From Justusliebigvirus alia: a stretch of 64,000 nt of DNA. How positions within the stretch are numbered: position 1 is the first letter of the stretch; each line of letters starts with the position of its first letter. The notes below the pieces were generated by a model. It did not search any database. It was not told the DNA's origin and saw only the letters and a list, made by a program, of their open reading frames with translations. The DNA is taken from the sequence record OZ035799.1, one strand, 5' to 3'. Of the stretch, positions 1-64,000 are shown one piece after another. The position numbers and the translations under genes were made by a program.

Positions 1-1
1 A

Positions 2-361
2 TTCCCTACTGGAACAGTTATTCATTGTGCAAGCGGTAAAAAACATGTTGTTACAGTAGGTGGTGCTTTCTTTAGTGCCAACGAGAAAATAAAAGCAACT
101 GTTACAGGTCAAACCTATCTACAGTCTAATGCTTTAAACTGGGCTAGTAATGGCTACGCTAAAGCAGCAGGTACTAAGATTGTTATTCCAGGTGCAGGTG
201 CAAATGGCGGCGATCTTGTGACAACTATAGCACGTGCTACATATGTGACAAATAGTTTGTACACAATAGATATTGCAGATCCAATTGTAACACCTACAGC
301 AGAGAATACACAAATTAAAGCTCTGAATCCTGTTACTTTTGTTACTGTCAACAATGCTTAA
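2..361 (+). CDS. 3-prime end of a virion structural gene (partial; probable tail fibre/tail-associated protein)
   Basis: Frame open from window edge to TAA 359-361; Gly/Ala/Thr-rich; followed by stem-loop and start of next fibre gene. Confidence 0.5.
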   Translation, partial: FPTGTVIHCASGKKHVVTVGGAFFSANEKIKATVTGQTYLQSNALNWASNGYAKAAGTKIVIPGAGANGGDLVTTIARATYVTNSLYTIDIADPIVTPTAENTQIKALNPVTFVTVNNA

Positions 362-365
362 TTAA

Positions 366-387
366 AAAGGGGCGAAAGCCCCTTTAT
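366..387 (+). terminator. intergenic stem-loop (GGGGC-GAAA-GCCCC) + T-run
   Basis: Perfect GC stem with GNRA-like loop between two tail genes. Confidence 0.4.
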
Positions 388-402
388 AAAAGGAGTAGTA
401 AA

Positions 403-2364
403 GTGATTTTAACACGTCCAAATAGTGCCATTGCAGACATGGTAGAGTCTCGCTATAGAAAGCGTAGAAGTTTTGCAAGTGGTTTTACCTTAAGAGATGC
501 TCGTGAAGCATTGCTCTTTGAAACTGACGGTAACTACTATCAGTGGAAAGGTTCTCTACCTAAAGTTGTACCTGCTAACTCTACTCCTACATCTACTGGA
601 GGGATTTCAGATACAGCTTGGAAAAATGTGGGTAATGCAGATGACATTGCTCAAATAGAATCAGAATTAGATGCTATTGAAGCTGAAATTGAAGATCTTA
701 GAGAATCCATTCCAGAAGCTGGTAAATCAGCTTACCAGATTGCCGTAGACAATGGTTTCCAAGGTACTGAGACAGAGTGGTTGGCTTCTTTAAAAGGTGA
801 TCCAGGTGCTCCATTAAAGCTGCTAGGGACACTATCTAATACCAACCAATTACCTACAACTGGAAACAATGCAGGAGATGCATGGATTGTAGGCGAGAAT
901 ATGTATGCTTGGGATGGTACTGCTTGGAGAAAAGTAAACTCACAGGGGCCAGAAGGTAAATCAGCTTATCAAGTTTGGCTTGCAGCAGGAAACCAAGGTA
1001 CAGAACTAGATTATCTTGCTTCAATTAAAGGTGATAAAGGGGAACCTGGCCCAGAGGGGCCACAAGGTGTACCAGGTAATAATGCTAATGGTTTTGATTA
1101 CCAAGGTGCAGCTAATTCCGTTTCAGATCTTCCTTCTGCATCTCCTGGAAACACATCTCAAGCATGGAGTATTGGTACATATCTATACGTGTCAAACGGT
1201 GTAGAATGGATCAATATGGGCGCTATAGTGGGGCCAAAAGGAGATAAAGGCGACAAAGGAGATAAGGGTAACACTGGTGATTCTGCTTATCAAGTCTGGT
1301 TAAATGCTGGTAACGTTGGTACTATTGACGAATATATTGCCTCTCTGAAAGGAGAAAAAGGTGATAAGGGAGACAAGGGTGATCAAGGTGAGCAGGGTAT
1401 ACAAGGCTTGACGGGGCCAACTGGTGCAGGGTTGACAATTATTGATATTCTGACTGACACTTCTGAACTACCACAAACTGGAGAAGATGGTGATGGTTAT
1501 CTGATCAATAATGAACTTTGGGTCTGGTTGCAAGGAGCCACAGAGTGGACAAACGTTGGTCGTTTAGCTGGTACTCCAATCACTGCAAAAGGACACGTTG
1601 CGTCTGCAAGTGCACTTCCTCCTACATCCAATTACGGTGATGCTTATTTGACGGAAGATACAGGTCATCTTTACATTTACACCTATGATGAACAAACTCA
1701 AACTGCTGAATATGTAGATATGGGTAGTTTGAAAGGTGATAAGGGTGAGAAAGGTGACGCTGGTACTAACGGTACGGATGGTGCAACTTGGATTGTTAAA
1801 ACAACAGATCCAATTTCTAGTGATGGTAAACAAGGTGATTATGCCTTTAATATCTCCACTGGTGAGGTGTTCTTAAAAACATCTGCAACTGCCTGGACTT
1901 CTCAAGGTACACTGCCTAGCATCACAGATGCACCTAGTGACGGTAAGATCTATGCTCGTAAAGATGGAGCATGGGAAGAACTCACTAGTTCTGTAGATGG
2001 TCAAGATATAGTTCCAACAAAAGTAACAACTAATTTTATAGAGGTTACAGCATACACCAACAACTCTGTTACAGGTGACTGGACACCTCCAGGAACACAT
2101 AACATGAATGTGTTGAATCTTACTGGTAACGCTACTATAAAAGCATGGCCTGGTGTCGAAGATAGTACAAAACCTAAACCATTCTCTGCAATAGTTTATC
2201 TTATCCAAGATGCCACTGGAGGTCGTACTGTTACTTTAGATCCATCTTACAAAGTAATTGGTTCTAGTGATATTAATACAGATCCTAACGGAGTAACAAT
2301 ACTACAACTAACATATTGTGGTGTTGGCGATTACGTGGATGCTATTGTTGCTAAACGCACATAA
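403..2364 (+). CDS. tail fibre protein with collagen-like Gly-X-Y repeats
   Basis: 653-aa ORF, GTG start 6 nt after AAGGAG; repeats GDKGDKGDKG, GEKGDKGDKGDQGEQGIQGLTGPTG. Confidence 0.75.
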   Translation: MILTRPNSAIADMVESRYRKRRSFASGFTLRDAREALLFETDGNYYQWKGSLPKVVPANSTPTSTGGISDTAWKNVGNADDIAQIESELDAIEAEIEDLRESIPEAGKSAYQIAVDNGFQGTETEWLASLKGDPGAPLKLLGTLSNTNQLPTTGNNAGDAWIVGENMYAWDGTAWRKVNSQGPEGKSAYQVWLAAGNQGTELDYLASIKGDKGEPGPEGPQGVPGNNANGFDYQGAANSVSDLPSASPGNTSQAWSIGTYLYVSNGVEWINMGAIVGPKGDKGDKGDKGNTGDSAYQVWLNAGNVGTIDEYIASLKGEKGDKGDKGDQGEQGIQGLTGPTGAGLTIIDILTDTSELPQTGEDGDGYLINNELWVWLQGATEWTNVGRLAGTPITAKGHVASASALPPTSNYGDAYLTEDTGHLYIYTYDEQTQTAEYVDMGSLKGDKGEKGDAGTNGTDGATWIVKTTDPISSDGKQGDYAFNISTGEVFLKTSATAWTSQGTLPSITDAPSDGKIYARKDGAWEELTSSVDGQDIVPTKVTTNFIEVTAYTNNSVTGDWTPPGTHNMNVLNLTGNATIKAWPGVEDSTKPKPFSAIVYLIQDATGGRTVTLDPSYKVIGSSDINTDPNGVTILQLTYCGVGDYVDAIVAKRT

Positions 2365-2367
2365 TCA

Positions 2368-2392
2368 AAGCCCCTTCGGGGGCTTATTATTT
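2368..2392 (+). terminator. stem-loop (AAGCCCC-TTCG-GGGGCTT) + U-rich tail
   Basis: Inverted repeat immediately after stop at 2362-2364. Confidence 0.45.
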
Positions 2393-2403
2393 AAGGAGAT
2401 TAA

Positions 2404-5217
2404 ATGTATCCTATTCCTTTATTTATGTCAACAACATCAGCTTCAGTAGTAACAGCTACATCTATAACCACTTCATCTATTGGTATTGCAATAGTTGGTA
2501 GTAAAAAGCAACTGACATACACAGTTTCACCGGAAGATGGTGCGTTATTTGATATAGCTTTTTCATCTTCAGATAATACCAAAATGGTTATAGATAATAG
2601 TGGTATGATGGAGTTTGTTGCCGAAGGTGGTTTTGATGCAATAATGACAGCTAAAAATAATTTAGGTGCTGTCTTAACTGATCAATCTGGGGGTTATGCT
2701 TCAGAATTAAGCGTGTACACTGAAAGTCTATCAGCTATGGATGTAGGCACTACTCAACAGTTGGTTGCTACAATCAGTCCAGAAGGTGCTAAAGATCTTC
2801 CAGACATGGTAATTACGTACACCACAACAGATCCAGAAGTAGCTACTGTAAGCCCTACAGGATTAATAACTGCTCTTAAAGATGGCAATTGCCGTATAGG
2901 TTGTACTGCAACGTATCAAGGAACAGTTGTGGCCTCTGATAGTTCTTATTTAGGTGTTAATGCTATTCCTGTTATTTCTAATGTAACAGCCGTGGCAAAC
3001 AGCTATGGAGACGTTCGTGTTGCTTGGGATGTAACTGATCCTCTAGATGGTGATACTTATACTGTAGAAGTATTAGATTTAAGTAATAACAGTGTCCAGT
3101 GGACTACAACAACCACGAATACTTACGCCTACTTTGATATCTCTGACTCTATTCCTCTTTATGGGTTTGCTCCAACATACCTTAAAATTAGCGTTAAGAG
3201 CACCAAAGCAGCAGCCGTTATCTTTAATAACTCAATAGCTACAGATGATTCATTCATTAAAGAAGTTATTGTCTTTGCTGGACAAGATAACGTAAATGCA
3301 CACTTTACAGAACTATCTGGTGCAAATAAAGCAGCAATGAGTAGCACAACAGCCCGTAATGCATATGCTACGCAACGTGGTTTAGCAAATGCTGAAGTTC
3401 TTCCGTTAAATACAGCTTCTGGATCATCAGCAGCAGATAAATATGCTGACGATAAAGCTGGAACAGGTACACCAGACAACTACTGGTATGATCTGGATAA
3501 CACAGCAGATGGGCCATGCTTAACTAACTTTATCACTAAAGTCACACCTTATGCAAGTAAGGTTAAAGCCATTATTTGGGGACAAGGTGAAAATGATGCT
3601 GTATCAGCATCTTCAACTGTTGCAGGTAGATACAGTAACACTACACGTTACCATGATGCTACGATAGCTATCTTTGATAAGATGCGTACAATAGTTCCTG
3701 CTTCTCAAGCAAAAATTGTTTGGCAGATCCTGGGACGTTCTTATTTATATGGTGTAGAAGTTAATGGTGTGGATTGGCAGAAGTACAGAAATGTACAAAG
3801 AACCATCTCTACAGCACGTGATGATGTTATCATTGGTTCTTGGGTAGATGGTGCTGAACGTTACAGTGGTTATGTTTATGAAGAAGGTATTGATGGTCGT
3901 ATCCATTATATTTCTTCTGTATACCAAACAGCAGCTACAAAACTTGCTAAATCAGCAGCAGACGGTACAGACTTAACATCAACGTCACCTGTTTGGGTTG
4001 ATATGGCTGTTCCAACTGGAGCAACAGCTACTTCCCAACCTAATCAAGATACAATTTTAGCATGGGATGCTCAAGGCTATAGTAAACACTACTTCCGTAA
4101 TATTAACGTCTTAACCGCATCTGTATTAACTGAACAAACGCTTAATACGAACAGTTATACGTTTACCTATGCAGATCAAGTAGAACAATATGGTTTTGCA
4201 GCAGGAACTACTGTATTTGATGTTGCATATTATGACGAAGCAAATGATGTGTTATCTCCTTTAGTACGTTTTAATGTTAATGTTACACCAGGAACTGTCG
4301 TGATGGATTATGATTTGACACAAGAAACTCTTCCAGCAGATGTGCGCGTAAACAGGAGCAACCATTATGCTAGGGCTTCTGGAGATATCCTTGTACCGAC
4401 AGAGGTTTCTGCTCCTATAGCACCTTTAGAATATATTGGTACAACGCCACAAGGTAGACGTGTTGTAGCAGCCAGCCGTACATATATCTTTATCAACAAT
4501 AACTTGACAACAGCTTCCCCGTGGTTGAAGACGAACTTGACAGTTACAGCATCAACAATCAACTCTCCGGTTGGAACTACAGCTAACACTTACAAGTTAA
4601 CACCTTCTACAACTTCAGGACAACATATTTTATCAGCGGTGAATACAGCTTCTGATATTACAGCAGGTAAACAATGGGCTGCATCTGTATTCTTGAAACC
4701 AGACGGGATCACTAAAGTCAAGCTCAAATTGACTTCAGGAGATGAGGTTAACGAAGGGACTTATGATCTTGAAGCTGGAACATTTACAGGCACAGATGCA
4801 AATATGATCGACATGGGGAATGGTTGGTATCGTGTAATCTTACATAAAGTAACGATTGCTAAACAAGCCTCTATGACTTATGAGATTATAGCTTTGAATG
4901 CCAGTGGATCAGACACTTTTGCAGGAGACGGCACTGGAGGTCTTATTGCTTGGGTTCCACAACTTGAAATGGGTGATATGACAAACCCAGTTTGGGCGGG
5001 GACACCATTTGTTTGTACTTATGCACGAGACACAGATAGTGCTGCCACCTTCACTATTCCTAAGAACGGACACACTGGCGTGGATATTTACCACACAGAT
5101 GGAACTGTGCAAAGAGAGATTTTCACTGGCACAGCTACTACTTGGATGTTGTCATTCAACGCCGCAAGTGCGGATTGGGGATCGAAATTCATTTCTGGTT
5201 TGAAATATTACGACTAA
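2404..5217 (+). CDS. large tail fibre / receptor-binding protein with Ig-like domains; possible esterase-type motif (WGQGENDA)
   Basis: 937-aa ORF, ATG after AAGGAG; Ser/Thr-rich beta-rich sequence typical of fibres/tailspikes. Confidence 0.65.
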   Translation: MYPIPLFMSTTSASVVTATSITTSSIGIAIVGSKKQLTYTVSPEDGALFDIAFSSSDNTKMVIDNSGMMEFVAEGGFDAIMTAKNNLGAVLTDQSGGYASELSVYTESLSAMDVGTTQQLVATISPEGAKDLPDMVITYTTTDPEVATVSPTGLITALKDGNCRIGCTATYQGTVVASDSSYLGVNAIPVISNVTAVANSYGDVRVAWDVTDPLDGDTYTVEVLDLSNNSVQWTTTTTNTYAYFDISDSIPLYGFAPTYLKISVKSTKAAAVIFNNSIATDDSFIKEVIVFAGQDNVNAHFTELSGANKAAMSSTTARNAYATQRGLANAEVLPLNTASGSSAADKYADDKAGTGTPDNYWYDLDNTADGPCLTNFITKVTPYASKVKAIIWGQGENDAVSASSTVAGRYSNTTRYHDATIAIFDKMRTIVPASQAKIVWQILGRSYLYGVEVNGVDWQKYRNVQRTISTARDDVIIGSWVDGAERYSGYVYEEGIDGRIHYISSVYQTAATKLAKSAADGTDLTSTSPVWVDMAVPTGATATSQPNQDTILAWDAQGYSKHYFRNINVLTASVLTEQTLNTNSYTFTYADQVEQYGFAAGTTVFDVAYYDEANDVLSPLVRFNVNVTPGTVVMDYDLTQETLPADVRVNRSNHYARASGDILVPTEVSAPIAPLEYIGTTPQGRRVVAASRTYIFINNNLTTASPWLKTNLTVTASTINSPVGTTANTYKLTPSTTSGQHILSAVNTASDITAGKQWAASVFLKPDGITKVKLKLTSGDEVNEGTYDLEAGTFTGTDANMIDMGNGWYRVILHKVTIAKQASMTYEIIALNASGSDTFAGDGTGGLIAWVPQLEMGDMTNPVWAGTPFVCTYARDTDSAATFTIPKNGHTGVDIYHTDGTVQREIFTGTATTWMLSFNAASADWGSKFISGLKYYD

Positions 5218-5224
5218 TAAAAAA

Positions 5225-5249
5225 GGAGCCTATTGGCTCCTTTTCTTTT
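5225..5249. terminator. bidirectional rho-independent terminator (GGAGCC-TATT-GGCTCC)
   Basis: Perfect 6-bp stem flanked by A-run upstream and T-run downstream, between convergent gene blocks. Confidence 0.55.
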
Positions 5250-5252
5250 ATC

Positions 5253-5684
5253 TTAATCAGTGAAAATTACGCTTACATCTTCTTTAGAAAAGAGTTTATG
5301 ATCTTCACCTTTTGTCTCAAGAGTTTCATACAGGTTAAGAAGTTCTGAAACATCTTTCTCTACCAGTTTCTTCAATGTTGCAATTTTCTGTTTGCGACTC
5401 TTAATACGTTCAGCTACAACCTTACGTTGGTATCCAGCAGTACGATAACCTGAGAAAGTTACACCAGTGAGACTTGCAGTTACAGGATCGTAATGACGTT
5501 CAATCTGAAATTTATTAAAAGGTACAGCGTCATCACGAATAATCTTCCCGCCATTACTTACTTGACGAAGACCAGTAACTTGTTCTAGTCGTGCCATAGA
5601 AATCTTTGGAGACAGACCAGAGTCCAGGTTCATACCATTGTTAATCAGTGCTTTCAGGGTGATTTTGCTGTTCAGTGTACTCAT
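5253..5684 (-). CDS. hypothetical protein
   Basis: 143-aa ORF; ATG preceded by GGAGGA; overlaps 3-prime end of methyltransferase gene by 44 nt. Confidence 0.55.
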   Translation of the reverse strand: MSTLNSKITLKALINNGMNLDSGLSPKISMARLEQVTGLRQVSNGGKIIRDDAVPFNKFQIERHYDPVTASLTGVTFSGYRTAGYQRKVVAERIKSRKQKIATLKKLVEKDVSELLNLYETLETKGEDHKLFSKEDVSVIFTD

Positions 5685-6372
5685 TTAGTCGTTCCTCCGC
5701 TTGCTTAAAAATATTTACATCGGCTTCACAGCCTAAGTATTCTCTACCTGTTAAAAGTGCCGCAACTTGTGTTGTTGCACTTCCAGAGAAGAAGTCTAAG
5801 ACTACATCTCCTTCGTTGGTGTGTATATTAATAAGGTCACAAAACAAAGTCAAGTGTTTTTGTGTTGGATGAAAACGATCTGCTCCTTGATAGATAGGAT
5901 ACTCAAACACACCCTTATGGTAGGAAGCATTGAAGGTTGGCTTAGAACCTTTAACACAAACAATAGCCATTTCTTTAGCGTTACTAAGATAGTTAACACC
6001 ACTGTTGATGGGTACAGGGTTTGTTTTAATCCATTCGATAGTACGGAACATACGAAAACCAAGCGGTTCAAGGATTTCACGTAGCTCCTGGATCTTCCAG
6101 ATATCATACCAAACTATGCAAGTACCACCTTTTCTAAGCACCCTATAGGCTTCTTTGAATACTTCTTTAAAGTAAGGAATATCTACAACATCCCAATCAC
6201 CAAAGTTGTAAGATACACGGAATCTATCCGTATCTTTTCCAGTAGGCTCTCCAGACTGAAAATTTGTGTCACGAGAAATAGCATATGGTGGGTCAGTAAG
6301 AATCAAATCTACACTATTGCTTTCGAGGGTTTGCAGGTAGTTTAATGCAGTGTTGTTTACAAATTCGCTCAT
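5641..6372 (-). CDS. DNA methyltransferase, beta-class (N6-adenine or N4-cytosine)
   Basis: 243 aa; catalytic DPPY motif N-terminal, AdoMet motif FFSGSATT C-terminal (beta-class order). Confidence 0.8.
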   Translation of the reverse strand: MSEFVNNTALNYLQTLESNSVDLILTDPPYAISRDTNFQSGEPTGKDTDRFRVSYNFGDWDVVDIPYFKEVFKEAYRVLRKGGTCIVWYDIWKIQELREILEPLGFRMFRTIEWIKTNPVPINSGVNYLSNAKEMAIVCVKGSKPTFNASYHKGVFEYPIYQGADRFHPTQKHLTLFCDLINIHTNEGDVVLDFFSGSATTQVAALLTGREYLGCEADVNIFKQAEERLNEYTEQQNHPESTD

Positions 6373-6390
6373 TATATCTCCTTCAAAGAA

Positions 6391-6412
6391 AAGGAGCCGT
6401 TAGGCTCCTTAT
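6391..6412 (-). terminator. stem-loop (GGAGCC-GTTA-GGCTCC)
   Basis: Perfect inverted repeat between SSB-like gene and methyltransferase gene. Confidence 0.4.
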
Positions 6413-6432
6413 ATTCACACAATACTTAACTA

Positions 6433-7380
6433 TTAGAAACAGTGCAGGAAGTTTCGACCATACTGCAAACCAATAGGAGCAAATGGGATATCATCATCGA
6501 AATCTTGAACAACAGGTTCTGGTTCTTTCGGTGCTGGCTCTTTCTTCTCTACTTTTTTAGTTTCTTTCTTAACTTCTTGTACTGGGGTAGACATTCCACG
6601 GATAGCAGCAGCTACTTTATCAGACAAAGCAAGAACTTCACGAGCAGCTTCAATAATCTCTTCTGCCGTTACAGTTTTACCTGTATGATCACGACAAGCG
6701 TTAAGAATTGCGTGTCCAACTGAAGCACCAAGATCATAGTCAGTCACATCAACGCCACGATCTTTAGCAATTTCTGCTTTCAGAGTAACAGTTGCAGATT
6801 GTACCACACCAGCCAAGTCGAAAGCATCACCTTTCACACCAGCACGTAGAAGCTCCAGAGCGCCGTTTACAGCGTGTCCTGTTTCAATCCCTACGGTATC
6901 ACGTTTTTTGTAGTTAGGCTTGCTACCTTCGTTATTAGATGGCTTGTTTCCACCTTTTGAAGAAGATTGTGCTTGCTGAACACCTTCTGTTGAAAGAATA
7001 GTGATTTTACCTTTAGAGGAATTGTAGTATGTTTTGCCATTCCATTCAGAAGGTTTAACATCCATAGTTAGTTCTACACCTTTTTCGATAGTAACCCACT
7101 TGTCACCATCTTTAACTTGCAGGTTTTCATGTTCTGGATGCAGTTTAACTTCACCTAGGCTAACCCAAACACCTTTATCATCAGCACTAGCACCTTTCTC
7201 TTTAATAAGCAGAGATGCTTTGTGAGTTGATTCAATTTTCTTATCTGGCTGACCTGCAACCTTAATATAAGAGACTTTCATTTCATCAAACTTATCCAGT
7301 TTGACATATTCAACGATACCTTCAGCCCAGAATGCTTCTTTTTTAGTACGACGGTCAATTTCAGAATTAATTACTGGCAT
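6433..7380 (-). CDS. putative ssDNA-binding protein with SSB-type acidic DFDDDIPF motif
   Basis: 315 aa; GAGGAG RBS; DFDDDIPF identical to E. coli SSB C-terminal tip but followed by 15 more residues. Confidence 0.5.
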   Translation of the reverse strand: MPVINSEIDRRTKKEAFWAEGIVEYVKLDKFDEMKVSYIKVAGQPDKKIESTHKASLLIKEKGASADDKGVWVSLGEVKLHPEHENLQVKDGDKWVTIEKGVELTMDVKPSEWNGKTYYNSSKGKITILSTEGVQQAQSSSKGGNKPSNNEGSKPNYKKRDTVGIETGHAVNGALELLRAGVKGDAFDLAGVVQSATVTLKAEIAKDRGVDVTDYDLGASVGHAILNACRDHTGKTVTAEEIIEAAREVLALSDKVAAAIRGMSTPVQEVKKETKKVEKKEPAPKEPEPVVQDFDDDIPFAPIGLQYGRNFLHCF

Positions 7381-7396
7381 AAATTCTCCTCTATAA

Positions 7397-7795
7397 TTAC
7401 ATTACTTTAACACAAAACTCTCGTAAAAGAGTAGCGTCAGTTTCTTCCAACAGGTATTTACCAAGACCAATACCAAATCCTATTTCACCACTTTCAAAAT
7501 GGAGGATTTGTATCTTTTCTCCACCAAGGTTAATTACTTTTGCTTTTCCAGGATTATCCAAAACATCTCGTATTGTATCCTGTAGTAGCATTAGTTCACG
7601 TTTTGTGATAGTGGTTTCAGATATCTCTTTGTTTTCTACTCTCACTGTTAAACGGTTGTATCCACCAAAGAGACATAGTATTTGAATAAAAAAGGTATTA
7701 TCTTGAGGTTCAACATCTTTTTTAGTTAGCTCAAGACGATTAGTTTCTCTACTGTAGAACGTCTCGACTAAGATTTTAGAACGATTATCTATCAT
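7397..7795 (-). CDS. hypothetical protein
   Basis: 132-aa ORF; GAGGA RBS. Confidence 0.55.
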   Translation of the reverse strand: MIDNRSKILVETFYSRETNRLELTKKDVEPQDNTFFIQILCLFGGYNRLTVRVENKEISETTITKRELMLLQDTIRDVLDNPGKAKVINLGGEKIQILHFESGEIGFGIGLGKYLLEETDATLLREFCVKVM

Positions 7796-7838
7796 TCAAG
7801 TCCTCATAATAACACATAATTATAATGTTTGTCAACAC

Positions 7839-8432
7839 TTAAATCTTAAATTCTTCACTGTTAAATGAATCCAGTGTACGTACTTCTGGTTCTTTGGGAA
7901 TGAAAACGTCTTTTACAAAGCGGAACATAGGGAAACGTTCTGCCATTTTACGGACGTGTGCTTCTTTACCTGTGTATCGGTGATTAATAGTACAAATATT
8001 AGTTTTCAGTGCAAATTCAAAATCTGGATGATATACATAATTTTGACCATCCCAGTAACACAGGCAAATAGCTACATCAAAGTTCCATACGATTTCACTG
8101 CGTACACCCTCTTCCATGATCATAAAGTTAAACTTAAGATCTTTATAGTATGCTTCAAATACCCATTTCAAATGTGGTAGTTCGGCATAAGTGTGTTCTG
8201 TTTGCTTAGTAAGTTGTTTAACATTACGTGCACCAACACCCAACATCAAAAATTTCTCTACTAGTACGAGTGTATTGTGGTTAGGCATACGCAAGTAAAT
8301 GTCAATATCTTGCGCAGGTTTCTCTAATCGCCAGTCACGTACAGCGCCGCCAGCTACAATTGCAAACGGATCTACCAGTTGGCACATACGTAATACTTCT
8401 AAAGCTCGTACTTTTTGATCTTCAATATTCAT
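7839..8432 (-). CDS. minimal nucleotidyltransferase (GGAVRD...DIDIY; CCA-adding/poly(A) polymerase head-domain-like)
   Basis: Track ORF 7839..8453 starts at GTG; in-frame ATG at 8432 has AGGAGAA RBS. Confidence 0.5.
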   Translation of the reverse strand: MNIEDQKVRALEVLRMCQLVDPFAIVAGGAVRDWRLEKPAQDIDIYLRMPNHNTLVLVEKFLMLGVGARNVKQLTKQTEHTYAELPHLKWVFEAYYKDLKFNFMIMEEGVRSEIVWNFDVAICLCYWDGQNYVYHPDFEFALKTNICTINHRYTGKEAHVRKMAERFPMFRFVKDVFIPKEPEVRTLDSFNSEEFKI

Positions 8433-8440
8433 ATTTTCTC

Positions 8441-9037
8441 CTATCGTTTCCACTCTTTGTGTTGTTCTACATGCTCAAGCATTTCATTATATAGTGCTTT
8501 AAGATGTGGAACAACTCTTTCATCTTCAATTTCAAAGAATTTTGTAAGCTGTTCTGCCTTAGCCTTCAACCAACAAAGATGCGCTTCAATTTCAGTATTA
8601 AAACGTCCCAGCGTTTTCATGCGACCGTCTACTTTTATGTTGGCTTTATACTTTTTACGATCTTTCTCGTAACTACAGCCTACCATAGTCCCATGAGATC
8701 TTTTACTTACCCTATAAGCTAAGAACTTATTAAGATCTCCTGTTACTAAAAGACAGGTATTGGGAGAGTAAACTCTCCCTCCTATAATATCTTTATCAAG
8801 TTCTAAGTTTTCCCAGTTATCCCAAGTTTGCAACCAGGAGTAGAAATTGGAGAACAGTTTCCATTCTTCACAAACCGTCACCCCCTTATAACAAGGATCA
8901 CGTTCTTGTTGACAAGGGGAGTAACACCTCCCCAACATAGCCATCCATTTCATATAATGCGGCGTTAGTTTCTTACTACCAGGTAGCGTACTCTCGCCTT
9001 CCAAATCATTAATACCTTCACCATATACGGTAAGCAT
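8441..9037 (-). CDS. putative free-standing homing endonuclease (phage HNH/AP2-type)
   Basis: 198 aa; W..M..RC...Y...VCEEW..F..F pattern and AP2-like LGRFNTEIEAHLCWLKA; lies just downstream of polymerase gene. Confidence 0.45.
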   Translation of the reverse strand: MLTVYGEGINDLEGESTLPGSKKLTPHYMKWMAMLGRCYSPCQQERDPCYKGVTVCEEWKLFSNFYSWLQTWDNWENLELDKDIIGGRVYSPNTCLLVTGDLNKFLAYRVSKRSHGTMVGCSYEKDRKKYKANIKVDGRMKTLGRFNTEIEAHLCWLKAKAEQLTKFFEIEDERVVPHLKALYNEMLEHVEQHKEWKR

Positions 9038-9064
9038 AAAAACTCCTTTAAAATCAAAGAGTTG

Positions 9065-11644
9065 TCAGTGACAACTGGCCCATGAGTTACCAACATCGTA
9101 ACCAGCAGTGAGAGGTACATTAAGATTGTAATACTCACCAGCTTTATTAACAGCGATAGATGCTAATTCTCCAGCACGACTGTAGGCTGTAAACCAACCA
9201 CCTTTTGGAGATTCATGTACGTTAGCCCAAATCTTGCCAGTACGTTTCTCTTCCTCTTCTTTCCAAGCATTAACTTTATCCAAACATTCTTTATCAATTT
9301 TCTTTTGTTCTTCTGGATCATCAACTTGAGTCCAACCTAAAGATTCTTTAGAGAACCATTTAAAATGCACCAGATCACGAGTTACTTCAAGCTGTGCTTC
9401 ATCGTGATATGCAATCATTTGTTGAACGAATGACTTATTTTTCCAGTCATCAACAAAAAAGTCAACAGCTAATCCTTCTTCTTCGATAAGATCGTCGTAG
9501 ATAACCATTGCTCTTTTTGCACAAATAACACCACCACTCTGGAACAGAGAGTTAAGTATTGCGTGTGCAGATCGTGTAGGTACTTTTCTACCATCAATAC
9601 CAAGAATGTATTTCTTACCTGTTTTAACCCAAAAATCATGCAGACGTTCTTTAAGAAGCGCAAGAGGTTTTGCAGCTTCCCAGAAAGCATCGTATACAAG
9701 CTGTCCTGTATACATATCACTACCTATAGTTTTTGCTACTTTTGCAGCTTGAGCACCATAAGTAATACCATACTTAACAGATTTAGCAGGGCTTCGTTCA
9801 AACTTACGACCAATAGTGTCAGAAATACGTCGAGCCATCATTGTATGAACATCATTAGGTTTTTCCAACAATAGAGCATTACAATATTCGTGTGGTTCCT
9901 GCTCGTACCGCCAACAGTAGTGGGATTCTATTTTTGCCTCAAGAGAATCAAAGTCATAACCAATTTGGAAGTATTTTGGAACTTCTACACCAAATAAGTT
10001 ACGCATTTCATATCCGTACAGAGATGTTACACGTGGGATATTTGCTACTAACCTATGTTTCATACGAGATGTAGCCGCATCACACGTTGCAGCAGGAGTT
10101 GGTATACGACCATCAGCCCTTACTGCTGCCAGATAACCCTTATCGTAATCCTCTTCATCTTCTTCCCAATCAGCACCACCTCCTAGAATAGAGTTCCTAC
10201 GGTGTTTATACGTAAGATACTGCACAATCTGCGTAGCATAAGGAAACTTTTCACCCAGTGCTTCCAAGTTAGGACAAATATCTTTCTCTTGCCCTTTTGT
10301 AAAGGAAGGGTTAGTAAGCACTTTAACACCACGACCTTTAGCTTTAGCAATACGATCTCTTAGTTTCCATTCCAAAGTTTCTGGTGTGCACTCCAGATGA
10401 TCACATCTGTCCTGGCAGAAGTTAGATGCTAACGTTTGATCAACATAGTCACGAATAGCTTTCTCCATCTGTGCTTCATCTTTCTTAATCTTAGTGCCAG
10501 ATTTAAGAGTGATATCTTTATCTTTATATTCAGATGGACTCCAACCTAAACCAACTAACCAGTTTTTAATATGTGTAGTGTCGTCTAAAGTAGCAGGTAC
10601 TGTAGGATCACAAATAGGTTCTTCTGCTGGAATAGGGAGTTTAAACTCTTTACCTAATGCAAATAACCACCAACCATCTTCTTTTTGTACAAGTTCACCA
10701 GAATGTTTCTCTGCAAACTTTATCATGTTACTTGAAGGTTCACCATTCTTTTTAAACTGTAGTTTAGGTGGAATGAATGATTTCAAATAACCTTTAGTAG
10801 CAGGTTTAGGAGGTAGCACAGGTTCTGCCTCTAAACGACATGCTTCCATTCGAGCATCCAGATCACGAATATTATCTTCTGCTTGTTTCATATTGAAAGC
10901 AAAGCCACGGTGCTCTTGACGTGTAATAATATCCGCTACACGTTGTTCTAAGTTAAATGGTTCAGACCACTTATTATAATCACCCCACTCTTCCATCAAA
11001 TAACGGAACACTGCGGTGTTAGCTTTGTTATCGTAAATACAGTAATACAGCATATCTGCTGCAAATGTTTTAAATCTTTCAGTTTCAGGAATGTTTTTTC
11101 TAAAATCAATTTTAACATCCCCTCCAGCTTTTTTAGATAACTCTGCCAGACTATGACCACCGAAGCGATCAGGGTTTAGTGTCTTACTTAAGATCATAGT
11201 ATCACAAATTTCAATGTTACTATTACCCCAAGTATTGTACTTAATACTGTAGTTGAGTTTAAAAAATAATTTAATTGCCAGTAAGTCGAAGTTAATGATG
11301 TTGTGTCCAACTACTTTGGTAATTTTATAGTTTGAATTACCTTTAAATTTACCTGTTCCGTTTACAAAATCAGGAAAATCTTTAAGAGGGAAATGGGTAT
11401 ATTCTAAATGCTCATATTCCTCCAGTCGGTATTCATACTTTCCGTCAGTCTCAATATACGGACGACCATCGAAAAGATATTTATCACCATCATGGAAAGC
11501 AATAATCTCTCCAGTATCATGACTTTCGCACACAATACAGTGCATTGCAAAACTATCTTTTAAACGATATGGACTTGCCAAGTAATCTACACTTTCGTCA
11601 TTAAGCAAGTTGTTACTTTCAATGTCGAAAGTAAAAGCTCCCAT
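9065..11644 (-). CDS. DNA polymerase, family A, with 3-prime-5-prime exonuclease domain
   Basis: 859 aa; N-terminal FDIE exonuclease motif; strong AAGGAGGGAG RBS. Confidence 0.9.
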   Translation of the reverse strand: MGAFTFDIESNNLLNDESVDYLASPYRLKDSFAMHCIVCESHDTGEIIAFHDGDKYLFDGRPYIETDGKYEYRLEEYEHLEYTHFPLKDFPDFVNGTGKFKGNSNYKITKVVGHNIINFDLLAIKLFFKLNYSIKYNTWGNSNIEICDTMILSKTLNPDRFGGHSLAELSKKAGGDVKIDFRKNIPETERFKTFAADMLYYCIYDNKANTAVFRYLMEEWGDYNKWSEPFNLEQRVADIITRQEHRGFAFNMKQAEDNIRDLDARMEACRLEAEPVLPPKPATKGYLKSFIPPKLQFKKNGEPSSNMIKFAEKHSGELVQKEDGWWLFALGKEFKLPIPAEEPICDPTVPATLDDTTHIKNWLVGLGWSPSEYKDKDITLKSGTKIKKDEAQMEKAIRDYVDQTLASNFCQDRCDHLECTPETLEWKLRDRIAKAKGRGVKVLTNPSFTKGQEKDICPNLEALGEKFPYATQIVQYLTYKHRRNSILGGGADWEEDEEDYDKGYLAAVRADGRIPTPAATCDAATSRMKHRLVANIPRVTSLYGYEMRNLFGVEVPKYFQIGYDFDSLEAKIESHYCWRYEQEPHEYCNALLLEKPNDVHTMMARRISDTIGRKFERSPAKSVKYGITYGAQAAKVAKTIGSDMYTGQLVYDAFWEAAKPLALLKERLHDFWVKTGKKYILGIDGRKVPTRSAHAILNSLFQSGGVICAKRAMVIYDDLIEEEGLAVDFFVDDWKNKSFVQQMIAYHDEAQLEVTRDLVHFKWFSKESLGWTQVDDPEEQKKIDKECLDKVNAWKEEEEKRTGKIWANVHESPKGGWFTAYSRAGELASIAVNKAGEYYNLNVPLTAGYDVGNSWASCH

Positions 11645-11711
11645 TCTCCCTCCTTAAAATATTTCTAAAGTCTTAATTTGTTAATACTGTACCACAAATT
11701 AATTGTTTTGT

Positions 11712-11732
11712 AAAGGGGCTTTCGCCCCTTCT
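11712..11732 (-). terminator. stem-loop (AGGGGC-TTTC-GCCCCT)
   Basis: Perfect inverted repeat in 93-nt gap upstream of polymerase gene. Confidence 0.4.
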
Positions 11733-11737
11733 TGTTA

Positions 11738-12130
11738 TTAATTGTCAGCACTTAGTTGTACTTTAATAAGGCAATTAGGGACACCATTGGTATTTCTCAA
11801 GCCTACACGTTCGATTTTAACAGTGCCTGTCAAACCATTAAAAGTGGAAACAATGTTATTAATGTTTTCATCCTTACTAGTGATATCAAGAACAACTTTA
11901 TCACTAACATTTTTCAACATACGATCTACAAGCTCTCCCACAAAACCACTGGTAGTTTGAATGAGAAGGTATAGACAACCATCCTCAAACCACAAATGTT
12001 CACCATAAGCATAACCGTATGGTTCTAATTCCGATCCGTCTTGGAATTTAAACTTAGCAATAGTTTTCGTATAATCATACGCTAAAGCAGAAGGGGATAC
12101 CCCATAGAGGATGTTTTCGTTGTCTTTCAT
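11738..12130 (-). CDS. hypothetical protein
   Basis: 130-aa ORF; AAGGAGA RBS. Confidence 0.55.
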   Translation of the reverse strand: MKDNENILYGVSPSALAYDYTKTIAKFKFQDGSELEPYGYAYGEHLWFEDGCLYLLIQTTSGFVGELVDRMLKNVSDKVVLDITSKDENINNIVSTFNGLTGTVKIERVGLRNTNGVPNCLIKVQLSADN

Positions 12131-12141
12131 ATTTTTTCTCC

Positions 12142-13914
12142 TTAATAAGAACCAGCAGGAATATTCTCTGGGTTACTTGTGTATTGATCGTAATCGTGAA
12201 GTGTAGCTGTTTTAATCTCATAGAAGAAACTACCTGCTGCACCAGTCTCTGAGAACTCACGGTTCTTTAGAATGTAGCAATATGTGCGGTTACGTTCCAT
12301 AGGATCTTCAGCTTGTTTATCACGCTCCAGCGCAATTGTGATACCAGCACCTTTAGCAAGGAAGCTACTACCCATTGCATCATCTTCTACAATATGTTCA
12401 TTACTATTGTTAGAAGACTTTTTAACGTGTGAAATTACAACAATGGTTATTGCATACTCTTTCATAATGCGTTTCAGCCACGTCGCAAGTTCCTCTTGTT
12501 GTGACACGTCCATACCAGAAAGCAAATCAGAATAAGGGTCGATAACAAGAATGGTTACTCCGAAATAAATAATCATTTCCAGAACCTTCTCTTTAATCAC
12601 ATCTACGTTAGCTCCACGATCATCACAAACATAGAAACGTGGTGTTCCATCTTCCCGTTCGTAAAAATCACGAATCTTTTCTTCATTATCTTTTAAAATC
12701 TTTTCCTTCTCTTCTTTCGTTTTACGGTGAAGAGGGATATGCAAGAATGAAGACAGTAAGTTACGAGAATACTTCTTATACGTTGCCTCCAAAGATAAAA
12801 TACCAAGAGTATGTTCTGGGTGTGCAAGAATAATGTGTTTCGTAATCTCGTTAACCAACAGTGTCTTACCGATACTTGTTTTTGCAAGTATAACAGTAAT
12901 TTCTTCTTCTACCAAGCCTCCACCTAACATATTAGAAGCAACACGCATGAATGGAGGAAGGGTAATCATTTTAGCTTCCAGGCATTCCAAGGCTGCTTCA
13001 TACAGTACGTTAGAAGCGTAAACACCAGCAGGTGTGTATAGTTTAGCTTTGAAAAAGCGATCAATAAAATGATCAATTTTTCCTTCTACTAGTGCCTGGT
13101 TAGGATCTTTAACATCAGTTAGCTCCATCACGTAAACTTTATTACGTGGTAAGATTTTAACACATTTCTCAACTGCTGCACGTCCAGCTTCATCATTGTC
13201 CATACATAGAACAATCTTTTTAAATTGGTCTAAGAATTTATAACGATGTTGAAGCTGTTTATGCAGAGATGTTTCGCCACAAGTACCAGATACTACAGCA
13301 GGAACAGGATATTTACCACCCTTGTTATAATCTTTTAGCATCTGTGTTGCAGCCAGCATATCGTGTTCACCACCAACGATTAGAATAGTACCGCTGTGGT
13401 TACGATATTTAAACTCCCCAAAAAGATCACAATCCTTTCCTGTTTCACCGATAGGATGCGAGAAATCTTTTGGATCGATACGTTGTTTATACCCAGCAAT
13501 ATTGTAATCTTTAGTTGTAGGGTATAGTGTTGAAATTACTTCGCCAGTAGCTTCATCGTACATATAGCGTACACCGAAAGGTTTAGAGATATCTTCACGA
13601 ATACCGCGATAACCTTTTGGATTAGTTCCAGTGCTGGCTTTTAGTTTATCATGTACTTCTGGATTAAACTCACTACCCAAGATATCCTCCTCTTCAATTT
13701 CTTCGCCGTGTGCATTTAACCATTTTTGATCAGGGATAGTAAAGCCACAAGAAAAACAATGTGCGCCTCGATGGTCTTCATCGGCATCTAAGCCATATAC
13801 CATCAAATTGTTTTGTGATCGATCACGCCCTCCTTTCATACAACGAGGACACCCAGTATGTCCTTCTTGACTTAGATCAATGTTATACCCATATTTATTT
13901 ACAACATAAGACAC
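12142..13914 (-). CDS. bifunctional DNA primase-helicase (T7 gp4-like)
   Basis: 590 aa; N-terminal Cys4 zinc ribbon (CPRC...CFSCGF), C-terminal P-loop helicase; GTG start after GGAGAA. Confidence 0.85.
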   Translation of the reverse strand: MSYVVNKYGYNIDLSQEGHTGCPRCMKGGRDRSQNNLMVYGLDADEDHRGAHCFSCGFTIPDQKWLNAHGEEIEEEDILGSEFNPEVHDKLKASTGTNPKGYRGIREDISKPFGVRYMYDEATGEVISTLYPTTKDYNIAGYKQRIDPKDFSHPIGETGKDCDLFGEFKYRNHSGTILIVGGEHDMLAATQMLKDYNKGGKYPVPAVVSGTCGETSLHKQLQHRYKFLDQFKKIVLCMDNDEAGRAAVEKCVKILPRNKVYVMELTDVKDPNQALVEGKIDHFIDRFFKAKLYTPAGVYASNVLYEAALECLEAKMITLPPFMRVASNMLGGGLVEEEITVILAKTSIGKTLLVNEITKHIILAHPEHTLGILSLEATYKKYSRNLLSSFLHIPLHRKTKEEKEKILKDNEEKIRDFYEREDGTPRFYVCDDRGANVDVIKEKVLEMIIYFGVTILVIDPYSDLLSGMDVSQQEELATWLKRIMKEYAITIVVISHVKKSSNNSNEHIVEDDAMGSSFLAKGAGITIALERDKQAEDPMERNRTYCYILKNREFSETGAAGSFFYEIKTATLHDYDQYTSNPENIPAGSY

Positions 13915-13926
13915 ATGATTCTCCTA

Positions 13927-14196
13927 CTAAAATGATTCGTTTGTCTCCATAATATATTGCATTTCCAAATCTTCCATATGTTTCTTAAATTGGTAAACAA
14001 TTTCCGATGGGGAAATATCTATATCAAAAAGTTCTTTTGTACCAGAATAAAACCTAATACCATCAACAATAAGACCACCATAATAATCCCAATCACTTTC
14101 TCGTGAGAAAGGGTTAGGTTCTTCATAATAGTAATCTACTTCAACAATAATAGGTTCTTTATTATCTTGTTTATACTCAAAATCAAAAGTGTTCAT
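13927..14196 (-). CDS. hypothetical protein
   Basis: 89-aa ORF; start overlaps stop of upstream gene. Confidence 0.5.
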   Translation of the reverse strand: MNTFDFEYKQDNKEPIIVEVDYYYEEPNPFSRESDWDYYGGLIVDGIRFYSGTKELFDIDISPSEIVYQFKKHMEDLEMQYIMETNESF

Positions 14197-15140
14197 TATA
14201 AATCCTCGATAAGCAGTCTGCGGGTTTCATTTAAATCATCAATATTGTAGTTATCTCTTACATACTTAGCAAGAGCCAATCCTTTCTCAATACAAACATC
14301 AGGAGATTCGATTAAGTATTCTACAATATCTTTCCACTCTTTAACTGAATCAGCAAAGAAGATTAGATCTTTAAATTCTTCAGTATAATAGTTCTCTCGT
14401 GGCGAACAAACGAGTGGCAAACCTTTAGCACCAGCTTCAAGAATTTTTAAATTACTTTTGGCATTATTAAAATGATTATTTACTAACGGAGCTATGGAGA
14501 TTTGATGACCATCGTATGCTTCCATATAACACTCATAAGGACGAATACCTTCATAAACACAATCTGGTTGAATATCTTCTTTAATTTGCAACCATTGAGC
14601 ACTACTTAACTCTTCGTGATCTCTACGAAATCCACATAAAGTTAAATCTTTACCAAAACCAGGAAGAATAGCTAAATCATGTTTATGTGTTTCACTTCCC
14701 GCCCAAACCAGTGGACTTTTAGAATAACGGTCTTTTGTCAAAGTAAATTGACCTTCGTCGTAAGGTAGTGCGTTTCTAATAACGACAACATTACGATTTA
14801 AATGACGAATTTTGTAAGCTAGGTATTCTGTTGTTACAGTAACAACATCTGCTAACTTGACCATCTCTACGATAGTCTTTGAGTGATTAGCAAATACGCC
14901 AGCCATATAATGTTCAGGATTAAGTGAATAAAAGTCATCTAAATCAACAATAATCTTAACACCTTGTGCCTTGAGGCGTTTAACCTCGTCTGCTCCATGA
15001 GAATACACTCTATTAAAAACCAAAACGTCTTTCTTAGGTTTAAACGTATTTCCAGCAAATGGCATTACAATACGATGGTAATCACAACCACTGCCTAACT
15101 TATTATCACACTTAAGTACAGGAGTATTAGGATTTACCAT
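14196..15140 (-). CDS. glycosyltransferase (GT-B fold-like)
   Basis: Track ORF starts 15179; chosen ATG at 15140 follows GAGGAGG; KILEAGAKGLPLVCSP resembles GT1/GT4 signature. Confidence 0.5.
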   Translation of the reverse strand: MVNPNTPVLKCDNKLGSGCDYHRIVMPFAGNTFKPKKDVLVFNRVYSHGADEVKRLKAQGVKIIVDLDDFYSLNPEHYMAGVFANHSKTIVEMVKLADVVTVTTEYLAYKIRHLNRNVVVIRNALPYDEGQFTLTKDRYSKSPLVWAGSETHKHDLAILPGFGKDLTLCGFRRDHEELSSAQWLQIKEDIQPDCVYEGIRPYECYMEAYDGHQISIAPLVNNHFNNAKSNLKILEAGAKGLPLVCSPRENYYTEEFKDLIFFADSVKEWKDIVEYLIESPDVCIEKGLALAKYVRDNYNIDDLNETRRLLIEDL

Positions 15141-15813
15141 GTTTTTGAGCCTCCTCATAAGAGATAAAAGTTTTACCATTGCGAAGATCCTCCAGTGATT
15201 GTTTATATTGTTCCCAGTTTACACCAATCCCCTGTTCTTTCTCTTCTTTTGACAGATTCGCAAAAGGTAAAGGATTGTCTCCAAACACATCGTCAGGATG
15301 GATAAACGCCATAATTCGAATAGGACATGGTACGCCTTGAATACCTCGGTTCAAACCTGCCAGTGGAACGCGATGAATCCACTCTGCATCTTCATATCCA
15401 TAACCGTGGGTGTATGAGCGGAAATAGCCAGCTTTCTCAATAACTGCACGGGAATACATACCAAACTGGCACATTCCTAGCTCCCAAATAACCACTTCCC
15501 CTTCAATACCTTTTACTTTATCTTTAAAGTATTCAGGCATACCAAAGAAATCCCAACCATTTTCCTTCGCCTGTTTTACAAAATATGTTTCCCAACCTTG
15601 AACAACAGGATAGCAATCATCATCAAAAATAAACCAGTAATCATACCCTTCATCATAAAACTTTTTCATCAGTTCATTACGGGCATATGCAACACCTTTT
15701 CGTTCACGATCATACTGCACAACAAAAGTAGCATTAGGATCAGTCACAAGATAATCTTTAAGAGGACGCTTACCTACAGTAATAACACCAACACCGATTT
15801 TTGTATTTTCCAA
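15127..15813 (-). CDS. glycosyltransferase family 2-like
   Basis: 228 aa; TTG start 5 nt after AAGGAG; DxD-type FIFDDDCYP and YGYEDAEW motifs. Confidence 0.55.
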   Translation of the reverse strand: MENTKIGVGVITVGKRPLKDYLVTDPNATFVVQYDRERKGVAYARNELMKKFYDEGYDYWFIFDDDCYPVVQGWETYFVKQAKENGWDFFGMPEYFKDKVKGIEGEVVIWELGMCQFGMYSRAVIEKAGYFRSYTHGYGYEDAEWIHRVPLAGLNRGIQGVPCPIRIMAFIHPDDVFGDNPLPFANLSKEEKEQGIGVNWEQYKQSLEDLRNGKTFISYEEAQKHGKS

Positions 15814-15822
15814 AATAACTCC

Positions 15823-16386
15823 TTAAATAATTTTATTCATGTCTTGACAATGTAAAAGGTGTGAAACAGCTTTCCTAGGATCATCACTACCTAAACGGTA
15901 TGTGTGAAATAAATATAACCCACGTAATAAACCTAGCCTTTTGTTGTTAGCATGTAATGCTTTAGAGAAAATTATATCAAACTGTATTGACCTTTCCTCA
16001 AAAGGTATTTCATTCCACAGGCTCTTACGAAAGAGAAGAAAGAATCCTGCTAAGATAGCATCTGTAGGTACTTCCTCTATTGAGTTTCCCCATTCTAGAT
16101 GTGCTCTTTTTGCAATCTCAATGTGGTGTAATATATTTGGATCTTCACTTCTTTCATTATTAAATAATTGATATGTTGATCCCAATCTATTACAAGATGC
16201 ACCAAGAACATCAAAATCAGGATTTGAACGGACTATTGATTCCAACCAAGCAGGTTGTTCTGGAAGAAGAAACATTGTATCAATGTCTCTTAGGCAAATC
16301 CAACTATCTTCTGGTAAGACACTTATTGTGTCATTGATACCTTTTCCAATATCTCCAGAAAGATAGGGAGTTATGTGAAATATCAT
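15823..16386 (-). CDS. glycosyltransferase-like protein
   Basis: 187 aa; GGAGGGAG RBS; LRDIDTMF acidic motif. Confidence 0.45.
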   Translation of the reverse strand: MIFHITPYLSGDIGKGINDTISVLPEDSWICLRDIDTMFLLPEQPAWLESIVRSNPDFDVLGASCNRLGSTYQLFNNERSEDPNILHHIEIAKRAHLEWGNSIEEVPTDAILAGFFLLFRKSLWNEIPFEERSIQFDIIFSKALHANNKRLGLLRGLYLFHTYRLGSDDPRKAVSHLLHCQDMNKII

Positions 16387-16443
16387 ACTCCCTCCGTATT
16401 ATTACTTTAGCATTTTTAGACTAAAAAGTCCAAATGGTTTTAC

Positions 16444-16638
16444 CTATTGATTACGTTTTGCGAGTTCCATTTGGATAGCTAAACTGTGATCTCGTGCTTC
16501 CATATACTCTTTATATGTTTCATTAAGATGATCACGACAAACATCACGCAGTTTAATCAGTTTATCTGTAGGGATACCACTAAGATCATCCCAAGATTTT
16601 ACAACTTCACCAGTATCATTGATCCCAATGGTTTTCAT
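16444..16638 (-). CDS. hypothetical protein
   Basis: 64-aa ORF; AAGGAGG RBS. Confidence 0.5.
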   Translation of the reverse strand: MKTIGINDTGEVVKSWDDLSGIPTDKLIKLRDVCRDHLNETYKEYMEARDHSLAIQMELAKRNQ

Positions 16639-16846
16639 CTACAACCTCCTTAATTGCTACAGCACAGTTTTTGCAGATACACTGCCCTTTACCTTTAGAA
16701 ATCTGGATGTAAGGTTCATTTTCATTTTCGCCCTTACGTGAGTCATATATTACAGAATTGAAGCACACAACGCAAATATTTTTTAAGATTGTATACTTAT
16801 CAACTTTCTTTTTTGTTTTAAAGTTAACTTCAATAACATCAGCCAT
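16616..16846 (-). CDS. small zinc-ribbon protein (CVVCFN...CICKNC)
   Basis: In-frame ATG at 16846 forms ATGA overlap with upstream stop. Confidence 0.45.
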   Translation of the reverse strand: MADVIEVNFKTKKKVDKYTILKNICVVCFNSVIYDSRKGENENEPYIQISKGKGQCICKNCAVAIKEVVDENHWDQ

Positions 16847-17124
16847 CAGTGTAACACTCCCAGTATGTTGCTTTGTGACATAACCATAGAACATTCAACA
16901 TTATCGTGACTACGTGAAAAACGTTCCCAAACATCTTCATCGACTCGTAAAGCTATACAAGGATAGACGTTATCATTGATCATTTCAATTGAATAAACAT
17001 CTATATTGTCTTCGTCTTCGATGAACATCATTGCAAACTGTTCTAAATGTTTCCTAATGTAATGTACATCCTCTTCTGTAAGACCAATAACAAGATAACT
17101 TGCAACGATAACGCCATCTTTCAT
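16846..17124 (-). CDS. hypothetical protein
   Basis: 92-aa ORF; AAGGAGA RBS. Confidence 0.5.
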   Translation of the reverse strand: MKDGVIVASYLVIGLTEEDVHYIRKHLEQFAMMFIEDEDNIDVYSIEMINDNVYPCIALRVDEDVWERFSRSHDNVECSMVMSQSNILGVLH

Positions 17125-17134
17125 CTATATCTCC

Positions 17135-17644
17135 TTAGCGATAGAATTGATGTTCTTTGTAGCGGTACACTAGAACCATATCTTTTTCCCAGTGTGCTCT
17201 TATTGTAGATTTTTTAAAGTATAATGCTCCTTTTGTAATATCTAATGCAATTCGTAATTCTGGAAAATGCGTATCGAGATAAAGTAGACGTTCTGCTATA
17301 GCCTTAGCTTCCTTCCACTTATCACGTTCCATAACGTTGAATGTCTTTGTGTAAGAGAATTGTCCTTTTTGAAACAAAACTTCTTTTATAGTATCAGGGA
17401 AATATGAATCTCTAGCCCTATTTAATACTACATTACCAACAGCAGACATACCGCGCTTTCCTTGATTACGACTTTCTGCATAGATTGCACAAGCTAATAG
17501 ATTTTCTTTACTATCACGCTTTGTACACTTGTGAACTACTTTAGCAGTTTTTACGTTTGCAGCTTCGGCTTGCGCCACAACAGGTGTAAATGTAAAAGCA
17601 GTTAAGGATAGTAACGCAATTGCGACAAAGGTTTTTATTGACAA
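17135..17644 (-). CDS. secreted cell-wall hydrolase (SleB/CwlJ-like) with signal peptide
   Basis: TTG start after AGGAGG; signal peptide ending AQA; AESRNQG...AVGNVVLNR motif. Confidence 0.6.
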   Translation of the reverse strand: MSIKTFVAIALLSLTAFTFTPVVAQAEAANVKTAKVVHKCTKRDSKENLLACAIYAESRNQGKRGMSAVGNVVLNRARDSYFPDTIKEVLFQKGQFSYTKTFNVMERDKWKEAKAIAERLLYLDTHFPELRIALDITKGALYFKKSTIRAHWEKDMVLVYRYKEHQFYR

Positions 17645-17735
17645 ACTTGCCTCCTATTTTGTTAAACGAACTTTTATTGTAACACAGAAGAGGCTGTTTT
17701 GCAAGTGGAGGGGGATAATCCCCTCTTACACCCTG

Positions 17736-18338
17736 TTAGATGTTGTAAACCTTCGTATGAGTTACTACACCATCTTCTACAAAATCAATACGTTCTTGAT
17801 CCGTAACTAGTGCAGACAATACTTTAAATTTAATTGTTACACGTTCAAAAGCTGGTTGACCATCTTTAAGATAATTATGTTCAGTTGTTACTGTCTTGTT
17901 TACAAAATCAACTTTTGCTTTACCGTTTTCACGCAAGTGGAATGTTTTTCCTGCTTTATACACAATTTCAACATTACCTTCGAGAGTAATTCCTTCGAAA
18001 AGTTCACCCTCTTCTTCATTTTCTTCACTTTTGAACAGACGACGAAACTCTTCCATATCAAGATAAACAACATCTTCAGAATAACTATCAGTAAGGTATG
18101 TCTTACCATCCATTAACCCGAAATATTGCCAGATCGCAGAATAAACATCACTAGTTGATCCAAGGGTATCTCTGAGTTTAGTTCCACGGATTACTTCATA
18201 AACTTCAAAATTGAAACCAGACTGCAAAGCATTAAACAGTACATCACTAACTTCTAAAGCATAATCTTCATTGTTGTCAATATCCACAAGAAAATTGCCG
18301 CTACGAATAAGTTTTTGACCTTCTAAAGTAATACTCAT
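17736..18338 (-). CDS. hypothetical protein
   Basis: 200-aa ORF; GAGGAGAA RBS; flanked by stem-loops. Confidence 0.55.
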   Translation of the reverse strand: MSITLEGQKLIRSGNFLVDIDNNEDYALEVSDVLFNALQSGFNFEVYEVIRGTKLRDTLGSTSDVYSAIWQYFGLMDGKTYLTDSYSEDVVYLDMEEFRRLFKSEENEEEGELFEGITLEGNVEIVYKAGKTFHLRENGKAKVDFVNKTVTTEHNYLKDGQPAFERVTIKFKVLSALVTDQERIDFVEDGVVTHTKVYNI

Positions 18339-18390
18339 TGTTTTCTCCTCTTCTATTTAAAATATGCGCCCCGAAGGGCGCTATGATTTA

Positions 18391-18987
18391 TTACTCGAAC
18401 CAATCGTCGCCAGCGCCAAACGCTTTAACTACATCATAAATGTCAAGTCCAGCTTTACCTACACCATATGCTTTCAGTTTCCATTCGTTATCTTCCCGCA
18501 CCAGGGAGGCAACGTGGCAAATGGTATTACCTGCAAGTTCTGGAGCCAAGAAGTCAAAGTCCAGCAGTTCAACGTTACGTTCATCATCGAAGATTTTAAG
18601 GAAACCTTCGGTAGCGTGACCAAGGCGTTTCTTACCCGTTTCGTCATCAATAGTAATTACGAATGCAATTTCCTGTGCTTCAGCAGAGATATTATCCAGT
18701 GTAACATCAATCTGCTCCATTTGCCCTACACCGTCACGAACATCTTCACCTGCAAAAGTAGAACGTTCAGGATCAAATTTCTGTGCGTAGCATACCAAGT
18801 GGCGAGGAGACAACAGTTCCGGCAGACCAGATGCATTGTGTCGGCAAATCAGAGCACTAACATCCAGATCCAGTTTTTCGTTAGATTTCCAAGAGAATTC
18901 CAGACGAATGCGTTTCAGTGCTGGTGCAATCTTTTTCAGAGAAACTTTTTCGCTAGAACCTTTTTTCAGGGAAATTTTCTGAGTCAT
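18391..18987 (-). CDS. terD: TerD-domain protein
   Basis: 198 aa; ISLKKG start, DLDVSA, EIAFVITIDD, EWKLKAYG blocks typical of TerD family. Confidence 0.75.
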   Translation of the reverse strand: MTQKISLKKGSSEKVSLKKIAPALKRIRLEFSWKSNEKLDLDVSALICRHNASGLPELLSPRHLVCYAQKFDPERSTFAGEDVRDGVGQMEQIDVTLDNISAEAQEIAFVITIDDETGKKRLGHATEGFLKIFDDERNVELLDFDFLAPELAGNTICHVASLVREDNEWKLKAYGVGKAGLDIYDVVKAFGAGDDWFE

Positions 18988-19059
18988 AATTTATTATCTC
19001 CTTTGTTGTTAATTTACGTTGTCTATTTTACTAATCTTTTCTACAAAGTCAAGCGTTTT

Positions 19060-19854
19060 TTACGCTTTTGCTCCAAATTTTTTAACCCACTCGCCAAACT
19101 CTTCAGATAGCAGTTTATCGTAAAGTTCTTCGTCAGACAAGGACAAATCTGCAATACCGATAAAATCAACATTATCGTATTCTTTTGCCAAGTCTTTCAG
19201 GAATTTAAAGTTTGCATTACCTACACCAACCATAAACCAGTAAACAGGAGTGTTGCGGTGTTTGTTCAGCAAACTACGTACTGCTGAAGTATCCATGTTC
19301 TCCCCGTCAGTTTGGAAGAAAATCATTGCAGGAGTACGATCAACTTGTGCATCAGTATCTACAACCTGTTCTACAACAGTACGTGTAACTTCTACACGTT
19401 CTTTTTTACCAGTTAGTTTAGCAAGGAAACCCTTAGCCGGAACTTCTTCATATTCAACGACTTCGCGTGTAATATTTTTCGTAGGTACACTACCGAAGTA
19501 TGTACCATAGATCTCTTGCATTACTGGAGCATAAGCTGTACCACCATTGATGCAAACATTAGACATGCAAGAGCCGACATAATCATCATATACATCAGCC
19601 GTTGCAGGAGGCAGTTCAAAAGAAGAACTATTGAAAGCCCACATGTCAATCTGTGCATTATCATCAAACTTCATACCAAACGGCAGCAGCTTACCTACAA
19701 AATCACTAACAGTGCCATCACGATACAGCTCACACATACTCCCCGAAATATCTAAGGCGCTACCGACACGAAGAACAACATCGTTAATCTTTTTCTTACG
19801 CAGAGATACAGTAAGAGTTTCTTGACGTTTTTTAAGACTGATTTTATTGGACAT
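19060..19854 (-). CDS. von Willebrand factor A domain protein (TerY-like)
   Basis: 264 aa; MIDAS motif LDISGSM; AAGGAGA RBS. Confidence 0.55.
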   Translation of the reverse strand: MSNKISLKKRQETLTVSLRKKKINDVVLRVGSALDISGSMCELYRDGTVSDFVGKLLPFGMKFDDNAQIDMWAFNSSSFELPPATADVYDDYVGSCMSNVCINGGTAYAPVMQEIYGTYFGSVPTKNITREVVEYEEVPAKGFLAKLTGKKERVEVTRTVVEQVVDTDAQVDRTPAMIFFQTDGENMDTSAVRSLLNKHRNTPVYWFMVGVGNANFKFLKDLAKEYDNVDFIGIADLSLSDEELYDKLLSEEFGEWVKKFGAKA

Positions 19855-19855
19855 A

Positions 19856-20125
19856 TTATTTCTCCTTTCTGAGTGTAATGTTAGTAACTTCTAAATCCAC
19901 TTCTACCATTTCTGTATCATATGAAATACAGCTAAGTTGACCTCTTTGTGAACCGTTCAGACACATTGCTTGGTTTGTATTAACCTTAATAAACACTAAG
20001 TTTCTGAACGTATCTAAACCAGAATCTTGATAGGCAACATAATATACAAATGTATCACCTACGTCAAGTTCTCCAAAACATTTAGGTTCATCTGATTTGT
20101 CGTCTTTGATATTAAATTTAAGCAC
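19856..20125 (-). CDS. hypothetical protein
   Basis: 89-aa ORF; GTG start after AAGGAGGAG. Confidence 0.45.
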   Translation of the reverse strand: MLKFNIKDDKSDEPKCFGELDVGDTFVYYVAYQDSGLDTFRNLVFIKVNTNQAMCLNGSQRGQLSCISYDTEMVEVDLEVTNITLRKEK

Positions 20126-20681
20126 TATCTCCTCCTTTACCTACTTTCCAACCTAAATAGAAAGCCTCTCTAGTGATTTTTTGCAACTCGTTTAAAGAGA
20201 TAGTTACAACTAAATCATCTTCAATTTCTAGCTTTGAGTCTTCTTCTGTCTCAATGCAAGTATTATGCACTTTGTGGTAAGGATTGTCAACACGTTTAAA
20301 TTTATTATTTTCAGTGCTGAAGAAGCAATCTGGATCTTCTTCCCCATCACCCCAACCCTGGTTAGGATCTTCTTCAGATCTTTCTGTTGGGATCTCGCCT
20401 GTAAAGTGCTCTTCTAATACCAGAGCAATCCCATCTCCAAGATCGGAAGAGAACATCAAATTACAAACTTCTTCCCAAGGCATAGACCACTTAAATCTTT
20501 TACGATTGCCATGTTTATCTTCTTCGTTAGAGAAAACACTACCATAACTATCATAATTCCCATACATCTCTTCGACAACCTTACCACCTTTCAAAAGAAA
20601 TAGGTAGCAAGGAGAGCCATCGAAAGAGGTAGAAAGAGCAGCATTACCAGACTCTTTGCACAAGAAACTAAAACACCCCAT
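20118..20681 (-). CDS. hypothetical protein
   Basis: 187-aa ORF; start overlaps upstream stop. Confidence 0.5.
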   Translation of the reverse strand: MGCFSFLCKESGNAALSTSFDGSPCYLFLLKGGKVVEEMYGNYDSYGSVFSNEEDKHGNRKRFKWSMPWEEVCNLMFSSDLGDGIALVLEEHFTGEIPTERSEEDPNQGWGDGEEDPDCFFSTENNKFKRVDNPYHKVHNTCIETEEDSKLEIEDDLVVTISLNELQKITREAFYLGWKVGKGGDSA

Positions 20682-20881
20682 TATACACCAGCCTTAAGAT
20701 CAATTAAGGCCAAAGTTGTTTCAGAGTGTGTTTGCTCGTCTACAGGTGCAGTCATATGATAATACAAAAAATCTTCGGCATCATACCAATCTGATTCTTG
20801 ACCTTGTTTCCAACCATCAATGAAAGCATCTTCCATAATGGTTTGCAATTCTTCACGAGTTAAGTGAATATCTTTACTCAT
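20681..20881 (-). CDS. hypothetical protein
   Basis: 66-aa ORF; AGAGGAGAA RBS. Confidence 0.45.
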   Translation of the reverse strand: MSKDIHLTREELQTIMEDAFIDGWKQGQESDWYDAEDFLYYHMTAPVDEQTHSETTLALIDLKAGV

Positions 20882-21087
20882 TACACATTCTCCTCTTTTA
20901 CCAATTCCATCGTTGAATTGTCAAAACCATCTTTAGAAGAATAGGTATAGACAGAACGTAGTTCTCGCAGGACAGTGAATACATTAGGATCATCTAACCA
21001 AGTATCCTGGAGGAGAACATAACGATCTTCATTGTCATACTGAACAGCAATCATAGAACCAGACAGTTTGTAAATTTTAATATTCAT
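20881..21087 (-). CDS. hypothetical protein
   Basis: Track ORF starts at GTG 21114; in-frame ATG at 21087 has AAGGAGA RBS. Confidence 0.45.
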   Translation of the reverse strand: MNIKIYKLSGSMIAVQYDNEDRYVLLQDTWLDDPNVFTVLRELRSVYTYSSKDGFDNSTMELVKEENV

Positions 21088-21100
21088 AATATATTTCTCC

Positions 21101-22204
21101 TTAAAGTAGACCACGTTTAACAGTTTGAATCATACCATCTTCAAGAGATTGCACTTCTTGAATGTAATCAATACGAGCAGCACGGGCTTCAGTGTTGATT
21201 CGGTTAGTTTCTTCCAACATTTTAACTAAGTTTTCTTGATCACGACGCAATGTTTCAATATCCAATACTTGACGATTAGCAAGTTGTGTAGCTTCAATTT
21301 GGTTTTGTGCAGCCAGATCACTACCCATTGCAATAGCAGCATTAAATTCATTCAGTACATTGTTCTGCGTATCGGCTGCTTTCTTCTGGCGTAGACTTTC
21401 AATATACATAGAAAAGTTTGCAGAGTAAGCAGGAATAACATTATTCACAATATTACGGGCTGATCGCATCAAACTTGCAGATACTTTCTGCATACTTTGT
21501 ACACGTGGCCCCATCTGAACACACAGTAAGCGTAAGGCTTTCAGGTCTGCAATACGAATTTCAAGCAGATCCATAGTATCACGAGTACGTTGACGCTCTT
21601 CTACCTCATTTTCAGGTAGTGTATTAAGGCGAATTTCTTCTTTTTCATAAGTAGCTGTTAGAAGCTCTATATCCCTGTTTAAGCTAAGAGCATATTTTGC
21701 AATAGCTTCTTCTAAACGTTGCAGATATCGTAAAGAATCTTCTTCTTTTTTCAAGTCTGTTTGGAGTGTCTTTACCAAACCTTCAATACGGTTATTGATG
21801 GTGTCAAATTCTCCAAACAAATCTTCTTTCATACCTAAAACTTTCTTAACTAGTTTACCTAAACCTTTAGATTGTTTAATAGAGTTAGGATCAAGTTGCT
21901 TTGCTTGCTTAATAAGTGCAGTTAAACGTTCACTCATTTCATCTCCCTGAGATGAACGCTGGTGTTTAAGCACTTCAGCATTAAGGTTACGAAGAGTAAG
22001 TCCTGCATCAGCACCAACCTGTTCAATCTCTTCACGAGACATTGGAGGCAGCATTTGTACAGGTCGTGCAACAGCAGGGGCATATACAGGGCTTGCATCC
22101 ATAGCACTTGGAGCAAACAAAGACTTACTTTTTTCTGTTGTTGCCGTGAATACACTCATTTCAGACGGTTTGCTTTTTACGGCACTGATAAAAGGACTGG
22201 ACAT
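21101..22204 (-). CDS. TelA/KlaB-like (toxic anion resistance family) protein
   Basis: 367 aa, helical/coiled-coil; GGAGGAAA RBS; family call from overall pattern only. Confidence 0.45.
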   Translation of the reverse strand: MSSPFISAVKSKPSEMSVFTATTEKSKSLFAPSAMDASPVYAPAVARPVQMLPPMSREEIEQVGADAGLTLRNLNAEVLKHQRSSQGDEMSERLTALIKQAKQLDPNSIKQSKGLGKLVKKVLGMKEDLFGEFDTINNRIEGLVKTLQTDLKKEEDSLRYLQRLEEAIAKYALSLNRDIELLTATYEKEEIRLNTLPENEVEERQRTRDTMDLLEIRIADLKALRLLCVQMGPRVQSMQKVSASLMRSARNIVNNVIPAYSANFSMYIESLRQKKAADTQNNVLNEFNAAIAMGSDLAAQNQIEATQLANRQVLDIETLRRDQENLVKMLEETNRINTEARAARIDYIQEVQSLEDGMIQTVKRGLL

Positions 22205-22272
22205 TCAATTTCCTCCATATTCTTTAGTAGATGGTGATACCTCTGTACCACCATCATAACACAAATTAAGTA

Positions 22273-23124
22273 TTAAACAAACATATCTAAATAATTTGTA
22301 GTAATAAATGCTCCATCTGCTTCCAGATTAACATAACCAGTAGCATTAGTGGTTAAGAAATCCAGATCGAAGGACTCTTTAACACCCCGTACCTCAATAC
22401 GAGAGATATCGAATACAGGTAGTGTAACAGCCTCTTCGTGCAATACCGTACCTTTGTATGTTGCCTTAATGATAAACTTGATATTACCCGTTCCAGCATC
22501 ATACAAAACACTTTCAAACCCTTTGAGAGTATACTTATCACCAGAAGTGAAGTGCAAAGTTGCTTTGTTTACAGTACGTTTCTTACGAGGAGTTCCTTTC
22601 ACACGTTTATGATCACTACGTTTTTTGTACTTAGGAATGAATACAAACGATACATTCTGAAGAAAGGTATCAACATCCAGGATTTTAATATCCTCTGTTG
22701 CAGCAAATTTTGAAGTCGTTGCATCAAAATGCTTTTCCCTGCGATCATACATAAAGATATCAAACCGATCTTCTAAATCAAACAAATTATGTATTTTAAT
22801 TTCAGAATGCTTGCGCATTGCAGCAACCTTGAACTCTTCAAAACGTGGGTGTTCTACAAGTTCTTCAAGTTTTACACCAAAGACAGTATATTGTTTCGAA
22901 GTTTTTTCTGGCGTTGGCATTACAGAAGCATAATCACCGATTGCGCTTTTAAAGCAAAATTGTTCTTGACCTGTATTTTTACCAACGAATTTACAGTATT
23001 CGTCATCGTGCATACTTTCTTTGGTAGTACCAACAAACTCAAAACCATCTTTATTCTTCTCAAGAATTTCTTGATTAAAGATCCAACCTTCCAGGCGATA
23101 CACTTTACCAACTTCTAGTTTCAT
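22273..23124 (-). CDS. hypothetical protein
   Basis: 283-aa ORF; AAGGAGAA RBS. Confidence 0.55.
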   Translation of the reverse strand: MKLEVGKVYRLEGWIFNQEILEKNKDGFEFVGTTKESMHDDEYCKFVGKNTGQEQFCFKSAIGDYASVMPTPEKTSKQYTVFGVKLEELVEHPRFEEFKVAAMRKHSEIKIHNLFDLEDRFDIFMYDRREKHFDATTSKFAATEDIKILDVDTFLQNVSFVFIPKYKKRSDHKRVKGTPRKKRTVNKATLHFTSGDKYTLKGFESVLYDAGTGNIKFIIKATYKGTVLHEEAVTLPVFDISRIEVRGVKESFDLDFLTTNATGYVNLEADGAFITTNYLDMFV

Positions 23125-23159
23125 CTGTTTCTCCTTCTTATTTAATCTGTATTAAATTA

Positions 23160-23750
23160 TTAACGACGACGTGAGCTACTAAAACTACGTTTCGACGAAG
23201 AATAACTTTTCGAAGACTTACTATAAGAGCTAATAGGGCTTGAGTAAGACTTACGAGCAGAGTAATCACTATTCACTTTTGTTGTTGACGGGCGTGAATA
23301 CGTTTGTACACTTTGCTGCTTAATTGTGTTTTGTTTAGTGGTTGTATATGTATTTCCTTGTTTATCATAAAAACTATGCTTTTGTGTTGTATATGCTTTA
23401 CTGTTAGTTGTAGGAGCAGCGTTGTTATTAATAATTGTTGTGCTGCTACCACCATCTCTATAACCGCCACCGCCACTATTACCACTCAACATATGACCAA
23501 GAAGCATACCTGTAGCAAACTCACCTACGCCAGAAGAACCACTGCCGCCTCCTTGCACAACAACTGTTGAAGGTTGTGCAGGTGCTGCTTGAACAACTTG
23601 AGGTGCAGGCTGATTTACATATTGTTCATCTACCATCTGATTTGGTGTTTGTTGGTAACGTTGATTTTGTACATTTTCAGAATCATCACAACCTACCAGC
23701 AATGCACTACCTAATACAACTGCAACAATAAAAGATTTAATGTTTTTCAT
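23160..23750 (-). CDS. lipoprotein with glycine-zipper segment and Ser/Tyr/Lys-rich tail
   Basis: ATG at 23750 (GAGGG RBS) gives signal peptide ending at lipobox LVGC; GMLLGHMLSG glycine zipper. Confidence 0.55.
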   Translation of the reverse strand: MKNIKSFIVAVVLGSALLVGCDDSENVQNQRYQQTPNQMVDEQYVNQPAPQVVQAAPAQPSTVVVQGGGSGSSGVGEFATGMLLGHMLSGNSGGGGYRDGGSSTTIINNNAAPTTNSKAYTTQKHSFYDKQGNTYTTTKQNTIKQQSVQTYSRPSTTKVNSDYSARKSYSSPISSYSKSSKSYSSSKRSFSSSRRR

Positions 23751-23943
23751 TTGTAACCCTCTCATTTAAAGTCTCAACACAATTTTTAAAATCCCTAGAG
23801 AAACAATACATCTGTTCTCCGTTCCTGTTGATAGTAATTGTATGGTTATCAATATATGTTGTCAAGATAAAAATCAAACAAAACAACCCTAGAGCAAAAC
23901 AAATATTTTCAAACAGAATCCAAAGAACACGTAAAACCACCAT
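23737..23943 (-). CDS. small membrane protein
   Basis: 68 aa; GAGGTG RBS; hydrophobic core. Confidence 0.4.
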   Translation of the reverse strand: MVVLRVLWILFENICFALGLFCLIFILTTYIDNHTITINRNGEQMYCFSRDFKNCVETLNERVTNEKH

Positions 23944-23982
23944 CAGATCACCTCAACAAAGCCCCCGAAGGGGCTTAATGAA

Positions 23983-24960
23983 TTAAGCAACAGTCTGGTC
24001 TTCTTTTTCAGGGAAGATTAAACTTGCAATAACACCCAGCCCAAGAGTACCTAACACAATATACATACTGATCGTCGGATCAATGTGTGCTGGCAGGAAA
24101 CTCACTTTTGCGTGCAGAGTTTCTGCAAACGGGTGATACATCAGTTTTACACCCACAAATACCAGGACTACGATAACTGCTTTCTCCAGATGAACCAAAT
24201 ACTTCAGTGCAACACTAAGAACAAAGAACAGAGCACGTAAACCTAAGATTGCACAGAGCATCGAAGAGAACACCAGCAGAGGTTCTTGTGTCACCGCAAT
24301 TACTGCTGGAACAGAGTCTACTGCAAAGATTACGTCAACCATTTCCATTACAAACACACAAACCAGAGCCGGAGTTGCTACACGAACACCATTTTTGATT
24401 GTGAAGAACTTCTCACCATCCATCTGATCAGATACAGGGAACAGCTTACGAACAATGCGAGTAGCCCAGTGTTTAGAGTAATCAACTTCTGCATCATTAT
24501 CCCCAGCGAATACCATTTTAGCCGCACAGAAAAGGATGACAGCACCGAAGAAGATATTAACATACCAGCCCAAACTCAACAAGTAAGTGCCTACTGCTAC
24601 AAACACACCTCGGAAGACAATCGCACCTGCAATACCCCAAAGTAGAATTTTGTGCTGCAAGTGTGTGCTTTTAATACCAAAACTTGCGAAGACTGCCACA
24701 AATACTACTAAGTTATCTACAGAAAGAGATTTCTCCAACACATACCCACTCAAGAACAAGCTCGCAAAATCAGCACCGTGTTGGAAGTATACAAAACCAT
24801 AGTAGGCTAATGATACCCCAATCCAGAAAATTGACCAGCCAATTGCAGATTTAAATGAAATTTCTTTGTTTTCTCTGTGTCCAAAGAAGTCAATACAAAT
24901 CGACAAGACTAAAATACCCACTAAAACAACCACATCAATAATTGGGAAACCCAGTTGCAT
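23983..24960 (-). CDS. terC: TerC-family integral membrane protein
   Basis: 325 aa, multi-pass hydrophobic; signature EKSLSVDNLVVF; AGAGGAGAA RBS. Confidence 0.75.
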   Translation of the reverse strand: MQLGFPIIDVVVLVGILVLSICIDFFGHRENKEISFKSAIGWSIFWIGVSLAYYGFVYFQHGADFASLFLSGYVLEKSLSVDNLVVFVAVFASFGIKSTHLQHKILLWGIAGAIVFRGVFVAVGTYLLSLGWYVNIFFGAVILFCAAKMVFAGDNDAEVDYSKHWATRIVRKLFPVSDQMDGEKFFTIKNGVRVATPALVCVFVMEMVDVIFAVDSVPAVIAVTQEPLLVFSSMLCAILGLRALFFVLSVALKYLVHLEKAVIVVLVFVGVKLMYHPFAETLHAKVSFLPAHIDPTISMYIVLGTLGLGVIASLIFPEKEDQTVA

Positions 24961-25037
24961 TCTTTTCTCCTCTTTAATGCGGAGGACAATCCTCCGCTCT
25001 ATGTCTTATACTATAAACTGTTTTTAAAGAAAGTCAA

Positions 25038-25286
25038 CTAGTTCAGTTCTGTAATTTTAAGTTTATCTTCTTTGTTAATGATAGGGAAAGCTACAGCATC
25101 ACCTACGTCATCAATAAAGCAAATAGCAAGACCACCTTCCACTTTGCTAATCTGACCATTAAAGGCGTGATACGGGGCAGGAACTTGATCTCCATCTTCA
25201 AGGAGAATAGCCTCGTAAACCTTGCCGATAGTACAATCACGAGTGTTTCTAAATTTTTCAAGCACTTCAACATTTACTTTACGCAT
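25038..25286 (-). CDS. hypothetical protein
   Basis: 82-aa ORF; upstream stem-loop GCGGAGGA-CAA-TCCTCCGC. Confidence 0.5.
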   Translation of the reverse strand: MRKVNVEVLEKFRNTRDCTIGKVYEAILLEDGDQVPAPYHAFNGQISKVEGGLAICFIDDVGDAVAFPIINKEDKLKITELN

Positions 25287-25300
25287 ATAAAAATCCTCTC

Positions 25301-25507
25301 TTATTTGTTAGATTGAAAGATACCACGAAGTACCGCAAGAATGAACGTCACACAGACTACACTCCAAAACGTTACAGGAACATGATGCCAGTCTAAGCCG
25401 ATAATGTCAATCATATAATTGTATGCTAAAAGCAGTAGCCAACTAGGGATTAACACAATCAAGAACACAACAATAAAACAACCTAATACTGCTAAAACAC
25501 CTGCCAT
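25301..25507 (-). CDS. small membrane protein
   Basis: 68 aa, two hydrophobic helices; AAGGAGAA RBS. Confidence 0.45.
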   Translation of the reverse strand: MAGVLAVLGCFIVVFLIVLIPSWLLLLAYNYMIDIIGLDWHHVPVTFWSVVCVTFILAVLRGIFQSNK

Positions 25508-25516
25508 ACTTTCTCC

Positions 25517-26233
25517 TTATTTCAGTTTGTAAACAATTACATTTAAACCTTTGTTTACTAGAGTTTCTTCGATCATAAGTTTTACAATATTCCAAGAACC
25601 TCCAGCCAAACCACAACCAAGCATTGGTAAACCTACAATTTTACCGCCTGAAGATACAACATCGTCTCCCATACTATCTAACGCATTATAGATAGCTTCA
25701 TAATTCAGGTCACGCTTGCCTTCCTCACGACGACTATAACCATATTGTCCATATAAATTATAAATTGTCAAATTGTTTTCTGTATACTTGGTAAACGTAC
25801 CTAATTTTTTATAATCACCACGTTTAGTGGCACAATCTGCTTTAAACGCACCAGGCCACTTGCTTTTAATTTTTGGTGCAATACCACTACCCATAGTGCA
25901 AAAACAGTTACAGCAGTGTGCTATAGCGTCTATATCGCCTCTCTCGGCTGCTGCTAAAAGATCACCGTATACCTCAATGATACCTGCTGGATAACTTGTT
26001 ACAATTTCATCTTCCCAGTACATTTTCTCTACACCACCGATCAGTGCAAAGTTTTGTGTAATGCGATCATCAATATAGTTAAGACCTGAAACATACACAG
26101 CGTATTCATCCTGTGCTGTAATACCTTGCACACGAATTCTTAAGACACCATCTTTATCTGTTGCTACACGCCCAAAATCTTTTTCTGTAATATTGGTGAT
26201 AGGATCTCCGAAAGTCATTACTTTATTAGACAT
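25517..26233 (-). CDS. macro-domain protein (ADP-ribose binding/processing)
   Basis: Track ORF starts 26350 inside PRTase gene; ATG at 26233 removes overlap; DAIAHCCNCFCTMGSGIA and GLPMLGCGLAGG resemble macro motifs. Confidence 0.45.
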   Translation of the reverse strand: MSNKVMTFGDPITNITEKDFGRVATDKDGVLRIRVQGITAQDEYAVYVSGLNYIDDRITQNFALIGGVEKMYWEDEIVTSYPAGIIEVYGDLLAAAERGDIDAIAHCCNCFCTMGSGIAPKIKSKWPGAFKADCATKRGDYKKLGTFTKYTENNLTIYNLYGQYGYSRREEGKRDLNYEAIYNALDSMGDDVVSSGGKIVGLPMLGCGLAGGSWNIVKLMIEETLVNKGLNVIVYKLK

Positions 26234-27083
26234 AATAATCCCCTTTAACATTAGATTTGTTGATAATGTTGCTTTCAAAAAATTGACGTAGGAAATCAAA
26301 GTTCTCTTTATATTTTTCAATGTTATTGTAGCCTTCTGCAAGGCAACCAAAGAACAGTTGTTCTACATAATACAAAGGAAGTTGTGAAAGTGCAATTTTA
26401 AAATCAACTTCGCTTTGACTCATTAGATACTTAATAGGACGAACCAAACATTTAGCATCAGTTTCTTGCTTAATCATTTTAATAAAAGCTGCCAGGTTAT
26501 TGATATAGTTGAAGTTAAGTGCAGCTTCGGTATTGGCTTCTGTACCTTCATACTTTGCAAAGTACAGGAAAAACGTATCGTTTTCAACACCTTCTTTGTC
26601 TAAAATTTCAATAAGTTTTTCTTCGTGCGTTCCTGTAATATTAACATCATCAATGAAAATCAGAGTTTTATTACCCCAGAAATCACGATTGATAGAGAAA
26701 GTGTCACCATCGATCAAAGCCTTACGATCTTCTTTGCTAAGAAATCCATAATCATTGATATAGCTCACTTTACGATGAACGATATCCCACTCCACTGGTT
26801 TACCACCTTTGATAGAGATTAGGTAGTTGAGGTGGTCTACAAAATGTTCAGATAACACTGTAGCTGCATTTTTCACATAGTTATATGGAGATGGAATAAC
26901 AACAAAACTTTCATTTACCAGTCGTTCTTCATACTTAGAAAAGAAACTTTCAGCCAGAATGCGCCCCATTCTTTTTGCTGCCTGGTTACTACCAAACTTT
27001 AGTTTGGAATAATCTGCAATGTTAAATTTTGCTTCCTTCAGGTTAGTAAAAGTATTAGCAAAATGTTGAATTTGATTACGCAT
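26226..27083 (-). CDS. type I phosphoribosyltransferase
   Basis: 285 aa; PRPP-binding motif LIFIDDVNITGTH. Confidence 0.65.
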   Translation of the reverse strand: MRNQIQHFANTFTNLKEAKFNIADYSKLKFGSNQAAKRMGRILAESFFSKYEERLVNESFVVIPSPYNYVKNAATVLSEHFVDHLNYLISIKGGKPVEWDIVHRKVSYINDYGFLSKEDRKALIDGDTFSINRDFWGNKTLIFIDDVNITGTHEEKLIEILDKEGVENDTFFLYFAKYEGTEANTEAALNFNYINNLAAFIKMIKQETDAKCLVRPIKYLMSQSEVDFKIALSQLPLYYVEQLFFGCLAEGYNNIEKYKENFDFLRQFFESNIINKSNVKGDYYV

Positions 27084-27732
27084 TAATAAGTTCCTCTTTT
27101 TTAAGTTTAGCCAACAAGTCTTCTGGATTAATAATATGACAGAACTTCATCCCTATGTCAACAGCTTTTCCATCATAGATCAAACTATCTCCAACGTGTA
27201 AGATCTCCTCTGGTGCGAGATCAAACGTTACCATTTCATCAAAAGAGAGTTTAAAAAACCTAGGATCTGGTTTACACAAGCAAAACTCATCAGAAAAATG
27301 CATAAAGTCAAATGGTAATTTTGTCAAGCCAGAATATACAGCTAAGAAACTACCAGGTACAAAATTGGTATTGCTCTTAATACTCAAAGAATAGGTTGAA
27401 CTTAGCTCTTCCAACTTCTTGCAAAGTTCAGGGTTTAATGTTGGAGGATGTTTTATAAACATTGCTAAACAGTCTCTTTTTAACCCATCTACTTTATCAA
27501 GATCAATGTTCAAACGAGCAGAAAGTGTTTCCCAAGCATTTCTAGATGTTCCACAAATGCCTTTTTCTGCTTTTAAATCCAGGAGAGTTTTTACCTCTTT
27601 ATATACGGTAGCTGCTTCTACCTCAGAACAAGAGGCATACTCGGCAATAACCTTGTTGCGTTCTTCTGCATACAAAGGATTAGCAGTAATAAGAGTATTC
27701 CATACATCAAAAGAAATATGCTTAACAGTCAT
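27076..27732 (-). CDS. HAD-superfamily phosphatase
   Basis: ATG at 27732 follows GGAGGA; motif I FDVWNT and motif IV HVGDS..D. Confidence 0.6.
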   Translation of the reverse strand: MTVKHISFDVWNTLITANPLYAEERNKVIAEYASCSEVEAATVYKEVKTLLDLKAEKGICGTSRNAWETLSARLNIDLDKVDGLKRDCLAMFIKHPPTLNPELCKKLEELSSTYSLSIKSNTNFVPGSFLAVYSGLTKLPFDFMHFSDEFCLCKPDPRFFKLSFDEMVTFDLAPEEILHVGDSLIYDGKAVDIGMKFCHIINPEDLLAKLKKEELINA

Positions 27733-27734
27733 TT

Positions 27735-27890
27735 TTAATCCTCCGTCCAAAAGAATATCATCTGCTTAATTTTATTGATCTCTTGATGTAGTAACTTTCC
27801 AGCATGTGATTGATCTTTAATATTGACAGCAAGAATTTCAAGCTCCGTCAGTTTTTCTTGGATAGCTTTATATTCATCATCTGTAAGCAT
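27735..27890 (-). CDS. small hypothetical protein (51 aa)
   Basis: Not in track (<60 aa); ATG after GGGGAAG; fills gap between flanking genes. Confidence 0.3.
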   Translation of the reverse strand: MLTDDEYKAIQEKLTELEILAVNIKDQSHAGKLLHQEINKIKQMIFFWTED

Positions 27891-27901
27891 TTTCTTCCCC
27901 T

Positions 27902-28093
27902 TTAGAATGGTAATCTTTGTATGTCACTTATCCCCACACCAAGAAGTCTAGCAATATCCTTATCTAAAAGCAACTCTTTTTGTTCTAAAATGTTAATCAG
28001 ATCTCCTAATACTTCTTTAATGTCACGATCATTTTTAGCAACGTGACCACCTGCCGTATCAACTTTATCTTTAAAAACAAAGTAATGATCCAT
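27902..28093 (-). CDS. hypothetical protein
   Basis: Track start 28105; ATG at 28093 has GGAGGG RBS. Confidence 0.45.
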   Translation of the reverse strand: MDHYFVFKDKVDTAGGHVAKNDRDIKEVLGDLINILEQKELLLDKDIARLLGVGISDIQRLPF

Positions 28094-28139
28094 AATACCC
28101 TCCATATAAATAAAGGAGGCTTTCGCCTCCTTTTATCAC

Positions 28140-29300
28140 TTAGTAAGAACGACCACCAAACACATACTCTGTGTAGTTTTTACGTTCTTTGTTTTTAATA
28201 ACAACTTCAATGTTGTTGCCTTTATCATCGGTGAACACAAAGTGATAACCGTCACCACCCATTGTACGGATGTGTTTTTCATCATACGTCAGCAAGATAC
28301 GGTCTACACCCCAGTAGTAGTCACCTTCTTCATCTTTGTCTTCTACTGTAACGACCCCTTCCATTTCAGGAAGATGCTCTTCTCCTAGCTTATGGTCTAC
28401 AGCTACAACATAACGATTACCGCTAAACAAACCCTGTGCTGTCATACCGTCAATATCGGTATCTGCCGAAACATCTCCTGTACGATCTACACCGTTGACT
28501 TTCAGAAGTTTAACTTCTTTTGCAGCATAGCGGTGTTCAGTAATACTGATACCCATTAATGCAAGTGCATCAGAGAATTTGTCATTAGGGTAACGGTTAA
28601 GTTCTTCTACTAATGACTGAACAATATCAAAGTTCAAGTCCACGGACAGATTATAAAGCGTTTCAAAATCTGGTAAAAAGGCTTTGTTCTCCAGATTTTT
28701 AGCCAGATAGTCATCCATAGTAGCTTTAGGTAGTTTCTTATAGCTAAAGCTGTAGAAAATACGGCTAGGGCGATTACGCAAAAATTCTGATACATAACCA
28801 TCATTTTTAGTCAATACAAACAGCTTGTCATAGCCACCAACACCATCCAGCAGGGTAAGCAAACCATCCTGTGCATCTTTTTCAGCATACAGTTTATCAA
28901 ATTCATCGATCATAATCATCACAGGTTGTGTGATTTTAGACATAAAATTGATAAAGCCTTCACCATTAAAAGCACTACCGATAGAAATAGTAGGAATACC
29001 CATTTCACGAAGAGCAGAAGACAGCATTTTAGCTTGCAAAGTTTTACCGCTACCCTTCGTACCCTCAAGGAGAACACCTGTGTTTTTACCTTTACGGCTA
29101 AGGAACGTCTTGATAATACGTTCTGATTTATCATCAGTATCACCGTATGTTACTGAAGGGACTTCCATATCGTTTTTAGGATACAGGAAGAACTCACCAC
29201 TTTGAGTAACACCTACACCAAAAGTTCCTGCTGGAATTTCTTCAATATCTGTGCCAGACTTCTGACGCAGGAAGATTTGATTGCCGAATACTGTAAACAT
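28140..29300 (-). CDS. AAA+ ATPase (paralog A)
   Basis: 386 aa; Walker A GTKGSGKT, Walker B MIMIDEFDK; collinear similarity to the + strand ATPase at 44833-45960. Confidence 0.75.
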   Translation of the reverse strand: MFTVFGNQIFLRQKSGTDIEEIPAGTFGVGVTQSGEFFLYPKNDMEVPSVTYGDTDDKSERIIKTFLSRKGKNTGVLLEGTKGSGKTLQAKMLSSALREMGIPTISIGSAFNGEGFINFMSKITQPVMIMIDEFDKLYAEKDAQDGLLTLLDGVGGYDKLFVLTKNDGYVSEFLRNRPSRIFYSFSYKKLPKATMDDYLAKNLENKAFLPDFETLYNLSVDLNFDIVQSLVEELNRYPNDKFSDALALMGISITEHRYAAKEVKLLKVNGVDRTGDVSADTDIDGMTAQGLFSGNRYVVAVDHKLGEEHLPEMEGVVTVEDKDEEGDYYWGVDRILLTYDEKHIRTMGGDGYHFVFTDDKGNNIEVVIKNKERKNYTEYVFGGRSY

Positions 29301-29320
29301 AGTTTTCTCCTCTGTTTAAT

Positions 29321-29791
29321 TTAGTCAGATTCCCAAATGTTGTCTTTCTTAATCCACATTCGTTGATTATCTGAACCTCTATAACGTTTCGTTGTTGGTT
29401 GATTCATATCATACTTACCATCTATCACTATGTCAACCAGTTTTTTAATTTTTTCTGGAATTTCTTCAAAAAGATATCCTGTATATAAGACAATATCTTT
29501 TTTGTTTCCAAAACAATCTCTTACCTTTTCAAGAACATACTCTACAGTGTCAATGTTCTCTTTGTCAAGAGGTTCACCACCTAAAACGGTTAATCCTTTA
29601 ATGAAAGGTCGAGATAAATCTTTCAAGATAAGATCTAATGTTTCAGTAGTGAACTCTTGTCCGTAGTTATACGACCAGGCTTTCTGGTTAAAGCAGCCAC
29701 GGCAACCGTGGCTACAACCGCTCACCCACAAAGAGCATCTTACACCGTCACCGTTGAGCATGTCAACAGGTTCATATCCGGCGTAATTCAA
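29321..29791 (-). CDS. nrdG: anaerobic ribonucleotide reductase activating protein
   Basis: 156 aa; TTG start; N-terminus MNYAGYEPVD and radical-SAM CSHGCRGC resemble E. coli NrdG. Confidence 0.85.
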   Translation of the reverse strand: MNYAGYEPVDMLNGDGVRCSLWVSGCSHGCRGCFNQKAWSYNYGQEFTTETLDLILKDLSRPFIKGLTVLGGEPLDKENIDTVEYVLEKVRDCFGNKKDIVLYTGYLFEEIPEKIKKLVDIVIDGKYDMNQPTTKRYRGSDNQRMWIKKDNIWESD

Positions 29792-30729
29792 AAATGTTTC
29801 TCCCTTTCTAATACTTCTTGCATTTTACCTTTATTATAAGGGCGAGAGTTAGGGGCAGAAAGGTATCCTGACACTCTTCTGATTACAGATATAGATTCTT
29901 CCTCATGATTGCCACAACTTGGACACTCGAAGCCTTTAGCTGTTGCCTTAAATTCACCATGAAAACCACATTTGAAACACTGATCTACAGGTTGGTTCAC
30001 GCCAAAATAAGGAATTTTGTTGTAGGCATAATCTACAAGAGTTTCCAGTGCTTGCAAGTTATTTTTAAGGTTTGGTGTTTCTACATAACCTATGTTCCCA
30101 CCATTACTGATTTGTGCAAAACCTTCCTCATAATCCCACTTTTGGAACGGGGTAGTGTGCATCCACACAGGTTGATGGAAAGAGTTTGTCAAGTAGTCAC
30201 GATCAATAGAACCTGGATAGCGATCATTTAATGCTTTGGCAAATTTATAGCACAAGGATTCTGCTGGTGTTCCATACAAACTAAAAGCTAAACCAGAACG
30301 TTCTTTAAATGTGCCACAGATATCCTTCATATATTGAAGGATGTTTTTACCCATTGCTTTTGGATTGGTGTTACCTGGGTATAAAATCTCCATAGCTTCT
30401 GCTAAACCTACATAACCGATACTAATAGAGGCATAACCACCTTCGAATAGCTTACCAATCTCTTCATTAGCTTCTAGTCGAGCTAAAGCCCCTTCCATAA
30501 ACAATGTAGGGTTTTGAGATGCTTTGGTATGTCTAATACGGTTAACACGTAGTATATGTGCCTTATACGCCATCTCCATATGTTGTTCCAACAGTTCAGT
30601 AAATAAGATGCCCTTTTCACGGGACTCTGCTGCAATGATAGGTAAGTTTAAAGAAACCACGCCTAAGTTGAAACGACCATCATATTTTTCACCTTGCTCT
30701 GTTGCATAGTATGACAAGAAACTTCTACA
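29788..30729 (-). CDS. nrdD: anaerobic ribonucleoside-triphosphate reductase, exon 2
   Basis: Frame continues from exon 1 across intron (MG|CRSFLSYY); glycyl-radical motif RVSGYL near C-terminus. Confidence 0.8.
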   Translation of the reverse strand, partial: CRSFLSYYATEQGEKYDGRFNLGVVSLNLPIIAAESREKGILFTELLEQHMEMAYKAHILRVNRIRHTKASQNPTLFMEGALARLEANEEIGKLFEGGYASISIGYVGLAEAMEILYPGNTNPKAMGKNILQYMKDICGTFKERSGLAFSLYGTPAESLCYKFAKALNDRYPGSIDRDYLTNSFHQPVWMHTTPFQKWDYEEGFAQISNGGNIGYVETPNLKNNLQALETLVDYAYNKIPYFGVNQPVDQCFKCGFHGEFKATAKGFECPSCGNHEEESISVIRRVSGYLSAPNSRPYNKGKMQEVLEREKHF

Positions 30730-31009
30730 CATTATGTTCAAAGTGGCTCGCAAGGCCACTCCCGCACCATTACGTGCTGCTGCATGTCACCATGCAGATC
30801 AGACTATATCTTCATGCTTAAAGCATGTCTACCATTTGGGGTGTCATAGGCTTACACCCTACGCTGCTACATTCATCACAGCTAGTCGTTAGGCATTTCG
30901 TAATAGTACCCCCCTTCTTCTGTGTTGGGAGTTCTGTTACGTTTAGCACGGGATTGTCTCGTTGAGAGTTCCCCCGTTTAGGCAGATTTTACATGAGCAG
31001 TTATAGTTT
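30730..31009 (-). ncRNA. group I self-splicing intron (ORF-less) in nrdD
   Basis: 280-nt non-coding insert; exon 1 ends in U, intron ends in G; core CUAAACGGGGGAACUCUC...GACAAUCCCGUGCUAAA resembles T4 td/nrdD intron core; P7-like GACUAG/AUAGUC. Confidence 0.7.
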
Positions 31010-31867
31010 ACCCATGCTTGTGACGCGACCATCTGAAGATCCTGTAACTTCTTTGTTTAAAGGTACAGAGATAAAATCAGGATAAATGCGTTCAGCACAA
31101 CACTCCATTGCCAGTTGCTTCAAATCATAGTTTGGATCGCCAGCTTTCATGTTAACACCATCTTCCAAGAAGAAGATAACTTTAGGAAACACAGGAGTTA
31201 CCCTATCTTTTCCTAATCCTTGTTTGTGCACCATTAGGTAGTTTTTAGTGATCATTCTACCAAAAGCAGAGGTATCCAAACCTAAACTAATTGTTATAAA
31301 AGGTGACTGACCATTTACACTCATTAGAGTGTTCACTTGGTAGATTAAAGTTTGCATTGCATCATAGACCTGTTTATCTACCATACGCATAGCAATATCA
31401 TAATCACCAACATCAGCATATATTTTATTAAAACTTGCTTTAACGTATTGACTAAGCCCAGTATCAACATGTGCACAAGTTTGTCCACCATATTGGCTAG
31501 AAGCTACTGCTTGAATAATTTGAGTTAGGACAGTAGTCGCTACACCGATAGATTTTGGTTTTTCAATATGTGCATTACCAATACGGAAACCGTTCTCAAG
31601 CATATCTTGGTAATTTACCAGGCAACAATTAGTTAAAGGTGAGAGTAAATAATCTAAATCGTGGATGTGACCATACCCACTTTTATGCCATTCTGCCAGA
31701 TCTTCCGGTAAAATATGGGTCATTGCCATGTGCTTGCTTAGGATACCTGCTAGTAAATCTCGGTGAGTATTAACAATCATTGCAGGTTTGTTTGCATTTT
31801 CACGAGTAAATTCTTCGGATGTTTGTTCGAGGAATCCGATTACATCCTCATATAGTTTTTGGGTCAT
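31010..31867 (-). CDS. nrdD: anaerobic ribonucleoside-triphosphate reductase, exon 1
   Basis: ATG after GGAGGA; track ORF runs into intron and stops after 3 extra codons. Confidence 0.8.
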
Positions 31868-31956
31868 TAATCCTCCGTGGAAAATAAAAGCCAGCTTAAT
31901 GCTGGCTTTAGGGTGGATCTTTATTTTAAATCTTTTTCGTAAGATTGTCCTTGATC

Positions 31957-32907
31957 TTAGTCAAGGTTTTTGGTAATACGTGTACAACCGTCAGAAGTCA
32001 AACCGTCAACTTGAGTTTCCCAAGTGCCATGAATATTTCGGAACAATGTTGTTACACCTTTTGGTTCATTAATAATGATTGCCATAACAAGTTTAGGATC
32101 GATAACAGACATAATCTTTTCCTCAATACCCTCTGTAATAACATTATTGCGCACAATATTAATTGCATCTTCTTGTACAGTAAGAGCACTTACGTTCTTA
32201 AGAGTATATACCTGCTGCGTAGTGTAAATGATACGAACATAACTTACAGAACGAGTAGGCACAGGTTTACGCGGTCGGCGAAAACGTGGTTTTGGTGAAG
32301 ATTCAGTCTTACTTTCATTTTTTGAATAATACTCCTCAAACAGTTTAGTAAATGTTTTTACATCAACTACAAACCGATCTTTCCTATATGGAGAATTCTT
32401 ATGTGCACCATTAATACCACTGTTTTCATCGAAGAAAGTAATGTTTTCTTCAGTTGAATACATTAGATAATGATCTGCATTTTTCCAATGTGGTTGTGGA
32501 CAATGAGGATTACAAACGGAAAGCAAGTAATTAATATTTTCTTCCGTGGCCTCAGTATCCAGGAAGCACGTATTATGCACAGTCAGTTGTACTTTTTCAG
32601 CCATATCTTTTTCTTTATCCTCTTTAGCAAGATATTCAGTACGAATAATCTCCAGAAAACCTTCAGGTGTTACTTCCATAAATTTATATTCAGGATGAAG
32701 CTCCATATATTCAAATCCACAACCATCTAATTGCTGTAGGAAGTTAGGGTAGAAGAACAAATCATTAACACTGTGAATCAGATCATTGATTTCTGCTTCA
32801 GTTGTGTAACCAAAACTCTTGTGAATTGCTTCGTTAAGAATATGCAGGATACCCATCTCTTCTGCTGCTTTTTTAACTTCCAGTTTATTAGCGTAAAATG
32901 CAATCAT
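31957..32907 (-). CDS. hypothetical protein
   Basis: 316-aa ORF; AAGGAGAA RBS; terminator-like hairpin downstream. Confidence 0.55.
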   Translation of the reverse strand: MIAFYANKLEVKKAAEEMGILHILNEAIHKSFGYTTEAEINDLIHSVNDLFFYPNFLQQLDGCGFEYMELHPEYKFMEVTPEGFLEIIRTEYLAKEDKEKDMAEKVQLTVHNTCFLDTEATEENINYLLSVCNPHCPQPHWKNADHYLMYSTEENITFFDENSGINGAHKNSPYRKDRFVVDVKTFTKLFEEYYSKNESKTESSPKPRFRRPRKPVPTRSVSYVRIIYTTQQVYTLKNVSALTVQEDAINIVRNNVITEGIEEKIMSVIDPKLVMAIIINEPKGVTTLFRNIHGTWETQVDGLTSDGCTRITKNLD

Positions 32908-32924
32908 TATGTTCTCCTTCTAAA

Positions 32925-33359
32925 TTAGTTTAAAATTTCTTTTGCAATGGTAGAAGCAAGTTTTCCATCATATTGATTCGGATACTCTGCTTTAAGGTGT
33001 TTCATCATATCTGGCATTTTCTTGCCTGTCAAGGCAAATTCTTCAGCAATAGCTCGAAGATCATCTTCAGATAGCATTTCTGGCAAATATTTTTCCAGAG
33101 TGGTGATATCACGCATAGCTCGCTCACACTTGCTAATGGAGGCATTAACTTTCTTAAGCGAGTCTAGTTCCTCTTTAGCGTGTGCAATACCAATCTTAAC
33201 AATGTTAATCATAATATCGTCTTCTGATTTGTTTAGATTTGCCTTTTGAGTACGAGCAAGGTCAAACTCACCAATAATATTAGTTAACAAAGCAAAAGCA
33301 CCCTTATCGGTTGTACGTGCTAAGATACGATCTGCTTTCATTTGTGTCACAATAGACAT
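32925..33359 (-). CDS. GatB/YqeY-domain protein
   Basis: 144 aa; LEKYLPEMLSEDDLRAI...KKMPDMMKHLKAEYPNQYDGK matches YqeY pattern. Confidence 0.6.
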   Translation of the reverse strand: MSIVTQMKADRILARTTDKGAFALLTNIIGEFDLARTQKANLNKSEDDIMINIVKIGIAHAKEELDSLKKVNASISKCERAMRDITTLEKYLPEMLSEDDLRAIAEEFALTGKKMPDMMKHLKAEYPNQYDGKLASTIAKEILN

Positions 33360-33371
33360 TCTATTCTCCTC

Positions 33372-33944
33372 TTATTTGCTAATGCTTTGAGTCTTGTTTA
33401 CAACACGATTTATTGCCAGTGAAGCCCTAGGCTCTGCAATACCTGTTGCATAGATATAAGGATGACCTCTTGGAGACTCCCTCATACCGAATGAACCTAA
33501 TTCTAAACCATATTCATCCTCTATGTCAACCCCAATATTAGTGGGTACTAAATATGTTTTAACTCCATAATAAGTAGAGAAGAAACAGCGCATAGAGTTA
33601 GCATACTCTTCAATTGTAGCATCAGGGTAGAACTCAATCAACTCCAATTTCAAGAAAATATTGAAATGAGTATCATCTAAATTTTCTTCTGTACGGTAAC
33701 ATGGTGTTAGTGCCATATAAGGATTACCTGCTGCAAATTCAAAACCATCCTTCTCCATTTGCAGGAAAGATTGTTCTGCACTAGCTACATAGTATTTACC
33801 GTTAGGATGACCTAATGGGCGATCCTCTTTATTTTCTGGTAGTGTGTACGCCAGTATATCAGCATCCACGAGGTATGGAACTTCTAACATTTGTGCAAAC
33901 CGACCATAGTAATCAATAGCTTGAGCTATTACTTCAACATTCAT
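33372..33944 (-). CDS. class II aminoacyl-tRNA-synthetase-like catalytic core protein (tentative)
   Basis: 190 aa; motif-2-like YRTEENLDDTHFNIFLKLELIEF and motif-3-like GLELGSFGMRE. Confidence 0.35.
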   Translation of the reverse strand: MNVEVIAQAIDYYGRFAQMLEVPYLVDADILAYTLPENKEDRPLGHPNGKYYVASAEQSFLQMEKDGFEFAAGNPYMALTPCYRTEENLDDTHFNIFLKLELIEFYPDATIEEYANSMRCFFSTYYGVKTYLVPTNIGVDIEDEYGLELGSFGMRESPRGHPYIYATGIAEPRASLAINRVVNKTQSISK

Positions 33945-34192
33945 GAGCGACCTCCATTGCGGAATGCACGTTTAGTAATGTTCGACATAGTGATCAAATC
34001 TTGAAGCGTCATATCAGGAAAATGCTGTTCAAGAACACCTTCAACAGCGCCTACAATATCTGATAACTCAATAAGTTGCATCAGCTTGCAATCTTGATCA
34101 ATAGCATCTTGAAGTTCATAAAGCTCTTCTTGAATCTTAGCAACAGAACCATATTCCTCTTTGCTAATCTCCTTCAAATGATACCCTGCCAC
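33941..34192 (-). CDS. MazG/HisE-like all-alpha NTP pyrophosphohydrolase (tentative)
   Basis: 83 aa; GTG start after AAGGGGG; short acidic helical protein. Confidence 0.4.
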   Translation of the reverse strand: MAGYHLKEISKEEYGSVAKIQEELYELQDAIDQDCKLMQLIELSDIVGAVEGVLEQHFPDMTLQDLITMSNITKRAFRNGGRS

Positions 34193-34346
34193 TTTAACCC
34201 CCTTAGTTTACCAGTTTATTTATGTCTGGTAAAAGATTTATTTCACCTAAAAAATCACCTTCACCTTCCTCTAACCAACTCTCATATGCTTGTGCATGAT
34301 TATAGTTACCATCAAAAGAATCTGCAACAAATTTTTCTACAGTTTT

Positions 34347-36977
34347 TCAATATCTGCCAGCGCCAAATACACCAAGTTTAATACCATTGATCGGTAAAGT
34401 GGTGCTTGTTGGTACTTTCTCTGTTGCAACACGGTTGATATCTATAATCTCCTGTACGGTTGTATTCCATTGTAAGCATTTAACACAACGGGTGTGCGCT
34501 ACATACAGTAGGTTTCGCTCTGCCTCTTCTAGTCCTACCCATTCACCAGTCTTTTTATCATAGTTGGAAGGAAAATCATTAGCAACAATAACCTGATCCC
34601 ACTCCAAACCTTTAGACTTGTGTGCTGTAGTCAGTGTGACTTTTGCTGTAGGGGAATTTCTATGCGTTCTAAGTGTATGTGCTATAGTGTTTGCCTTACC
34701 AGAAACTACGATGTTTAACAAGCGTTTAGCATCTGGATCAGCCTCTGCACACTCAACAAATTCATCCCAGTCTGCATAAGGTAATACAGTTTCATGTTTT
34801 ACTTTCTCAATATCTCCTCTCCGAAGAGCATTAACACTATCTACCATAGAGATAAAATCCCTGGTATCTACGTTAATAATAATTTCTTCCCCATCTGCAA
34901 TACGATCCATTGCCTCCATAAGCAAGGTTAAATTCTTGCGAAAGATGATAGTGTAAGGTTTTGTATAGTCTACAACATCTGATTTGTAGCTACCTACTAC
35001 AGTATCAAAGCCTTTACCAACCAAAGGATGACGCAAAGGTTCTTTATCACTTAAAATCATATTGGCAATGTTTGCCACTTTGGGGCCAAAACGGAAGCAA
35101 GCAGTTAATGGAAGCTCTGCCCCATACTTAGCTGTTTCAATCATCATATTAGAGCTACCTCTAAATTGATAAATACAGTTGTGGCTAAGAATTTCATTGC
35201 CAAAGAAGTTAGCAGTATCCTCTACTTCAATATCATAGTAGATACCCTCACTATCTACAATATCCACAATCTCTTCTGCTGTTACAGTATCACCATCTTT
35301 TACCAACACAGACATGCCTTTAAACAAACCCGCTGCCGGAATTAAGTTATATTTGGCAGTGTCTACAGAGGACATGCATTCTTTTAAAGATGCAAACGGA
35401 ACTATTTCAAGGATCTTTTGTGCAAAACTCAATGCTTCACAATAAGAATTGAAATATTTACGTACACGGTAACGACCTTCCAATTTAGCAACACTTACGC
35501 TTACACCTGCTTTAATGAGTGAAGCATAGATCGGCATTTCACTTTCTGTCCACTCAAAACTGACTTGTGTTCCTTTACAACCTTGTGCTCGCAAAGTCAC
35601 TGTTAACATTTTTCTTTCATCTACTGCACAATTGATGCTGTGCCAATGTGGATAAGCAAAATGATAGTCTTTATCCTCTAAAAGTTTAAAACCATTCTGT
35701 CCGAATTGTTCAAAGATGTTATTGATCCTTTCTTGATTAATGCCGCGTGAACTTGCTTCAAATACACAAGTAGGAATGCCATATTGTAAACTGTATGCCA
35801 TTTCTTTTTCCATAGCAGCTTCGCGATTTTCAACAATGTCCAACACCCATAATTTCTGTGCTTTTTCAGAACGTGTACGTTGCCCCAGTTTAGAAAAACC
35901 TTCTTTATCATCGAATTTGTTAGTGATCCCTACTCGGAAACCTAAATCTTTCCTCCACATTAGGTATACCACCATCTGGTCATCTTTCAGAACATAGGAT
36001 GAAGCCCAAATACGATGGTTATGTGTCATATCTAAAGTTTTACCTGTAGCAGTAATAATATTCCTACCTTTTGTACGTGTAGATAAAGTCTTATTTGTTA
36101 CTTTTCTAAATGTAACTTTACCATTAGAATAAGACTCTACCTTATCACCGATTTGCAGGTCTTTCATTGTAACCTGACCATTCTCGGTGTTAAGTACCGT
36201 GTTTTCCGACACACATTGGAATTCATCGCCAACTACCACAATTTGTTTTGCAGATTTAGCATTTCGCAGAATAGACAAGAATGCAGGGTTAACATCCTGG
36301 AATTCATCACCAAAAATAATATCATAACCAAGATCAGCACCAGATAATTCAAACAATTTTACATAGGTGTCATGCGTCATCAAAGTATCTGTGTTAGGAT
36401 CGATGCGCTCTCGCCACAATTGTTTTGCATACTTAACTACTTCTGTAATTAGTTTGTGTTCGTTAATACCTTTTCTTTTAATATCTGCAAGATGTACACC
36501 AGGAAAATGTTTACGGCTGATAAAAGGATCATCCGAAAATTCAAACTTACCTACGGTTTGCTTGATCATTAAACCAATCATAGCACGAGTTAAAAGTGTT
36601 TTCCCTCGTTTATCAATAAGATTATTAATCTTAAATTTCTTTGCTATCTCGCTACCTGTACCTGCAACGTTAACATACTGTCCTTCTGGTCGTGACAGTT
36701 TTGCACGTAAACGATGATCCAGGAATTGATAGCAAATAGAATGCAATGTACGGCATTCTACATTTAGTGGCATCTTACGTCGTGCTTCTTCTGCCATGCT
36801 TTTATTGAAAGCTAAGTAAAGAATGCGATCTTCTGTACTGTTAGCCAGCAAATAAAGTGTTGACGTTTTGCCTGATCCAGATTTAGCTTGGATAGTTAAA
36901 AAGCGATGGTCTGGAAAAGCCTCCTTAATAGCTGTTTGCTCTTCTGTTGGAGTGAAGCTCAACTCTTTCTTAGCCAT
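34347..36977 (-). CDS. SF1 DNA helicase (UvrD/RecD/Dda-like) interrupted by an intein
   Basis: ATG at 36977 after AGAGAGG; Walker A AKSGSGKT, motif II GDEFQD, motif III split as GDEFQ|intein|CIYQFRGS, motif VI YVAHTR. Confidence 0.8.
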   Translation of the reverse strand: MAKKELSFTPTEEQTAIKEAFPDHRFLTIQAKSGSGKTSTLYLLANSTEDRILYLAFNKSMAEEARRKMPLNVECRTLHSICYQFLDHRLRAKLSRPEGQYVNVAGTGSEIAKKFKINNLIDKRGKTLLTRAMIGLMIKQTVGKFEFSDDPFISRKHFPGVHLADIKRKGINEHKLITEVVKYAKQLWRERIDPNTDTLMTHDTYVKLFELSGADLGYDIIFGDEFQDVNPAFLSILRNAKSAKQIVVVGDEFQCVSENTVLNTENGQVTMKDLQIGDKVESYSNGKVTFRKVTNKTLSTRTKGRNIITATGKTLDMTHNHRIWASSYVLKDDQMVVYLMWRKDLGFRVGITNKFDDKEGFSKLGQRTRSEKAQKLWVLDIVENREAAMEKEMAYSLQYGIPTCVFEASSRGINQERINNIFEQFGQNGFKLLEDKDYHFAYPHWHSINCAVDERKMLTVTLRAQGCKGTQVSFEWTESEMPIYASLIKAGVSVSVAKLEGRYRVRKYFNSYCEALSFAQKILEIVPFASLKECMSSVDTAKYNLIPAAGLFKGMSVLVKDGDTVTAEEIVDIVDSEGIYYDIEVEDTANFFGNEILSHNCIYQFRGSSNMMIETAKYGAELPLTACFRFGPKVANIANMILSDKEPLRHPLVGKGFDTVVGSYKSDVVDYTKPYTIIFRKNLTLLMEAMDRIADGEEIIINVDTRDFISMVDSVNALRRGDIEKVKHETVLPYADWDEFVECAEADPDAKRLLNIVVSGKANTIAHTLRTHRNSPTAKVTLTTAHKSKGLEWDQVIVANDFPSNYDKKTGEWVGLEEAERNLLYVAHTRCVKCLQWNTTVQEIIDINRVATEKVPTSTTLPINGIKLGVFGAGRY
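35178..36215 (-). mobile_element. intein (~346 aa) within helicase motif III
   Basis: Starts Cys (CVSENTVL), block B THNH, ends SHN followed by Cys; middle region large enough for an endonuclease domain. Confidence 0.7.
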
Positions 36978-36978
36978 T

Positions 36979-37455
36979 TCAACCTCTCTTAATTTGTTTA
37001 ACAAGCATAGGAACAAAATCTCGTTTTAAAATTTGTTCAATAATATGATCAGGTAGCTGTTGGAAATTATAATTAAAAGCTACTGTCTCACCTTTAGGTG
37101 TTTCTACCCGCACATATAACATGTTACGAAGTTTATCCACTTGTGCTGTATATTCTAAACCATGTAATTGATGCATTGCAAACATCAAATCATCAGTTTC
37201 AGTTTGGAATCTATCATTTGCTTGCATTAAGGACAAGGTAAAAGGTAGATTTTCCCTAAGAGCCACCTTCTTAGGAACTAGTGAAGGAAAATACTCACCA
37301 ATAACTTCCTGTGTAAGCTGGATACACTCTTTTTCAATTTGGTTTTGTTCCTTAAGTTCACAAACACTTTTTTGTAAAGTGTTAACCTCTTTTTGCAAAG
37401 CTGCTAGTTGAGCACTTAACTTTCTTTTTTGATTACGACCAAAACGTTTAGACAT
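36979..37455 (-). CDS. hypothetical coiled-coil protein
   Basis: 158-aa ORF; GGGGGAAA RBS. Confidence 0.5.
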   Translation of the reverse strand: MSKRFGRNQKRKLSAQLAALQKEVNTLQKSVCELKEQNQIEKECIQLTQEVIGEYFPSLVPKKVALRENLPFTLSLMQANDRFQTETDDLMFAMHQLHGLEYTAQVDKLRNMLYVRVETPKGETVAFNYNFQQLPDHIIEQILKRDFVPMLVKQIKRG

Positions 37456-37463
37456 ATTTCCCC

Positions 37464-37979
37464 CTAGTAAAACCCTTTAACAATCTGTATTAACTCGGCA
37501 CAACGGTTGACCAACTTTTCCTCATACAATACACGTTGTGGCATATGTTGTATAATATACTCCATTTGCTCATGCCATGTCCACTTTTCTTTTTTGTCTG
37601 GGATAACATCACTAGCACGAGAATTATCTTTTAATGTTTGTATAATCCAATTGCTTGGAAAGTGCTCTCCACCTTTCTTAAATGGTTTATAGTGGCCTAG
37701 AGTGAATTGAGAATCCCCTGTTAGAGCACCCAATTTATTTAGATGGATAATCAAACTACGAAACACGTAGTATTCATAGATGTTATCCACCGTATAGCAA
37801 GCATAATATTTCAAGATGCCCTTATCTCGCGGATACTTACCAACATCCAGATTGCACCAGTTGACATTTTCTGGATCATAGTGGTGTTCCTTAAGCCATA
37901 TTTCTCTTTCATCAAAGTCTGGATATATTACCGCTCTGCTTACAGAGTCAACAAGTGGAGATTGAGCATCAAAAAACAT
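37464..37979 (-). CDS. hypothetical protein
   Basis: 171-aa ORF; AAGGAAAA RBS. Confidence 0.5.
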   Translation of the reverse strand: MFFDAQSPLVDSVSRAVIYPDFDEREIWLKEHHYDPENVNWCNLDVGKYPRDKGILKYYACYTVDNIYEYYVFRSLIIHLNKLGALTGDSQFTLGHYKPFKKGGEHFPSNWIIQTLKDNSRASDVIPDKKEKWTWHEQMEYIIQHMPQRVLYEEKLVNRCAELIQIVKGFY

Positions 37980-38000
37980 TATATTTTCCTTATTGGTTTG

Positions 38001-38366
38001 TTAAACGTTTTCTAAATCTTTTAAGGCATTACCCAACGTTAAAACAATAACATCGTTTGCTGCCTCTTCCCCATTAATATTGGTGAAATTTGGTGTGACA
38101 AAAGTAACCATATAAAACTCGTCCACCTGGAAGACAGCAATAACACCGTCCATCTTAACATCTTGACGAAATGAAAAACCAAGCATCTTCTCTTGCAAAG
38201 GCATATCCCCTTCCTTCATTACTGCCAGGGAGTTTTCAGGAATGTTATATTTATCTGCTCCGATGTAGATGTACGTAATGTTATCTTTATCGTGATGATA
38301 CAGGGTTGCTTTTTCCATATCTAAACCTGACAGATCAAATACGTTAATTTCTTGTGTAGTCTTCAT
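38001..38366 (-). CDS. hypothetical protein
   Basis: Track start 38441; ATG at 38366 has GGGAGAA RBS and removes overlap. Confidence 0.45.
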   Translation of the reverse strand: MKTTQEINVFDLSGLDMEKATLYHHDKDNITYIYIGADKYNIPENSLAVMKEGDMPLQEKMLGFSFRQDVKMDGVIAVFQVDEFYMVTFVTPNFTNINGEEAANDVIVLTLGNALKDLENV

Positions 38367-38730
38367 AAATATTCTCCCAAATCCAATAATCATCTGTGTA
38401 AGTAGGATGCCTTTTATCCCACTCTGTTCTAGCCCAAGCAACCGCTGCTACCAACACATCACCATGACAAGGTTGAGGTGCGCAGAAGCAAACTAAGTCT
38501 TTCCCTTCTAATTCTAACAAATCCTCAAGAGTGATTTTACCACAACGAATTTGTTCCCACAACCACTCTTTATATCTTTGTATAGTTGATCCTCGTGGTT
38601 CATCATCCTTTAACTTAAAAGGATTTGCAAACTTTGAGGCTTTTAACCCCATATGAGGCATAGCTCTGCCAATGTACACTGCACCTTCAGGTATTACTTT
38701 ACCTAAGTGGTAAAAATTTAATACTTTCAT
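38344..38730 (-). CDS. hypothetical protein (DUF4326-like pattern)
   Basis: Track start is TTG at 38754; first in-frame ATG at 38730. Confidence 0.4.
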   Translation of the reverse strand: MKVLNFYHLGKVIPEGAVYIGRAMPHMGLKASKFANPFKLKDDEPRGSTIQRYKEWLWEQIRCGKITLEDLLELEGKDLVCFCAPQPCHGDVLVAAVAWARTEWDKRHPTYTDDYWIWENIYEDYTRN

Positions 38731-38731
38731 A

Positions 38732-39082
38732 TTAACCCAAACACATCTGTGCAATCAAGCCCTGTATAAATTTATTAGCTTCTTTACTGTCGTAGTCAGT
38801 CTCTTCTGGATATCCATCTTCATCGTACACAACTGTACCTTCAATATACCCTGCCTCAATTAAGGCGCGGATCATATCAAATTGCCAGCATGAGTTACCA
38901 AATGGACGTTTACCATTAAAACACTCTTCTTCTCTCCATAACGTAGAGAGTAGTTGTCGGAAATATTCCCGTACAGTGACAGTACCAAGATCTGAATCCT
39001 CAAACATAACATCCAGGGCATCAGGATTGCTTTTCTCTACATAAGGGATATATTTAACACCATTAATAGTTACATCAAGCAT
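38732..39082 (-). CDS. hypothetical protein
   Basis: 116-aa ORF; AAGGAGAA RBS. Confidence 0.5.
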   Translation of the reverse strand: MLDVTINGVKYIPYVEKSNPDALDVMFEDSDLGTVTVREYFRQLLSTLWREEECFNGKRPFGNSCWQFDMIRALIEAGYIEGTVVYDEDGYPEETDYDSKEANKFIQGLIAQMCLG

Positions 39083-39445
39083 TTATTTCTCCTTATCATC
39101 ATATTCTAAGAACATATCTGCACGATATGCTTTACGCTCTTCAAACTTAGCAGGATCTACAACAATAAGCAATACAAGGTTAACATCTAAATACTTCTTA
39201 ACAAATAGAAATAAATCTTTTCCACAGTTAAAACCTACACCAGTATAGGCATCCCCATATTGATCTACTGATTTAATCTTCTTACTAACCGTACATTCTA
39301 TGCTATTCTTTTCTTCTTGGTATAAGGCTTTCCCACCCCAATATGTAAAGAATTTAGTACCGTCAGCACCAAGTTTAAAACCTTCTGTTGCATGCCCAGC
39401 AAATGAAAGTAAACATAACCAAGTGATCATCAGGTACTTTAGCAT
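39083..39445 (-). CDS. secreted/periplasmic protein with signal peptide
   Basis: ATG at 39445 gives signal peptide MLKYLMITWLCLLSFAGHA; track start is upstream GTG. Confidence 0.45.
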   Translation of the reverse strand: MLKYLMITWLCLLSFAGHATEGFKLGADGTKFFTYWGGKALYQEEKNSIECTVSKKIKSVDQYGDAYTGVGFNCGKDLFLFVKKYLDVNLVLLIVVDPAKFEERKAYRADMFLEYDDKEK

Positions 39446-39446
39446 T

Positions 39447-39929
39447 TTAACCACCCAATTGCAAATGTTTAGAAAGAACAATATCCCACTGATCACCACA
39501 ACCGTTATCTATGCGGAACATAATGTACGTATCATCTTCTTCTACGACATATAACACCTCATAGGAATTACAACAGCCTTCCCAATTTTTAACAGCCTCT
39601 GGTGTATCATGTGTAAAAATTTCATTACCATCATATGACCAAAACAAAGGGGTGAGGTTTTCGAACGTCAGTGAAGTAGGGTTTACTTCATCTTTAACTG
39701 CTTCCTCGTATTCTTTATGCGTTTGTACTGCTTTAGTTAGTGTACTCATGTCTATCTCCTTTTCTCCTTCTTGACTATGGAGGATAGCGAACTCTCTAAA
39801 CTCCACTTCACGCCATGTTTTCAGGTAGTGCTTTATAATTTTATCAACATCTACCTGTTCAACATTACTTTTCAAGCAATAGTAATCATGGTCTTCGCCC
39901 ATTCTACCCCATATGCTGTACATTGTCAT
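39447..39929 (-). CDS. hypothetical protein
   Basis: 160-aa ORF. Confidence 0.45.
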   Translation of the reverse strand: MTMYSIWGRMGEDHDYYCLKSNVEQVDVDKIIKHYLKTWREVEFREFAILHSQEGEKEIDMSTLTKAVQTHKEYEEAVKDEVNPTSLTFENLTPLFWSYDGNEIFTHDTPEAVKNWEGCCNSYEVLYVVEEDDTYIMFRIDNGCGDQWDIVLSKHLQLGG

Positions 39930-40197
39930 CTGATTGATCCTTTACATTGCTCTTGGTATACACAGGAATAACATCGTCGTGATCTTTATTACTTTCATCT
40001 GTTAAAGCCCAAAACAATTTACCTGCTGGATGTTTAAAGATGTAAGCAATAGGTTCCTTTTCCTGGGCTTCTTTGCTACGGATACCATCCCGCCAGGCAA
40101 GCCAAGTGTAGATCATCATTTCTTGACGCTCTTCTTCGTTAGGCCACATATGTGGTGGGAAGTTTTTATCAAACCATTGCTTAAATTCTTCAGTCAT
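39904..40197 (-). CDS. hypothetical protein
   Basis: 97-aa ORF; AAGGAG RBS. Confidence 0.5.
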   Translation of the reverse strand: MTEEFKQWFDKNFPPHMWPNEEERQEMMIYTWLAWRDGIRSKEAQEKEPIAYIFKHPAGKLFWALTDESNKDHDDVIPVYTKSNVKDQSDDNVQHMG

Positions 40198-40207
40198 AAT
40201 CTACTCC

Positions 40208-40372
40208 TTAGCGTACAAAGTTAACTTCTGCTTCTTTCAGTTTTGACACTTCTACATAACCACCATGATCATCTTTAATCCATTCTTTTCCTTTACGGAT
40301 GATAACAGGATATGTAGAGTGAGTAAGTTTAGGTACAGATCTTTTTGTTTTAGTGATAGAAATGTTTTGCAT
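40208..40372 (-). CDS. small hypothetical protein (54 aa)
   Basis: Not in track; ATG after AAGGAGACT; stop 10 nt before next gene. Confidence 0.4.
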   Translation of the reverse strand: MQNISITKTKRSVPKLTHSTYPVIIRKGKEWIKDDHGGYVEVSKLKEAEVNFVR

Positions 40373-40432
40373 AGTAGTCTCCTTAGTAAATTTTACATAG
40401 AGTCTAGATTATTTAGTAGATAGAGTCAATAA

Positions 40433-40699
40433 CTAATTACTGTTAGATCTGTATTCTGTCTTCCATTCACAATGGTAAACTTCAACAGGTTCTAACTTCC
40501 AATGTTCAGGAACTAGTTCAGGACAATATCTACAAAAGAGAAATAGATAGATAACTAAGACAGGTATTAAATAGTAAAATGGTATACGATCATAACCATA
40601 CTTACGAGATAACATGTAGACATATAGATAGGGTATAACAATTAATCCTATAACTATAAGTAAGAAGAGAAGTATAAACCTTAGTGTAGTAACATCCAT
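40433..40699 (-). CDS. small membrane protein
   Basis: 88 aa, two hydrophobic helices; AGGAGAA RBS. Confidence 0.5.
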   Translation of the reverse strand: MDVTTLRFILLFLLIVIGLIVIPYLYVYMLSRKYGYDRIPFYYLIPVLVIYLFLFCRYCPELVPEHWKLEPVEVYHCEWKTEYRSNSN

Positions 40700-40863
40700 A
40701 GTATTCTCCTATACAGTAATATACTCTGTTCCTGCCCCTCCATGAGTGACAGGAACAATATCTATAGAGAATACTAACTCGCTTCGCTCGTCACCTTTCA
40801 GGTTTAGGGTAGCATGTTTTTCTGAAAAAGTCAATACTCTCCACAAAACTTTACAAAATACTT

Positions 40864-41136
40864 TTACATAGGTACAACAGAGTCTGTTTTGAAGTCGTAC
40901 ATATGATTTACACCTGTGATTTTTGACATAGAGATTGCACGTTTAGCACCTGCAATTACCTGGTCTGTCTTCTTAATCTCTTCACGGAACTTACGTACAG
41001 TTAAAGAGAAGAAACGATGATCCATCCATTGACGATTCACACGATCACGCTTGAAGTGACGGAAATCTTCAATCTGTTTATTGCGCAATCGGCGCAGTAC
41101 ATGCAATAGTTGATAGTAAGGGTGTTTATTTTTCAT
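40864..41136 (-). CDS. hypothetical basic protein
   Basis: 90-aa ORF; GGAGAA RBS. Confidence 0.5.
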   Translation of the reverse strand: MKNKHPYYQLLHVLRRLRNKQIEDFRHFKRDRVNRQWMDHRFFSLTVRKFREEIKKTDQVIAGAKRAISMSKITGVNHMYDFKTDSVVPM

Positions 41137-41139
41137 AAA

Positions 41140-41568
41140 TTATTCTCCAAATCGAAAGTCGTCAATATCATCAAACCATACACAATGGCGAGTCCTTTCT
41201 TTTTCTGTTGCAGATATTGTTTCAACAGCTTTAGGACTAAGCACAACAGGAATGTAACGAATAGGTCGTTCATAATAGTAGCCATACTTTTCTGTATTAG
41301 CTGCCTCAAAGACTTTACGGCGTTCTTCAAGATCTTCTATGGTGAATCCTACCATATAACCATCATGTTTGCTACCCCATCCTTCCTCACTTTCAACAAT
41401 TGGGATATAAAAGCCGTTACGCGTCCCTGACGCTGGTTTTTCTTGAGCCTGAAGGCAAGCCTCCCATCCTGCTTTAAAGACGTTATAGAGCGATTTACGC
41501 ACGTTATGAGTGCCGCTTTCGCTTGCTGGATAGAGTTCATTAAATTTATCTTGGATTTGTTGTGTCAT
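41140..41568 (-). CDS. hypothetical protein
   Basis: 142-aa ORF; AAGGGG RBS. Confidence 0.5.
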   Translation of the reverse strand: MTQQIQDKFNELYPASESGTHNVRKSLYNVFKAGWEACLQAQEKPASGTRNGFYIPIVESEEGWGSKHDGYMVGFTIEDLEERRKVFEAANTEKYGYYYERPIRYIPVVLSPKAVETISATEKERTRHCVWFDDIDDFRFGE

Positions 41569-41711
41569 ACTCGCCCCTTAGTGATTATTTGACCAGCTAA
41601 ACAAATAGCTTGTAGTACAATAAAGAAGTAGCCTAATTTTACACTACCCAATACCCAGAATGCAATGTTTGCAAACAAACAAAAAGCAATATTAAGTCTA
41701 AAGAATAACAT

Positions 41712-41912
41712 TTAATCCCCTTCATATTTAGGTAAAGGCATATATGCCACAATAGGAGGGTAATCAAAGTGAAAATGATGGTTCACCACAATAATCTTAC
41801 CAGACATACTTTTATGCACTTCACAATACCCTTTTTCACCATCTTCCATTACCACCACATACTCACCTAGTGGGATATCGTATGGATCTTCTACTTTTAC
41901 CCATTCTGTCAT
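41712..41912 (-). CDS. hypothetical protein
   Basis: 66-aa ORF; ATGA overlap with upstream gene. Confidence 0.45.
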   Translation of the reverse strand: MTEWVKVEDPYDIPLGEYVVVMEDGEKGYCEVHKSMSGKIIVVNHHFHFDYPPIVAYMPLPKYEGD

Positions 41913-42178
41913 TTTGGAAACACCTCTTGTCCATCTTCATGCATTTGTAGTAAAGTTTCACAGATTTCATACACATCTTGATATGTTACAACTGAGAGAT
42001 CAGATTCTTGATCTTCGACAAGCATAGCACAAAGAGCTTTAATGTCAATACCTTTACAATGTTCCGTAGCTATACGGTACATTTCACCATCCTCCCAAAC
42101 AATTGGTTGCGGAAGCAAAACGTCTGTACCATCTTCACAAGTTACAATGTAGTCTGCAATATTATCACGAATTTTCAT
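41909..42178 (-). CDS. hypothetical protein
   Basis: 89-aa ORF; AAGGGGG RBS; ATGA overlap. Confidence 0.45.
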   Translation of the reverse strand: MKIRDNIADYIVTCEDGTDVLLPQPIVWEDGEMYRIATEHCKGIDIKALCAMLVEDQESDLSVVTYQDVYEICETLLQMHEDGQEVFPK

Positions 42179-42432
42179 TGTACTACCCCCTTAAATCCAG
42201 ATGTGCTGCCAGTTTTAACTTTTGCTTTAAGATGTTCCAACTCTACCATAGGTGTTGCTACTTGTATAGGATTTTCCTCAACCTCATGAATATAATATTC
42301 ATAATAAGCATACTTACCAATAGAGTGCAGATACTTAATGGCATGTTCAGGCGAATCTGCTTCGACATACCCTAAATCTTTTGTGGTACGACCTTCACAA
42401 TCACCTTCGGTAGTTACATGATAAAGTGTCAT
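42175..42432 (-). CDS. hypothetical protein
   Basis: 85-aa ORF; GAGGAGG RBS. Confidence 0.5.
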   Translation of the reverse strand: MTLYHVTTEGDCEGRTTKDLGYVEADSPEHAIKYLHSIGKYAYYEYYIHEVEENPIQVATPMVELEHLKAKVKTGSTSGFKGVVQ

Positions 42433-42581
42433 AAAACCTCCTCATAGTAAGGTAAAGCCTTGATCAGTTGTTCTGAAGTGCCATTTTGTACCCACGTAAC
42501 ACCATTGTCAACAGAAACATACCCTTTTTTGTCAATAAATTTACGCAGACAGCCAGTGAACTTATTTTTGTAGATAACCAT
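42429..42581 (-). CDS. small hypothetical protein (50 aa)
   Basis: Not in track; ATG after AAGGAG; TGA overlaps next ATG. Confidence 0.4.
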   Translation of the reverse strand: MVIYKNKFTGCLRKFIDKKGYVSVDNGVTWVQNGTSEQLIKALPYYEEVL

Positions 42582-42593
42582 CTTTACTCCTTG

Positions 42594-42947
42594 TTACATC
42601 CACAGATTATGGAAATACTTAGCAAACAAAATGCGACCTTCTAAACGATCTTGCCGCTGCTTTTCATTAACTTCTTCTGGTGGAGTTGAGTCCTTAAAAG
42701 AAGACTCCATTTTTTCAAGAATTTCTAACCAGTGCTCTGATGCTCGTTCTTCCATATAAGGTAGATAGTCACCTTTAGCGTGTGGGTACATCCGACGAAG
42801 TAACCCACTAGGAATTTTAACATTATTTGTGGCTATCACTTTTGCACGATATGCAGAAAGTGCATTGTAGATCAGTTTACTTAGTGTCACATCTAAATCA
42901 AGAAGATCACTCTCTTCAAATTGAATTTCATCGTGTACAATTTTCAT
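42594..42947 (-). CDS. hypothetical protein
   Basis: 117-aa ORF; AAAGGAGAG RBS. Confidence 0.5.
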   Translation of the reverse strand: MKIVHDEIQFEESDLLDLDVTLSKLIYNALSAYRAKVIATNNVKIPSGLLRRMYPHAKGDYLPYMEERASEHWLEILEKMESSFKDSTPPEEVNEKQRQDRLEGRILFAKYFHNLWM

Positions 42948-42958
42948 ATCACTCTCCT

Positions 42959-43249
42959 TTATAGTAAAACACGTTTTGCACTGCTTGGTGCATTGTCGAA
43001 CATGTTTATCACTTTGTCAAGTTTGTGTATTAACTCGTTCGTAATGTTCCACTCTTTGTATGATCTCCATTGTTTCTTATTCTCACCTACCTGGTGTAAA
43101 ACTTTGATTGGTGCATTCAAACGTACATTGCGTTCTTTGTCCTCTTCAAAAGAGGCTAACCATTTTTCGTTATGCCCATGAACAGCAATAATAATGCCAA
43201 AACCATCAAAAGTTTCTGTAATATTCTTAGTTGCTAGTGTGATGTTCAT
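42959..43249 (-). CDS. hypothetical protein (first gene of leftward block)
   Basis: 96-aa ORF; AGAGGT RBS; divergent intergenic region upstream. Confidence 0.5.
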   Translation of the reverse strand: MNITLATKNITETFDGFGIIIAVHGHNEKWLASFEEDKERNVRLNAPIKVLHQVGENKKQWRSYKEWNITNELIHKLDKVINMFDNAPSSAKRVLL

Positions 43250-43312
43250 ATCTAACCTCTTTTGTTACGATACACACACACAGAGTACCAGAAATTAATT
43301 TCAGATCAAGTA

Positions 43313-43341
43313 TTGACATACTGTTTTATTGTGCTAATCTT
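43313..43341 (+). promoter_or_regulatory. putative sigma70 promoter (TTGACA-N17-AATCTT) in divergent intergenic region
   Basis: Perfect -35 hexamer, weak -10; 30 nt upstream of RBS/ATG at 43373. Confidence 0.3.
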
Positions 43342-43372
43342 AATGCATACACAAATGAGAGGAGATAAACGA

Positions 43373-43924
43373 ATGCAAAACATCGATCTTACTTGGATAG
43401 AAGCCAAAGAAGCAATGTTAAAAGGCAAACGCGTTAAACATAAATACTTCTGCGAAGGAGAATGGTTTGAAATGCGTAACCGATCCATTGTAGATGAAAA
43501 AGGGAATGACATGCAACAATGGTTCAAAAATGAAATTTGGCAGGGAACAGGTTGGTCTGTAGTTGAAGAGCAGCCTAGCTCAAGCGCACTGTTTAGCCCT
43601 ACTATGTATCGCGTTATCGGTGCTTTAGTTGTTGATCACGGAATTGCAGTGGAAAAAGAATGCTGGGAAGAGGTATCTTTTTTCAACCTGGCTTCTTATG
43701 CAAAAAGCCATATGCACTTGTTTGAAGAAGGGGATGAATTTGTTCTTCGTATGCGATACGGCAAAGAATTCAGATTACCACTTGATAACGATGTAGACAC
43801 TGTTGTAAAATGGTTAGCAGAGCATTATGCTTACGATGCAATTTGTGGTCGCAGCTTCGGCAACGAACGCTGGGACATGATTTGTGAAAAATATGATTTT
43901 GAGCCGGAGTACGGAGTTTTATAA
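43373..43924 (+). CDS. hypothetical protein
   Basis: Track ORF 43262..43924 starts at TTG upstream of promoter; ATG at 43373 follows GAGAGGAG. Confidence 0.55.
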   Translation: MQNIDLTWIEAKEAMLKGKRVKHKYFCEGEWFEMRNRSIVDEKGNDMQQWFKNEIWQGTGWSVVEEQPSSSALFSPTMYRVIGALVVDHGIAVEKECWEEVSFFNLASYAKSHMHLFEEGDEFVLRMRYGKEFRLPLDNDVDTVVKWLAEHYAYDAICGRSFGNERWDMICEKYDFEPEYGVL

Positions 43925-44175
43925 TGTTAAGTATCAAACCTAAAATGATAACAGAAGACGAAGCAGACTTTATTTTCAAATGTGGACGTGTATGGAGAGA
44001 ATTCACAAAAGGGAATGAAGTAGTGGTTGTTGTCGAACACAAGATATCTATTCAGGATCTGTTTGGACAATATGTTGATGTTATTAAATTAGGTATTGAC
44101 AAGGGTTTAGTTGAGGTGTTAACATTAGATCAAGTTGAAGCAGAGCACCTCGATAAAGTGGTGGTTGAATTTTAA
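43924..44175 (+). CDS. hypothetical protein
   Basis: 83-aa ORF; start overlaps upstream stop (TAATG). Confidence 0.5.
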   Translation: MLSIKPKMITEDEADFIFKCGRVWREFTKGNEVVVVVEHKISIQDLFGQYVDVIKLGIDKGLVEVLTLDQVEAEHLDKVVVEF

Positions 44176-44195
44176 AATACAGACGGGAGAAAGGT

Positions 44196-44369
44196 ATGAG
44201 TTTCTTTGTTACAGTATTTATGGCTATCTGGATTGTAGTCTCACTCGTTCTTTTCCTGGTGGGTTGTCTGGAAGAGATTAAGAAAGCGGTTATTTGCGGT
44301 TTCTTTGGCTTTATTATCTCTCCTGCCTGGATGTGGTTCTTCATTATGATTGGTTTCCTTAAAAGGTAA
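44196..44369 (+). CDS. small membrane protein (57 aa)
   Basis: Not in track; ATG after GGGAGAAAGG; two hydrophobic segments. Confidence 0.4.
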   Translation: MSFFVTVFMAIWIVVSLVLFLVGCLEEIKKAVICGFFGFIISPAWMWFFIMIGFLKR

Positions 44370-44383
44370 GTGAGGAATAAAGA

Positions 44384-44821
44384 ATGAGTAAAACAAACGC
44401 AATCGCAGATAAAGCAACGGATGTACTTCTGAACATGGTTAACGTCACTATTCAAACAATGAGTGATGTTGTGGAGTTTGGAAAACAACAAATTCCAGAA
44501 GTAATCCATCAATTATTAGTGTGGAAAGCAGTATCCGCAGGTTTATGGCAACTTTTTAGTATTTGCTTTATGGTTATTACTTTTATTGCTGTGCGGAACC
44601 TCGTAAAAGCAATTAAAGATAAAGAATGCCTGTGGTCACGAGATCGCTATGGTGAAGTATCTGCTTTACCTATTGTTGGCCTTGTTGTCTGTGCTTTCTT
44701 TTTCTTTTTAGGATTTGTTATTTTCTTTTCGAATTTTGATTGGCTAAAAATCATTATTGCACCAAAAGTGTATCTGATTGAATTTGCTGCTGATTTAATT
44801 CGTTCATCTCAACAAAAATAA
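44384..44821 (+). CDS. membrane protein
   Basis: 145 aa; GAGGA RBS; hydrophobic helices. Confidence 0.5.
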   Translation: MSKTNAIADKATDVLLNMVNVTIQTMSDVVEFGKQQIPEVIHQLLVWKAVSAGLWQLFSICFMVITFIAVRNLVKAIKDKECLWSRDRYGEVSALPIVGLVVCAFFFFLGFVIFFSNFDWLKIIIAPKVYLIEFAADLIRSSQQK

Positions 44822-44832
44822 AAGGGGTTAAA

Positions 44833-45960
44833 ATGAAATACACGATTTATGGTGATATTGTAAGTGTAAATAAAGATATGGGCGTGGAATCTAACTATCT
44901 TCCACCTGGATTCTATACTGTTAGTCGTGATCCCCTTGGCAATTACTTTTTAAGCCGTGGTAATCTAACAGGTGTACCGGATGTTCTGTATGGTGAAACA
45001 GAAAAACGAGCAAATCACGTTATTCGTACATTCCATCGCCGGAGTGCACAAGGTAAAAATACAGGTTTGCTCCTGACAGGCACTAAGGGCAGTGGTAAAA
45101 CTATGTTAGCCAAACTCATTAGTCGTGACCTTGTAGAAGAAGGTATTCCAACTATTATGGTTACTCAAGCCTACAGTGATGCTAATTTCATTGAGCTTAT
45201 TAGCAAGATCACCGACAAAGCAGTGATTATTTTTGACGAGTTTGATAAAGTATATGAGAAGAAACAAGATCAAGAAGCACTTCTCACTTTGTTAGATGGT
45301 ACTGGCAGTGGTAATAAACTGTTTATTCTGACTAAAAACAGTGGTTTTATCTCTGAATTCTTTTTAAATCGTCCTAGTCGTGTGTTTTATAATTTTAATT
45401 ATGATAAAATCTCACTAGAAACTATGATTGACTATTTAGATAAAAACCTGGATAACAAAGCACACTTTGATAATTTCCAAAGACTTTGGGATGTAAGTTT
45501 AGAGTTGTCCTTTGATGTGATCCAAGGTATAGTAGAAGAACTTAATTTCTACCCTGATTTATCCTTTAAAGAATGCATCTCTATGATGGGCGTTTCTTTG
45601 GGTGGTGGTAATAAGTGGGATATCAGCAGCGTTGTTATTAATGGGAAACTTCAGAAAGTTAGCTGGGTATCTAGTTGGCATAACTTCACACCTGCAATCT
45701 TTTTAGGTGGCTCGTGCACACTAGACGTGTACTTGTCATCTCCAAGTGATGCAGACTCTAAAGAAGCCCTTGCTAATAGCTCTTACGTGGTTTTTGATGA
45801 TGAAGGAGATGCTCGAATTCCATTGAATGCGACAAAAATGAAAGCAGATCTTATTACAGGCGGTAAAATCGTTGTGTTTAGTGATGATCCAGAAGATTCT
45901 TTCCGTATTGTTCTGGAACCAACTATCACCAATGGTGCAACTTTGGCAAGCGTGTTTTAA
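44833..45960 (+). CDS. AAA+ ATPase (paralog B)
   Basis: 375 aa; Walker A GTKGSGKT, Walker B IIFDEFDK; many conserved blocks shared with 28140-29300 gene. Confidence 0.75.
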   Translation: MKYTIYGDIVSVNKDMGVESNYLPPGFYTVSRDPLGNYFLSRGNLTGVPDVLYGETEKRANHVIRTFHRRSAQGKNTGLLLTGTKGSGKTMLAKLISRDLVEEGIPTIMVTQAYSDANFIELISKITDKAVIIFDEFDKVYEKKQDQEALLTLLDGTGSGNKLFILTKNSGFISEFFLNRPSRVFYNFNYDKISLETMIDYLDKNLDNKAHFDNFQRLWDVSLELSFDVIQGIVEELNFYPDLSFKECISMMGVSLGGGNKWDISSVVINGKLQKVSWVSSWHNFTPAIFLGGSCTLDVYLSSPSDADSKEALANSSYVVFDDEGDARIPLNATKMKADLITGGKIVVFSDDPEDSFRIVLEPTITNGATLASVF

Positions 45961-45975
45961 GTAAGCCAGCAAATA

Positions 45976-46000
45976 AAAACCCGCTCCGGCGGGTTTTCTT
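45976..46000 (+). terminator. rho-independent terminator (CCCGC-TCCG-GCGGG + T-run)
   Basis: GC stem followed by TTTTCTT after ATPase gene. Confidence 0.5.
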
Positions 46001-46034
46001 GTATTGATGCCAGATTTAATAAGAGGAGTAATAG

Positions 46035-47207
46035 ATGACAGCACCAAAATCATGGGAACAATATAAAGAAGAATTAACACCCCTTGCTAAAAATCGCAAT
46101 ATTCAAATCCTGGGTTATGTTGGTGAATGGAAAGGGAACAAGACTAAACTTAAGCTATCTTGCCCTAAACATGGAGAGTGGAACACCACGAACATTAATG
46201 ATTTTAAGAAGGGACGTGGTTGTCCTATCTGTTCTGGTAAGAAGCCGTTAACATGGGAAACAGAATTGCCGATCTTGGAAGAGATAGCACAGAAGAGGGG
46301 GTATCAGGTGTTAGGGTACGTGGGAGAATGGAAAGGGAATAAAACAAAACTTGATTTGTTGTGTCATTGTGGTAATAAATGGGATACTACAAGTATTAAC
46401 AATTTTAAACGTGGTAGCGGTTGTCCACAATGTAAGAGGGAGAGACAAACAATGTCCGACGATCAACATATTGCAGATTTCTTTTCTACAGGGGAATTTA
46501 AGGAAGGCACTATCTTCACCAATACAGGGAAACGTAACAAGCGTGATGCAGTATGGATGGTTGAGTGTCCTGTTTGCTCCCATGATGAATATGTTCAAGC
46601 AGGTGTTTGTGATGGTAAATTTTACTCTGCAGGACATAACCTTAAACAAGGGTATATTCCGTGTCGTTGTGGGAACTATCAGTATACAGAAGACCAGATC
46701 ACCTATAGGGTAAAAAAGGAAGTAGAAGGGAAAGGGTATGTCTGGGTAGATTGGATTACCAAACCCTCTTCTATAGGTAAGTTTAAATATCTTTGTCTTG
46801 TGCATGGTGATCAGATAGGGAGTGCTCGTAATTTATTAAGCCTCGGTCAAGGTTGTCCACAGTGTGCTGGTCATAATCAACAGCAATTATATATTAATAT
46901 TGTTAAAGATAATGATATTATAGTTGCTCTTAAGTTTGGTATATCTAAAGATAGCGATAGACGATTAAACGGTCAAAATAGCCGTAATCTGTTTTTTATG
47001 GAGCGTATTTGTTTATATGATTTTAGCACAGTGAAACAATGTAAGGCTGCTGAAAGAGCTATAAAGAAAAAATTAAAAACTGGTATTTTAACGGAAAGAG
47101 AGTTGAAAGACGGTTATACAGAAACAGTAAGTGTTTCTGATTTGGAAAATCTTCAAAAAATTATTACACAATATGGTGGCAAATTAGTATACAGTAAGGA
47201 GATGTAA
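46035..47207 (+). CDS. tandem zinc-ribbon protein, possible homing-endonuclease-like/DNA-binding protein
   Basis: 390 aa; two ~45-aa repeats (LGYVGEWKGNKTKL...C..HG.W...IN.FK.G.GCP.C) plus two degenerate Cys4 units. Confidence 0.35.
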   Translation: MTAPKSWEQYKEELTPLAKNRNIQILGYVGEWKGNKTKLKLSCPKHGEWNTTNINDFKKGRGCPICSGKKPLTWETELPILEEIAQKRGYQVLGYVGEWKGNKTKLDLLCHCGNKWDTTSINNFKRGSGCPQCKRERQTMSDDQHIADFFSTGEFKEGTIFTNTGKRNKRDAVWMVECPVCSHDEYVQAGVCDGKFYSAGHNLKQGYIPCRCGNYQYTEDQITYRVKKEVEGKGYVWVDWITKPSSIGKFKYLCLVHGDQIGSARNLLSLGQGCPQCAGHNQQQLYINIVKDNDIIVALKFGISKDSDRRLNGQNSRNLFFMERICLYDFSTVKQCKAAERAIKKKLKTGILTERELKDGYTETVSVSDLENLQKIITQYGGKLVYSKEM

Positions 47208-47759
47208 ATGCGGATTACTGATAAGTATGTGTTCTTCTTTTCAGCAAAAGATGAATTTAGCAACTGGTATCTATCATCTTTTATTGAACCTTTAGCACCC
47301 AAGTATAATAATTCTATTACAAGTTCTGTTGAATTTACTTGTGTGGAACAATATATGATGTGGAGAAAAGCATGTTTGTTTTATGATTACAGTATTGCAT
47401 CTTCTATTTTAACCGGAGATCTAAGATATACAGGAGAAAAAGAACAAGCATATTATAAACGACTAGGCAGATTAGTTAAAGATTATGATGAAGATACCTG
47501 GGCTTCTTTACGGGAGAAGATTGTCAAGCGTGGTTTGTATCTTAAATACACACAAAATGAAGATCTCAAAAATAAACTTATCGCTTACGCAGATAAGGAG
47601 TTCGTAGAGGCAAGCCCTTATGATTCTATTTATGGTATCAAAATGGGGATGTGGGATCGTGACGTGGAAAATAAGGACTGTTGGAAAGGACAAAATCTTT
47701 TAGGAAAATGGCATACAGACCTTGCTGTTTATCTAAAAGCACAATCTGATATTTCCTGA
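47208..47759 (+). CDS. NADAR/YbiA-like (DUF1768) protein
   Basis: 183 aa; FSNWY and EQYMMWRKA motifs typical of NADAR family; starts at stop of upstream gene. Confidence 0.55.
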   Translation: MRITDKYVFFFSAKDEFSNWYLSSFIEPLAPKYNNSITSSVEFTCVEQYMMWRKACLFYDYSIASSILTGDLRYTGEKEQAYYKRLGRLVKDYDEDTWASLREKIVKRGLYLKYTQNEDLKNKLIAYADKEFVEASPYDSIYGIKMGMWDRDVENKDCWKGQNLLGKWHTDLAVYLKAQSDIS

Positions 47760-47974
47760 TATTTTGAAAATTTTTATTTTTATAAAAAGGGGTGTGGGTT
47801 TCATGTACGGAAATTCACCCTCTGAATAATATATCCAGAGTAAGTATTATTTTGTACTCTGTTAATAAATTATTTAATTTGTTTGTTGGAATATGTTATC
47901 TGGTTTTTAAAAGGCATACTATCTCTTAACTACTACTTATAACAGAACAGTAAAATCATTTTTATAAAAAGGAC

Positions 47975-48180
47975 AAAATTATTTAAAGTTTTTACAGATT
48001 TTTGGGTACAAATTTAGAAAATGAAAAGTTCAAGTTTGGTCAAAATTATTTAAAGTTTTTGTACGTATTTCTATCCAGATTTTGAAAATGAAAACTTCAA
48101 TTTTTTAAAAATTCCCCAGTTTATTTAAAGTTTTTTTGCCTTTTTCCGTAGAAAAATCAAAAATGAAAAGTTCAATTTCG
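47975..48180. repeat. three copies of ~55-bp direct repeat (AAAATTATTTAAAGTTTTT...GAAAATGAAAAGTTCAA)
   Basis: Both sub-motifs recur three times in same order within 200 bp of AT-rich non-coding DNA. Confidence 0.6.
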
Positions 48181-48198
48181 TGTTTTTATGGGTGTGCG

Positions 48199-48312
48199 TA
48201 TGATAATCATTTTCATTTGTAAATGAGAATCATTATCATTTAAGTATGTAAGTGATAATCATTCTCACTAAGAGAATGAGAATCATTAGCAAATGAGAAT
48301 TTTTCTCATTTA
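48199..48312. promoter_or_regulatory. cluster of five Fur-box-like palindromes
   Basis: TGATAATCATTTTC, TGAGAATCATTATC, TGATAATCATTCTC, GAGAATCATTAGC and perfect palindrome AAATGAGAA-TTT-TTCTCATTT; up to 13/14 match to GATAATGATAATCATTATC core. Confidence 0.45.
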
Positions 48313-48573
48313 GAGAATAACGCGCAGGGGTGGTGTTTGTCTCGCGCTCCCGTGTCCCCTCGCCATACAATAAGAATAGCATAACCAACAACAAAAGCAA
48401 GCGATTATTTTTATCTTTACATTTCTTTACAAATTTATTTTAGACGAGCTACCGGCGATCAACCTTCCAACCAGTAGTGCCCTGGTATGTTAGCCCCGCC
48501 TTTACGCCGTGGGGGTGGCGTTTCCTCTTCTGTATGTAAAACAGTATAAGCCCGATCCCTGGGCTTGTCAAGA

Positions 48574-48840
48574 TTATTTTTTGTTTTCTTGCCAGGATAG
48601 GACACCTAACCAAAAATACATGTCGCCCCGCGCCCCTGGCGGGATCTTGCTTTCCCCGCCGCCACTGCAAGCCCATAGATAACCATTTACGAACGTATCA
48701 AAGTGATCTATCTCTTCCACCTTATGATTGCCCAGGTTGAGAACGGTTTCAACCTTTAAGCCCGTTGCGCTTGCTACCTGGTGCACCGTGCCGCCTTGCC
48801 AGCCCAATGAGTGCATGAGATGTAAAGGAGTATTTGTCAT
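48574..48840 (-). CDS. hypothetical protein encoded in GC-rich island
   Basis: 88-aa ORF (MTNTPLHLMHSLGWQGG...) with AAAGGG RBS; surrounding ~600 bp clearly more GC-rich than rest of window. Confidence 0.3.
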   Translation of the reverse strand: MTNTPLHLMHSLGWQGGTVHQVASATGLKVETVLNLGNHKVEEIDHFDTFVNGYLWACSGGGESKIPPGARGDMYFWLGVLSWQENKK

Positions 48841-49105
48841 GGTATCGCCCTTTCTTTGATGTGCGCCCTGGTTGGCGCGGTAGAAAGATAATAGCCGTTT
48901 CCTTTATAGATAGCAAGCAAAAAAGAAATGAAAAAAGATTAAAAAAATGGTTGACGTTCCTCACCTGGTAGCGTAGTATTCATCTTGTCGAGGGGGCGAG
49001 GCACAACGACAATAAACAAAAGGAGGGCGCAATGTAGGACGGGCAAAGGTGAGGATCTCCACAATCCACCGTCACAATAACATTACTTATAAAAGGTTGA
49101 TAACG

Positions 49106-49201
49106 ATGATCAAGAAAGAAAACAGCTTGACGGTTGGAACGATTAACGCTATCATTCTTGCCGTTCCATTTTGGGTTGTAGTAGCGGTTATTATTTTTTA
49201 A
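49106..49201 (+). CDS. possible small membrane peptide (31 aa)
   Basis: ATG with weak AAGG; hydrophobic; not in track. Confidence 0.2.
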   Translation: MIKKENSLTVGTINAIILAVPFWVVVAVIIF

Positions 49202-49209
49202 AAATATTC

Positions 49210-49267
49210 TTGACAACGTTTTTTAATCTGATAAGATGTATCACATAGGGCGGCAATAGTGCCGCTC
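49210..49267 (+). promoter_or_regulatory. promoter-hairpin cassette (TTGACA ... CACATAGGGCGGCAATAGTGCCGCTC)
   Basis: sigma70 -35, then conserved CACATAGGG element with stem GCGGCA/TGCCGC, ~22 nt before ATG 49290. Confidence 0.55.
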
Positions 49268-49289
49268 ATAACAGAAGAGAGAAATAATC

Positions 49290-49562
49290 ATGGCATCATA
49301 TAGCGCATCAATGATTGTAATGGGTATCACTGGTAAACCTATGCGCGGTGGCGGATCTTTCGCTAACATCAATATTGATGGACGTTTATCCCTGGACGCA
49401 GCGATCACAGTGGCACGGGAAACGTTTAAAAAAGAATGTAATTTCAATAAACAAGATTATCTCGGCTTCGTTATTGAAAAAACCGCGCGCTTTGTTGATT
49501 ATAAAAGCCCGAAAATGATCGACACTACACTAAAGGCGCAAGATGTAGCTTTTTTGCTTTAA
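49290..49562 (+). CDS. hypothetical small early-type protein
   Basis: 90-aa track ORF behind cassette. Confidence 0.6.
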   Translation: MASYSASMIVMGITGKPMRGGGSFANINIDGRLSLDAAITVARETFKKECNFNKQDYLGFVIEKTARFVDYKSPKMIDTTLKAQDVAFLL

Positions 49563-49565
49563 GGC

Positions 49566-49625
49566 TTGACACTGAAAAATAATTTGGTAATATATACCAC
49601 ATAAGGCGGGAAATGGTTTCCCGCC
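49566..49625 (+). promoter_or_regulatory. promoter-hairpin cassette (TTGACA ... GGCGGGAAATGGTTTCCCGCC)
   Basis: Perfect 9-bp inverted repeat with TGG loop downstream of -35/-10. Confidence 0.6.
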
Positions 49626-49647
49626 AAATCAAAGAAAGGGTAACACA

Positions 49648-50010
49648 ATGAGCAAGCAAATCAATACTATCATGTTAAACCTGGTATCTTTCCGTGATGA
49701 CGTGAAAAATCTTTCGCGTGATGCAGTGGATGCACGGATCGAAAGCTATCGCACACAGATCGCAACATTACCGTTAAAACGTGATCAACATGCCGCTAAT
49801 ATGATGCTTGATGCTATGATTAAAAAGATGATTCAGTGTGATCTTACCCTGGCTTATGAATATGCTGGCGATCTCTTTGTAACGTATAATAAGCCCGTTC
49901 CAGGTATGAGCACCACGGAAGAATTGCATGCCTTAAATCTGCGACAAGATGCATGGGATAACATGCGCCGTGTTATGGTATGGGCCGAAAGCGGTAAAAT
50001 TTACGAATAA
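49648..50010 (+). CDS. hypothetical protein
   Basis: 120-aa track ORF; AAAGGG RBS. Confidence 0.6.
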   Translation: MSKQINTIMLNLVSFRDDVKNLSRDAVDARIESYRTQIATLPLKRDQHAANMMLDAMIKKMIQCDLTLAYEYAGDLFVTYNKPVPGMSTTEELHALNLRQDAWDNMRRVMVWAESGKIYE

Positions 50011-50016
50011 AAACGG

Positions 50017-50070
50017 TTGACATTGCACGAAAACCTGATAAGCTATCTTAAAGCGGGAATAGTTCCCGCT
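50017..50070 (+). promoter_or_regulatory. promoter-hairpin cassette (TTGACA ... AGCGGGAATAGTTCCCGCT)
   Basis: -35 hexamer plus 8-bp stem variant of the conserved hairpin. Confidence 0.55.
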
Positions 50071-50088
50071 TACATAGGATAAAACTTT

Positions 50089-50235
50089 ATGAAACAATAT
50101 GTAATGAGTATTCACACCAAAAACGGCGCTACTGTTACGACTCCGGCACGGTTTGCACTTGTAAACCGTTGCAAGAGACTAAAACGAGAGCTAAAAAATA
50201 ACCGTGCAACCGGTTTTAAACGCTGGGGAGGATAA
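50089..50235 (+). CDS. small basic protein (48 aa)
   Basis: Not in track; directly behind cassette; stop overlaps RBS of next gene. Confidence 0.45.
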   Translation: MKQYVMSIHTKNGATVTTPARFALVNRCKRLKRELKNNRATGFKRWGG

Positions 50236-50237
50236 TC

Positions 50238-50498
50238 TTGTTTTTTCTAAAAGTTTTTGATAATGTGATCGCTTTTGAACATGCTACGACGTTCGACCTG
50301 GCGAGATACGCTATCAGGTTTAAAGATAATGTTTATCCCCGTGCTGGCGGCGGTTACACTATTTTTAATCATCGTAATGCGCAACTAACAGATATAACGA
50401 ATCCAGATCCTGGAGTGTATCGCATAGGCTGGCTACCGTCAAAAGACGCTGCAAGCATGTTTAAGGTATGTAAACTACTAACAGAAGAGGCGAACTAA
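50238..50498 (+). CDS. hypothetical protein
   Basis: 86 aa; TTG start 5 nt after GGGGAGGA. Confidence 0.5.
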   Translation: MFFLKVFDNVIAFEHATTFDLARYAIRFKDNVYPRAGGGYTIFNHRNAQLTDITNPDPGVYRIGWLPSKDAASMFKVCKLLTEEAN

Positions 50499-50499
50499 C

Positions 50500-51054
50500 A
50501 TGGGGCGTGAATATGTGATCCAGTCCTGGGTAAAGCATGATGCTAATGATCCGCGCATAATACCAGATGACATGATCGATCACATGGTAGGGTATAGCGG
50601 GGAGCAGATAGGAAATCGAGCGGCAAAGAGCAACGGCAACACCAGGACGCGATCCGTTCGCCCTGGATGGCTGGCGAATGGTAACGCTGACATTGCAAGC
50701 GCCGCAGATCCAAGCGATGACGCTAAAAATAATCCCTTATACAGCATTGATCCGGCTTTTAAGGTGTTGGAAGAGTATCCCGCTAAATTAGCCGCACTAG
50801 ATAAGGCATACGAAGAAAAGCGCATGGCATGGACTGTATACAACACCGCTAAAATGGTGCTAGATGCAAAATTGATTAAAGCCCAGGAGAAGATCAATAA
50901 ACTTGTTGCAGTAGCGCAAGAGGAAGACCAGGGCGACCAGGAGGAAGAGGAAGAAATCATGCCTACCCTGGAAGAGGAAGAGATCCAGCCATACATGCCG
51001 ACGGAAGAGGAAAAAAGACAAGCCTTAAAAAATTATGAAAATTGCATTGTGTAA
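50500..51054 (+). CDS. hypothetical protein with acidic C-terminal tail
   Basis: 184-aa track ORF; C-terminus EEDQGDQEEEEE. Confidence 0.55.
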   Translation: MGREYVIQSWVKHDANDPRIIPDDMIDHMVGYSGEQIGNRAAKSNGNTRTRSVRPGWLANGNADIASAADPSDDAKNNPLYSIDPAFKVLEEYPAKLAALDKAYEEKRMAWTVYNTAKMVLDAKLIKAQEKINKLVAVAQEEDQGDQEEEEEIMPTLEEEEIQPYMPTEEEKRQALKNYENCIV

Positions 51055-51057
51055 GGC

Positions 51058-51113
51058 TTGACATATGCAAACAAGCCCCGTAATATATACCACATAGAGC
51101 GGGGCAACGCCTC
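51058..51113 (+). promoter_or_regulatory. degenerate promoter-hairpin cassette
   Basis: TTGACA, TAATAT, then CACATAGAGCGGGGCAACGCC (imperfect copy of conserved element). Confidence 0.4.
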
Positions 51114-51132
51114 AAAGGTGAAATAAAAATCA

Positions 51133-51161
51133 CTTGACACCTGAAATCAGTAAGCTATAAT
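51133..51161 (+). promoter_or_regulatory. consensus sigma70 promoter (TTGACA-N17-TATAAT)
   Basis: Perfect -35 and -10 hexamers with 17-bp spacer, ~37 nt upstream of ATG 51199. Confidence 0.65.
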
Positions 51162-51198
51162 GCTTATATAGATTGAAACATTACTAAGGAATAAAAGC

Positions 51199-51378
51199 AT
51201 GGCTATTATTGCAAAGACTGAGATCGTAGGTTTAGATTCTATCATCCTGGCATATGAGGAAGCTATAGAAATGTATGTGGTTTCCTATGGTGATTATATC
51301 CGTGAATATAAATTTATTGATCTAGCTTTTGAATGTTATATTCACCAGGTCAATAAAGCCTATGATGATTATCGTTAA
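51199..51378 (+). CDS. small hypothetical protein (59 aa)
   Basis: Not in track; AAGGAATAA RBS; downstream of consensus promoter. Confidence 0.45.
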   Translation: MAIIAKTEIVGLDSIILAYEEAIEMYVVSYGDYIREYKFIDLAFECYIHQVNKAYDDYR

Positions 51379-51397
51379 AAGTTTTAGTCTTGTGCTA

Positions 51398-51426
51398 TTG
51401 ACAACGAACGATAGTACAAGCATAAT
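51398..51426 (+). promoter_or_regulatory. sigma70 promoter (TTGACA-N17-CATAAT)
   Basis: Hexamers upstream of ATG 51474; no hairpin in this copy. Confidence 0.5.
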
Positions 51427-51473
51427 AACTTTTATCGGGAATACTCCTAACTAATCAAAAGAGATTAAAGACT

Positions 51474-51839
51474 ATGGCTAAAAATATCAATGTTTCTGCT
51501 TATGCTACCCTGGCTAACACTGCTAAAATTGAACTATCCAGCATTGAAGCGGTACATATTAGCGCCCGTCGCTGGTTTCAAAAGTCTTATGGTAATACTT
51601 ATTTCTCTTTGATGGTTGACGTTGAGATCGGCGGTAAACTGATTGAAGTCGTTAACGTTCCGTTTCATTATGGTTATGGTGATCATTTTGATACCGTTGC
51701 CCTGGAAGAGTTTAGCAAGGTTATCAACCTGGAAGGTAAAGACTTTTCAAATTATGCTTACCTTTCCCGTTTTTGCCGTGACAATGGGATCGCTGTATAC
51801 AGTCATGCAAGCGATGTTAAACGTAAAAAAGATTTATAA
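51474..51839 (+). CDS. hypothetical protein
   Basis: 121-aa track ORF. Confidence 0.6.
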   Translation: MAKNINVSAYATLANTAKIELSSIEAVHISARRWFQKSYGNTYFSLMVDVEIGGKLIEVVNVPFHYGYGDHFDTVALEEFSKVINLEGKDFSNYAYLSRFCRDNGIAVYSHASDVKRKKDL

Positions 51840-51845
51840 AAAGCA

Positions 51846-51903
51846 TTGACAGCACGAATAAAAAGCATATAATACTTATATCGAGAGCGGGAATAGTTCC
51901 CGC
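51846..51903 (+). promoter_or_regulatory. promoter-hairpin cassette (TTGACA-N16-TATAAT ... GCGGGAATAGTTCCCGC)
   Basis: Near-consensus promoter followed by conserved stem-loop. Confidence 0.6.
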
Positions 51904-51927
51904 CTCACTGAAAAAGAGATTAACATC

Positions 51928-52167
51928 ATGGCTAAATCTAAAATGTACAACGGTCACAAAAACAAAACTCATTGGAATGTAAGCCTTTGGATTAATAACG
52001 ATGAATCGTTATACTTATACGCTGTAGGTTTAATAAATGAGTGTGGTAATAAAGATAAAGCGGCGGATCTAATGTGCTACAGATTAAAACAGGACGGAAT
52101 CACTCATACACCTGATGGTTTCAAGTATAGTAAAACTGCAATCCGTGCCGCTATGGTTGGAATGTAA
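51928..52167 (+). CDS. hypothetical protein
   Basis: 79-aa track ORF. Confidence 0.6.
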   Translation: MAKSKMYNGHKNKTHWNVSLWINNDESLYLYAVGLINECGNKDKAADLMCYRLKQDGITHTPDGFKYSKTAIRAAMVGM

Positions 52168-52180
52168 AGGAGACATAAAA

Positions 52181-52261
52181 ATGAAACATCGTTCGACCTA
52201 TCTCACAAAACGTTTTAGCTTAGATCATAAATTGGGCTATTACGGAAGAAATAGAAAATAA
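52181..52261 (+). CDS. possible micro-ORF (26 aa)
   Basis: ATG after AAAGGAGAC; ends at next promoter. Confidence 0.25.
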   Translation: MKHRSTYLTKRFSLDHKLGYYGRNRK

Positions 52262-52262
52262 T

Positions 52263-52322
52263 TTGACACTGTTTAAAATTCTGGTATAGTTTATCACATA
52301 GGGCGGGAAATGGTTTCCCGCC
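52263..52322 (+). promoter_or_regulatory. promoter-hairpin cassette (TTGACA-N16-TATAGT ... GGCGGGAAATGGTTTCCCGCC)
   Basis: Same 21-nt hairpin as at 49605, 53182, 57503. Confidence 0.6.
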
Positions 52323-52344
52323 AAATCAAAGAAAGGTTATCATT

Positions 52345-52572
52345 ATGGCTATCGTTATTGTTCGCGTATCCGGTACGGTTGGAATCTCTCAGGTAGTAGC
52401 AGTTATCACAGAGAAGAAAGGGGATGATCTTCACTCCTCCTTGAATAGCTGGGCGGTCGCTAACTTTGGGCAATGGTCGAGCGTTGAGTACATCGAAGCC
52501 TACCAGGTGCCAACGATTAGCCTAACCGATCTGAATGTTGATCGCTTGTTGTGCCTGGATCAATTAAATTAA
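52345..52572 (+). CDS. hypothetical protein
   Basis: 75-aa track ORF. Confidence 0.6.
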   Translation: MAIVIVRVSGTVGISQVVAVITEKKGDDLHSSLNSWAVANFGQWSSVEYIEAYQVPTISLTDLNVDRLLCLDQLN

Positions 52573-52580
52573 AAATAATA

Positions 52581-52638
52581 TTGACAAGATAACTAAAATC
52601 AGTAAAATGTAATGCATAGGGCGGCAATAGTGCCGCTC
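52581..52638 (+). promoter_or_regulatory. promoter-hairpin cassette (TTGACA ... GGGCGGCAATAGTGCCGCTC)
   Basis: Same hairpin variant as at 49248 and 56429. Confidence 0.55.
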
Positions 52639-52659
52639 CTAGTGAGAGAGATTATCAAA

Positions 52660-52875
52660 ATGACTAATATCCGCACCTTGTTAAAAAATGCAAAGCAAGT
52701 TTTATTTTCAGATGACGAATATTTTAATAAAGATATTACAGGCGTGAAAAATTTAAAAGACGTGAAGGATGTTATCGGTATCCGTGGATCTTTACGTAAA
52801 GGTGACATATACGGTAACAAGGTGCAATATAAACTGTCAAAAGATTATGATTTTACTTTGACATTTATTTCATAA
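52660..52875 (+). CDS. hypothetical protein
   Basis: Track ORF 52612 starts inside cassette; ATG at 52660 follows cassette. Confidence 0.55.
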   Translation: MTNIRTLLKNAKQVLFSDDEYFNKDITGVKNLKDVKDVIGIRGSLRKGDIYGNKVQYKLSKDYDFTLTFIS

Positions 52876-52881
52876 AACCGC

Positions 52882-52942
52882 TTGCAATACTGCAAAAATA
52901 AAGTAAACTGTACTCATCAAGGCGGTGGAATAGCCCACCGCC
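52882..52942 (+). promoter_or_regulatory. promoter-like TTGCAA plus hairpin GGCGGTGG-AATAG-CCACCGCC
   Basis: 8-bp perfect stem with AATAG loop as in other cassettes. Confidence 0.45.
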
Positions 52943-52965
52943 TAACAAAGAGAAGAGGAAACATC

Positions 52966-53136
52966 ATGATCACTTTCGCTACCCGTGAAGCCGCTCGCAA
53001 CGTTGCACGTAAAGTTAACGCCGCCAACCTGGGCGCTACGCTTAAAGCCCCGGTAAAAGATGAATCAGGTAAATGGATCTTCCCTGGTCTGCGTCACGCT
53101 GATAAGCTGGGAACGTTAACGCTAAAAAATAAATAA
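52966..53136 (+). CDS. small hypothetical protein (56 aa)
   Basis: ATG after AGAGAAGAGGAAA; track ORF extends upstream through hairpin. Confidence 0.5.
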   Translation: MITFATREAARNVARKVNAANLGATLKAPVKDESGKWIFPGLRHADKLGTLTLKNK

Positions 53137-53143
53137 AATCCGC

Positions 53144-53202
53144 TTGACAGTAGCATCATTTATAAGTAAAGTAACAACAACGGCGGGAAATGGTTTCCCG
53201 CC
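53144..53202 (+). promoter_or_regulatory. promoter-hairpin cassette (TTGACA ... GGCGGGAAATGGTTTCCCGCC)
   Basis: -35 hexamer and conserved 21-nt hairpin. Confidence 0.6.
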
Positions 53203-53222
53203 ATCAATAAAGAGATAAGATC

Positions 53223-53582
53223 ATGAAATCAGTAAAAGCAATTAAAACTTACATTGTGTCGGCTATTTCTTTTGATGGTACTACAACCGAAAAAGAAAAG
53301 ATCACCGAACTGATGCGCCGTTTTAACTCTGAATACTGGTATCCCGATAATCAAAAACGTTACAATTATAACGTGATCAAGGCGATAGCCTCATGGTTAC
53401 AAGGTTTACCGTCAGAAATCAATATTGCTTTTGATTATAACGAGATCGATCACTTGTTAATTGAATGGAAGTACATAAAAGAAACAAGCAAAGAAACAAC
53501 CGTTACCCGTGAGCGGGAAAATTATTGGTTATATATTGCAAGCATGATCGTAATCCTGGCAAAACAGCATAACGTGGCGTAA
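53223..53582 (+). CDS. hypothetical protein
   Basis: 119-aa track ORF. Confidence 0.6.
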   Translation: MKSVKAIKTYIVSAISFDGTTTEKEKITELMRRFNSEYWYPDNQKRYNYNVIKAIASWLQGLPSEINIAFDYNEIDHLLIEWKYIKETSKETTVTRERENYWLYIASMIVILAKQHNVA

Positions 53583-53597
53583 TTAAGAGGAAGAAAC

Positions 53598-53735
53598 ATG
53601 AACGCATCACAGCAGATCGAAAAATTCAACCGCAGCAAGGCGCGTAAAGATTGGAACGAAGAGATCACCAAAAAAGGCGACAAGCGGAACAAAACAAAGA
53701 GAGATCGCAGCACAAAAAGATACTGGAACGAATAA
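53598..53735 (+). CDS. small highly basic protein (45 aa)
   Basis: Not in track; ATG after AAGAGGAAGAAA; followed by terminator. Confidence 0.4.
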   Translation: MNASQQIEKFNRSKARKDWNEEITKKGDKRNKTKRDRSTKRYWNE

Positions 53736-53742
53736 CAAAAAA

Positions 53743-53763
53743 GGGCGCAATAAGCGCCCTTTT
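53743..53763 (+). terminator. rho-independent terminator (GGGCGC-AATAA-GCGCCC + T-run)
   Basis: Same terminator sequence recurs at ~59124. Confidence 0.55.
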
Positions 53764-53853
53764 AGCTTATATAGAGGCTTGTTACCCATAGGCAATGGTA
53801 ATGCCAGGATAAGCCTATAAACCACGTTAGACAGCTTTACAGGAGCTTTAAAA

Positions 53854-54036
53854 ATGAAATTAGAAGAAATAAGCAAGGCACTAGCCCAGGGGCAAAGGTT
53901 AAACGCCCGTTATCGTGATCAATATGGCTTCATAACCAGCGGCGTGATCCTGGGGATTGAAGGCAATAAGATTTTTATTGACACGTTGAAAAACGTTGTA
54001 TATAGTGACAATATAATCTCAATAAAACATATATGA
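53854..54036 (+). CDS. hypothetical protein
   Basis: 60-aa track ORF; AGGAG RBS. Confidence 0.5.
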   Translation: MKLEEISKALAQGQRLNARYRDQYGFITSGVILGIEGNKIFIDTLKNVVYSDNIISIKHI

Positions 54037-54044
54037 GGCAAGAA

Positions 54045-54446
54045 ATGAAAAAATTATTGATCGCTGGTTTAATCTCTTTTGGCATGGTTGGAACATCTAG
54101 CGCGGCGATATCCTCCACAGTAGCAGAATTAAGCGCCGTTGATGCAATGGAAAACGTCATGCTTATTAATAATGCGATCCCCGATGAAATCATGGAGGAT
54201 TCACACATGATCGCTTATGGTGCTGTTACACAACTAACGGCAAAAATAGATAAATCTATTGTTAATGGCTTAAATGAAGATGTACCATGTGAAATTATTA
54301 CCAGTGTGCTCACTACTCAAAATTTTACGCCGTGGTTAAAAAGTATTCAAAAAGTACACAGTACAGCCGCAGATCGTAGCAATGAAAAACTAGTGTCAGC
54401 ACTTGCAACGTATACCCTAGCAAAATGTACCGAGATAAAAGATTGA
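54045..54446 (+). CDS. secreted protein with signal peptide
   Basis: MKKLLIAGLISFGMVGTSSAA signal peptide; track start 54033 is 4 codons upstream. Confidence 0.5.
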   Translation: MKKLLIAGLISFGMVGTSSAAISSTVAELSAVDAMENVMLINNAIPDEIMEDSHMIAYGAVTQLTAKIDKSIVNGLNEDVPCEIITSVLTTQNFTPWLKSIQKVHSTAADRSNEKLVSALATYTLAKCTEIKD

Positions 54447-54493
54447 CAATATAGAAAGCACGTTATAAGATACACACAACAAAGGAGAACTAC

Positions 54494-54796
54494 ATGAACG
54501 GCATAGCTAAAACGTTTTTTCTTTTTTCTGGTGTAAATGATCCATCAATAAAAGTCGATAGTGTAAAAGAAAACAATACTATCACAGCTAAATTGTCTCA
54601 AGATGAAACAAATAACGTGCTAATCATTAATCTTAAAGAAATAACAAAAGGTTATTACACTATTGCTTACCATGCGATCTATAATGCTGGTACTAGTGAG
54701 GAAGTGCAAACAAGCAACAACGAAAGCGCGGCGCTACCTGGTGATCTGGTGCTGGGCGTTATCAGTTTAATTGTCAATGATTTTTTTAAGGAGTAA
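54494..54796 (+). CDS. hypothetical protein
   Basis: 100-aa track ORF; AAAGGAGAA RBS. Confidence 0.55.
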   Translation: MNGIAKTFFLFSGVNDPSIKVDSVKENNTITAKLSQDETNNVLIINLKEITKGYYTIAYHAIYNAGTSEEVQTSNNESAALPGDLVLGVISLIVNDFFKE

Positions 54797-54800
54797 AACC

Positions 54801-54896
54801 ATGCCCTATTTACATTTATTTTTCGGTATCTTATTGACAGGATCTTTTTTCTTCTGTATGCTTGTTTCTATTGTAAACCACGTTTTAAGACATTAA
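54801..54896 (+). CDS. possible hydrophobic peptide (31 aa)
   Basis: ATG 4 nt after AAGGAG; not in track. Confidence 0.3.
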   Translation: MPYLHLFFGILLTGSFFFCMLVSIVNHVLRH

Positions 54897-54905
54897 GGAA
54901 ACAGC

Positions 54906-55025
54906 ATGAAAATTATTCCCGTACAGTATAGCGTAATAAATCCAGCATATGAGGAAGGAAGGAAAACAAGCATGGCTTTATGTTGTATTGCTACTATAGC
55001 CATGTTATTATATATTGTGTTTTAA
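54906..55025 (+). CDS. possible small membrane protein (39 aa)
   Basis: ATG after AAGGAAACAGC; hydrophobic C-terminus. Confidence 0.3.
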   Translation: MKIIPVQYSVINPAYEEGRKTSMALCCIATIAMLLYIVF

Positions 55026-55054
55026 TAGGTTTTATAGTTGTACGCTTTAAAGGC

Positions 55055-55085
55055 TTGACAATTTTTTGTTATGCTTTAAAATATA
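55055..55085 (+). promoter_or_regulatory. putative sigma70 promoter (TTGACA)
   Basis: -35 hexamer upstream of ATG 55126; no clear hairpin. Confidence 0.35.
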
Positions 55086-55125
55086 TCTTGAAAACGGCAA
55101 AGGCCGCAAACAAAAGGGTAAAATT

Positions 55126-55449
55126 ATGAAATCTGTGATCGGTGTTTATTTGGATAACTCTGATTTTTTCTATCATCGTGCGCGTTTCCTTGATGCGATT
55201 GAAATGATAGAATCAGGCTTTAAAGAGTATCGCCTTGCACATGATGACCTGGAAGCATTACAGGGCAATAGTGTTTTTACATTGCAAGCTAAAGCACTAT
55301 GCAAAAGCCGGATCGACATTGCAAGCAAAAAGATAGAACGCGGCATGTCCTGGTTGCGCACCGCAGAAATCAACATGGGGCAATGGTACGGCGAAAACTT
55401 AGAAAATAAACACACTTTTGTAAATGTAGAAAATATTAAAGATTATTGA
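55126..55449 (+). CDS. hypothetical protein
   Basis: Track ORF 55066 begins at TTG inside promoter; ATG at 55126 after AAAGGG. Confidence 0.5.
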   Translation: MKSVIGVYLDNSDFFYHRARFLDAIEMIESGFKEYRLAHDDLEALQGNSVFTLQAKALCKSRIDIASKKIERGMSWLRTAEINMGQWYGENLENKHTFVNVENIKDY

Positions 55450-55511
55450 TTGACAGCACACCTGATAAGTAATATATTGTATCTCATAGAGCGGGGAAAT
55501 GGTTTCCCCGC
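55450..55511 (+). promoter_or_regulatory. promoter-hairpin cassette (TTGACA ... GCGGGGAAATGGTTTCCCCGC)
   Basis: -35 directly after upstream stop; conserved hairpin variant. Confidence 0.6.
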
Positions 55512-55531
55512 CTTAACAGAAGAGATAAGAT

Positions 55532-55816
55532 ATGAAGATCACAAAAGCACTTTCCAACTATGCAGCACGTCGCGGCTTATGCTTAACCGTTGAAAACTTA
55601 GGGAAAGAAGATTTTTTGTGCTTTTGGGAGCTTGAGAATGATAATGAGTGGATCTTCTCTTATTCTATCTGCAAAGATCAAAATGGTTGCTTGTTAACAT
55701 GGCGAGGTAATATCTATTTACCGGAAGAAATAAAACAAGAATTACCAGGCACGATCATGACTGAGAAACAGCTTAAGGAAGTGATCAATTTTGTAGGGCA
55801 AAACATTAAAAAATAA
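55532..55816 (+). CDS. hypothetical protein
   Basis: 94-aa track ORF. Confidence 0.6.
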   Translation: MKITKALSNYAARRGLCLTVENLGKEDFLCFWELENDNEWIFSYSICKDQNGCLLTWRGNIYLPEEIKQELPGTIMTEKQLKEVINFVGQNIKK

Positions 55817-55817
55817 T

Positions 55818-55877
55818 TTGACAGTAGGCAAACAACGTAGTAAAGTTTATCACATAGGGCGGGAAATGGTTTCCCGC
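55818..55877 (+). promoter_or_regulatory. promoter-hairpin cassette (TTGACA-N17-TAAAGT ... GGGCGGGAAATGGTTTCCCGC)
   Basis: Conserved TATCACATAGGGCGGG element. Confidence 0.6.
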
Positions 55878-55900
55878 TCACAACAAAAGAGAAACAAATC

Positions 55901-56071
55901 ATGATCCCGACTATGTTTTACGTATCGCGCAAAGGTCACAATATTTTTTGGTCTGAAGATTTAAATGAAGCCATGACGTTTGCCCGTGATCGTGTTGCTA
56001 TCGGTGGCGTTAATATTACCGTAACCGATGAAAACGGCATTGAATACTACAACGGCGACGATGAAGAGTAA
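55901..56071 (+). CDS. small hypothetical protein (56 aa)
   Basis: Not in track; ATG ~23 nt after hairpin. Confidence 0.45.
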   Translation: MIPTMFYVSRKGHNIFWSEDLNEAMTFARDRVAIGGVNITVTDENGIEYYNGDDEE

Positions 56072-56078
56072 TTAATAA

Positions 56079-56100
56079 GGCGGGGGGAGTATTCCCCGCC
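56079..56100 (+). promoter_or_regulatory. stand-alone hairpin (GGCGGGGGGAGTATTCCCCGCC)
   Basis: Variant of conserved stem-loop without upstream -35, 20 nt before ATG 56120. Confidence 0.4.
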
Positions 56101-56119
56101 ATCAATAAAGAGATAAATC

Positions 56120-56389
56120 ATGAAAATATCATTGGACGTTGCAATCAAGGCCATCGAATCCGGTTACACCCTGGTAAAAGATGATAAGGCTAAAATAGTG
56201 CATCATGTTAACAAGGAAACAGGCGAAAGCATGATCACATATAAAGCCGCCTACTTTCTCCAATCAGTAGCAGATCCGCGCGTACAGCGCCAGGTCACGG
56301 CGGCTATTGCTAAAAAATTATGTGCTTTACAGGGCACAAGTTTTAACGAGATCCCGCCGTGTTTTGACTGGTCGAGCTTGAAAAAATAG
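56120..56389 (+). CDS. hypothetical protein
   Basis: 89-aa track ORF. Confidence 0.6.
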   Translation: MKISLDVAIKAIESGYTLVKDDKAKIVHHVNKETGESMITYKAAYFLQSVADPRVQRQVTAAIAKKLCALQGTSFNEIPPCFDWSSLKK

Positions 56390-56390
56390 T

Positions 56391-56448
56391 TTGACAAAAA
56401 TTATAAATCGGGTAGAATGTATTTCGTAGGGCGGCAATAGTGCCGCTC
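56391..56448 (+). promoter_or_regulatory. promoter-hairpin cassette (TTGACA-N16-TAGAAT ... GGGCGGCAATAGTGCCGCTC)
   Basis: Good -10 and conserved hairpin. Confidence 0.6.
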
Positions 56449-56469
56449 GCAACTAAAAGAGAAATCATC

Positions 56470-56664
56470 ATGGCGCTTAAAAAACTAACAAGCAATACTC
56501 GTTGGGATGAAATCGACGGGGAAGTATACATTTTCGCCCGTAAACCAGGTGATCAAAAATGGTCAAAGGCTTTTACTTGTCACCCTGCAACAATAGATCT
56601 AATAAAAAGTAAAGGTTTACGTGAAGCAGTAGCGAGAAGTTTACTGATTCCTTGTAAAAAATAG
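56470..56664 (+). CDS. hypothetical protein
   Basis: Track ORF 56440 starts within hairpin; ATG at 56470 after AAAGAGAAA. Confidence 0.55.
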   Translation: MALKKLTSNTRWDEIDGEVYIFARKPGDQKWSKAFTCHPATIDLIKSKGLREAVARSLLIPCKK

Positions 56665-56665
56665 T

Positions 56666-56727
56666 TTGACAATATGCGGTTATCTGGTAAAGTGTACCAC
56701 GTAGGGCGGGGCAATAAGGCAACGCCC
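56666..56727 (+). promoter_or_regulatory. promoter plus degenerate hairpin (TTGACA ... GGGCGGGGCAATAAGGCAACGCCC)
   Basis: -35 hexamer; imperfect copy of conserved element. Confidence 0.45.
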
Positions 56728-56745
56728 ACTAATGAGGGTAAAATC

Positions 56746-56850
56746 ATGTTAGAGAAAATTTTCACGGTTGTAATAGTGGGCCTGGCGTTATCGGTTGGAG
56801 TGATTGCAACTATGGCTAACATGATCCTATCTTCCCACGGTATTGGATAA
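56746..56850 (+). CDS. small membrane peptide (34 aa)
   Basis: Not in track; ATG after GAGGG; one hydrophobic helix. Confidence 0.35.
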   Translation: MLEKIFTVVIVGLALSVGVIATMANMILSSHGIG

Positions 56851-56860
56851 GGTGAATCAA

Positions 56861-57076
56861 ATGATCACGAATAAGACAGGTAAAACGGAATTTTTACGCG
56901 GCTTGCAAATAGGTAAACCTGAGATCTGGCATTGCACTAAAAGACCACGTGACGAAATGAAAGATTTCACCGCTACTTTACAACGTGTTAAAATATCTAT
57001 CACACAGAAAAAAGCCTTGTTAGTAGTAGAAAACGAGATCCCGCAAACCATTATTATTGTCGAGCGTACAGCATGA
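56861..57076 (+). CDS. hypothetical protein
   Basis: Track ORF 56843 starts at TTG; ATG at 56861 after AAGGTG. Confidence 0.5.
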   Translation: MITNKTGKTEFLRGLQIGKPEIWHCTKRPRDEMKDFTATLQRVKISITQKKALLVVENEIPQTIIIVERTA

Positions 57077-57459
57077 AAACTGAAATCATTAACGAAATGA
57101 TCAACGGCTATAAAGAAGCCTTTATTTTTGCCGAACCAGCGACGGATCACAATGGGGAATATATTGAGAATCTAGACGATTATGATTTTTCTCCTAGCGC
57201 CCTGAAACGTATTACCAGCGATGTGACCGCCTTTTGTAGTGCCAATGTTGCCGCTATCTCTGAGGCAATGAGCGACGGCGCAACAGCAAACCAGATCGGG
57301 AATGACTTACATTTCACCCGTAACGGTCACGGCGTAGGCTTTTGGGATCGCCCTGAAATATACACTACTAACACCGCCAACCGCCTAACAAATGCAGCTA
57401 AATTAATGCCATCGGTGCATGCTTACATTGGTGAAGATAATTTGATTTATATTGAATAA
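57073..57459 (+). CDS. hypothetical protein
   Basis: 128-aa track ORF; ATGA overlap with upstream gene. Confidence 0.55.
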   Translation: MKTEIINEMINGYKEAFIFAEPATDHNGEYIENLDDYDFSPSALKRITSDVTAFCSANVAAISEAMSDGATANQIGNDLHFTRNGHGVGFWDRPEIYTTNTANRLTNAAKLMPSVHAYIGEDNLIYIE

Positions 57460-57464
57460 AAGTA

Positions 57465-57523
57465 TTGACACCGATCCCCAGTATGGTATTATTTACCACG
57501 TAGGCGGGAAATGGTTTCCCGCC
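57465..57523 (+). promoter_or_regulatory. promoter-hairpin cassette (TTGACA ... GGCGGGAAATGGTTTCCCGCC)
   Basis: Conserved 21-nt hairpin. Confidence 0.6.
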
Positions 57524-57546
57524 AGGTAATCAAAAAGGTAAATACT

Positions 57547-57936
57547 ATGCGCAACCTGGTTTCTGTTTCTAACGTTGAAAAATTCCAATCTTTACAGGGT
57601 ATCGTTAACAACGTAGCGCCTTTTTTAGTCAATGGCTTGATTGCAAAGATGAAGAATAAACATCATGCCGCATGGTCTGCTTACTGCTTTGACAATGATG
57701 AAAAAGCGGCTGAAATGATGTTAAATATGCTGTTAGACAGTGTAGAATCATCTTTACCGGAAAACATCGCAGAAGAGATCACCTATCGTTATAATATGGC
57801 GATCACTTACCAGGAGGTTGCGCAATTTAATATGATGGATGATGACGAACAACAGGATCAGGAAATTTTCTGGGAGTATGCTGATCGCCAATCGGCTTTT
57901 GATGAAAAATTAGCGATGTATTATAATGAATATTAA
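57547..57936 (+). CDS. hypothetical protein
   Basis: Track ORF 57511 starts within hairpin; ATG at 57547 after AAAAAGG. Confidence 0.55.
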   Translation: MRNLVSVSNVEKFQSLQGIVNNVAPFLVNGLIAKMKNKHHAAWSAYCFDNDEKAAEMMLNMLLDSVESSLPENIAEEITYRYNMAITYQEVAQFNMMDDDEQQDQEIFWEYADRQSAFDEKLAMYYNEY

Positions 57937-57952
57937 TACACGGTAAAAGAAA

Positions 57953-57976
57953 GGGGCGCACTAAGCGCCCTTTTTT
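57953..57976 (+). terminator. rho-independent terminator (GGGGCGC-ACTAA-GCGCCCC + T6)
   Basis: GC stem plus TTTTTT after stop at 57936. Confidence 0.6.
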
Positions 57977-58322
57977 GTATTCTTTTTTCACAATGGAAGC
58001 GACACGTAAAGAATAGGCGTAAAGGTGGCGTAAAACCATCTAAAACCGACTGTAACCGCTTAAACAAGGTAGGAATGATTAATCACCTTACCAGGATGAA
58101 AAAGCCGTTATAAAGCTATCTAGAGCGTTTAAAGCACATAGGAAATAATTTGCTTTTTATCTTGCCTTTTATTCTGCTTTTGATTATTATTATGGAACGG
58201 GCGGCACCTGGGGACAGGGGGAAGATAATCACCGGACGACCCCGCTATATATTGATAGCTAACATCTATCAAACAACAAAACATCAAAGAAATAAACTAT
58301 CAAATCTTTACAATCTCATCTA

Positions 58323-58351
58323 TTGACCGATAAATCATAGCAGTTTAATAT
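58323..58351 (+). promoter_or_regulatory. sigma70 promoter (TTGACC-N17-TAATAT)
   Basis: ~50 nt upstream of ATG 58400, after ~440-bp non-coding stretch. Confidence 0.45.
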
Positions 58352-58399
58352 TGTTTTTAGAGGGTAGAACATACCCAAAACGAAAACAGGAAAAAGAAA

Positions 58400-58636
58400 A
58401 TGAAAGAAGTCATGATCCTCAAAAAATCACCTATTTTACGTGGTGGCTTTATCGCTTACTCTGATGATCTGTTAATTGCAACGGTTGCAAAAATACTAAA
58501 ATCAGAAGAGGATAGTAAAAACGGCGTTTATCGTATCTGTTTCACCCGTGGGAAATTGCAAGGCAAGATCGCCTATGCTTTTGATTTACAAGATGTAAAT
58601 GATAAAATCTGCGCTGTTATTGATTATGCAAAATAA
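58400..58636 (+). CDS. hypothetical protein
   Basis: 78-aa track ORF. Confidence 0.55.
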   Translation: MKEVMILKKSPILRGGFIAYSDDLLIATVAKILKSEEDSKNGVYRICFTRGKLQGKIAYAFDLQDVNDKICAVIDYAK

Positions 58637-58648
58637 TTAACTTTCTTA

Positions 58649-58700
58649 TTGACACCGGATCACGCTTACATTATTATTTATCACGTAGGGCAAATCATTT
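58649..58700 (+). promoter_or_regulatory. promoter plus degenerate conserved element (TTGACA ... TATCACGTAGGGCAAATC)
   Basis: -35 hexamer; CACGTAGGGC retains 5-prime half of conserved element without stem. Confidence 0.4.
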
Positions 58701-58723
58701 TAAACGGTAAACGAGGAAACACC

Positions 58724-59107
58724 ATGAGCAATATCATCAACCTGGCAGCGACTGTAAACGGTAAAGACTTTAACGGCGCTGTAGACCGTGATCCTATGTG
58801 GTGCTTATCAGTGTTTAAAGGCGACCTGGTTGAAGTTAGAACAACCGAAGGGTATAGCGATGATTATAAATGCGAGATCCATTTACATAACTGGTACACG
58901 GGTAAAACTTATGCGCTGAATCACGCGTTTATCGGGAAAATTGAATATCGCGAAATGATCGACGAAGAAACGGGGCAAGATTTTAGCGATTATGTTTATA
59001 TTCGTTCCGAAACATTAGCCGAACGGTTGATCGAGAAAATGAAAGCAAAAAATAAAATTAATTTATCTCATTGGATTGATATAACAAACGATCCAGCTTA
59101 TCAGTAA
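58724..59107 (+). CDS. hypothetical protein
   Basis: Track ORF 58649 begins in promoter; ATG at 58724 after ACGAGGAAA. Confidence 0.55.
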   Translation: MSNIINLAATVNGKDFNGAVDRDPMWCLSVFKGDLVEVRTTEGYSDDYKCEIHLHNWYTGKTYALNHAFIGKIEYREMIDEETGQDFSDYVYIRSETLAERLIEKMKAKNKINLSHWIDITNDPAYQ

Positions 59108-59123
59108 ATAACATTCCATACAA

Positions 59124-59149
59124 GGGCGCAATAAGCGCCCTTTCTTTTT
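59124..59149 (+). terminator. rho-independent terminator (GGGCGC-AATAA-GCGCCC + T-run)
   Basis: Identical stem-loop to 53743; ends the small-gene array. Confidence 0.6.
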
Positions 59150-59354
59150 ACCTCAATAAAGATGATAGCTTTTACCTATCAAAAACGTTCACCGAAAAAA
59201 GTGAATAGATCGCGGTATCGAGCTAATCAAGGAGCAGATGAACAACCATACCATGAAGATCATAAGGCGCTTACAACGTGTTTTAGACCGCTTATTTTTA
59301 ATTTCTTCATGCAACTATCTGGCAAAAACAGCCTTTTTCTTGTCTTTCCTCTTA

Positions 59355-59430
59355 AATGATAATCATTCTTATTTATAGCTGATTATTTATGCAATAAACT
59401 GCATAATGCAATAATGATAATCATTCTTAA
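59355..59430. promoter_or_regulatory. two Fur-box-like motifs (AATGATAATCATTCTTA; AATGATAATCATTCTTAA)
   Basis: 12-13/14 match to Fur-box core, in AT-rich non-coding DNA. Confidence 0.4.
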
Positions 59431-59796
59431 CTTATGACCATCTAACCTATAAAATAATAAGTTATCTAACTAAATTAAAACTAATTATCTTACTTTTATT
59501 TATAACTTACTGTTACTATCTCATTGATAACCTTATATTAAACAACAATAACTAATATAAATCATTACTAAGCTAAATATAATCTATCTAACCTTTAAAA
59601 CTATAACTATAATCTATTGAATTATTGCACAAAGTAACTATTAAATCGTTAGTAACATTACTAAATAATTAATATCCTATTTATTTATGATCTAATCTTT
59701 ACCTTACTATCTATTACCTAAATAATCATTTTATACCGTAATCATTTCATACAATAATTATAACAAGAAATATAATTAGCAAGCGTATCATTAGCA

Positions 59797-59954
59797 GCCT
59801 ATGCCGGACACATAGGCGGCTAATAATAACGCAACTACACACCCCACATAATAACCATCACCGATAGTTATTATTTGTGCTTATGTAGCTTGCAACAACT
59901 GCAAGCGCAACAATATACATGGTATATTGTATTCCCTTACATTGTTGCGGTGCG
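59797..59954. repeat. nested inverted repeats (GCCTATG-N7-CATAGGC; ACAATATAC-ATG-GTATATTGT; GCGCAACAAT...ATTGTTGCG)
   Basis: Perfect palindromes read directly from sequence. Confidence 0.55.
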
Positions 59955-59990
59955 TTATTATTAGCTAATGTTTAGAACATTGGCTATAAT

Positions 59991-60063
59991 ATAAGCTATC
60001 CAATAATATAAGCTATCCAATAATAATAAGCTATACAATAATAATAAGCTATACAATAATAAA
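59991..60063. repeat. four tandem 17-18-bp direct repeats (ATAAGCTATCCAATAAT x2, AATAAGCTATACAATAAT x2), iteron-like
   Basis: Head-to-tail repeats in AT-rich intergenic DNA. Confidence 0.6.
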
Positions 60064-60227
60064 CATCGTGAATAATGATGCTGATGATCATAATGCGCCA
60101 CCTTCCAGGGCGGCGCTATGTGAACACAAAGAAATCTTTCTTGTCAAGAAAAATATTAACACTATTGCGCAAAATTATTTATATATGAATAGATGGTTTT
60201 TCATACTATTGCCCCTATAACATACCT

Positions 60228-60284
60228 CATTTGTTGCAATGTACCTTCCTATTTGTTGAGTATAGTTATAGCCTATTTGTTGAG
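60228..60284. repeat. three copies of (C)TATTTGTTGAG-type motif
   Basis: CATTTGTTGC, CTATTTGTTGAG, CTATTTGTTGAG spaced ~20 bp apart. Confidence 0.45.
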
Positions 60285-60353
60285 CCTACTTTCTTAAAAG
60301 CGCAATAAAGTAGAAATATCTTGATTTTTAGTCGGTTTTATAGTACAGAAAGT

Positions 60354-60377
60354 ATGCAAATGATAATCATTATCAGC
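60354..60377. promoter_or_regulatory. Fur-box-like motif (AAATGATAATCATTATCAG)
   Basis: Contains TGATAATCATTATC, 14/14 to Fur-box core. Confidence 0.45.
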
Positions 60378-60540
60378 TATCTTCCACGGGTAGCACTATT
60401 TCACGCCAGATCATTTCATTTGGCAAGGTGTATATAGATGTTTAGACTTGCCAAGCCATTGATTTACTTAGAATTTATCTGTTTTGTTGTGAGTAGTACC
60501 TTTCTTGCTCAGAAAATAATCAAAAGTCTTATAAGTCATT

Positions 60541-60574
60541 GAATGATAATGCAAATGATAATTATTCTCATTGA
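60541..60574. promoter_or_regulatory. tandem degenerate Fur-box-like motifs (GAATGATAATGCAAATGATAATTATTCTCATTGA)
   Basis: Repeated GATAAT half-sites. Confidence 0.35.
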
Positions 60575-60944
60575 TATTTGAGGGGGACGGTCGGCAGAAA
60601 TCGGGGGGCGCTGAAAATCGCGTTAAGCACCTCTCGCAAGCGAGCAGTATTTTGCGGCAAGTTATTGATATTATTGACTTTACGCTTATGAAAAGGGGGT
60701 GTGTCGAAATAAATCGGGTATACCGGAAAATTTTTGTGGCATAGATATTTATTTGTCTATATTATGTACAAAGGGGTGTGTTAAAAATATTAGGTATATA
60801 TAGAATAATTGATAGGGAAATCCTATGCTAATCCCTCCATTAATGATGTTCCTATGTTACTGTTCTTGTAATAGATGAAAAGACGCTGTATGATGTGTGG
60901 CATGAAACGTAAACTTACAACGTAAACTTATAAAGGAGTCTGAT

Positions 60945-61322
60945 ATGTGTGTTCCTCTTAGCAGTCCACTGCTGTTAGAATTTTACAAAGCATGGATGCA
61001 AGATCATTCCTCAATGCATCGTGAGAATGTTGGTTTGTGTATTTGCCTTATGGATTATCTGGCAACCACTATGTCAAAGAAAAAACCTACGCGAGAAGAT
61101 ATAGAACATTTCAAAATGGTTCGCAGTAAAACGCTGGAAGAGATGAAATTGCAATTCACGTGTGCTGGGCTATCCTCCTTCCTGCCCTTTAATGATGATC
61201 TTCTGTGTTATGAAGATGAAGGTAAGAAACATTCTTGCCATACTAACCCAGAGAGATTGCAGTGGGTGAAAGATCGTATTGCCGATTCATGTTTGGTGTT
61301 AGGGGGTGATAATGAAAAGTAA
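60945..61322 (+). CDS. Cys/His-containing small protein, paralog 1
   Basis: 125 aa; AAAGGAG RBS; motifs FYKAW, GLC.CL.DY, QFTCAGL, LPFN.D, CHTN..RLQWVKDRI. Confidence 0.6.
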   Translation: MCVPLSSPLLLEFYKAWMQDHSSMHRENVGLCICLMDYLATTMSKKKPTREDIEHFKMVRSKTLEEMKLQFTCAGLSSFLPFNDDLLCYEDEGKKHSCHTNPERLQWVKDRIADSCLVLGGDNEK

Positions 61323-61680
61323 TATTCCGTTGAGTAGTGCAGCTTTAATACGATTCTATAAAGCATGGATTGCCAACCATCCGGCAATGAATCGCACAAC
61401 GAGTGGCTTGTGTGGTTGTCTGGTAGATTATGTAGATGATTTTGTTGGTGAGGTAACTAGAGAAGAAGATAAAAGATGGCGTGATCGTTTGTTGGATAGT
61501 TTGAAATACGAAATGAGGAAACAATTTACATGTGCAGGACTGGACTACAATCTTCCGTTCAATGCAGATTGCATGGATTACCTTTCAGAATGTATAGACT
61601 TGGCGTGTCATACCAACACGTTACGTCTTCAATGGGTGAAAGACAGAATCGAAGATGCAAATAATGCTTGCATTGAATAG
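61312..61680 (+). CDS. Cys/His-containing small protein, paralog 2
   Basis: Track start is GTG at 61306; ATG at 61312; same motif set as paralog 1. Confidence 0.6.
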   Translation: MKSNIPLSSAALIRFYKAWIANHPAMNRTTSGLCGCLVDYVDDFVGEVTREEDKRWRDRLLDSLKYEMRKQFTCAGLDYNLPFNADCMDYLSECIDLACHTNTLRLQWVKDRIEDANNACIE

Positions 61681-61751
61681 AAATGCCTGTACACTGTGTT
61701 CCATAAGATATGCAATATCGCGCATAACAAAACTACTAATGAGAGGTGTAA

Positions 61752-62210
61752 ATGAAAACTGTATCTTTGTATCTTGCTAACACGGAGCGTGTACATAATC
61801 TTGTAAAAGAATGCGGTGTGAGTGTTCAATTTAACATAGGAACGCCTTCCGTGGTGACAGGCAGCGAGATGTGTGTTATTGATTTCATCAATGAATATTT
61901 TCGTGGGAAGCCTATTGCTCGTCACTTCATTCGAGAAATGCGAGATGTACAACAGGATTATGAATTCTACCCAGAAATTTGTGAACGCTATGAAACTATT
62001 CTTAGTTCTGTAGAAGATCCAGATACCAGTGAAACAGGTGTTTCCCACTTACTGTGGATGTTGAATGAAATCCAGGATGGGTGTAATGATATGTCTGAAA
62101 CCAAACGCCATCGTTGGCTAGGCTATATTCAGGGTGTTATGGTTATGAAAAACCTTATTACAGTTGATGATGAACGTAACGCTACGCGCCCCGTCTTTAA
62201 TGGAGCATAA
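61752..62210 (+). CDS. hypothetical protein
   Basis: 152-aa track ORF; GAGGTG RBS. Confidence 0.55.
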   Translation: MKTVSLYLANTERVHNLVKECGVSVQFNIGTPSVVTGSEMCVIDFINEYFRGKPIARHFIREMRDVQQDYEFYPEICERYETILSSVEDPDTSETGVSHLLWMLNEIQDGCNDMSETKRHRWLGYIQGVMVMKNLITVDDERNATRPVFNGA

Positions 62211-62211
62211 C

Positions 62212-62427
62212 ATGAAAAGCATCCAGGTGTGTATTGAAAATAATTGTGGTTATCTGGGATTGACACACGTTGCTTTCCCTCTTATGTTAGATGCCGATAT
62301 CGCTTACAGCGGAGTTGCTTATGTGTCATTCAAGACAATGAGCCAAGTACCTGGCTGGAAGTGGGAAGTAGTTGATGTTGTTGAAGGAGAAGACTATGTT
62401 TTCCTTCCACACGAATATACTGTTTAA
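62212..62427 (+). CDS. hypothetical protein
   Basis: Track ORF 62164 overlaps upstream gene; ATG at 62212 follows GGAG. Confidence 0.45.
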   Translation: MKSIQVCIENNCGYLGLTHVAFPLMLDADIAYSGVAYVSFKTMSQVPGWKWEVVDVVEGEDYVFLPHEYTV

Positions 62428-62441
62428 AAGAGGAAAAGAAG

Positions 62442-62618
62442 ATGGATAAACAAACTACTGTGTACTTAGTAACAAAGAATACCCCAGGCTGGAGCCAATG
62501 CAGCACTGTACCTTACAAAATCTGTGCAACATTAGAACTAGCACAACGTGCAGAAGCAGAAGTGAATGCCATGCAATACAGCTATGGTGAAATCATTCCT
62601 TTTACTCTTGAACAATAA
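62442..62618 (+). CDS. small hypothetical protein (58 aa)
   Basis: Not in track; ATG after AAGAGGAAAAGAAG. Confidence 0.4.
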   Translation: MDKQTTVYLVTKNTPGWSQCSTVPYKICATLELAQRAEAEVNAMQYSYGEIIPFTLEQ

Positions 62619-62629
62619 GGAGTTGTGTA

Positions 62630-63082
62630 ATGTTTGAAATTGGTAAAGTGTATCGTTTTAAAAACCCATCTTATATCCGTAAGTTTGCTAACGTGTCTGA
62701 GTGCAATAGCAGGATTGCTTCTTTTTTAGGTGATTCCTATTTTCGTGTATTAGATGTGGATGACTGGTATGGTGTCACTGCTTTGCAATCCTTAGCAGGA
62801 GAACAAGAAATTATCGCTCAAAATGAAGGAGACTTTCTTCAGTGTTACACGTTGCTTGCAAAAAGTGAGTTTGAGTATTTTGTAGAAGTCTTAGAGGAAG
62901 CACCAAAAAGTAAACACGAAGAGAAATACCTGCTTGTAGTGGATGGAGTTCCGATCATGGAAACCATCTCCCGTGAGGAAGTTGAAAAAGAGGCGAAACG
63001 TTACAAACTGGATCGTACACAGAGTGTAGTTGAAGTCTATTCTCTTGTTGGTGTTGCAGATATTCATGTGAACATTGTATAA
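62630..63082 (+). CDS. hypothetical protein
   Basis: 150-aa track ORF; AAGGAG RBS. Confidence 0.55.
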   Translation: MFEIGKVYRFKNPSYIRKFANVSECNSRIASFLGDSYFRVLDVDDWYGVTALQSLAGEQEIIAQNEGDFLQCYTLLAKSEFEYFVEVLEEAPKSKHEEKYLLVVDGVPIMETISREEVEKEAKRYKLDRTQSVVEVYSLVGVADIHVNIV

Positions 63083-63085
63083 TAT

Positions 63086-63298
63086 ATGTGTAATGACAGA
63101 TACATTCTTCGTGTATCTGATAAGTCTCCTATGTTTGACTGGCGGGGCTGGTGGCTACTGGCTCCGATGCAAGGTCTGACTGACGTGGAAAAGGAGGCTT
63201 ATGTGTATACAAAAGAAGATATAGAAGATAACCTTTATTTGACAGATAACATTAAGAATGGTATCTTTGAGTGTAAATTGAAAGGAGAGGAAGAATGA
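63086..63298 (+). CDS. hypothetical protein
   Basis: 70-aa track ORF. Confidence 0.45.
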   Translation: MCNDRYILRVSDKSPMFDWRGWWLLAPMQGLTDVEKEAYVYTKEDIEDNLYLTDNIKNGIFECKLKGEEE

Positions 63299-63594
63299 CT
63301 GTTACAGAAAAACTGCGTTGTATTGCAAAGCAAAGTGGAGAAGGCTTATGGTTTCCTATTGATGAAGTTATTCAGGACTGTTATGATCAGGCTAAGACTG
63401 GCAAATATTCCAAAGCATTTAAACCATCTGTTTTCGGTTTGGATGACTATCCGACAAATGAACAAGCAAGGAAACGCCAAGTTGATTTGATTGATCTTGC
63501 TATGGAAGCACTACGAGAGCGTGGGCTTAGTAAGGTGTATGCTTTAAACACCAAAGAGGGTTTTGTAGATTCAGTGATCGTAGATTGGCATTAA
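63295..63594 (+). CDS. hypothetical protein
   Basis: 99-aa track ORF; ATGA overlap. Confidence 0.5.
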   Translation: MTVTEKLRCIAKQSGEGLWFPIDEVIQDCYDQAKTGKYSKAFKPSVFGLDDYPTNEQARKRQVDLIDLAMEALRERGLSKVYALNTKEGFVDSVIVDWH

Positions 63595-63603
63595 GGAGAA
63601 GCC

Positions 63604-63972
63604 ATGCAAGAAAATAATAAAGTGTGTAACATGAAAAGCAGCCCCTATTTGCTACAATTTTATGAGTGGTGGTTAGAACAAGAAGATACAAACTTTAGCA
63701 AAAAGCATTATGGTCTTTGCACGTGTCTTGTAGACTTCTTATACAATATTGCTTGGATAAAAGATGTTGAGAATGTATCAAAGCTCCAATCCTCTGTACG
63801 AGAGGAAATGAAGGAACAATTTAAGAAAGCGGGTTTGAACCATTTACATCCGTTTAATACGGATTTCTCGCACTACTTTACGGAAACAGAGCTAGGCATT
63901 GCACACCTTAATAAAGAACGTGTACAATGGGTGATTGATCGTATTCGTGATATGGAGGAATACAATGGTTAA
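63604..63972 (+). CDS. Cys/His-containing small protein, paralog 3
   Basis: 122 aa; AAGGAGAAG RBS; shares FYEWW, GLCTCLVDFL, QFKKAGL, HPFNTD, ERVQWVIDRIRD with paralogs 1-2. Confidence 0.6.
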   Translation: MQENNKVCNMKSSPYLLQFYEWWLEQEDTNFSKKHYGLCTCLVDFLYNIAWIKDVENVSKLQSSVREEMKEQFKKAGLNHLHPFNTDFSHYFTETELGIAHLNKERVQWVIDRIRDMEEYNG

Positions 63973-64000
63973 GTTTAAAACTTTCTGTGCAATCACTGTT
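63965..64000 (+). CDS. 5-prime end of next gene (partial)
   Basis: ATG overlapping end of paralog 3, open to window edge. Confidence 0.25.
   Translation, partial: MVKFKTFCAITV

Follow-up and report, generated by a model that had tools for sequence, protein, structure and literature searches.

A natural fusion of two GT-B genes in a mobile glycosyltransferase cassette of Justusliebigvirus alia, with a possible role in virion glycosylation

Three adjacent glycosyltransferase (GT) genes of Justusliebigvirus alia belong to a mobile phage cassette, and one of them is a natural in-frame fusion of two GT-B genes, which almost every relative keeps apart. The fusion is new in this analysis, and a literature search found no dedicated study of these GT genes. 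With a probability of about 0.5, the GTs equip virion proteins with a short rhamnose-containing glycan, which would be changed by the fusion allele; here we infer virion proteins as the acceptor, dTDP-rhamnose as the donor, and an activity for the fusion enzyme.

The window, that is, the whole 64,000-nucleotide (nt) stretch of DNA analyzed, is matched at 100% by OZ035770.1, a phi92-like coliphage (Justusliebigvirus). A sequence-only reading of the window had reported three consecutive GT genes at 14196 to 16386, encoding one GT-B-like and two GT2-like enzymes and following on the primase-helicase gene. Three back-to-back open reading frames (ORFs) were found there on the minus strand, and Pfam, PHROG, and structure-model analyses bore out one GT-B and two GT-A/GT2-like enzymes. 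The genes encode GT187 (15823 to 16386; 187 amino acids [aa]), GT-A228 (15127 to 15813; 228 aa, TTG start), and a GT-B enzyme (14196 to 15179; 327 aa from the first ATG), and the stop codon of the GT-A228 gene overlaps the start of the GT-B gene. Small ORFs and a SleB-like hydrolase gene lie upstream of the GT genes. Downstream is the primase/helicase gene (12142 to 13914), separated from them by an 89-aa ORF on the minus strand (13927 to 14196), the ATG of which overlaps the GT-B stop codon (ATAATG). This ORF is the orthologue of phi92 gp162 (phrog_4240 at 8.4e-35); it is conserved and was found in the myovirus contig L008, and no copy was detected among the cassette's neighbors in prophages L013 and L014. 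Thus, it travels with the primase/helicase gene and not with the GT cassette.

Both motifs quoted in the sequence-only reading are present and contain residues that are invariant in their families. LRDIDTMF occupies residues 32 to 39 of GT187, where D34, D36, and T37 are invariant among 29 homologues, as are N66, R67, H88, D137, H161, Y163, R164, and H176. GT187 had no Pfam or NCBIfam match, and it matched only PHROGs 14179 (1.5e-112) and 26101. Its AlphaFold model (pLDDT 94.7) was searched against the PDB with Foldseek, and the matches listed were GT-A enzymes (LARGE1, RmlT, LH3, COLGALT1, and ppGalNAc-T2), with E values from 1.7e-4 to 5e-3 and TM scores of ~0.45 to 0.52. RmlT in this list is a dTDP-rhamnose-using enzyme. 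FIFDDDCYP occupies residues 61 to 69 of GT-A228; F61, F63, D64, D65, D66, and P69 are invariant among 19 homologues, and the further invariant residues include R16 and Y138-G139-x-E141-D142. GT-A228 matched phrog_2456 at 1.8e-79 and, weakly, the PHROG of the T-even beta-glucosyl-HMC alpha-glucosyltransferase (4.1e-5). Its sole Pfam match, TAGT (PF20691), scored 24.1 bits, below the cutoff of 27.5 (3.9e-5), and covered 64 N-terminal residues, aligned with only positions 37 to 100 of the 205-position profile. In the PDB, the top Foldseek matches of its AlphaFold model (pLDDT 87.6, pTM 0.86) were STIV A197, majastridin, LH3, and TarP, with TM scores of only 0.39 to 0.46; a BFVD search gave mostly unnamed or generic GT matches, and the fold matches from both databases were mainly GT-A enzymes with a few nucleotidyltransferases of related fold. 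As modeled, both proteins are confirmed as GT-A-fold glycosyltransferases with an invariant DxD motif, GT187 being a minimal version. GT-A228 is thus classified as GT-A by fold and not as a filed GT2 member, since no curated GT model matched above threshold.

The GT-B protein matched Pfam PF13524 (Glyco_trans_1_2, GT-B clan) along residues 206 to 296 with a score of 27.5 bits (cutoff, 25), matched PF13692 below its cutoff, and matched phrog_7162 at 4.7e-144; its homologues carry PF13524, PF13692, and PF13439. The classification into GT families by profile models envisaged in the sequence-only reading was therefore achieved for the GT-B enzyme, whereas neither GT-A protein had a curated match above threshold. 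None of the three proteins matched NCBIfam, and sequence searches against PDB chains yielded nothing meaningful. The stretch K-I-L-E248-A-G-A-K-G-L-P is invariant in both GT-B paralogues and all fusion alleles and is a candidate EX7E-like region. Translation probably starts at M14 (15140), giving a product of 314 aa: this start is preceded by a GAGGAGG ribosome-binding site, and the gene calls in phi92 and in the independent assembly L012 begin at MVNPNT. The enzyme falls in a broad GT4-like/CgeB-like group that includes enzymes of the lipopolysaccharide (LPS) core.

In phi92, the corresponding cluster comprises gp163 to gp166, which was annotated by Schwarzer et al. (2012) and discussed by Olsen et al. 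(2020) and Maffei et al. (2021). Orthologues in the window, GT187 for gp166 and GT-A228 for gp165 among them, are 95 to 100% identical to those of such phages (Justusliebigvirus, Phapecoctavirus) and likewise lie between gp162 and gp167 homologues. They differ in number, since three genes are found here instead of four, the equivalents of gp164 and gp163 being fused. Four GT genes are present in 54 of the 55 sequenced relatives, and a single deposited genome among the 55 has three. The two GT-B genes span 1970 bp in 54 of 55 phage records, compared with the single 984-bp gene in this genome. Comparison with three reference phages shows that the two paralogues were fused in frame when 986 bp were deleted at the 9-nt microhomology AAAGACCGT (14727 to 14735, minus strand, verified in the sequence). 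Up to nt 444 of the gene, nearly all informative nucleotide markers are of gp164 type, and from nt 454 onward nearly all are of gp163 type, with the last marker of the former at nt 444 and the first of the latter at nt 454. Hence the gene consists of a gp164-type 5′ part (14736 to 15179, minus strand), encoding the N-terminal half, and a gp163-type 3′ part (14196 to 14726, minus strand), encoding the C-terminal half with the PF13524 match; alignment of the protein with both paralogues also shows a chimeric origin. The junction encodes part of LTKDR at the predicted interdomain boundary. Of all in-register identical stretches that the paralogues share in J. alia and phi92, AAAGACCGT is the longest; otherwise the paralogues are only 51% identical. 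In Bas62 they share an overlapping 9-nt identical run. The junction thus falls exactly on the longest microhomology, so that mechanism alone explains its position, and we dropped the idea that the position is a sign of selection for a working chimera.

The same fusion was found in L012, which is 98.7% identical over 8 kb. Overall, there are six full-length fusion alleles on at least 17 contigs, and the layout recurs with diverged sequence in independent Logan, ENA, and NCBI assemblies. In allele P0189 the junction lies elsewhere, at a 7-nt run that represents the next-longest microhomology class. These data indicate that the GT-B fusion arose naturally, by microhomology-mediated deletion and on at least two occasions. 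The single GT-B gene of another relative, L023, was considered as a third fusion and ruled out, since it is of gp164 type throughout. Alternatively, the three-gene state could be an artefact of assembly or of the laboratory, or the fused gene could be a dead, functionless remnant. Its presence in only 1 of the 55 deposited genomes would fit such an explanation, and the intact fusion ORF is no proof of selection because in-register recombination between paralogues preserves the frame automatically. However, paralogues with 51% identity and at most nine identical bases in register offer too little identity to mislead an assembler, and the independent assemblies and the second junction also speak against it. 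Moreover, the fusion alleles of the window and L012 differ at 16 nucleotide sites and at only five amino acids. We consider this explanation very improbable.

The GT genes also occur far outside phi92-like phages. In 46 of 65 IMG/VR loci, a GT187 homologue has a GT-A and/or GT-B homologue beside it, and all three are together in 26. The trio directly follows the major capsid gene in L013, L046, and L053, directly precedes the terminase gene in L014, L015, and L040, and lies between the Q antiterminator and lysis genes in L016. In L009, a GT187 homologue is located between the terminase and portal genes together with a GT2 gene, a deacetylase gene, and two Methyltransf_24 genes, and in Cellulophaga phage phi18:2 one lies between the portal/minor capsid and protease/capsid genes. 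Linkage to structural or late genes is seen in L009, L010, L013 to L016, L040, L046, and L053, whereas in this window and in other large myoviruses the cassette adjoins the primase/helicase gene instead. The trio is thus a mobile cassette that unrelated siphovirus-type phages and prophages carry beside head genes, and its position inside the replication module, which the sequence-only reading had emphasized, looks like an accident of the landing site. Its content varies among other relatives, since L021, L022, and L024 are without GT-A228 and L023 has only one GT-B gene. The capsid genes beside the cassette are not all of one family (PF20036, PF05065, and PF03864 are represented) and therefore offer no conserved protein acceptor; Pfam searches of the large neighbors in L056, L068, and L075 returned nothing.

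In our preferred interpretation, GT187, GT-A228, and the GT-B enzyme would constitute one mobile phage glycosylation cassette, with the second GT-B gained by duplication in this lineage. The cassette would work with a dTDP-L-rhamnose pathway encoded by the same phage genome, and its enzymes would act in turn to add a short rhamnose-containing O-glycan to capsid and/or tail proteins during particle production. The dTDP-rhamnose operon lies ~70 kb from the GT genes in the window's own genome (117191 to 120452 in OZ035770.1), and rmlBADC is likewise the genome-wide partner in phi92-type phages; Bas62 RmlA, RmlB, RmlC, and RmlD all score above the NCBIfam equivalog cutoffs. A nucleotide-sugar epimerase/dehydratase gene is embedded in the cassettes of L008 and L014. 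The rml deletions in the phages "cardinal" and "Eryne", together with the fusion alleles, show that the GT/rml system is dispensable for propagation, a point that counts against this interpretation. In GT-B enzymes generally, the N-terminal Rossmann domain binds the acceptor and the C-terminal domain binds the nucleotide-sugar donor; by this architecture, the fusion product would join a gp164-type acceptor-binding domain to a gp163-type donor-binding domain. Because the product mixes domains of two paralogues, the glycan of the fusion allele should miss one step or bear a different sugar.

Among the three roles that the sequence-only reading offered without a choice between them, glycosylation of virion proteins gains support from the cassettes beside capsid and terminase genes, whereas sugar modification of DNA is the least supported. 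Some observations count against a virion acceptor. No terminator-like site was detected before the primase/helicase gene in a terminator scan, and together with the location among replication genes this does not suggest late expression; a promoter scan was at chance level (25 found versus 24.1 expected). Morons likewise occupy late-operon positions, and the nearest Pfam family of GT-A228, below threshold, is one of DNA glycosyltransferases. Clusters of DNA-glycosylating GTs are also found near structural genes (Pyle et al., bioRxiv 10.1101/2023.12.21.572611), so guilt by association is weak. No glycosylated virion protein of any phi92-like phage was reported in the literature searched.

In DNA hypermodification, the GTs would transfer sugars such as rhamnose to hydroxylated bases of the phage DNA and thereby block host nucleases, as in T-even phages and with MT/5mYOX-associated GTs. 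Olsen et al. proposed that hydroxymethylated nucleotides are rhamnosylated (PMC7552041). Phage DNA GTs (T4 alpha/beta-GT, the T2/T6 TAGT family, and MT/5mYOX clusters) resemble the present genes in combining GT-A and GT-B enzymes near replication genes, here primase/helicase and polymerase genes, and in forming multi-GT clusters, which in those systems make mono- to trisaccharides. The weak matches of GT-A228 to TAGT and to the T-even PHROG point the same way, as do an R...DDD...ED-type pattern and a TarP fold match that GT-A228 has in common with the GT-A enzymes that Pyle et al. describe as acting on DNA, and DNA is the one acceptor that all cassette-carrying phages share. The TAGT match, however, is below the gathering score and confined to the N terminus, and the analysis turned up no C5-methyltransferase, TET/5mYOX, or ThyA-type hydroxymethylase as a partner making 5hmC or 5hmU. 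The methyltransferase encoded in the window (5641 to 6372, minus strand; PF01555 N6_N4_Mtase at 1.9e-30) is of the N6/N4 and not the C5 type, and its Bas62 counterpart is annotated as Dam-like. It had been assigned to the same block as the GT genes, a placement that did not survive: it lies 7.8 kb away, with polymerase, primase/helicase, and other genes between, and we judge that it is not part of the GT system. The "thymidylate synthase" of Bas62 weakly matches ThyX only and is not a ThyA-family hydroxymethylase. No enzyme making a hydroxylated base is annotated in the genomes of the relatives, where many proteins remain hypothetical, and no base-modification gene lies within ~9 kb of the cassettes in L013 and L014. 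Close relatives that carry rml and the complete set of four GTs have been described as "exceptionally susceptible" to restriction-modification (PMC8594841), and the relative phiPATM is reduced by seven logs by BREX and was grouped as BREX-sensitive, not BrxU-sensitive (PMC8565348). The Durham DNA-modification paper does not mention phiPATM, and the literature search found no nucleoside analysis of any Justusliebigvirus. Since relatives are sensitive to restriction and BREX and no hydroxymethyl-pyrimidine pathway was recognized, bulk DNA glycosylation is argued against, and we regard this acceptor as quite improbable; this work removes a tempting misannotation of the GT genes as an antirestriction system.

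Two further acceptors were weighed. The GTs might remodel the host envelope, acting at the inner face of the membrane on the LPS core, the enterobacterial common antigen (ECA), or another lipid-linked glycan so that a changed receptor excludes superinfecting phages or keeps progeny off debris. The GT-B group includes LPS-core enzymes, and depositors have named a homologue RfaG-like (OX090893.1) or "diacylglycerol glucosyltransferase". Several surface glycans are recognized by phi92-like phages (PMC8594841, PMC11990801). The positions after Q and after the capsid gene in prophages are typical moron sites as well. All three GTs are predicted to be soluble and cytoplasmic, with no hydrophobic, transmembrane-like segment (maximal Kyte-Doolittle 19-residue mean of ~1.1), and Waa-type core GTs also are without transmembrane segments. 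However, no GtrA-, GtrB-, or GtrC-like membrane component, flippase, or ligase accompanied the cassette in the loci examined, and in many small phages it is embedded in and co-oriented with head genes, unlike known seroconversion modules, which sit near integrase or tail-spike genes. A virulent phage, we reason, would also leave newly made LPS little time to appear at the cell surface. Envelope remodeling is accordingly unlikely. It is improbable that the acceptor is a small molecule or a host protein, yielding a soluble glycoside, a disaccharide, or a glycosylated host factor, possibly linked to the Ter-like cluster (TerD, vWA-TerF, TelA, TerC, PRTase, and HAD genes) 2 kb from the GT genes, a cluster predicted to make a nucleoside-like metabolite. 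BASEL annotators named the GT-B genes "putative disaccharide synthase" and phi92 annotators noted a trehalose-synthase-like fold, yet prophages and small phages carry the cassette without any Ter genes, three to four GTs with a deoxysugar pathway would suit an oligosaccharide better than a disaccharide, and there is no evidence for any host target.

The glycan proposed here for virion proteins may be likened to the coats that mycobacteriophage Che8 and chlorovirus capsids are reported to carry. Mycobacteriophage virion glycosylation involving Che8 gp108 to gp110 is reportedly the subject of Freeman et al. (2023, Cell Host Microbe). A paper on virion glycosylation in JEP7 was set aside, the genus of JEP7 not being evident from it. 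In both the Che8 system and the present one, the phage encodes several soluble GTs that it can grow without. The GT-A228 profile matches a glycosyltransferase domain of Bobi gp102 (E value of 8e-24). The gp102 gene is close to the right end of a related Cheoctovirus genome, the region in which Che8 has gp108 to gp110. Genes resembling sugar O-methyltransferases (PF13578) are found with GT187 relatives in both L009 and phi18:2. Profiles of all three GT families, however, had no match to Che8 gp108, gp109, or gp110; these proteins are not homologous to the cassette, and a direct link to Che8 was dropped. The systems also differ in the Gram-negative host and the dedicated dTDP-rhamnose operon of the present phage. 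In Che8 and Rita, glycans are reported to be covalently attached to the major capsid proteins (PMC11256854), whereas the glycan of the present phage is a predicted one.

Capsid glycosylation in giant viruses provides another parallel in virus-encoded rhamnose synthesis combined with several cytoplasmic GT-A enzymes. PBCV-1 encodes A064R, several cytoplasmic GT-A enzymes, and nucleotide-sugar (rhamnose) synthesis, independent of host lipid-linked pathways. The present phage differs in its bacterial host and in having no detectable sequence relation to that system, and A064R was not among the top 50 PDB fold matches for either GT-A model. The GT-B fusion resembles engineered chimeric glycopeptide and macrolide GTs, in which an acceptor-binding N-terminal domain is joined at the interdomain linker to the donor-binding C-terminal domain of a paralogue. 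Unlike those chimeras, the fusion here arose naturally, by microhomology-mediated deletion and at least twice; it is a natural example of a domain-swapped, putatively active GT-B enzyme. A speculative and unlikely extension is that the tandem paralogues act as a recombination-driven switch, recurrent microhomology-mediated fusions at the interdomain boundary yielding active domain-swapped enzymes and, with them, phage populations with alternative glycan coats on their particles. Such a switch, if real, would be a natural means of glyco-diversification of virions, for example to vary how antigenic or sticky they are. It would also offer modular GT-B engineering a model that nature has already built.

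A few mycobacteriophages and the giant viruses have been shown to glycosylate their virions with enzymes of their own, and we found no report of such glycosylation in the literature for coliphages or other phages of Gram-negative bacteria. The natural four-gene and three-gene alleles, together with the rml deletions, form a ready set of isogenic-like variants for testing the proposed virion glycan. The phi92-like phages have very broad host ranges, and a rhamnose-glycan coat, if true, would affect antibody recognition and the behavior in mucus and blood of therapeutic phages of this group.

Three consecutive glycosyltransferase genes had been proposed at 14196-16386 by the sequence-only reading, and three tightly packed ORFs were found there on the same (minus) strand, with glycosyltransferase PHROGs matching all three products at E values of 1e-79 to 1e-144. 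They encode GT187, a 187-aa GT-A-fold enzyme (15823-16386; orthologue of phi92 gp166); GT-A228, a 228-aa GT-A-fold enzyme (15127-15813; orthologue of phi92 gp165); and a 327-aa GT-B enzyme (14196-15179; orthologue of phi92 gp164/gp163). Both motifs quoted in that reading, FIFDDDCYP and LRDIDTMF, are present and invariant within their families. The sole above-threshold Pfam match among the three proteins was PF13524 in GT-B (27.5 bits versus a cutoff of 25); GT-A228 gave a sub-threshold match to TAGT, a DNA glycosyltransferase family (PF20691), and GT187 had no match in Pfam or NCBIfam. The AlphaFold models of GT-A228 and GT187 are confident (pLDDT 87.6 and 94.7, respectively), and their fold matches are almost all GT-A enzymes, together with a few nucleotidyltransferases of related fold for GT-A228. 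The identities of the three enzymes are firmly supported. Annotation of these genes in phi92-like phages predates this analysis; record OZ035770.1 ("Justusliebigvirus alia") is 100% identical to the window, and about 55 phi92-like coliphage genomes are 95-98% identical. Four GenBank records labelled as Campylobacter jejuni phages (MG065639, MG065645, MG065656, and MG065689; "Campylobacter phage A150, A145, C3, A110a") show 95-98% identity to E. coli Justusliebigvirus across the glycosyltransferase region and the dTDP-rhamnose synthesis (rml) operon, which probably reflects mislabelled hosts or contaminated preparations.

Two GT-B genes are present in 54 of 55 phage records, in which the window query aligns in two pieces over 1970 bp, not 984 bp. 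Protein alignment showed that the window GT-B is of the gp164 type through ...DEGQFTLTKDRYS and of the gp163 type from KSPLVWAG... on, gp163 and gp164 being the tandem GT-B paralogues of phi92. Nucleotide markers against three reference phages placed the switch between nt 444 and nt 454 of the gene, an interval that is the 9-nt run AAAGACCGT (14727-14735). The paralogues share only about 51% DNA identity. In alia and phi92 they have no longer in-register identity than this run, and Bas62, a relative, has an overlapping 9-nt run; the fused structure is therefore explained by a microhomology-mediated deletion of 986 bp. Six full-length fusion alleles fall into one 90%-identity protein cluster on at least 17 contigs (Logan, ENA, and NCBI), and contig L012 has the identical three-gene layout at 98.7% DNA identity, which rules out an artefact confined to a single record. 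In one allele, P0189, the junction lies 17 residues downstream of that of the window, between ...WAGGASHEPDL and AILPDFGKD, on TGATTTA, a 7-nt run that shares the rank of next-longest microhomology with others of equal length. P0189 is a second, independent gp164N-gp163C fusion, carried on ENA contigs of up to 145,728 bp, and its different junction indicates that the fusion arose at least twice. That two GT-B paralogues were fused is firmly supported. In GT-B enzymes generally, the N-domain binds the acceptor and the C-domain the donor, and by this architecture the product would combine the acceptor domain of one paralogue with the donor domain of the other. Since in-register recombination keeps the frame automatically, an intact fusion ORF alone does not show a working enzyme.

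Profile searches of the three families revealed a cassette that keeps GT187, GT-A228, and one GT-B together, in either of two gene orders. Among 65 IMG/VR loci found via GT187, all three genes are adjacent in 26, while GT187 is accompanied by GT-A alone in 14 and by GT-B alone in 6. On a distant 135-kb myovirus contig (L008), the cassette adjoins the primase/helicase gene, as in phi92-like phages; there it contains a single GT-B and has an NAD-dependent sugar epimerase/dehydratase gene embedded in it. In small phages and prophages that are unrelated, it occupies the late or structural region. In L013, a prophage of Pseudomonas alliivorans, it comes immediately after the major capsid gene, and the order TerL-portal-protease-capsid-[GT-A, GT-B, GT187] is seen in two HK97-like contigs (L046 and L053), with the same ORF-size pattern in three more. 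The cassette directly precedes terminase in an Enterobacter huaxiensis prophage (L014), where an epimerase/dehydratase is also present, and in L015 and L040. Its neighbours in L016, a lambdoid contig, are the Q antiterminator on one side and the lysis genes on the other. In L009 a GT187 homologue lies between terminase and portal, where a GT2, a polysaccharide deacetylase, and two methyltransferases of family PF13578 are also encoded; in Cellulophaga phage phi18:2 another separates the portal/minor capsid genes from the protease/capsid genes. A further homologue (42% identity) is on L088, a 44-kb contig from a MAG labelled as the archaeon Nitrosotalea sp., perhaps because a viral contig was mis-binned, or perhaps because the GT187 family extends to archaeal viruses.

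The genes lie, as had been described, inside the replication module, but this placement looks more like an insertion site than a functional link when the genes flanking it are compared: PVP-SE1 possesses homologues of gp162 and gp167 (gp008 and gp006), and protein searches found the glycosyltransferase homologues in Justusliebigvirus and Phapecoctavirus, the matches listed including none from phages of the Vequintavirus or PVP-SE1 type. Close relatives differ in gene content at the site, some being devoid of GT-A228 and one carrying only a gp164-type GT-B. In IMG/VR, L021, L022, and L024 encode GT187 and two GT-Bs and no GT-A228, and L023 encodes GT187 and one gp164-type GT-B only (GT187 78-79% identical in all four).

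GC-rich hairpins with T-rich tracts at 18366-18381 and 11713-11730 bracket a minus-strand block running from a 200-aa ORF through the glycosyltransferase genes to the primase/helicase gene, which suggests one transcription unit; promoter-like matches in this region were at chance level only. A SleB-type cell-wall hydrolase with a hydrophobic, signal-like N-terminus (17135-17644, minus; PF07486, 6.5e-20) is encoded among replication-side genes, and a second endolysin (bas62_0202) is annotated elsewhere in relatives' genomes. Two kilobases from the glycosyltransferase genes, this virulent phage carries a Ter-like stress cluster on the minus strand (18391-22204 onward to about 28000). Its TerD (18391-18987) and vWA-TerF-like (19060-19854) genes, both minus, are Pfam-confirmed, and relatives' annotation adds a TelA-like "tellurite resistance" protein, a TerC membrane protein, a phosphoribosyltransferase, a HAD hydrolase, and a macrodomain protein. 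The DNA polymerase gene is followed immediately downstream by two minus-strand ORFs (8441-9037 and 7839-8453), one annotated by RefSeq as an HNH endonuclease in alia and the other a weakly matching PolyA_pol-like nucleotidyltransferase; neither reached a Pfam threshold. Elsewhere, the UvrD-like helicase gene contains an intein in Bas62 (L006 5273-8047) and is of equal length in phi92, the alia gene (L003 34960-36696) being much shorter than that of Bas62; the anaerobic ribonucleotide reductase gene of phi92 (L005 10798-12876) is annotated as split or spliced.

The three roles offered by the sequence-only reading are unequally supported. Sugar modification of phage DNA bases, the least likely of them, has real support in principle: rhamnosylated nucleotides were suggested by Olsen et al. 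(PMC7552041), and Pyle et al. (bioRxiv 10.1101/2023.12.21.572611) described phage GT-A (TAGT/JGT-like) and GT-B enzymes that add mono- to trisaccharides to 5hmC, from clusters that can adjoin structural genes. TAGT is also the closest Pfam family of GT-A228, but that match is partial as well as sub-threshold. What DNA glycosylation requires was not found here: the window methyltransferase is of the N6/N4 type and lies 7.8 kb from the glycosyltransferase genes, the thymidylate synthase of a relative matches only ThyX, weakly, and not a ThyA-family model, and no TET-like gene is annotated in the relatives' genomes examined. Moreover, close relatives with the full cluster are "exceptionally susceptible" to restriction-modification "despite a putative dTDP glycosylation machinery" (PMC8594841), and BREX reduces phiPATM, another relative, by seven logs, this phage being grouped as BREX-sensitive, not BrxU-sensitive (PMC8565348). 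Remodelling of host LPS or ECA is a possible, though less likely, role, but the cassette is without any membrane component of known seroconversion modules; no membrane-spanning segment was found in GT187, GT-A228, or GT-B.

The repeated position by capsid genes fits glycosylation of virion proteins best, as do a dedicated deoxysugar pathway and the sugar methyltransferase and deacetylase genes that accompany the cassette; we put the probability of this function at about 0.5. In relatives, rmlB, rmlA, rmlC, and rmlD each exceed the NCBIfam equivalog cutoff, and the genome from which the window comes has the operon intact beyond the window's limits, at OZ035770.1 117191-120452. The operon is partially deleted in the phages "cardinal" (28% aligns) and "Eryne" (83%) (records PQ567651.1/PQ529420.1), which could serve as natural donor-pathway knockouts. 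Distant homology (8e-24) of GT-A228 to Bobi gp102, a glycosyltransferase whose gene lies close to the right end of a Cheoctovirus genome, favors the same function; Che8 and Rita, of the same genus, are reported to have glycans on capsid proteins (PMC11256854). One caveat to the function we infer is that Che8's own gp108-110 have no detectable homology to the cassette; the others are that cassette-adjacent capsid proteins belong to several families and that no terminator-like site was found between the glycosyltransferase genes and the primase/helicase gene in the window phage.

What is new here is a recurrent natural fusion of GT-B paralogues and the recognition of a mobile cassette of three glycosyltransferases beside head genes, together with the resulting prediction that a coliphage bears a glycan coat.

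Follow-up and report, generated by a model that had tools for sequence, protein, structure and literature searches.

A conserved Ter-like gene block in the virulent phage Justusliebigvirus alia and its relatives

Why a virulent phage should carry genes of the kinds found in bacterial Ter loci is the question raised by Justusliebigvirus alia, a phi92-like E. coli phage of the Stephanstirmvirinae. The window analyzed here is the whole 64,000-nucleotide stretch taken from sequence record OZ035799.1. An initial annotation of its letters and reading frames described about 9 kb of co-oriented genes between primase-helicase and nrdDG genes, and suggested that the phage had co-opted a Ter-dependent system for host takeover, membrane or ion homeostasis, or counter-defense; these suggested functions are speculative, as are those in the literature. 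The ORF listing bears out this layout: 16 co-oriented minus-strand ORFs fill positions 18391-27750, and the flanking replication and reductase genes are both located; glycosyltransferase, cell-wall hydrolase and AAA ATPase genes also lie between these and the block. The block equals phi92 gp172-gp187, and its base composition is the same as that of the remaining window.

12142-13914: primase/helicase
18366..18381, minus: terminator-like hairpin GCGCCC-TTCG-GGGCGC, then ATATTTT, directly 3' of TerD
18391..18987, minus: TerD-domain protein (Pfam PF02342, 4e-28)
19060..19854, minus: TerF-type vWA protein (Pfam PF10138, vWA-TerF-like, 1.6e-38)
19856..20125, minus: small ORF, 89 aa, conserved, two copies in phAPEC8
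20118..20681, minus: conserved protein, 187 aa
20681..20881, minus: small ORF, 66 aa
20881..21114, minus: small ORF, 68-77 aa
21101..22204, minus: TelA-family helical protein (Pfam PF05816, 8e-34, residues 57-362)
22273..23124, minus: variable filler gene, 283 aa
23160..23765, minus: predicted lipoprotein, signal-like hydrophobic segment, lipobox LVGC then Asp
23737..23943, minus: small single-pass membrane protein, 68 aa (49% identity in phAPEC8)
23983..24960, minus: predicted TerC/Alx-type polytopic inner-membrane metal-ion transporter (PF03741, 1e-38)
24979..25037, minus: TerC intergenic leader
25038..25286, minus: small ORF, 82 aa
25301..25507, minus: small membrane protein, 68 aa, two hydrophobic segments (60% identity in phAPEC8)
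25517..26233 (searched ORF to 26350), minus: macro-domain protein, 238 aa (PF01661, 3e-7)
26226..27083, minus: ComF-like type I phosphoribosyltransferase, PRTase_3 (Pfam, 1.5e-41)
27076..27732 (searched ORF to 27750), minus: HAD-superfamily hydrolase, subfamily IA (PF00702, 7e-6)
27735..27890, minus: small ORF, 51 aa
27902..28105, minus: small ORF, 67 aa, upstream of the HAD gene
28112..28133, minus: terminator-like hairpin AAAGGAGGC-GAAA-GCCTCCTTT, just 3' of the AAA ATPase gene
29321-29791: nrdG
29788-31867: nrdD

Proteins encoded in the block

Pfam profile searches matched TerD, vWA-TerF-like, TelA, TerC, Macro, PRTase_3 and HAD; every family assignment in the initial annotation holds, and the motifs that it quoted (DISGS, EKSLSVDN, LIFIDDVNITGTH, FDVWNT) are all present. 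TerD, the TerF-type vWA protein, TelA, Alx-type TerC, PRTase_3 and HAD occur in single copy, accompanied by the macro-domain protein, the lipoprotein and the two small membrane proteins; by hydrophobic-segment analysis, the block encodes four envelope proteins. The block is under strong purifying selection, with a pN/pS of about 0.07 overall and 0.02-0.05 in TerD, TelA and TerC. Predicted catalytic and metal-binding motifs are intact across its proteins, with the exception of the acidic Ca2+-binding loop of TerD, which is degenerate (GED-VRDGVGQME vs the canonical GDNxTGEGDGDDE).

TerD aligns with two solved structures, PDB 2kxt (8e-15) and 3ibz; TelA has no sequence relative among solved structures, and is 78% identical to its phAPEC8 counterpart. 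In the vWA protein, annotated as carrying the MIDAS motif DISGSM, all five MIDAS residues (D35, S37, S39, T106, D183) stay unchanged when it is aligned with homologues from bacteria and phages; compared with the bacterial homologue, it contains an insert of ~50 aa. TerC, with its many hydrophobic segments, retains the acidic motifs EKSLSVDN and EMVDVIFAVDSVPAV, and scores 322.8 bits against TIGR03718 (‘TerC/Alx family metal homeostasis membrane protein’; cut-off 246.4). Its nearest comparison is with E. coli Alx and Bacillus subtilis MeeF and MeeY, members of the TerC family that act as Mn2+ exporters and metalation factors (PMC10197570, PMC10550928). Phage TerC exceeds the curated Alx-subfamily cut-off and keeps both acidic intramembrane motifs; at the DNA level, its match to E. 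coli terC is limited to a 195-nt patch of 68% identity. Unlike alx, the phage gene has no yybP-ykoY Mn2+ riboswitch in its leader (Rfam search), where a short, simple hairpin is found instead. This leader comprises a sigma-70-like site (TTGACT-16-TATAGT, 25037-25010), a GC-rich stable hairpin (24997-24979; z of -5.0, and -3.2 in phAPEC8) and a Shine-Dalgarno sequence; promoter-like sites overall occur at chance level. The phAPEC8 leader has an identical layout with a different hairpin sequence, and a promoter is annotated at the corresponding position. The terminator-like hairpins at 28112..28133 and 18366..18381 are proposed as the upstream and downstream boundaries of the block.

The PRTase_3 protein has an intact PRPP loop (FIDDVNITGTH), and D145, D146, T150, G151 and H153 of its motif LIFIDDVNITGTH are invariant in 28 homologues. 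The HAD assignment passes marginally in Pfam (27.0 bits vs a cut-off of 26.4), and NCBIfam HAD-IA matches are weak; the protein carries motif I FDVWNTL, the K in CKPD, and GDSLIYD, and matches PDB 2om6 (4.6e-9), in which motif I is identical. The HAD and PRTase genes overlap by 8 nt, as do the PRTase and macro genes (26226-26233), which adjoin in phAPEC8 too.

The macro domain (30.8 bits vs a cut-off of 22) occupies residues ~85-237 and falls into the TARG1/DarG/SCO6735/BT1257 type: matches to TARG1/OARD1, SCO6735, BT1257 and the DarG macro domain range from 3e-15 to 3.5e-10 (PDB 5e3b, 3e-15; 2fg1; TARG1 4j5r, 3.5e-10), and the PADLOC DarG model matches at 1e-13. Motifs GQ[HY]G and GCGLAGG are shared with SCO6735 and BT1257. 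Unlike the TARG1/DarG group, the phage protein has an N-terminal extension of ~85 aa and lacks a DarT partner. The positions of the catalytic Lys84 and Asp125 of TARG1 appear not to be kept in the phage protein.

Among the remaining ORFs, the lipoprotein had been called a glycine-zipper protein; its signal-like segment, LVGC lipobox and glycine-rich stretch, followed by a Ser/Thr/Lys-rich tail, bear out that description only in part, and Pfam, NCBIfam and PADLOC gave no family match. The Asp after LVGC suggests inner-membrane retention of the predicted lipoprotein, whose conservation in phAPEC8 is weak (35%). The N-terminal ~135-aa domain of the 187-aa protein belongs to a widespread phage family that is not Ter-specific and has no Pfam model or fold match; the first 27 residues of the adjacent 66-aa ORF resemble the C-terminus of this protein. 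The 67-aa ORF, with no Pfam match, is kept upstream of HAD in phAPEC8 (49% identity) and in a phage-like contig (L012). No counterpart of the 82-aa ORF was detected in phAPEC8, and the 283-aa filler protein is alignable with phAPEC8 over 83 residues only, at 37% identity.

Counterparts in bacteria and other phages

The closest bacterial comparison is with the Ter systems of Anantharaman, Iyer and Aravind 2012 (terZABCDEF and terXYW, PMC8115787). Precedent for Ter sets that include PRTase and HAD genes, invoked in the initial annotation, was verified in two loci. In the actinobacterium Pedococcus, all six families lie in one chromosomal cluster (L032: TelA, TerD, TerC/DUF475, vWA-TerF-like, TerD, TerD, HAD, PRTase_3 and a second PRTase_3), while in Tannerella (L028) three TerD genes, TerY-type vWA proteins, PP2C and a kinase are linked to HAD-PRTase_3. 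All phage loci examined, and 20 of the 21 bacterial ones, have HAD immediately upstream of PRTase_3. Unlike the bacterial systems, the phage set lacks TerB, multiple TerD paralogues, ATP-grasp and TIM-barrel enzymes, TerY, PP2C and the kinase, and its TerD Ca2+ loop is degenerate; Pfam found no TerB, ATP-grasp or TIM-barrel protein in the block, and PADLOC has no model matching its Ter proteins. Enterobacterial ter plasmids hold no detectable relative of the phage PRTase. The macro gene is a Ter component in none of the bacterial loci examined, and looks like a phage-specific add-on.

Gene order is kept in both related phages searched: phi92 carries the same module at 98% DNA identity with full synteny, and phAPEC8, of the sister genus Phapecoctavirus, has the same order with protein identities of 50-81%. 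Two genes flanking the block in the window, one for an AAA ATPase and one for a 200-aa protein, are additional relative to phAPEC8. The macro protein of the window is also the longer one, and the filler gene preceding TelA differs; at this position phAPEC8 carries a SprT-like gene as well, which is absent from the window. Two unrelated phage-like contigs (L007, L010) combine HAD-PRTase_3 with TerC, TerD and vWA-TerF in differing orders.

Phage Ter systems including PRTase and HAD have been described by Iyer, Anantharaman, Krishnan, Burroughs and Aravind 2021, who proposed a role in superinfection exclusion (PMC7824862); other sets are known from phiKp34 (PMC8386662) and phiPsa374 (PMC9796965). 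Like these virulent phages (Acinetobacter ME3 and Caulobacter phages in the 2021 study), the window encodes TerD, TerC, TerF-type vWA and TelA, and like the more complete published versions it has PRTase and HAD as well. It differs in belonging to a 146-148-kb myovirus infecting E. coli K-12, in packing six single-copy families into 9.4 kb (in Caulobacter phages, the TerD gene at ~171 kb and the PRTase gene at ~199 kb are about 25-30 kb apart), and in coupling a macro gene to the PRTase gene. In the deposited phi92 and phAPEC8 records, genes of the block are already labelled ‘putative stress protein’, ‘tellurite resistance’, ‘TerC’, ‘putative phosphoribosyltransferase’, ‘macrodomain protein’ and ‘HAD-like’. 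Phages of this well-known group thus carry the block routinely, as a conserved module, and the finding, although correct, was already known from these annotations and the 2021 description, with phage Ter systems discussed in all three papers. No unrelated function has been established for the module, so its routine nature leaves the Ter interpretation standing.

Weighing the explanations

Our leading interpretation, held with roughly even confidence, is that the block is a phage version of the bacterial Ter system, a conserved accessory module of the Stephanstirmvirinae for envelope and ion protection and exclusion of rivals. We favor it because the assigned families co-cluster in Pedococcus, with HAD-PRTase_3 adjoining TerD and TerY-type vWA genes in Tannerella; because the whole block is syntenic in Phapecoctavirus with low pN/pS, four envelope proteins and unchanged base composition; because L007 and L010 repeat much of the combination in other orders; and because the bacterial ter/TerC literature and the superinfection-exclusion proposal point the same way. 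The degenerate TerD loop, the missing TerB, ATP-grasp and TIM-barrel proteins, and the lack of a PADLOC model count against it, as does the stand-alone occurrence of some of its parts, described next. A clearly less probable explanation, though one with appreciable weight, is that these are independent accessory genes brought together by chance: a TerC transporter for Mn2+ or other metals, a HAD/PRTase_3 nucleotide or nucleoside cassette near nrdDG, a macro-domain eraser of ADP-ribosylation, and a TelA/vWA/TerD envelope module. Rhizobial plasmids and phages of Rhizobium, Caulobacter and Xanthomonas carry HAD-PRTase_3 with Ter genes absent from the surrounding 9-12 kb or so (on Rhizobium plasmid pRL10 as an isolated two-gene cassette adjoining repA), and the pair is also isolated in one metagenomic phage; the phage pairs often lie near genes of nucleotide metabolism such as those for adenylosuccinate synthetase, NT5C and thymidine kinase. 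The pair is therefore a separable cassette. TerC stands alone in several Cronobacter, Vibrio, Proteus and Pectobacterium phages of ~73-92 kb, has a promoter-like site of its own, and has been swapped across genera independently of its neighbors (95% vs 71% identity), and TelA stands alone in many jumbo phages. The parts can thus occur apart, and the block may not work as a single machine. Chance, however, sits poorly with repeated co-localization of the same families in distant lineages and varied orders, and with whole-block synteny in two genera; nucleotide salvage would be futile if a phosphatase then acted on what the PRTase makes, and PRTase_3 resembles ComF most closely rather than any salvage enzyme.

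We consider it rather improbable that the block serves mainly in counter-defense, with the macro protein reversing DarT-type ADP-ribosylation of DNA or protein, PRTase/HAD destroying or competing for an immune nucleotide signal or PRPP, and the membrane proteins neutralizing depolarizing abortive-infection effectors. The resemblance to DarG and TARG1-type erasers, translational coupling of the macro and PRTase genes, and carriage of the HAD-PRTase cassette by plasmids and phages would fit this role; yet the NCBIfam DarG score (48.9 bits) is far below the equivalog cut-off of 250, the macro protein is of the SCO6735/BT1257 subtype, known anti-defense families gave no match, and the other six proteins correspond in bacteria to host genes rather than anti-host ones. 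Most improbable is cargo conferring host resistance to tellurite, xenobiotics or oxidative stress, as in lysogenic conversion: names such as ‘tellurite resistance’ invite it, and xenobiotic resistance in pseudolysogeny was mentioned as possible by Iyer et al. (PMC7824862), whereas the phage is a virulent myovirus with nothing integrase- or repressor-like in the annotated stretch examined, the set lacks TerB, TerZ, TerA and TerE, and tellurium resistance was judged unlikely for a similar phage set (PMC9796965).

A putative role during infection

If the block is a phage Ter system, TerC and the small envelope proteins would be located in the inner membrane during infection, with TelA, the vWA protein and TerD assembling at its cytoplasmic face. 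PRTase_3 and HAD may convert PRPP and a base, via a ribosyl-5'-phosphate, to a nucleoside-like molecule that would serve as ligand or signal for the membrane complex; the macro protein might trim a ribose-phosphate or ADP-ribose adduct tied to this enzyme pair, or reverse host ADP-ribosylation. Proteins of the TerC/Alx family export Mn2+ and supply metal to secreted enzymes (PMC10550928, PMC10197570), tolerance of polymyxin B and cetylpyridinium needs TerC (PMC9933665), and bacterial ter loci confer phage inhibition and colicin resistance (Whelan 1995, as cited in PMC8386662 and PMC9796965). The infected cell's cation balance and envelope integrity would be held steady, and, until lysis, rivals such as colicins, superinfecting phages or pore-forming effectors of abortive infection would be blocked. 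The most likely role of the block is to guard the envelope and ion balance of the infected cell and to exclude rival phages, the latter being the role also proposed for published phage Ter systems.

Gene content and conservation of the block

The Ter gene set of Justusliebigvirus alia OZ035799.1 lies on a 9.36-kb stretch shared at 100% identity with Justusliebigvirus alia OZ035770.1. More than 50 phi92-like E. coli myoviruses, among them phi92, Paula and the BASEL phage EmilieFrey, match it at 98-99% identity, and in their records it corresponds to phi92 gp172-gp187. The set is no new kind of system but a minimal, single-copy, strongly conserved Ter set. All ORFs of the block are on the minus strand, in agreement with the co-oriented gene set that the initial annotation had claimed at 18391-27732, and the families assigned there (TerD, TerC, TelA, vWA, macro, PRTase and HAD) were all upheld by Pfam profile search.

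Genes of the block with Pfam matches (coordinates, strand, gene, Pfam family, E-value)
18391-18987, minus strand: TerD (PF02342, 4e-28; 98.6 bits against a cut-off of 25.3)
19060-19854, minus strand: vWA-TerF-like (PF10138, 1.6e-38)
21101-22204, minus strand: TelA (PF05816, 8e-34)
23983-24960, minus strand: TerC (PF03741, 1e-38)
25517-26350, minus strand: macro domain (PF01661, 3e-7; 30.8 bits against a cut-off of 22)
26226-27083, minus strand: PRTase_3, 'ComF-like' (PF15610, 1.5e-41)
27076-27750, minus strand: HAD (PF00702, 7e-6; 27.0 bits, barely over the cut-off of 26.4)

In a proposed glycine-zipper lipoprotein, a glycine-rich segment and the lipobox LVGC are present, but the protein has no family match in Pfam or NCBIfam; of two more small proteins of the block, both membrane proteins, one has a single hydrophobic segment and the other has two. 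The genomic context is also as described, with a primase/helicase gene at 12142-13914, nrdG at 29321-29791, and nrdD beyond nrdG. GC content (0.35-0.39) and the negative GC skew equal those of the surrounding leftward-transcribed region, and thus nothing suggests recent acquisition of the block.

Gene order is kept in phAPEC8 (Phapecoctavirus, the sister genus within Stephanstirmvirinae), where HAD, PRTase, macro, a protein with two transmembrane (TM) segments, TerC, a 1-TM protein, the lipoprotein and TelA are followed by a small ORF, a 187-aa protein, an 89-aa protein, vWA and TerD; the named proteins of the window and of phAPEC8 are 50-81% identical in amino acids. Before TelA lies a variable 283-aa gene, of which just one stretch of 83 residues aligns in phAPEC8, a phage that also has a SprT-like gene at this position. 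Synonymous changes greatly outnumber non-synonymous ones (pN/pS 0.07 for the whole block in two within-genus comparisons, and 0.02-0.05 within the genus for TerD, TelA and TerC), and this purifying selection indicates that the genes are clearly in use.

Several further features were observed in the window and its relatives. Residues 1-27 of a 66-aa protein (20681-20881, minus strand) resemble the C-terminal tail of the 187-aa protein (20118-20200, minus strand; 41% identity, E 2e-5, pairwise), which points to a common short helical motif, L..ELQ.I...AF..GWK.G. The anaerobic ribonucleotide reductase gene nrdD (ORFs 29788-30759 and 31001-31867) is split by a group I intron at 30780-31055 (minus strand; Rfam RF00028, 72.3 bits, E 2e-16); in Paula and EmilieFrey it is uninterrupted, at 1.8 kb. 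Relative to the same two phages, the region 13927-16386 (minus strand) is missing one glycosyltransferase ('disaccharide synthase') gene between the primase/helicase and a cell-wall hydrolase, a phi92 gp163 homologue of ∼0.95 kb. Four 'Campylobacter phage' records, MG065645, MG065689, MG065656 and MG065650 (A145, A110a, C3 and B15), are ∼99% identical in the tested proteins to E. coli Justusliebigvirus/Phapecoctavirus phages, and their host labels are probably wrong.

The phi92 genes have been named in this way in deposited annotations for years (see also PMC4690881), the presence of Ter genes in virulent phages has been remarked on repeatedly (PMC8386662, PMC9796965), and phage Ter systems with PRTase and HAD were described, and a role proposed, in a comparative paper (PMC7824862); the finding is therefore correct and already known. 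The additions made here are modest: an invariant, separable HAD-PRTase_3 gene pair, a phage-specific macro gene, an Alx-type TerC without a riboswitch leader, and a quantified purifying selection.

Limits and candidate transcription units

A coding-strand hairpin with a trailing T-rich stretch lies at 28133-28112, right after the upstream AAA ATPase gene, and a second at 18381-18366, right after TerD. The AAA ATPase (28140-29300, minus strand; 386 aa, PF00004, 1e-6), which lies between nrdG and the block, is found in Justusliebigvirus. Both this gene and a 200-aa gene (17736-18338) were excluded as block members because they are missing from phAPEC8.

The gap between an 82-aa ORF and TerC contains, in this order, a sigma-70-like site (TTGACT-16-TATAGT), a stable GC-rich hairpin and a ribosome-binding site. 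In the TerC leader of phAPEC8 the arrangement recurs (TTGACA-17-TAAGAT before GCGGGGA...TCCCCGC), with an annotated promoter. The hairpin (24979-24997, minus strand; 13594-13612 in the phAPEC8 locus, L003) differs in its stem sequence, GCGGAGGA/TCCTCCGC compared with GCGGGGA/TCCCCGC in phAPEC8, and may possibly serve in RNA stabilisation or regulation. The promoter and terminator scan as a whole returned 42 sites against 39 expected, which is the chance level, and so only intergenic sites that phAPEC8 conserves as well were used. Read in this way, the block may comprise two units, one beginning with the small ORFs, continuing with HAD, PRTase and macro and closing with the small membrane protein, the other extending from TerC to TerD; since promoter-like sites are no more numerous than chance, this division is proposed rather than demonstrated.

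Membrane-associated and enzymatic components

Set against the components of Ter-dependent systems as given in papers quoting Anantharaman et al. 2012, the phage block has TerD, TerC, TelA, a MIDAS vWA, PRTase and HAD, and is without the large-locus parts TerB, ATP-grasp, TIM-barrel lyase-like protein and second PRTase, none of which gave a Pfam match among the 16 block proteins and the flanking proteins. Many reduced bacterial and phage versions likewise lack TerB and further large-locus enzymes (PMC7824862).

The TerD protein matches solved Klebsiella and Streptomyces TerD structures (PDB 2kxt, 8e-15). Aligned to 2kxt and 3ibz, it retains the first motif, DLD, but has GED-VRDGVGQME where the canonical Ca2+-binding loop reads GDNxTGEGDGDDE, with about half of the acidic positions gone. 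All five MIDAS residues of the vWA protein are invariant when it is aligned to phage and bacterial homologues, and a PDB sequence search with TelA found no match. TerC scores 322.8 bits over the whole protein against NCBIfam TIGR03718, the TerC/Alx subfamily (curated cut-off 246.4), whose name part 'R_switched' comes from a Mn2+-riboswitch (yybP-ykoY) leader. An Rfam search of the window at gathering thresholds detected no such leader, the group I intron being the sole match, and the TerC leader is ∼50 nt long with one hairpin; the phage TerC is Alx-type but without the riboswitch leader. A recent capture of TerC from E. coli was ruled out, as plasmid and island terC genes match only a 195-nt patch at 68% identity. 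TerC is also ∼95% identical to that of a Phapecoctavirus subset (Mt1B1_P17, tuntematon and vB_EcoM_REC) and ∼71% identical to that of the rest of the genus, which indicates that a TerC allele was exchanged between the two genera independently of neighbouring genes.

HAD matches PDB 2om6, with which it shares the motif FDVWNTL and a Trp at the +2 position from the nucleophile; its subfamily IA motifs I-IV (FDVWNT, SIKSNT, CKPD and GDSLIYD), read from the sequence, are supported by the 2om6 alignment. The PRTase_3 protein combines a PRTase fold with an acidic PRPP-binding loop and a T-G-T after it; PDB sequence searches gave no related solved structure, and no close relatives were found on enterobacterial ter plasmids, only rhizobial and Hymenobacter plasmids matching. 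The macro domain matches SCO6735, BT1257 and human TARG1 (best 5e3b, 3e-15), as well as the macro part of DarG. A DarG antitoxin was rejected as its identity: the protein scores 48.9 bits against a cut-off of 250 for the DarG equivalog NF048014, the match is limited to the macro part of the model (positions 4-147 of 338), leaving out the C-terminal DarT-binding domain, and no DarT-like neighbour was found among the Pfam-searched block and flanking proteins. The HAD and PRTase genes overlap by 8 nt, as do the PRTase and macro genes, suggesting translational coupling. Beside HAD-PRTase_3, the macro gene occurs only in Stephanstirmvirinae and close relatives, and it is absent from the bacterial Ter loci examined; it appears to be an addition specific to the phages, translationally coupled and of the SCO6735/BT1257 subtype.

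Separability of the parts and proposed role

A bacterial scan (one genome per species, with patterns derived from the PRTase alignment) yielded 21 loci, in 20 of which HAD is directly upstream of PRTase_3, some of them beside TerD, TelA, TerC or vWA genes. The Pedococcus cluster (TelA, unknown, TerD, unknown, TerC/DUF475, vWA-TerF-like, TerD, TerD, HAD, PRTase_3, PRTase_3) has the same six families as the phage block, and in Tannerella three TerD genes, two vWA genes (one with TerY_C), a PP2C phosphatase and a kinase precede HAD-PRTase_3, which is followed by a P-type cation ATPase. The bacterial precedent claimed for Ter genes with PRTase and HAD is thus found in these two loci, in agreement with published descriptions (PMC7824862, PMC8115787).

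Elsewhere the pair stands apart from Ter genes, none lying within ∼9-12 kb: on Rhizobium plasmid pRL10, beside repA, and other rhizobial replicons, and in Rhizobium phage TM30, Caulobacter phage CcrColossus, Xanthomonas phage XaC1 and a metagenomic phage, some of these phages having TerD or TelA elsewhere in the genome. Two other phage-like contigs have it adjacent to, or no more than 9 kb from, vWA-TerF, TerD and TerC, with the genes ordered differently. Several Cronobacter, Vibrio, Proteus and Pectobacterium phages of ∼73-92 kb have TerC alone, and many jumbo phages have TelA alone. The pair, TerC and TelA thus occur alone as well as together, so that their association is recurrent, not obligatory, and HAD-PRTase_3 itself emerges from these comparisons as an invariant, separable pair. 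On pRL10, a conjugative plasmid of Rhizobium johnstonii 3841, the isolated pair (8370-9843) is ∼0.9 kb from the partitioning gene repA, and Rhizobium phages contain near relatives of it; the cassette apparently passes between plasmids and phages that share hosts.

Ter systems are common among pathogens, with links to gut and bladder fitness in Klebsiella, and in many large virulent phages, and their biological role has been an old question since the 1990s. Families, intact motifs, selection and synteny were established here for the block; its functional role we infer. In the infected cell, the Ter set would steady the envelope and cation balance and shut out rivals of the phage, and HAD and PRTase would build a nucleoside-like ligand from PRPP, a reading that we judge evenly poised between right and wrong, and essentially the same as that proposed for phage Ter systems by Iyer et al. 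2021 (PMC7824862). For relatives it is established that plasmid ter loci confer phage inhibition and protection against pore-forming colicins (Whelan 1995, as cited in PMC8386662 and PMC9796965). Tolerance of polymyxin B and cetylpyridinium requires TerC in Klebsiella (PMC9933665), and TerC/Alx proteins act in Mn2+ export and the metalation of secreted enzymes (PMC10550928, PMC10197570). No experiment on any phage Ter gene is reported in the literature searched.

That the parts of the block act independently, each with its own role, is rather unlikely in our estimation; their solitary occurrences elsewhere speak for this reading, the order shared with phAPEC8 against it. A block devoted mainly to counter-defence is improbable. 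In a PADLOC scan of the main proteins, the macro domain (DarG) alone rose above noise-level matches, and TerD, vWA, TelA, TerC, PRTase and HAD had zero matches, whether to TerY-P or to other catalogued anti-phage defence systems. The degenerate TerD Ca2+ loop and the absence of TerB set the phage version apart from a plain copy of the classical operon. Host tellurite resistance is very hard to credit as the function of the block. The observation of the initial annotation is confirmed, and its interpretation is supported.

It is conceivable, if doubtful, that HAD-PRTase_3, with the coupled macro gene, is a self-contained mobile-element cassette that would make or dismantle a ribosylated small molecule in conflicts among phage, plasmid and host, the Ter membrane proteins being an optional sensor or effector arm. 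The 'Ter metabolite' was predicted in 2012, and the literature searched contains no identification of it; were the cassette reading true, the single-copy, 9.4-kb version in K-12 phages would be the simplest available system for this purpose. This minimal Ter set is found in phages able to grow on E. coli K-12, BASEL collection members among them, which makes deletion genetics, exclusion assays and identification of the metabolite practical, and the separable, invariant HAD-PRTase_3 pair and the phage-specific macro gene narrow the first experiments.

What the first reader, a model, noticed from the sequence alone, without database searches (positions are those of the whole stretch)
25517..27732. 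Macro domain + phosphoribosyltransferase + HAD phosphatase triad: possible ADP-ribose/NAD-linked counter-defence or nucleotide-modifying pathway
Three adjacent enzymes with chemistry centred on phosphoribosyl/ADP-ribose groups. Phages are known to counter NAD-depleting or ADP-ribosylating defences with macro/NADAR hydrolases and with NAD-reconstitution enzymes; this triad differs from the described two-enzyme pathways and could be a variant, or the biosynthetic arm of the Ter-like cluster.
Basis: inference. Interest (0 to 1): 0.65.

Follow-up and report, generated by a model that had tools for sequence, protein, structure and literature searches.

The report
Ter-linked enzyme pair plus phage macrodomain
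Three overlapping genes of a phi92-like coliphage are real, but they look like two separate modules placed side by side: a conserved HAD-hydrolase/phosphoribosyltransferase pair that travels with tellurite-resistance-type (Ter) genes, and a common phage ADP-ribose-removing macrodomain that probably protects the phage from ADP-ribosylating host defences.

Summary
Window 25517-27732 (minus strand) holds HAD hydrolase, ComF-like PRTase (Pfam PRTase_3, E 1.5e-41) and a macrodomain protein, joined by two 8-nt ATGNNTAA start/stop overlaps. The window is 100% identical to Justusliebigvirus alia, where these are phi92 gp187-gp185.

- **HAD and PRTase_3:** they form a fixed pair, adjacent in 42 of 43 loci from phages of 55-500 kb, Bacteroidales, Pedococcus and rhizobia. 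The pair often sits with TerC, TerD, TelA and vWA-TerF. This is the "signal biosynthesis" arm of Ter systems already described in phages (Iyer et al. 2021).
- **NAD reconstitution:** the PRTase is not NAMPT-like or PRPP-synthetase-like, so a NARP-type pathway is not supported.
- **Macrodomain:** it follows the PRTase only in the phi92/phAPEC8-like clade. Its family occurs in 2,699 phage genomes, against 156 with PRTase_3. It is a TARG1/DarG-class fold with the SCO6735-type active site (Asn109, Gln163). SCO6735 removes DarT-made ADP-ribose from thymidine in DNA.

The best reading is a composite operon, with the macrodomain as an AdfM-like anti-ADP-ribosylation factor.

Two unreported details emerged. 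The HAD family lacks the Asp+2 general acid (D-x-W-x-T). The macro N-terminus is a remnant of a MazG-like gene found in relatives.

Interest is moderate-low.

The parts
27076..27732 (-). HAD-superfamily hydrolase (phi92 gp187 orthologue), 218 aa. Motif I is FDVWNTL, with Trp in place of the Asp+2 general acid. Motifs II (SNT), III (KP) and IV (GDSxxxD) are present.
   Evidence: It lies immediately upstream of PRTase_3 in 42 of 43 loci.
26226..27083 (-). ComF-like type I phosphoribosyltransferase, Pfam PRTase_3 (phi92 gp186 orthologue), 285 aa. The PRPP-binding loop D145-D146-x-x-x-T150-G151-T152 is invariant, or nearly so at T152. A C-terminal helical extension of about 90 aa matches no solved PRTase.
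25517..25978 (-). Macrodomain (residues 86-238 of the gp185 orthologue), TARG1/DarG/SCO6735 (ALC1-like) class. Asn109 and Gln163 sit at the positions of SCO6735 Asn27 and Gln85. The diphosphate loop is GCGLAGG.
   Evidence: PMC9411070.
25979..26233 (-). N-terminal beta-rich extension of the macro protein, about 85 aa. It is homologous to the N-terminal half of a separate 184-188 aa protein (N-domain plus MazG-like pyrophosphatase) that lies between PRTase and macro in related phages. Here that domain is fused to the macrodomain and the MazG-like part is lost.
   Evidence: E 6e-7; phrog_1247 MazG-like, E 2e-22, for the relative's C-terminal half; low to moderate pLDDT.
27735..28093 (-). Two small genes (gp189 and gp188 orthologues, 63 and 51 aa) at the head of the same gene block. 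Function unknown.
   Evidence: The gp188 stop lies 2 nt before the HAD ATG.
25038..25507 (-). Two small genes downstream of macro: the gp184 orthologue (68 aa, hydrophobic, probably a membrane protein) and the gp183 orthologue (82 aa). gp184 follows macro in 9 loci of the clade.
28112..28133 (-). Terminator-like hairpin between the upstream AAA-ATPase gene and gp189. It marks the upstream boundary of the block.
   Evidence: The annotation of phage Paula places a terminator at the same spot.
24979..24997 (.). GC-rich hairpin between gp183 and terC. On the minus strand it has no U-tract, and it lies downstream of a promoter-like TTGACT-16-TATAGT, so it may belong to the terC leader rather than act as a terminator.
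23983..24960 (-). TerC/Alx-family membrane protein (gp182 orthologue).
   Evidence: TIGR03718, E 2e-96.
21101..22204 (-). TelA-family protein (gp178 orthologue).
   Evidence: E 8e-34.
19060..19854 (-). vWA-TerF-like protein (gp173 orthologue).
   Evidence: E 1.6e-38.
18391..18987 (-). TerD-domain protein (gp172 orthologue).
   Evidence: E 4e-28.

Best explanation
The triad is a composite of two modules that happen to share one translationally coupled operon in phi92/phAPEC8-like phages.

Module 1 is HAD plus PRTase_3, the two-enzyme biosynthetic arm of the phage's Ter-type cluster (TerD, vWA-TerF, TelA, TerC).
- The PRTase is predicted to condense PRPP with an unidentified base-like acceptor, giving a ribonucleoside 5'-phosphate analogue.
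- The HAD enzyme is predicted to carry out a phosphoryl-transfer or hydrolysis step on that product or on a phosphoanhydride.
- The result would be the nucleoside-like small molecule postulated for Ter systems.
- Shown here: the folds, the intact PRPP loop, the intact HAD nucleophile and Mg site, the obligate pairing, and the Ter linkage.
- Inferred: PRPP use, the acceptor, the phosphatase step, and the biological role (superinfection exclusion or stress signalling).

Module 2 is a stand-alone ADP-ribosyl hydrolase of the SCO6735/TARG1/DarG class.
- By analogy with SCO6735 and with phage AdfM, it most likely strips ADP-ribose from phage DNA (the thymidine-linked product of DarT2) and/or from proteins. 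It would then act as an orphan-antitoxin-type counter-defence.
- Shown here: the fold and the conserved Asn and Gln.
- Inferred: the substrate and the counter-defence role.

In this genus the macrodomain has also captured the N-terminal domain of a neighbouring MazG-like gene.
For: HAD-PRTase_3 pairing and Ter linkage:
- HAD is directly upstream of PRTase_3 in 42 of 43 loci recovered from unrelated phages, Bacteroidales, Pedococcus and rhizobia.
- TerC, TerD, TelA or vWA-TerF lie within 10 kb in the window and in 12 of 33 loci outside the clade. One is a Bacteroidales operon with three TerD genes, TerY, PP2C, a kinase, HAD and PRTase_3.
- Iyer et al. 2021 describe exactly this PRTase plus HAD 'signal biosynthesis' component of Ter systems in phages.

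Independence of the macrodomain:
- Macro follows the PRTase only in 10 loci of a single clade.
- In some members of that clade, one or two other genes are inserted between PRTase and macro.
- The macro family is found in 2,699 phage records, against 156 for PRTase_3.

Macrodomain class and active site:
- The macro model matches TARG1 (TM 0.90), BT1257 and DarG. By sequence it is closest to SCO6735 and BT1257.
- Asn109 and Gln163 are invariant across 54 homologues. They align with SCO6735 Asn27 and Gln85. Loss of Gln85 abolishes thymidine-ADP-ribose hydrolysis and N27S nearly abolishes it.
- The phage macrodomain AdfM defeats DarTG2.

PRTase:
- The model (pLDDT 92.8) is closest to ComF and to type I PRTases.
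Against: - The three genes are tightly coupled (8-nt overlaps). The order HAD-PRTase-...-macro-gp184 has been kept across PRTase divergence down to 65% identity and macro divergence down to 48%. This is more stable than expected for an unrelated passenger gene.
- A further nucleotide enzyme (MazG-like) occupies the same slot in relatives. This hints at a locus devoted to nucleotide chemistry.
- No activity of any of the three proteins has been measured.
- The HAD family lacks the Asp+2 general acid typical of HAD phosphatases, so the 'phosphatase' step of the Ter model is uncertain.
- The macrodomain is only 24% identical to AdfM. It could act on protein, RNA or small-molecule ADP-ribose conjugates rather than on DarT2-modified DNA.
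Confidence: 0.6

Rival explanations
1. All three enzymes, plus the MazG-like enzyme in relatives, form one pathway that is not NAD reconstitution. For example, the macrodomain could trim or recycle a ribosyl-linked intermediate or by-product of the PRTase/HAD reaction. Alternatively, PRTase and macro could act as writer and eraser of an N-ribosidic linkage.
For: - The genes are translationally coupled through 8-nt overlaps.
- Synteny is conserved across the whole phi92/phAPEC8-like clade.
- A MazG-like nucleotide pyrophosphatase sits in the same slot in relatives.
- PRTases make, and TARG1/DarG-class macrodomains break, N-glycosidic bonds to ribose C1 (established enzymology).
Against: - HAD-PRTase_3 works without any nearby macrodomain in 32 of 43 loci, including every bacterial locus.
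- The macro family is overwhelmingly found in phages that lack PRTase_3.
- The macro keeps the full ADP-ribose-binding loops of SCO6735 and TARG1. That argues for an ADP-ribose substrate rather than a phosphoribose one.
Confidence: 0.15
2. The triad is a variant NAD-reconstitution pathway of the NARP type. The PRTase would rebuild NAD or NMN from nicotinamide plus PRPP or ADP-ribose pyrophosphate. Macro and HAD would process ADP-ribose derivatives released by NAD-depleting defences.
For: - A homologue of the macro sits beside NAMPT, Nudix, SIR2 and PRPP synthetase genes in a jumbo-phage contig.
- All three chemistries touch ribose phosphate.
Against: - The PRTase matches only PF15610. It has no Pfam hit to the NAPRTase/NAMPT or PRPP-synthetase families at E <= 0.01.
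- The profile search against the PDB gives only marginal hits to the HGPRT PRPP loop, at E 0.1 or worse.
- The same HAD-PRTase pair is embedded in bacterial Ter operons, where NAD reconstitution makes no sense.
- No adenylyltransferase lies next to the triad.
Confidence: 0.07
3. The genes encode ordinary nucleotide salvage and housekeeping: an orotate- or purine-type PRTase, a 5'-nucleotidase, and an ADP-ribose-1''-phosphate phosphatase. This is what the legacy GenBank labels suggest ('orotate phosphoribosyltransferase', 'phosphatase', 'hydrolase').
For: - The GenBank annotations of phi92-like phages carry these labels.
- PHROG 335 is labelled 'phosphatase'.
- The region also carries nrdD/nrdG nucleotide-metabolism genes.
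Against: - There is no significant sequence match to OPRT or HGPRT beyond the PRPP loop.
- PRTase_3 is a distinct family with its own invariant residues and a unique C-terminal domain.
- It is genomically tied to Ter genes, not to pyr or pur genes.
- The macro belongs to the TARG1/DarG class, not the Poa1p class. Poa1p matches are weaker.
- The HAD lacks the Asp+2 of true nucleotidases.
Confidence: 0.05

Closest known systems
Ter-system biosynthetic module, PRTase plus HAD (Anantharaman, Iyer and Aravind 2012, as summarised in Iyer et al. 2021, PMC7824862; Pfam PF15610 PRTase_3)
   Same: - It is the same Pfam family, PRTase_3.
- It has the same HAD partner.
- It has the same neighbourhood of TerC, TerD, TelA and vWA-TerF.
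- Such modules are already reported in phages: Acinetobacter phage ME3, Caulobacter jumbo phages and 'certain smaller tailed phages'.
   Different: - This cluster has no ATP-grasp, TerB, TerY, kinase or PP2C components.
- It sits in a 146-kb lytic coliphage.
- A macrodomain gene, and in relatives a MazG-like gene, is inserted into the same operon.
- PRTase_3 is not detectable on enterobacterial ter plasmids, so the phage copy is not a recent capture from the host ter island.
SCO6735 of Streptomyces coelicolor and BT1257 (ALC1-like macrodomain hydrolases; PDB 5e3b, 2fg1)
   Same: - These are the best sequence matches in the PDB, at E about 3e-15.
- The active-site pattern is the same: Asn in the HxCN motif, Gln in the GQxG motif, and GCGLAGG.
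- TARG1's Lys84 and Asp125 are absent in both.
   Different: - The phage protein has Cys at the Val25 position.
- It has Ser at the Lys89 position of the mobile loop, with two Arg residues following.
- It carries an unrelated 85-aa N-terminal domain.
- No activity has been measured.
AdfM, anti-DarT factor macro (PhiKZ gp104; PMC13309987), and DarG2 macrodomains
   Same: - It is a phage-encoded stand-alone macrodomain of the DarG/TARG1 structural class.
- It is predicted to erase ADP-ribose from DNA.
- It matches the PADLOC and NCBIfam DarG models at about 1e-13.
   Different: - It is only 24% identical to AdfM (E 1e-3).
- It has Gln instead of the catalytic Lys of DarG and AdfM.
- It has no DarT-binding domain.
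- The host phage makes no nucleus.
NARP1/NARP2 phage NAD-reconstitution pathways (own knowledge: Adps plus Namat, and Nampt plus Nmnat)
   Same: They are phage-encoded and use PRPP-type chemistry in a counter-defence setting.
   Different: The enzyme families differ. The NARP pathways use PRPP-synthetase-like and NAMPT-type type II PRTases, whereas this is a ComF-like type I PRTase. No adenylyltransferase is present. Membership was tested and not met.
ComF/ComFC competence proteins (PDB 7p0h)
   Different: - Identity is only 13%.
- The N-terminal zinc finger of ComF is absent.
- PRTase_3 has its own C-terminal helical domain.
- The genomic context is different.

Membership tests
Pfam PRTase_3 (PF15610), the Ter-associated ComF-like PRTase | Full-length match to the family model above the gathering score. 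| tested here: met
   143 bits against a cutoff of 28.7, E 1.5e-41, model positions 14-264 of 264.
Pfam PRTase_3 (PF15610), the Ter-associated ComF-like PRTase | Type I PRTase PRPP-binding loop: a hydrophobic strand, two acidic residues, then T-G-T. | tested here: met
   The loop reads LIFIDDVNITGTH. D145, D146, T150 and G151 are invariant in 63 homologues and T152 is nearly invariant.
Ter-system biosynthetic module (PRTase plus HAD) | An adjacent HAD-family gene. | tested here: met
   HAD lies directly upstream with an 8-nt overlap. The same arrangement is seen in 42 of 43 loci.
Ter-system biosynthetic module (PRTase plus HAD) | Genomic linkage to TerD, TerC, TelA or vWA-TerF genes. | tested here: met
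   TerC lies 0.6 kb downstream of the seven-gene block (2.1 kb from the HAD stop). TelA, vWA-TerF and TerD lie within 9 kb. The same linkage is seen in unrelated phages and bacteria.
Ter-system biosynthetic module (PRTase plus HAD) | [quoted passage not shown] | not testable with these tools
   This requires enzymology or metabolomics. To my knowledge it has never been shown for any member.
HAD phosphatases (canonical) | Motif I DxDx[TV], in which the second Asp (Asp+2) is the general acid/base. | tested here: not met
   Motif I is D-V-W-N-T. Position +2 is Trp (one locus Tyr) in the phage and bacterial homologues aligned from 40 loci, and also in the nearest PDB relative, 2om6.
HAD superfamily | Nucleophile Asp, motif II Ser/Thr, motif III Lys, and motif IV acidic pair (GDxxxD). 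| tested here: met
   D8, SNT (120-122), KP and HVGDSLIYD are conserved across the family.
ALC1-like (TARG1/DarG/SCO6735) macrodomain hydrolases | Macro fold closest to TARG1 and DarG, with the GCGL diphosphate loop. | tested here: met
   Foldseek TARG1 E 1e-12 with TM 0.90, BT1257 and DarG at about 1e-10. GCGLAGG is conserved.
SCO6735 subtype | Gln at the TARG1 Lys84 / DarG Lys80 position, and Asn at the SCO6735 Asn27 position. Loss of the Gln abolishes dT-ADP-ribose hydrolysis, and N27S nearly abolishes it. | tested here: met
   Q163 and N109 align with Q85 and N27 and are invariant in 54 homologues.
TARG1 | Catalytic Lys84/Asp125 dyad. | tested here: not met
   Gln and Ala occupy these positions.
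DarG2 antitoxin / AdfM | Catalytic Lys (K80 in DarG, K78 in AdfM). For DarG2, also a C-terminal DarT-binding domain. | tested here: not met
   Gln replaces the Lys. The match to the DarG models covers the macro part only (positions 4-147 of 338 and 6-144 of 329). Identity to AdfM is 24%.
DarG2 antitoxin / AdfM | Hydrolysis of thymidine-linked ADP-ribose on ssDNA and rescue from DarT2. | not testable with these tools
   This needs an in vitro assay or plaque assays on DarTG2 hosts.
NARP1/NARP2 NAD-reconstitution enzymes | A NAMPT/NAPRTase-family transferase (PF04095) and/or a PRPP-synthetase-family Adps (PF13793/PF14572), plus an adenylyltransferase. | tested here: not met
Orotate/purine PRTases (legacy annotation) | Sequence membership in the OPRT or HGPRT families. 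| tested here: not met
   The profile search against the PDB gives E >= 0.12, restricted to the PRPP loop. There is no Pfam Pribosyltran hit at E <= 0.01.

The most novel reading that the evidence does not exclude
The operon HAD-PRTase_3-(MazG-like)-macro is one functional unit peculiar to phi92/phAPEC8-like phages. In this reading the PRTase installs a (phospho)ribosyl N-glycoside on a base-like acceptor, either a small molecule or a nucleic-acid base. The atypical HAD, which has no Asp+2, and the MazG-like enzyme process the phosphates. The SCO6735-type macrodomain reverses or edits the ribosyl linkage. That would make a writer/eraser pair and would link Ter-type signalling chemistry to ADP-ribose biology for the first time.
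Probability: 0.1. Interest if true: 0.75.

Novelty: new member of a known kind. Interest (0 to 1): 0.35.

Why it matters
- **The Ter biosynthetic arm is still unsolved.** The Ter PRTase/HAD module is widespread in bacteria, plasmids and large phages, but its product has never been identified. A small, genetically tractable E. coli phage from a genus represented in the BASEL collection carries a minimal version: one TerD, TerC, TelA, vWA-TerF, HAD and PRTase_3. That makes it a convenient system for finding the metabolite and learning why a lytic phage needs it.
- **The HAD motif may change the proposed chemistry.** The whole HAD family lacks the Asp+2 general acid. The assumed 'nucleotide phosphatase' step may therefore be wrong, or may act on a substrate with a good leaving group.
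- **The macrodomain may explain phage resistance.** If it is an SCO6735-type, Gln-based anti-DarT2 factor, it would extend the newly described AdfM class to a very large set of coliphages (about 2,700 genomes carry relatives). This is relevant to phage-therapy host range.

Tried and rejected
- **Anantharaman et al. 2012 (PMC4104200):** I looked for this paper to check what was originally said about PRTase_3, HAD and macro. It is not held, so I rely on the summary in Iyer et al. 2021.
- **Literature searches:** searches for PF15610/PRTase_3 found nothing. Searches for phi92/Stephanstirmvirinae with macrodomain, DarTG or tellurite found nothing on this operon.
- **PADLOC scan:** only the macro matches a defence family, DarG. 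PRTase, HAD and the Ter proteins match none.
- **Capture from enterobacterial ter plasmids:** rejected. tblastn finds PRTase_3 only on Rhizobium, Sinorhizobium and Hymenobacter plasmids.
- **A riboswitch before terC** (TerC/Alx genes are often riboswitch-controlled): Rfam finds none at the gathering threshold. Its only match in the window is a group I intron.
- **The 24979-24997 hairpin as a terminator:** it has no U-tract on the coding strand, so its role is left open.
- **The longer TTG-started macro ORF (277 aa):** rejected in favour of the ATG at 26233.
- **Structure of the macro N-terminal domain:** predicted with low confidence only (pLDDT 45-75), so no fold assignment was attempted.
Full report
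**Identity of the window and check of the observation**

The 10 kb around the finding is 100% identical to Justusliebigvirus alia. It is 98-99% identical to many phi92-like coliphages of the Stephanstirmvirinae.

In the annotated relative Paula, the three genes are the orthologues of phi92 gp187 ('hydrolase'), gp186 ('putative orotate phosphoribosyltransferase') and gp185 ('putative phosphatase'). BASEL-collection records already label them HAD-like, phosphoribosyltransferase and macrodomain.

All three domain calls hold.
- **PRTase:** PF15610 PRTase_3, E 1.5e-41.
- **Macro:** PF01661 E 3e-7, and PDB macrodomains at 3e-15.
- **HAD:** PF00702 E 7e-6, and PDB 2om6 at 4.6e-9.

The junctions are ATGCGTAA and ATGTCTAA, which are 8-nt start/stop overlaps behind Shine-Dalgarno-like runs. 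The genes are therefore translationally coupled.

They sit in a seven-gene block (gp189 to gp183 orthologues, 28093-25038) bounded by two GC-rich hairpins.

**Surroundings**

Downstream on the same strand lie four Ter-type genes, interspersed with small and unknown genes:
- TerC/Alx (23983-24960)
- TelA (21101-22204)
- a vWA-TerF-like protein (19060-19854)
- TerD (18391-18987)

The phage thus carries a compact Ter-type cluster.

**What travels with what**

I collected 43 loci encoding PRTase_3 homologues. They came from metagenomic contigs, IMG/VR viral contigs, one genome per bacterial species, and annotated phages. I mapped the window's proteins onto their ORFs with jackhmmer and then clustered the neighbours. 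The number of loci carrying each partner was:

| Partner of PRTase_3 | Loci | Notes |
|---|---|---|
| HAD | 42 of 43 | always immediately upstream |
| TerC | 18 | same strand, within 6 kb |
| TelA | 11 | same strand, within 6 kb |
| TerD | 10 | same strand, within 6 kb |
| vWA-TerF | 8 | same strand, within 6 kb |
| Macrodomain | 10 | all from the phi92/phAPEC8-like clade of about 150-kb phages (PRTase identity 65% or more) |

- A Bacteroidales locus shows the classical extended Ter operon: three TerD genes, two vWA genes, TerY, PP2C, a kinase, HAD, PRTase_3 and a P-type ATPase.
- A Pedococcus chromosome has TelA, TerD, TerC, vWA, HAD and two PRTases.
- Rhizobial replicons have HAD, PRTase and a ClpP-like gene, with no Ter genes nearby.
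- One further phage has a macro 6 kb away. The other 32 loci have none within the available flanks.

Across the phage genome collection, PRTase_3 occurs in 156 records. The macro family occurs in 2,699, including T4-like, FelixO1-like, Vequintavirinae and Ackermannviridae phages.

HAD plus PRTase_3 is therefore an obligate two-gene unit, frequently but not always tied to Ter genes. The macrodomain is a common phage accessory gene that joined this unit in one lineage. Iyer et al. [quoted passage not shown]

**The PRTase**

About 90 C-terminal helical residues match no solved PRTase. The PRPP loop and some forty other positions are invariant, so the enzyme is probably active.

A profile search of the PDB finds only marginal HGPRT hits restricted to the PRPP loop (E 0.12). 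There is no Pfam hit to the NAMPT/NAPRTase or PRPP-synthetase families. The legacy 'orotate PRTase' label and a NARP-type role are therefore both unsupported.

PRTase_3 is not detectable on enterobacterial ter plasmids. The phage did not simply copy the host ter island.

**The HAD enzyme**

Motifs II, III and IV (SNT, KP, GDSxxxD) and the nucleophile Asp are conserved. Motif I, however, is D-x-W-x-T (one locus has Tyr at position +2) in the homologues aligned from 40 phage and bacterial loci. The same is true of the closest PDB relative, Pyrococcus PH0253 (2om6, FDVWNTL).

Canonical HAD phosphatases use Asp+2 as the general acid/base. This is established knowledge of the superfamily. Its replacement is typical of dehalogenases (Tyr), phosphonatase (Ala) and P-type ATPases (Thr).

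With the Mg-binding acidic pair retained, phosphoryl transfer remains likely. I infer that the substrate may have a good leaving group, such as a phosphoanhydride or acyl phosphate, or that the phospho-enzyme may be long-lived. The 'nucleotide 5'-phosphatase' step of the Ter model should be treated as unproven.

**The macrodomain protein**

The model is confident for residues 86-238 (pLDDT above 90) and poor for residues 1-80.

Foldseek gives TARG1 (TM 0.90), BT1257 and DarG as top matches. Viral MacroD-type and Poa1p macros score lower. By sequence it is nearest BT1257 and S. coelicolor SCO6735 (E about 3e-15).

- It lacks TARG1's Lys84/Asp125 dyad, having Gln and Ala at those positions.
- It has Gln163 and Asn109, invariant in 54 homologues, at the positions of SCO6735 Gln85 and Asn27.
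- In SCO6735, Q85A abolishes and N27S nearly abolishes hydrolysis of DarT-made thymidine-ADP-ribose. The enzyme rescues cells from DarT.

Phage NADAR proteins act as orphan antitoxins against DarTG1. In 2026 a phage macrodomain, AdfM of PhiKZ, was shown to erase DarT2 marks and protect the phage.

The alia protein is only 24% identical to AdfM and uses Gln rather than Lys. It is therefore a different branch of the same structural class. An anti-ADP-ribosylation role, most plausibly against DarT2-type DNA modification, is the best-supported inference. It remains an inference.

**The N-terminal extension**

In related phages, a 184-188 aa protein lies between PRTase and macro. One of these phages carries a further 127-aa ORF there as well.
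- The C-terminal half of the 184-188 aa protein is a MazG-like pyrophosphatase (phrog_1247, E 2e-22; Pfam MazG only 0.02-0.07).
- Its N-terminal 85 residues are homologous to the N-terminus of the alia macro protein (E 6e-7).

In phAPEC8-like phages, macro follows the PRTase directly with neither element. Justusliebigvirus therefore carries a fusion of that N-domain to the macrodomain, with loss of the MazG-like part. The slot between PRTase and macro is evolutionarily fluid. This again argues against strict enzymatic coupling of the two. It does show that the locus collects nucleotide-directed enzymes.

**Verdict**

It is right in spirit, as counter-defence, for the third. The proposal of a single new ADP-ribose/NAD pathway is not supported.

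Both modules belong to kinds already described: the Ter PRTase/HAD module and phage ADP-ribosyl hydrolases. I rate the finding as a new member of known kinds, with moderate-low interest.

Three details appear unreported and deserve a test:
- the family-wide loss of Asp+2 in the Ter-linked HAD
- the Gln-type (SCO6735-like) active site of a macro family present in about 2,700 phage genomes
- the N-domain/MazG-like remnant

An integrated three- or four-enzyme pathway is not excluded. The tight coupling and the clade-wide synteny keep it alive at roughly 10-15%.

Noticed in passing
window 30780-31055 (-): A group I intron (Rfam RF00028, 72 bits, E 2e-16) splits the anaerobic ribonucleotide reductase gene nrdD into two exons (ORFs 31001-31867 and 29788-30759). 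Phage Paula has an uninterrupted 1800-nt nrdD at the same place.
   Followed up: partly
window 34347-37016 (-): The UvrD-like helicase ORF is 889 aa here, against 578 aa in phage Paula. The extra segment (residues about 270-613) gives weak Hint/intein-splicing matches below the Pfam cutoffs, suggesting an intein insertion.
   Followed up: partly
window 38344-38754 (-): A DUF4326 protein (E 1.7e-21) lies about 12 kb from the macro gene. Iyer et al. [quoted passage not shown] The relative L005 also carries it, plus an NMN-transporter (PnuC-like) gene.
   Followed up: no
window 27076-27732 (-) and homologues in 40 loci: The whole PRTase_3-linked HAD family has D-x-W-x-T as motif I (one locus has Tyr at +2), with no Asp+2 general acid. 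So does the archaeal structural-genomics protein PH0253 (PDB 2om6). This is unusual for an enzyme assumed to be a phosphatase.
   Followed up: partly
L005 10844-11398; L032 9505-10071; L033 4024-4590: Related phages of about 150 kb carry a two-domain protein (unknown N-domain plus MazG-like pyrophosphatase) between PRTase and macro. L032 has a further 127-aa ORF (9122-9505) in the same slot.
   Followed up: partly
window 14196-15813 (-): Two adjacent glycosyltransferase-like genes lie between the replication genes and the Ter cluster. One gives a Glyco_trans_1_2 hit. The other gives a weak match to TET-associated glycosyltransferase (TAGT, E 4e-5, below cutoff). They may be relevant to DNA or surface modification.
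   Followed up: no
L014, L015, L018, L020, L021 (rhizobia) and L036, L037 (viral contigs): In rhizobial replicons and two viral contigs, the HAD-PRTase_3 pair is followed by a ClpP-like protease gene instead of Ter genes. This is a second recurrent context for the pair.
   Followed up: partly
L007 3997-8911 (jumbo-phage contig, GCA_040384245.1): Two tandem homologues of this macrodomain lie in a region rich in NAD metabolism genes: Nudix, NAMPT, SIR2, an NMNAT-like CTP_transf_like gene and PRPP synthetase.
   Followed up: no
phage records MG065645.1, MG065689.1, MG065650.1: Records named 'Campylobacter phage' (A145, A110a, B15) encode a PRTase 99.6% (A145, A110a) or about 65% (B15) identical to that of phi92-like or phAPEC8-like coliphages. 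This suggests mislabelled hosts or contaminant phages.
   Followed up: no
window 24979-25037 (-): A promoter-like TTGACT-16-TATAGT is followed by a perfect 8-bp GC-rich hairpin just upstream of the terC start. There is no U-tract and no Rfam riboswitch match. It may be a leader structure for terC.
   Followed up: partly
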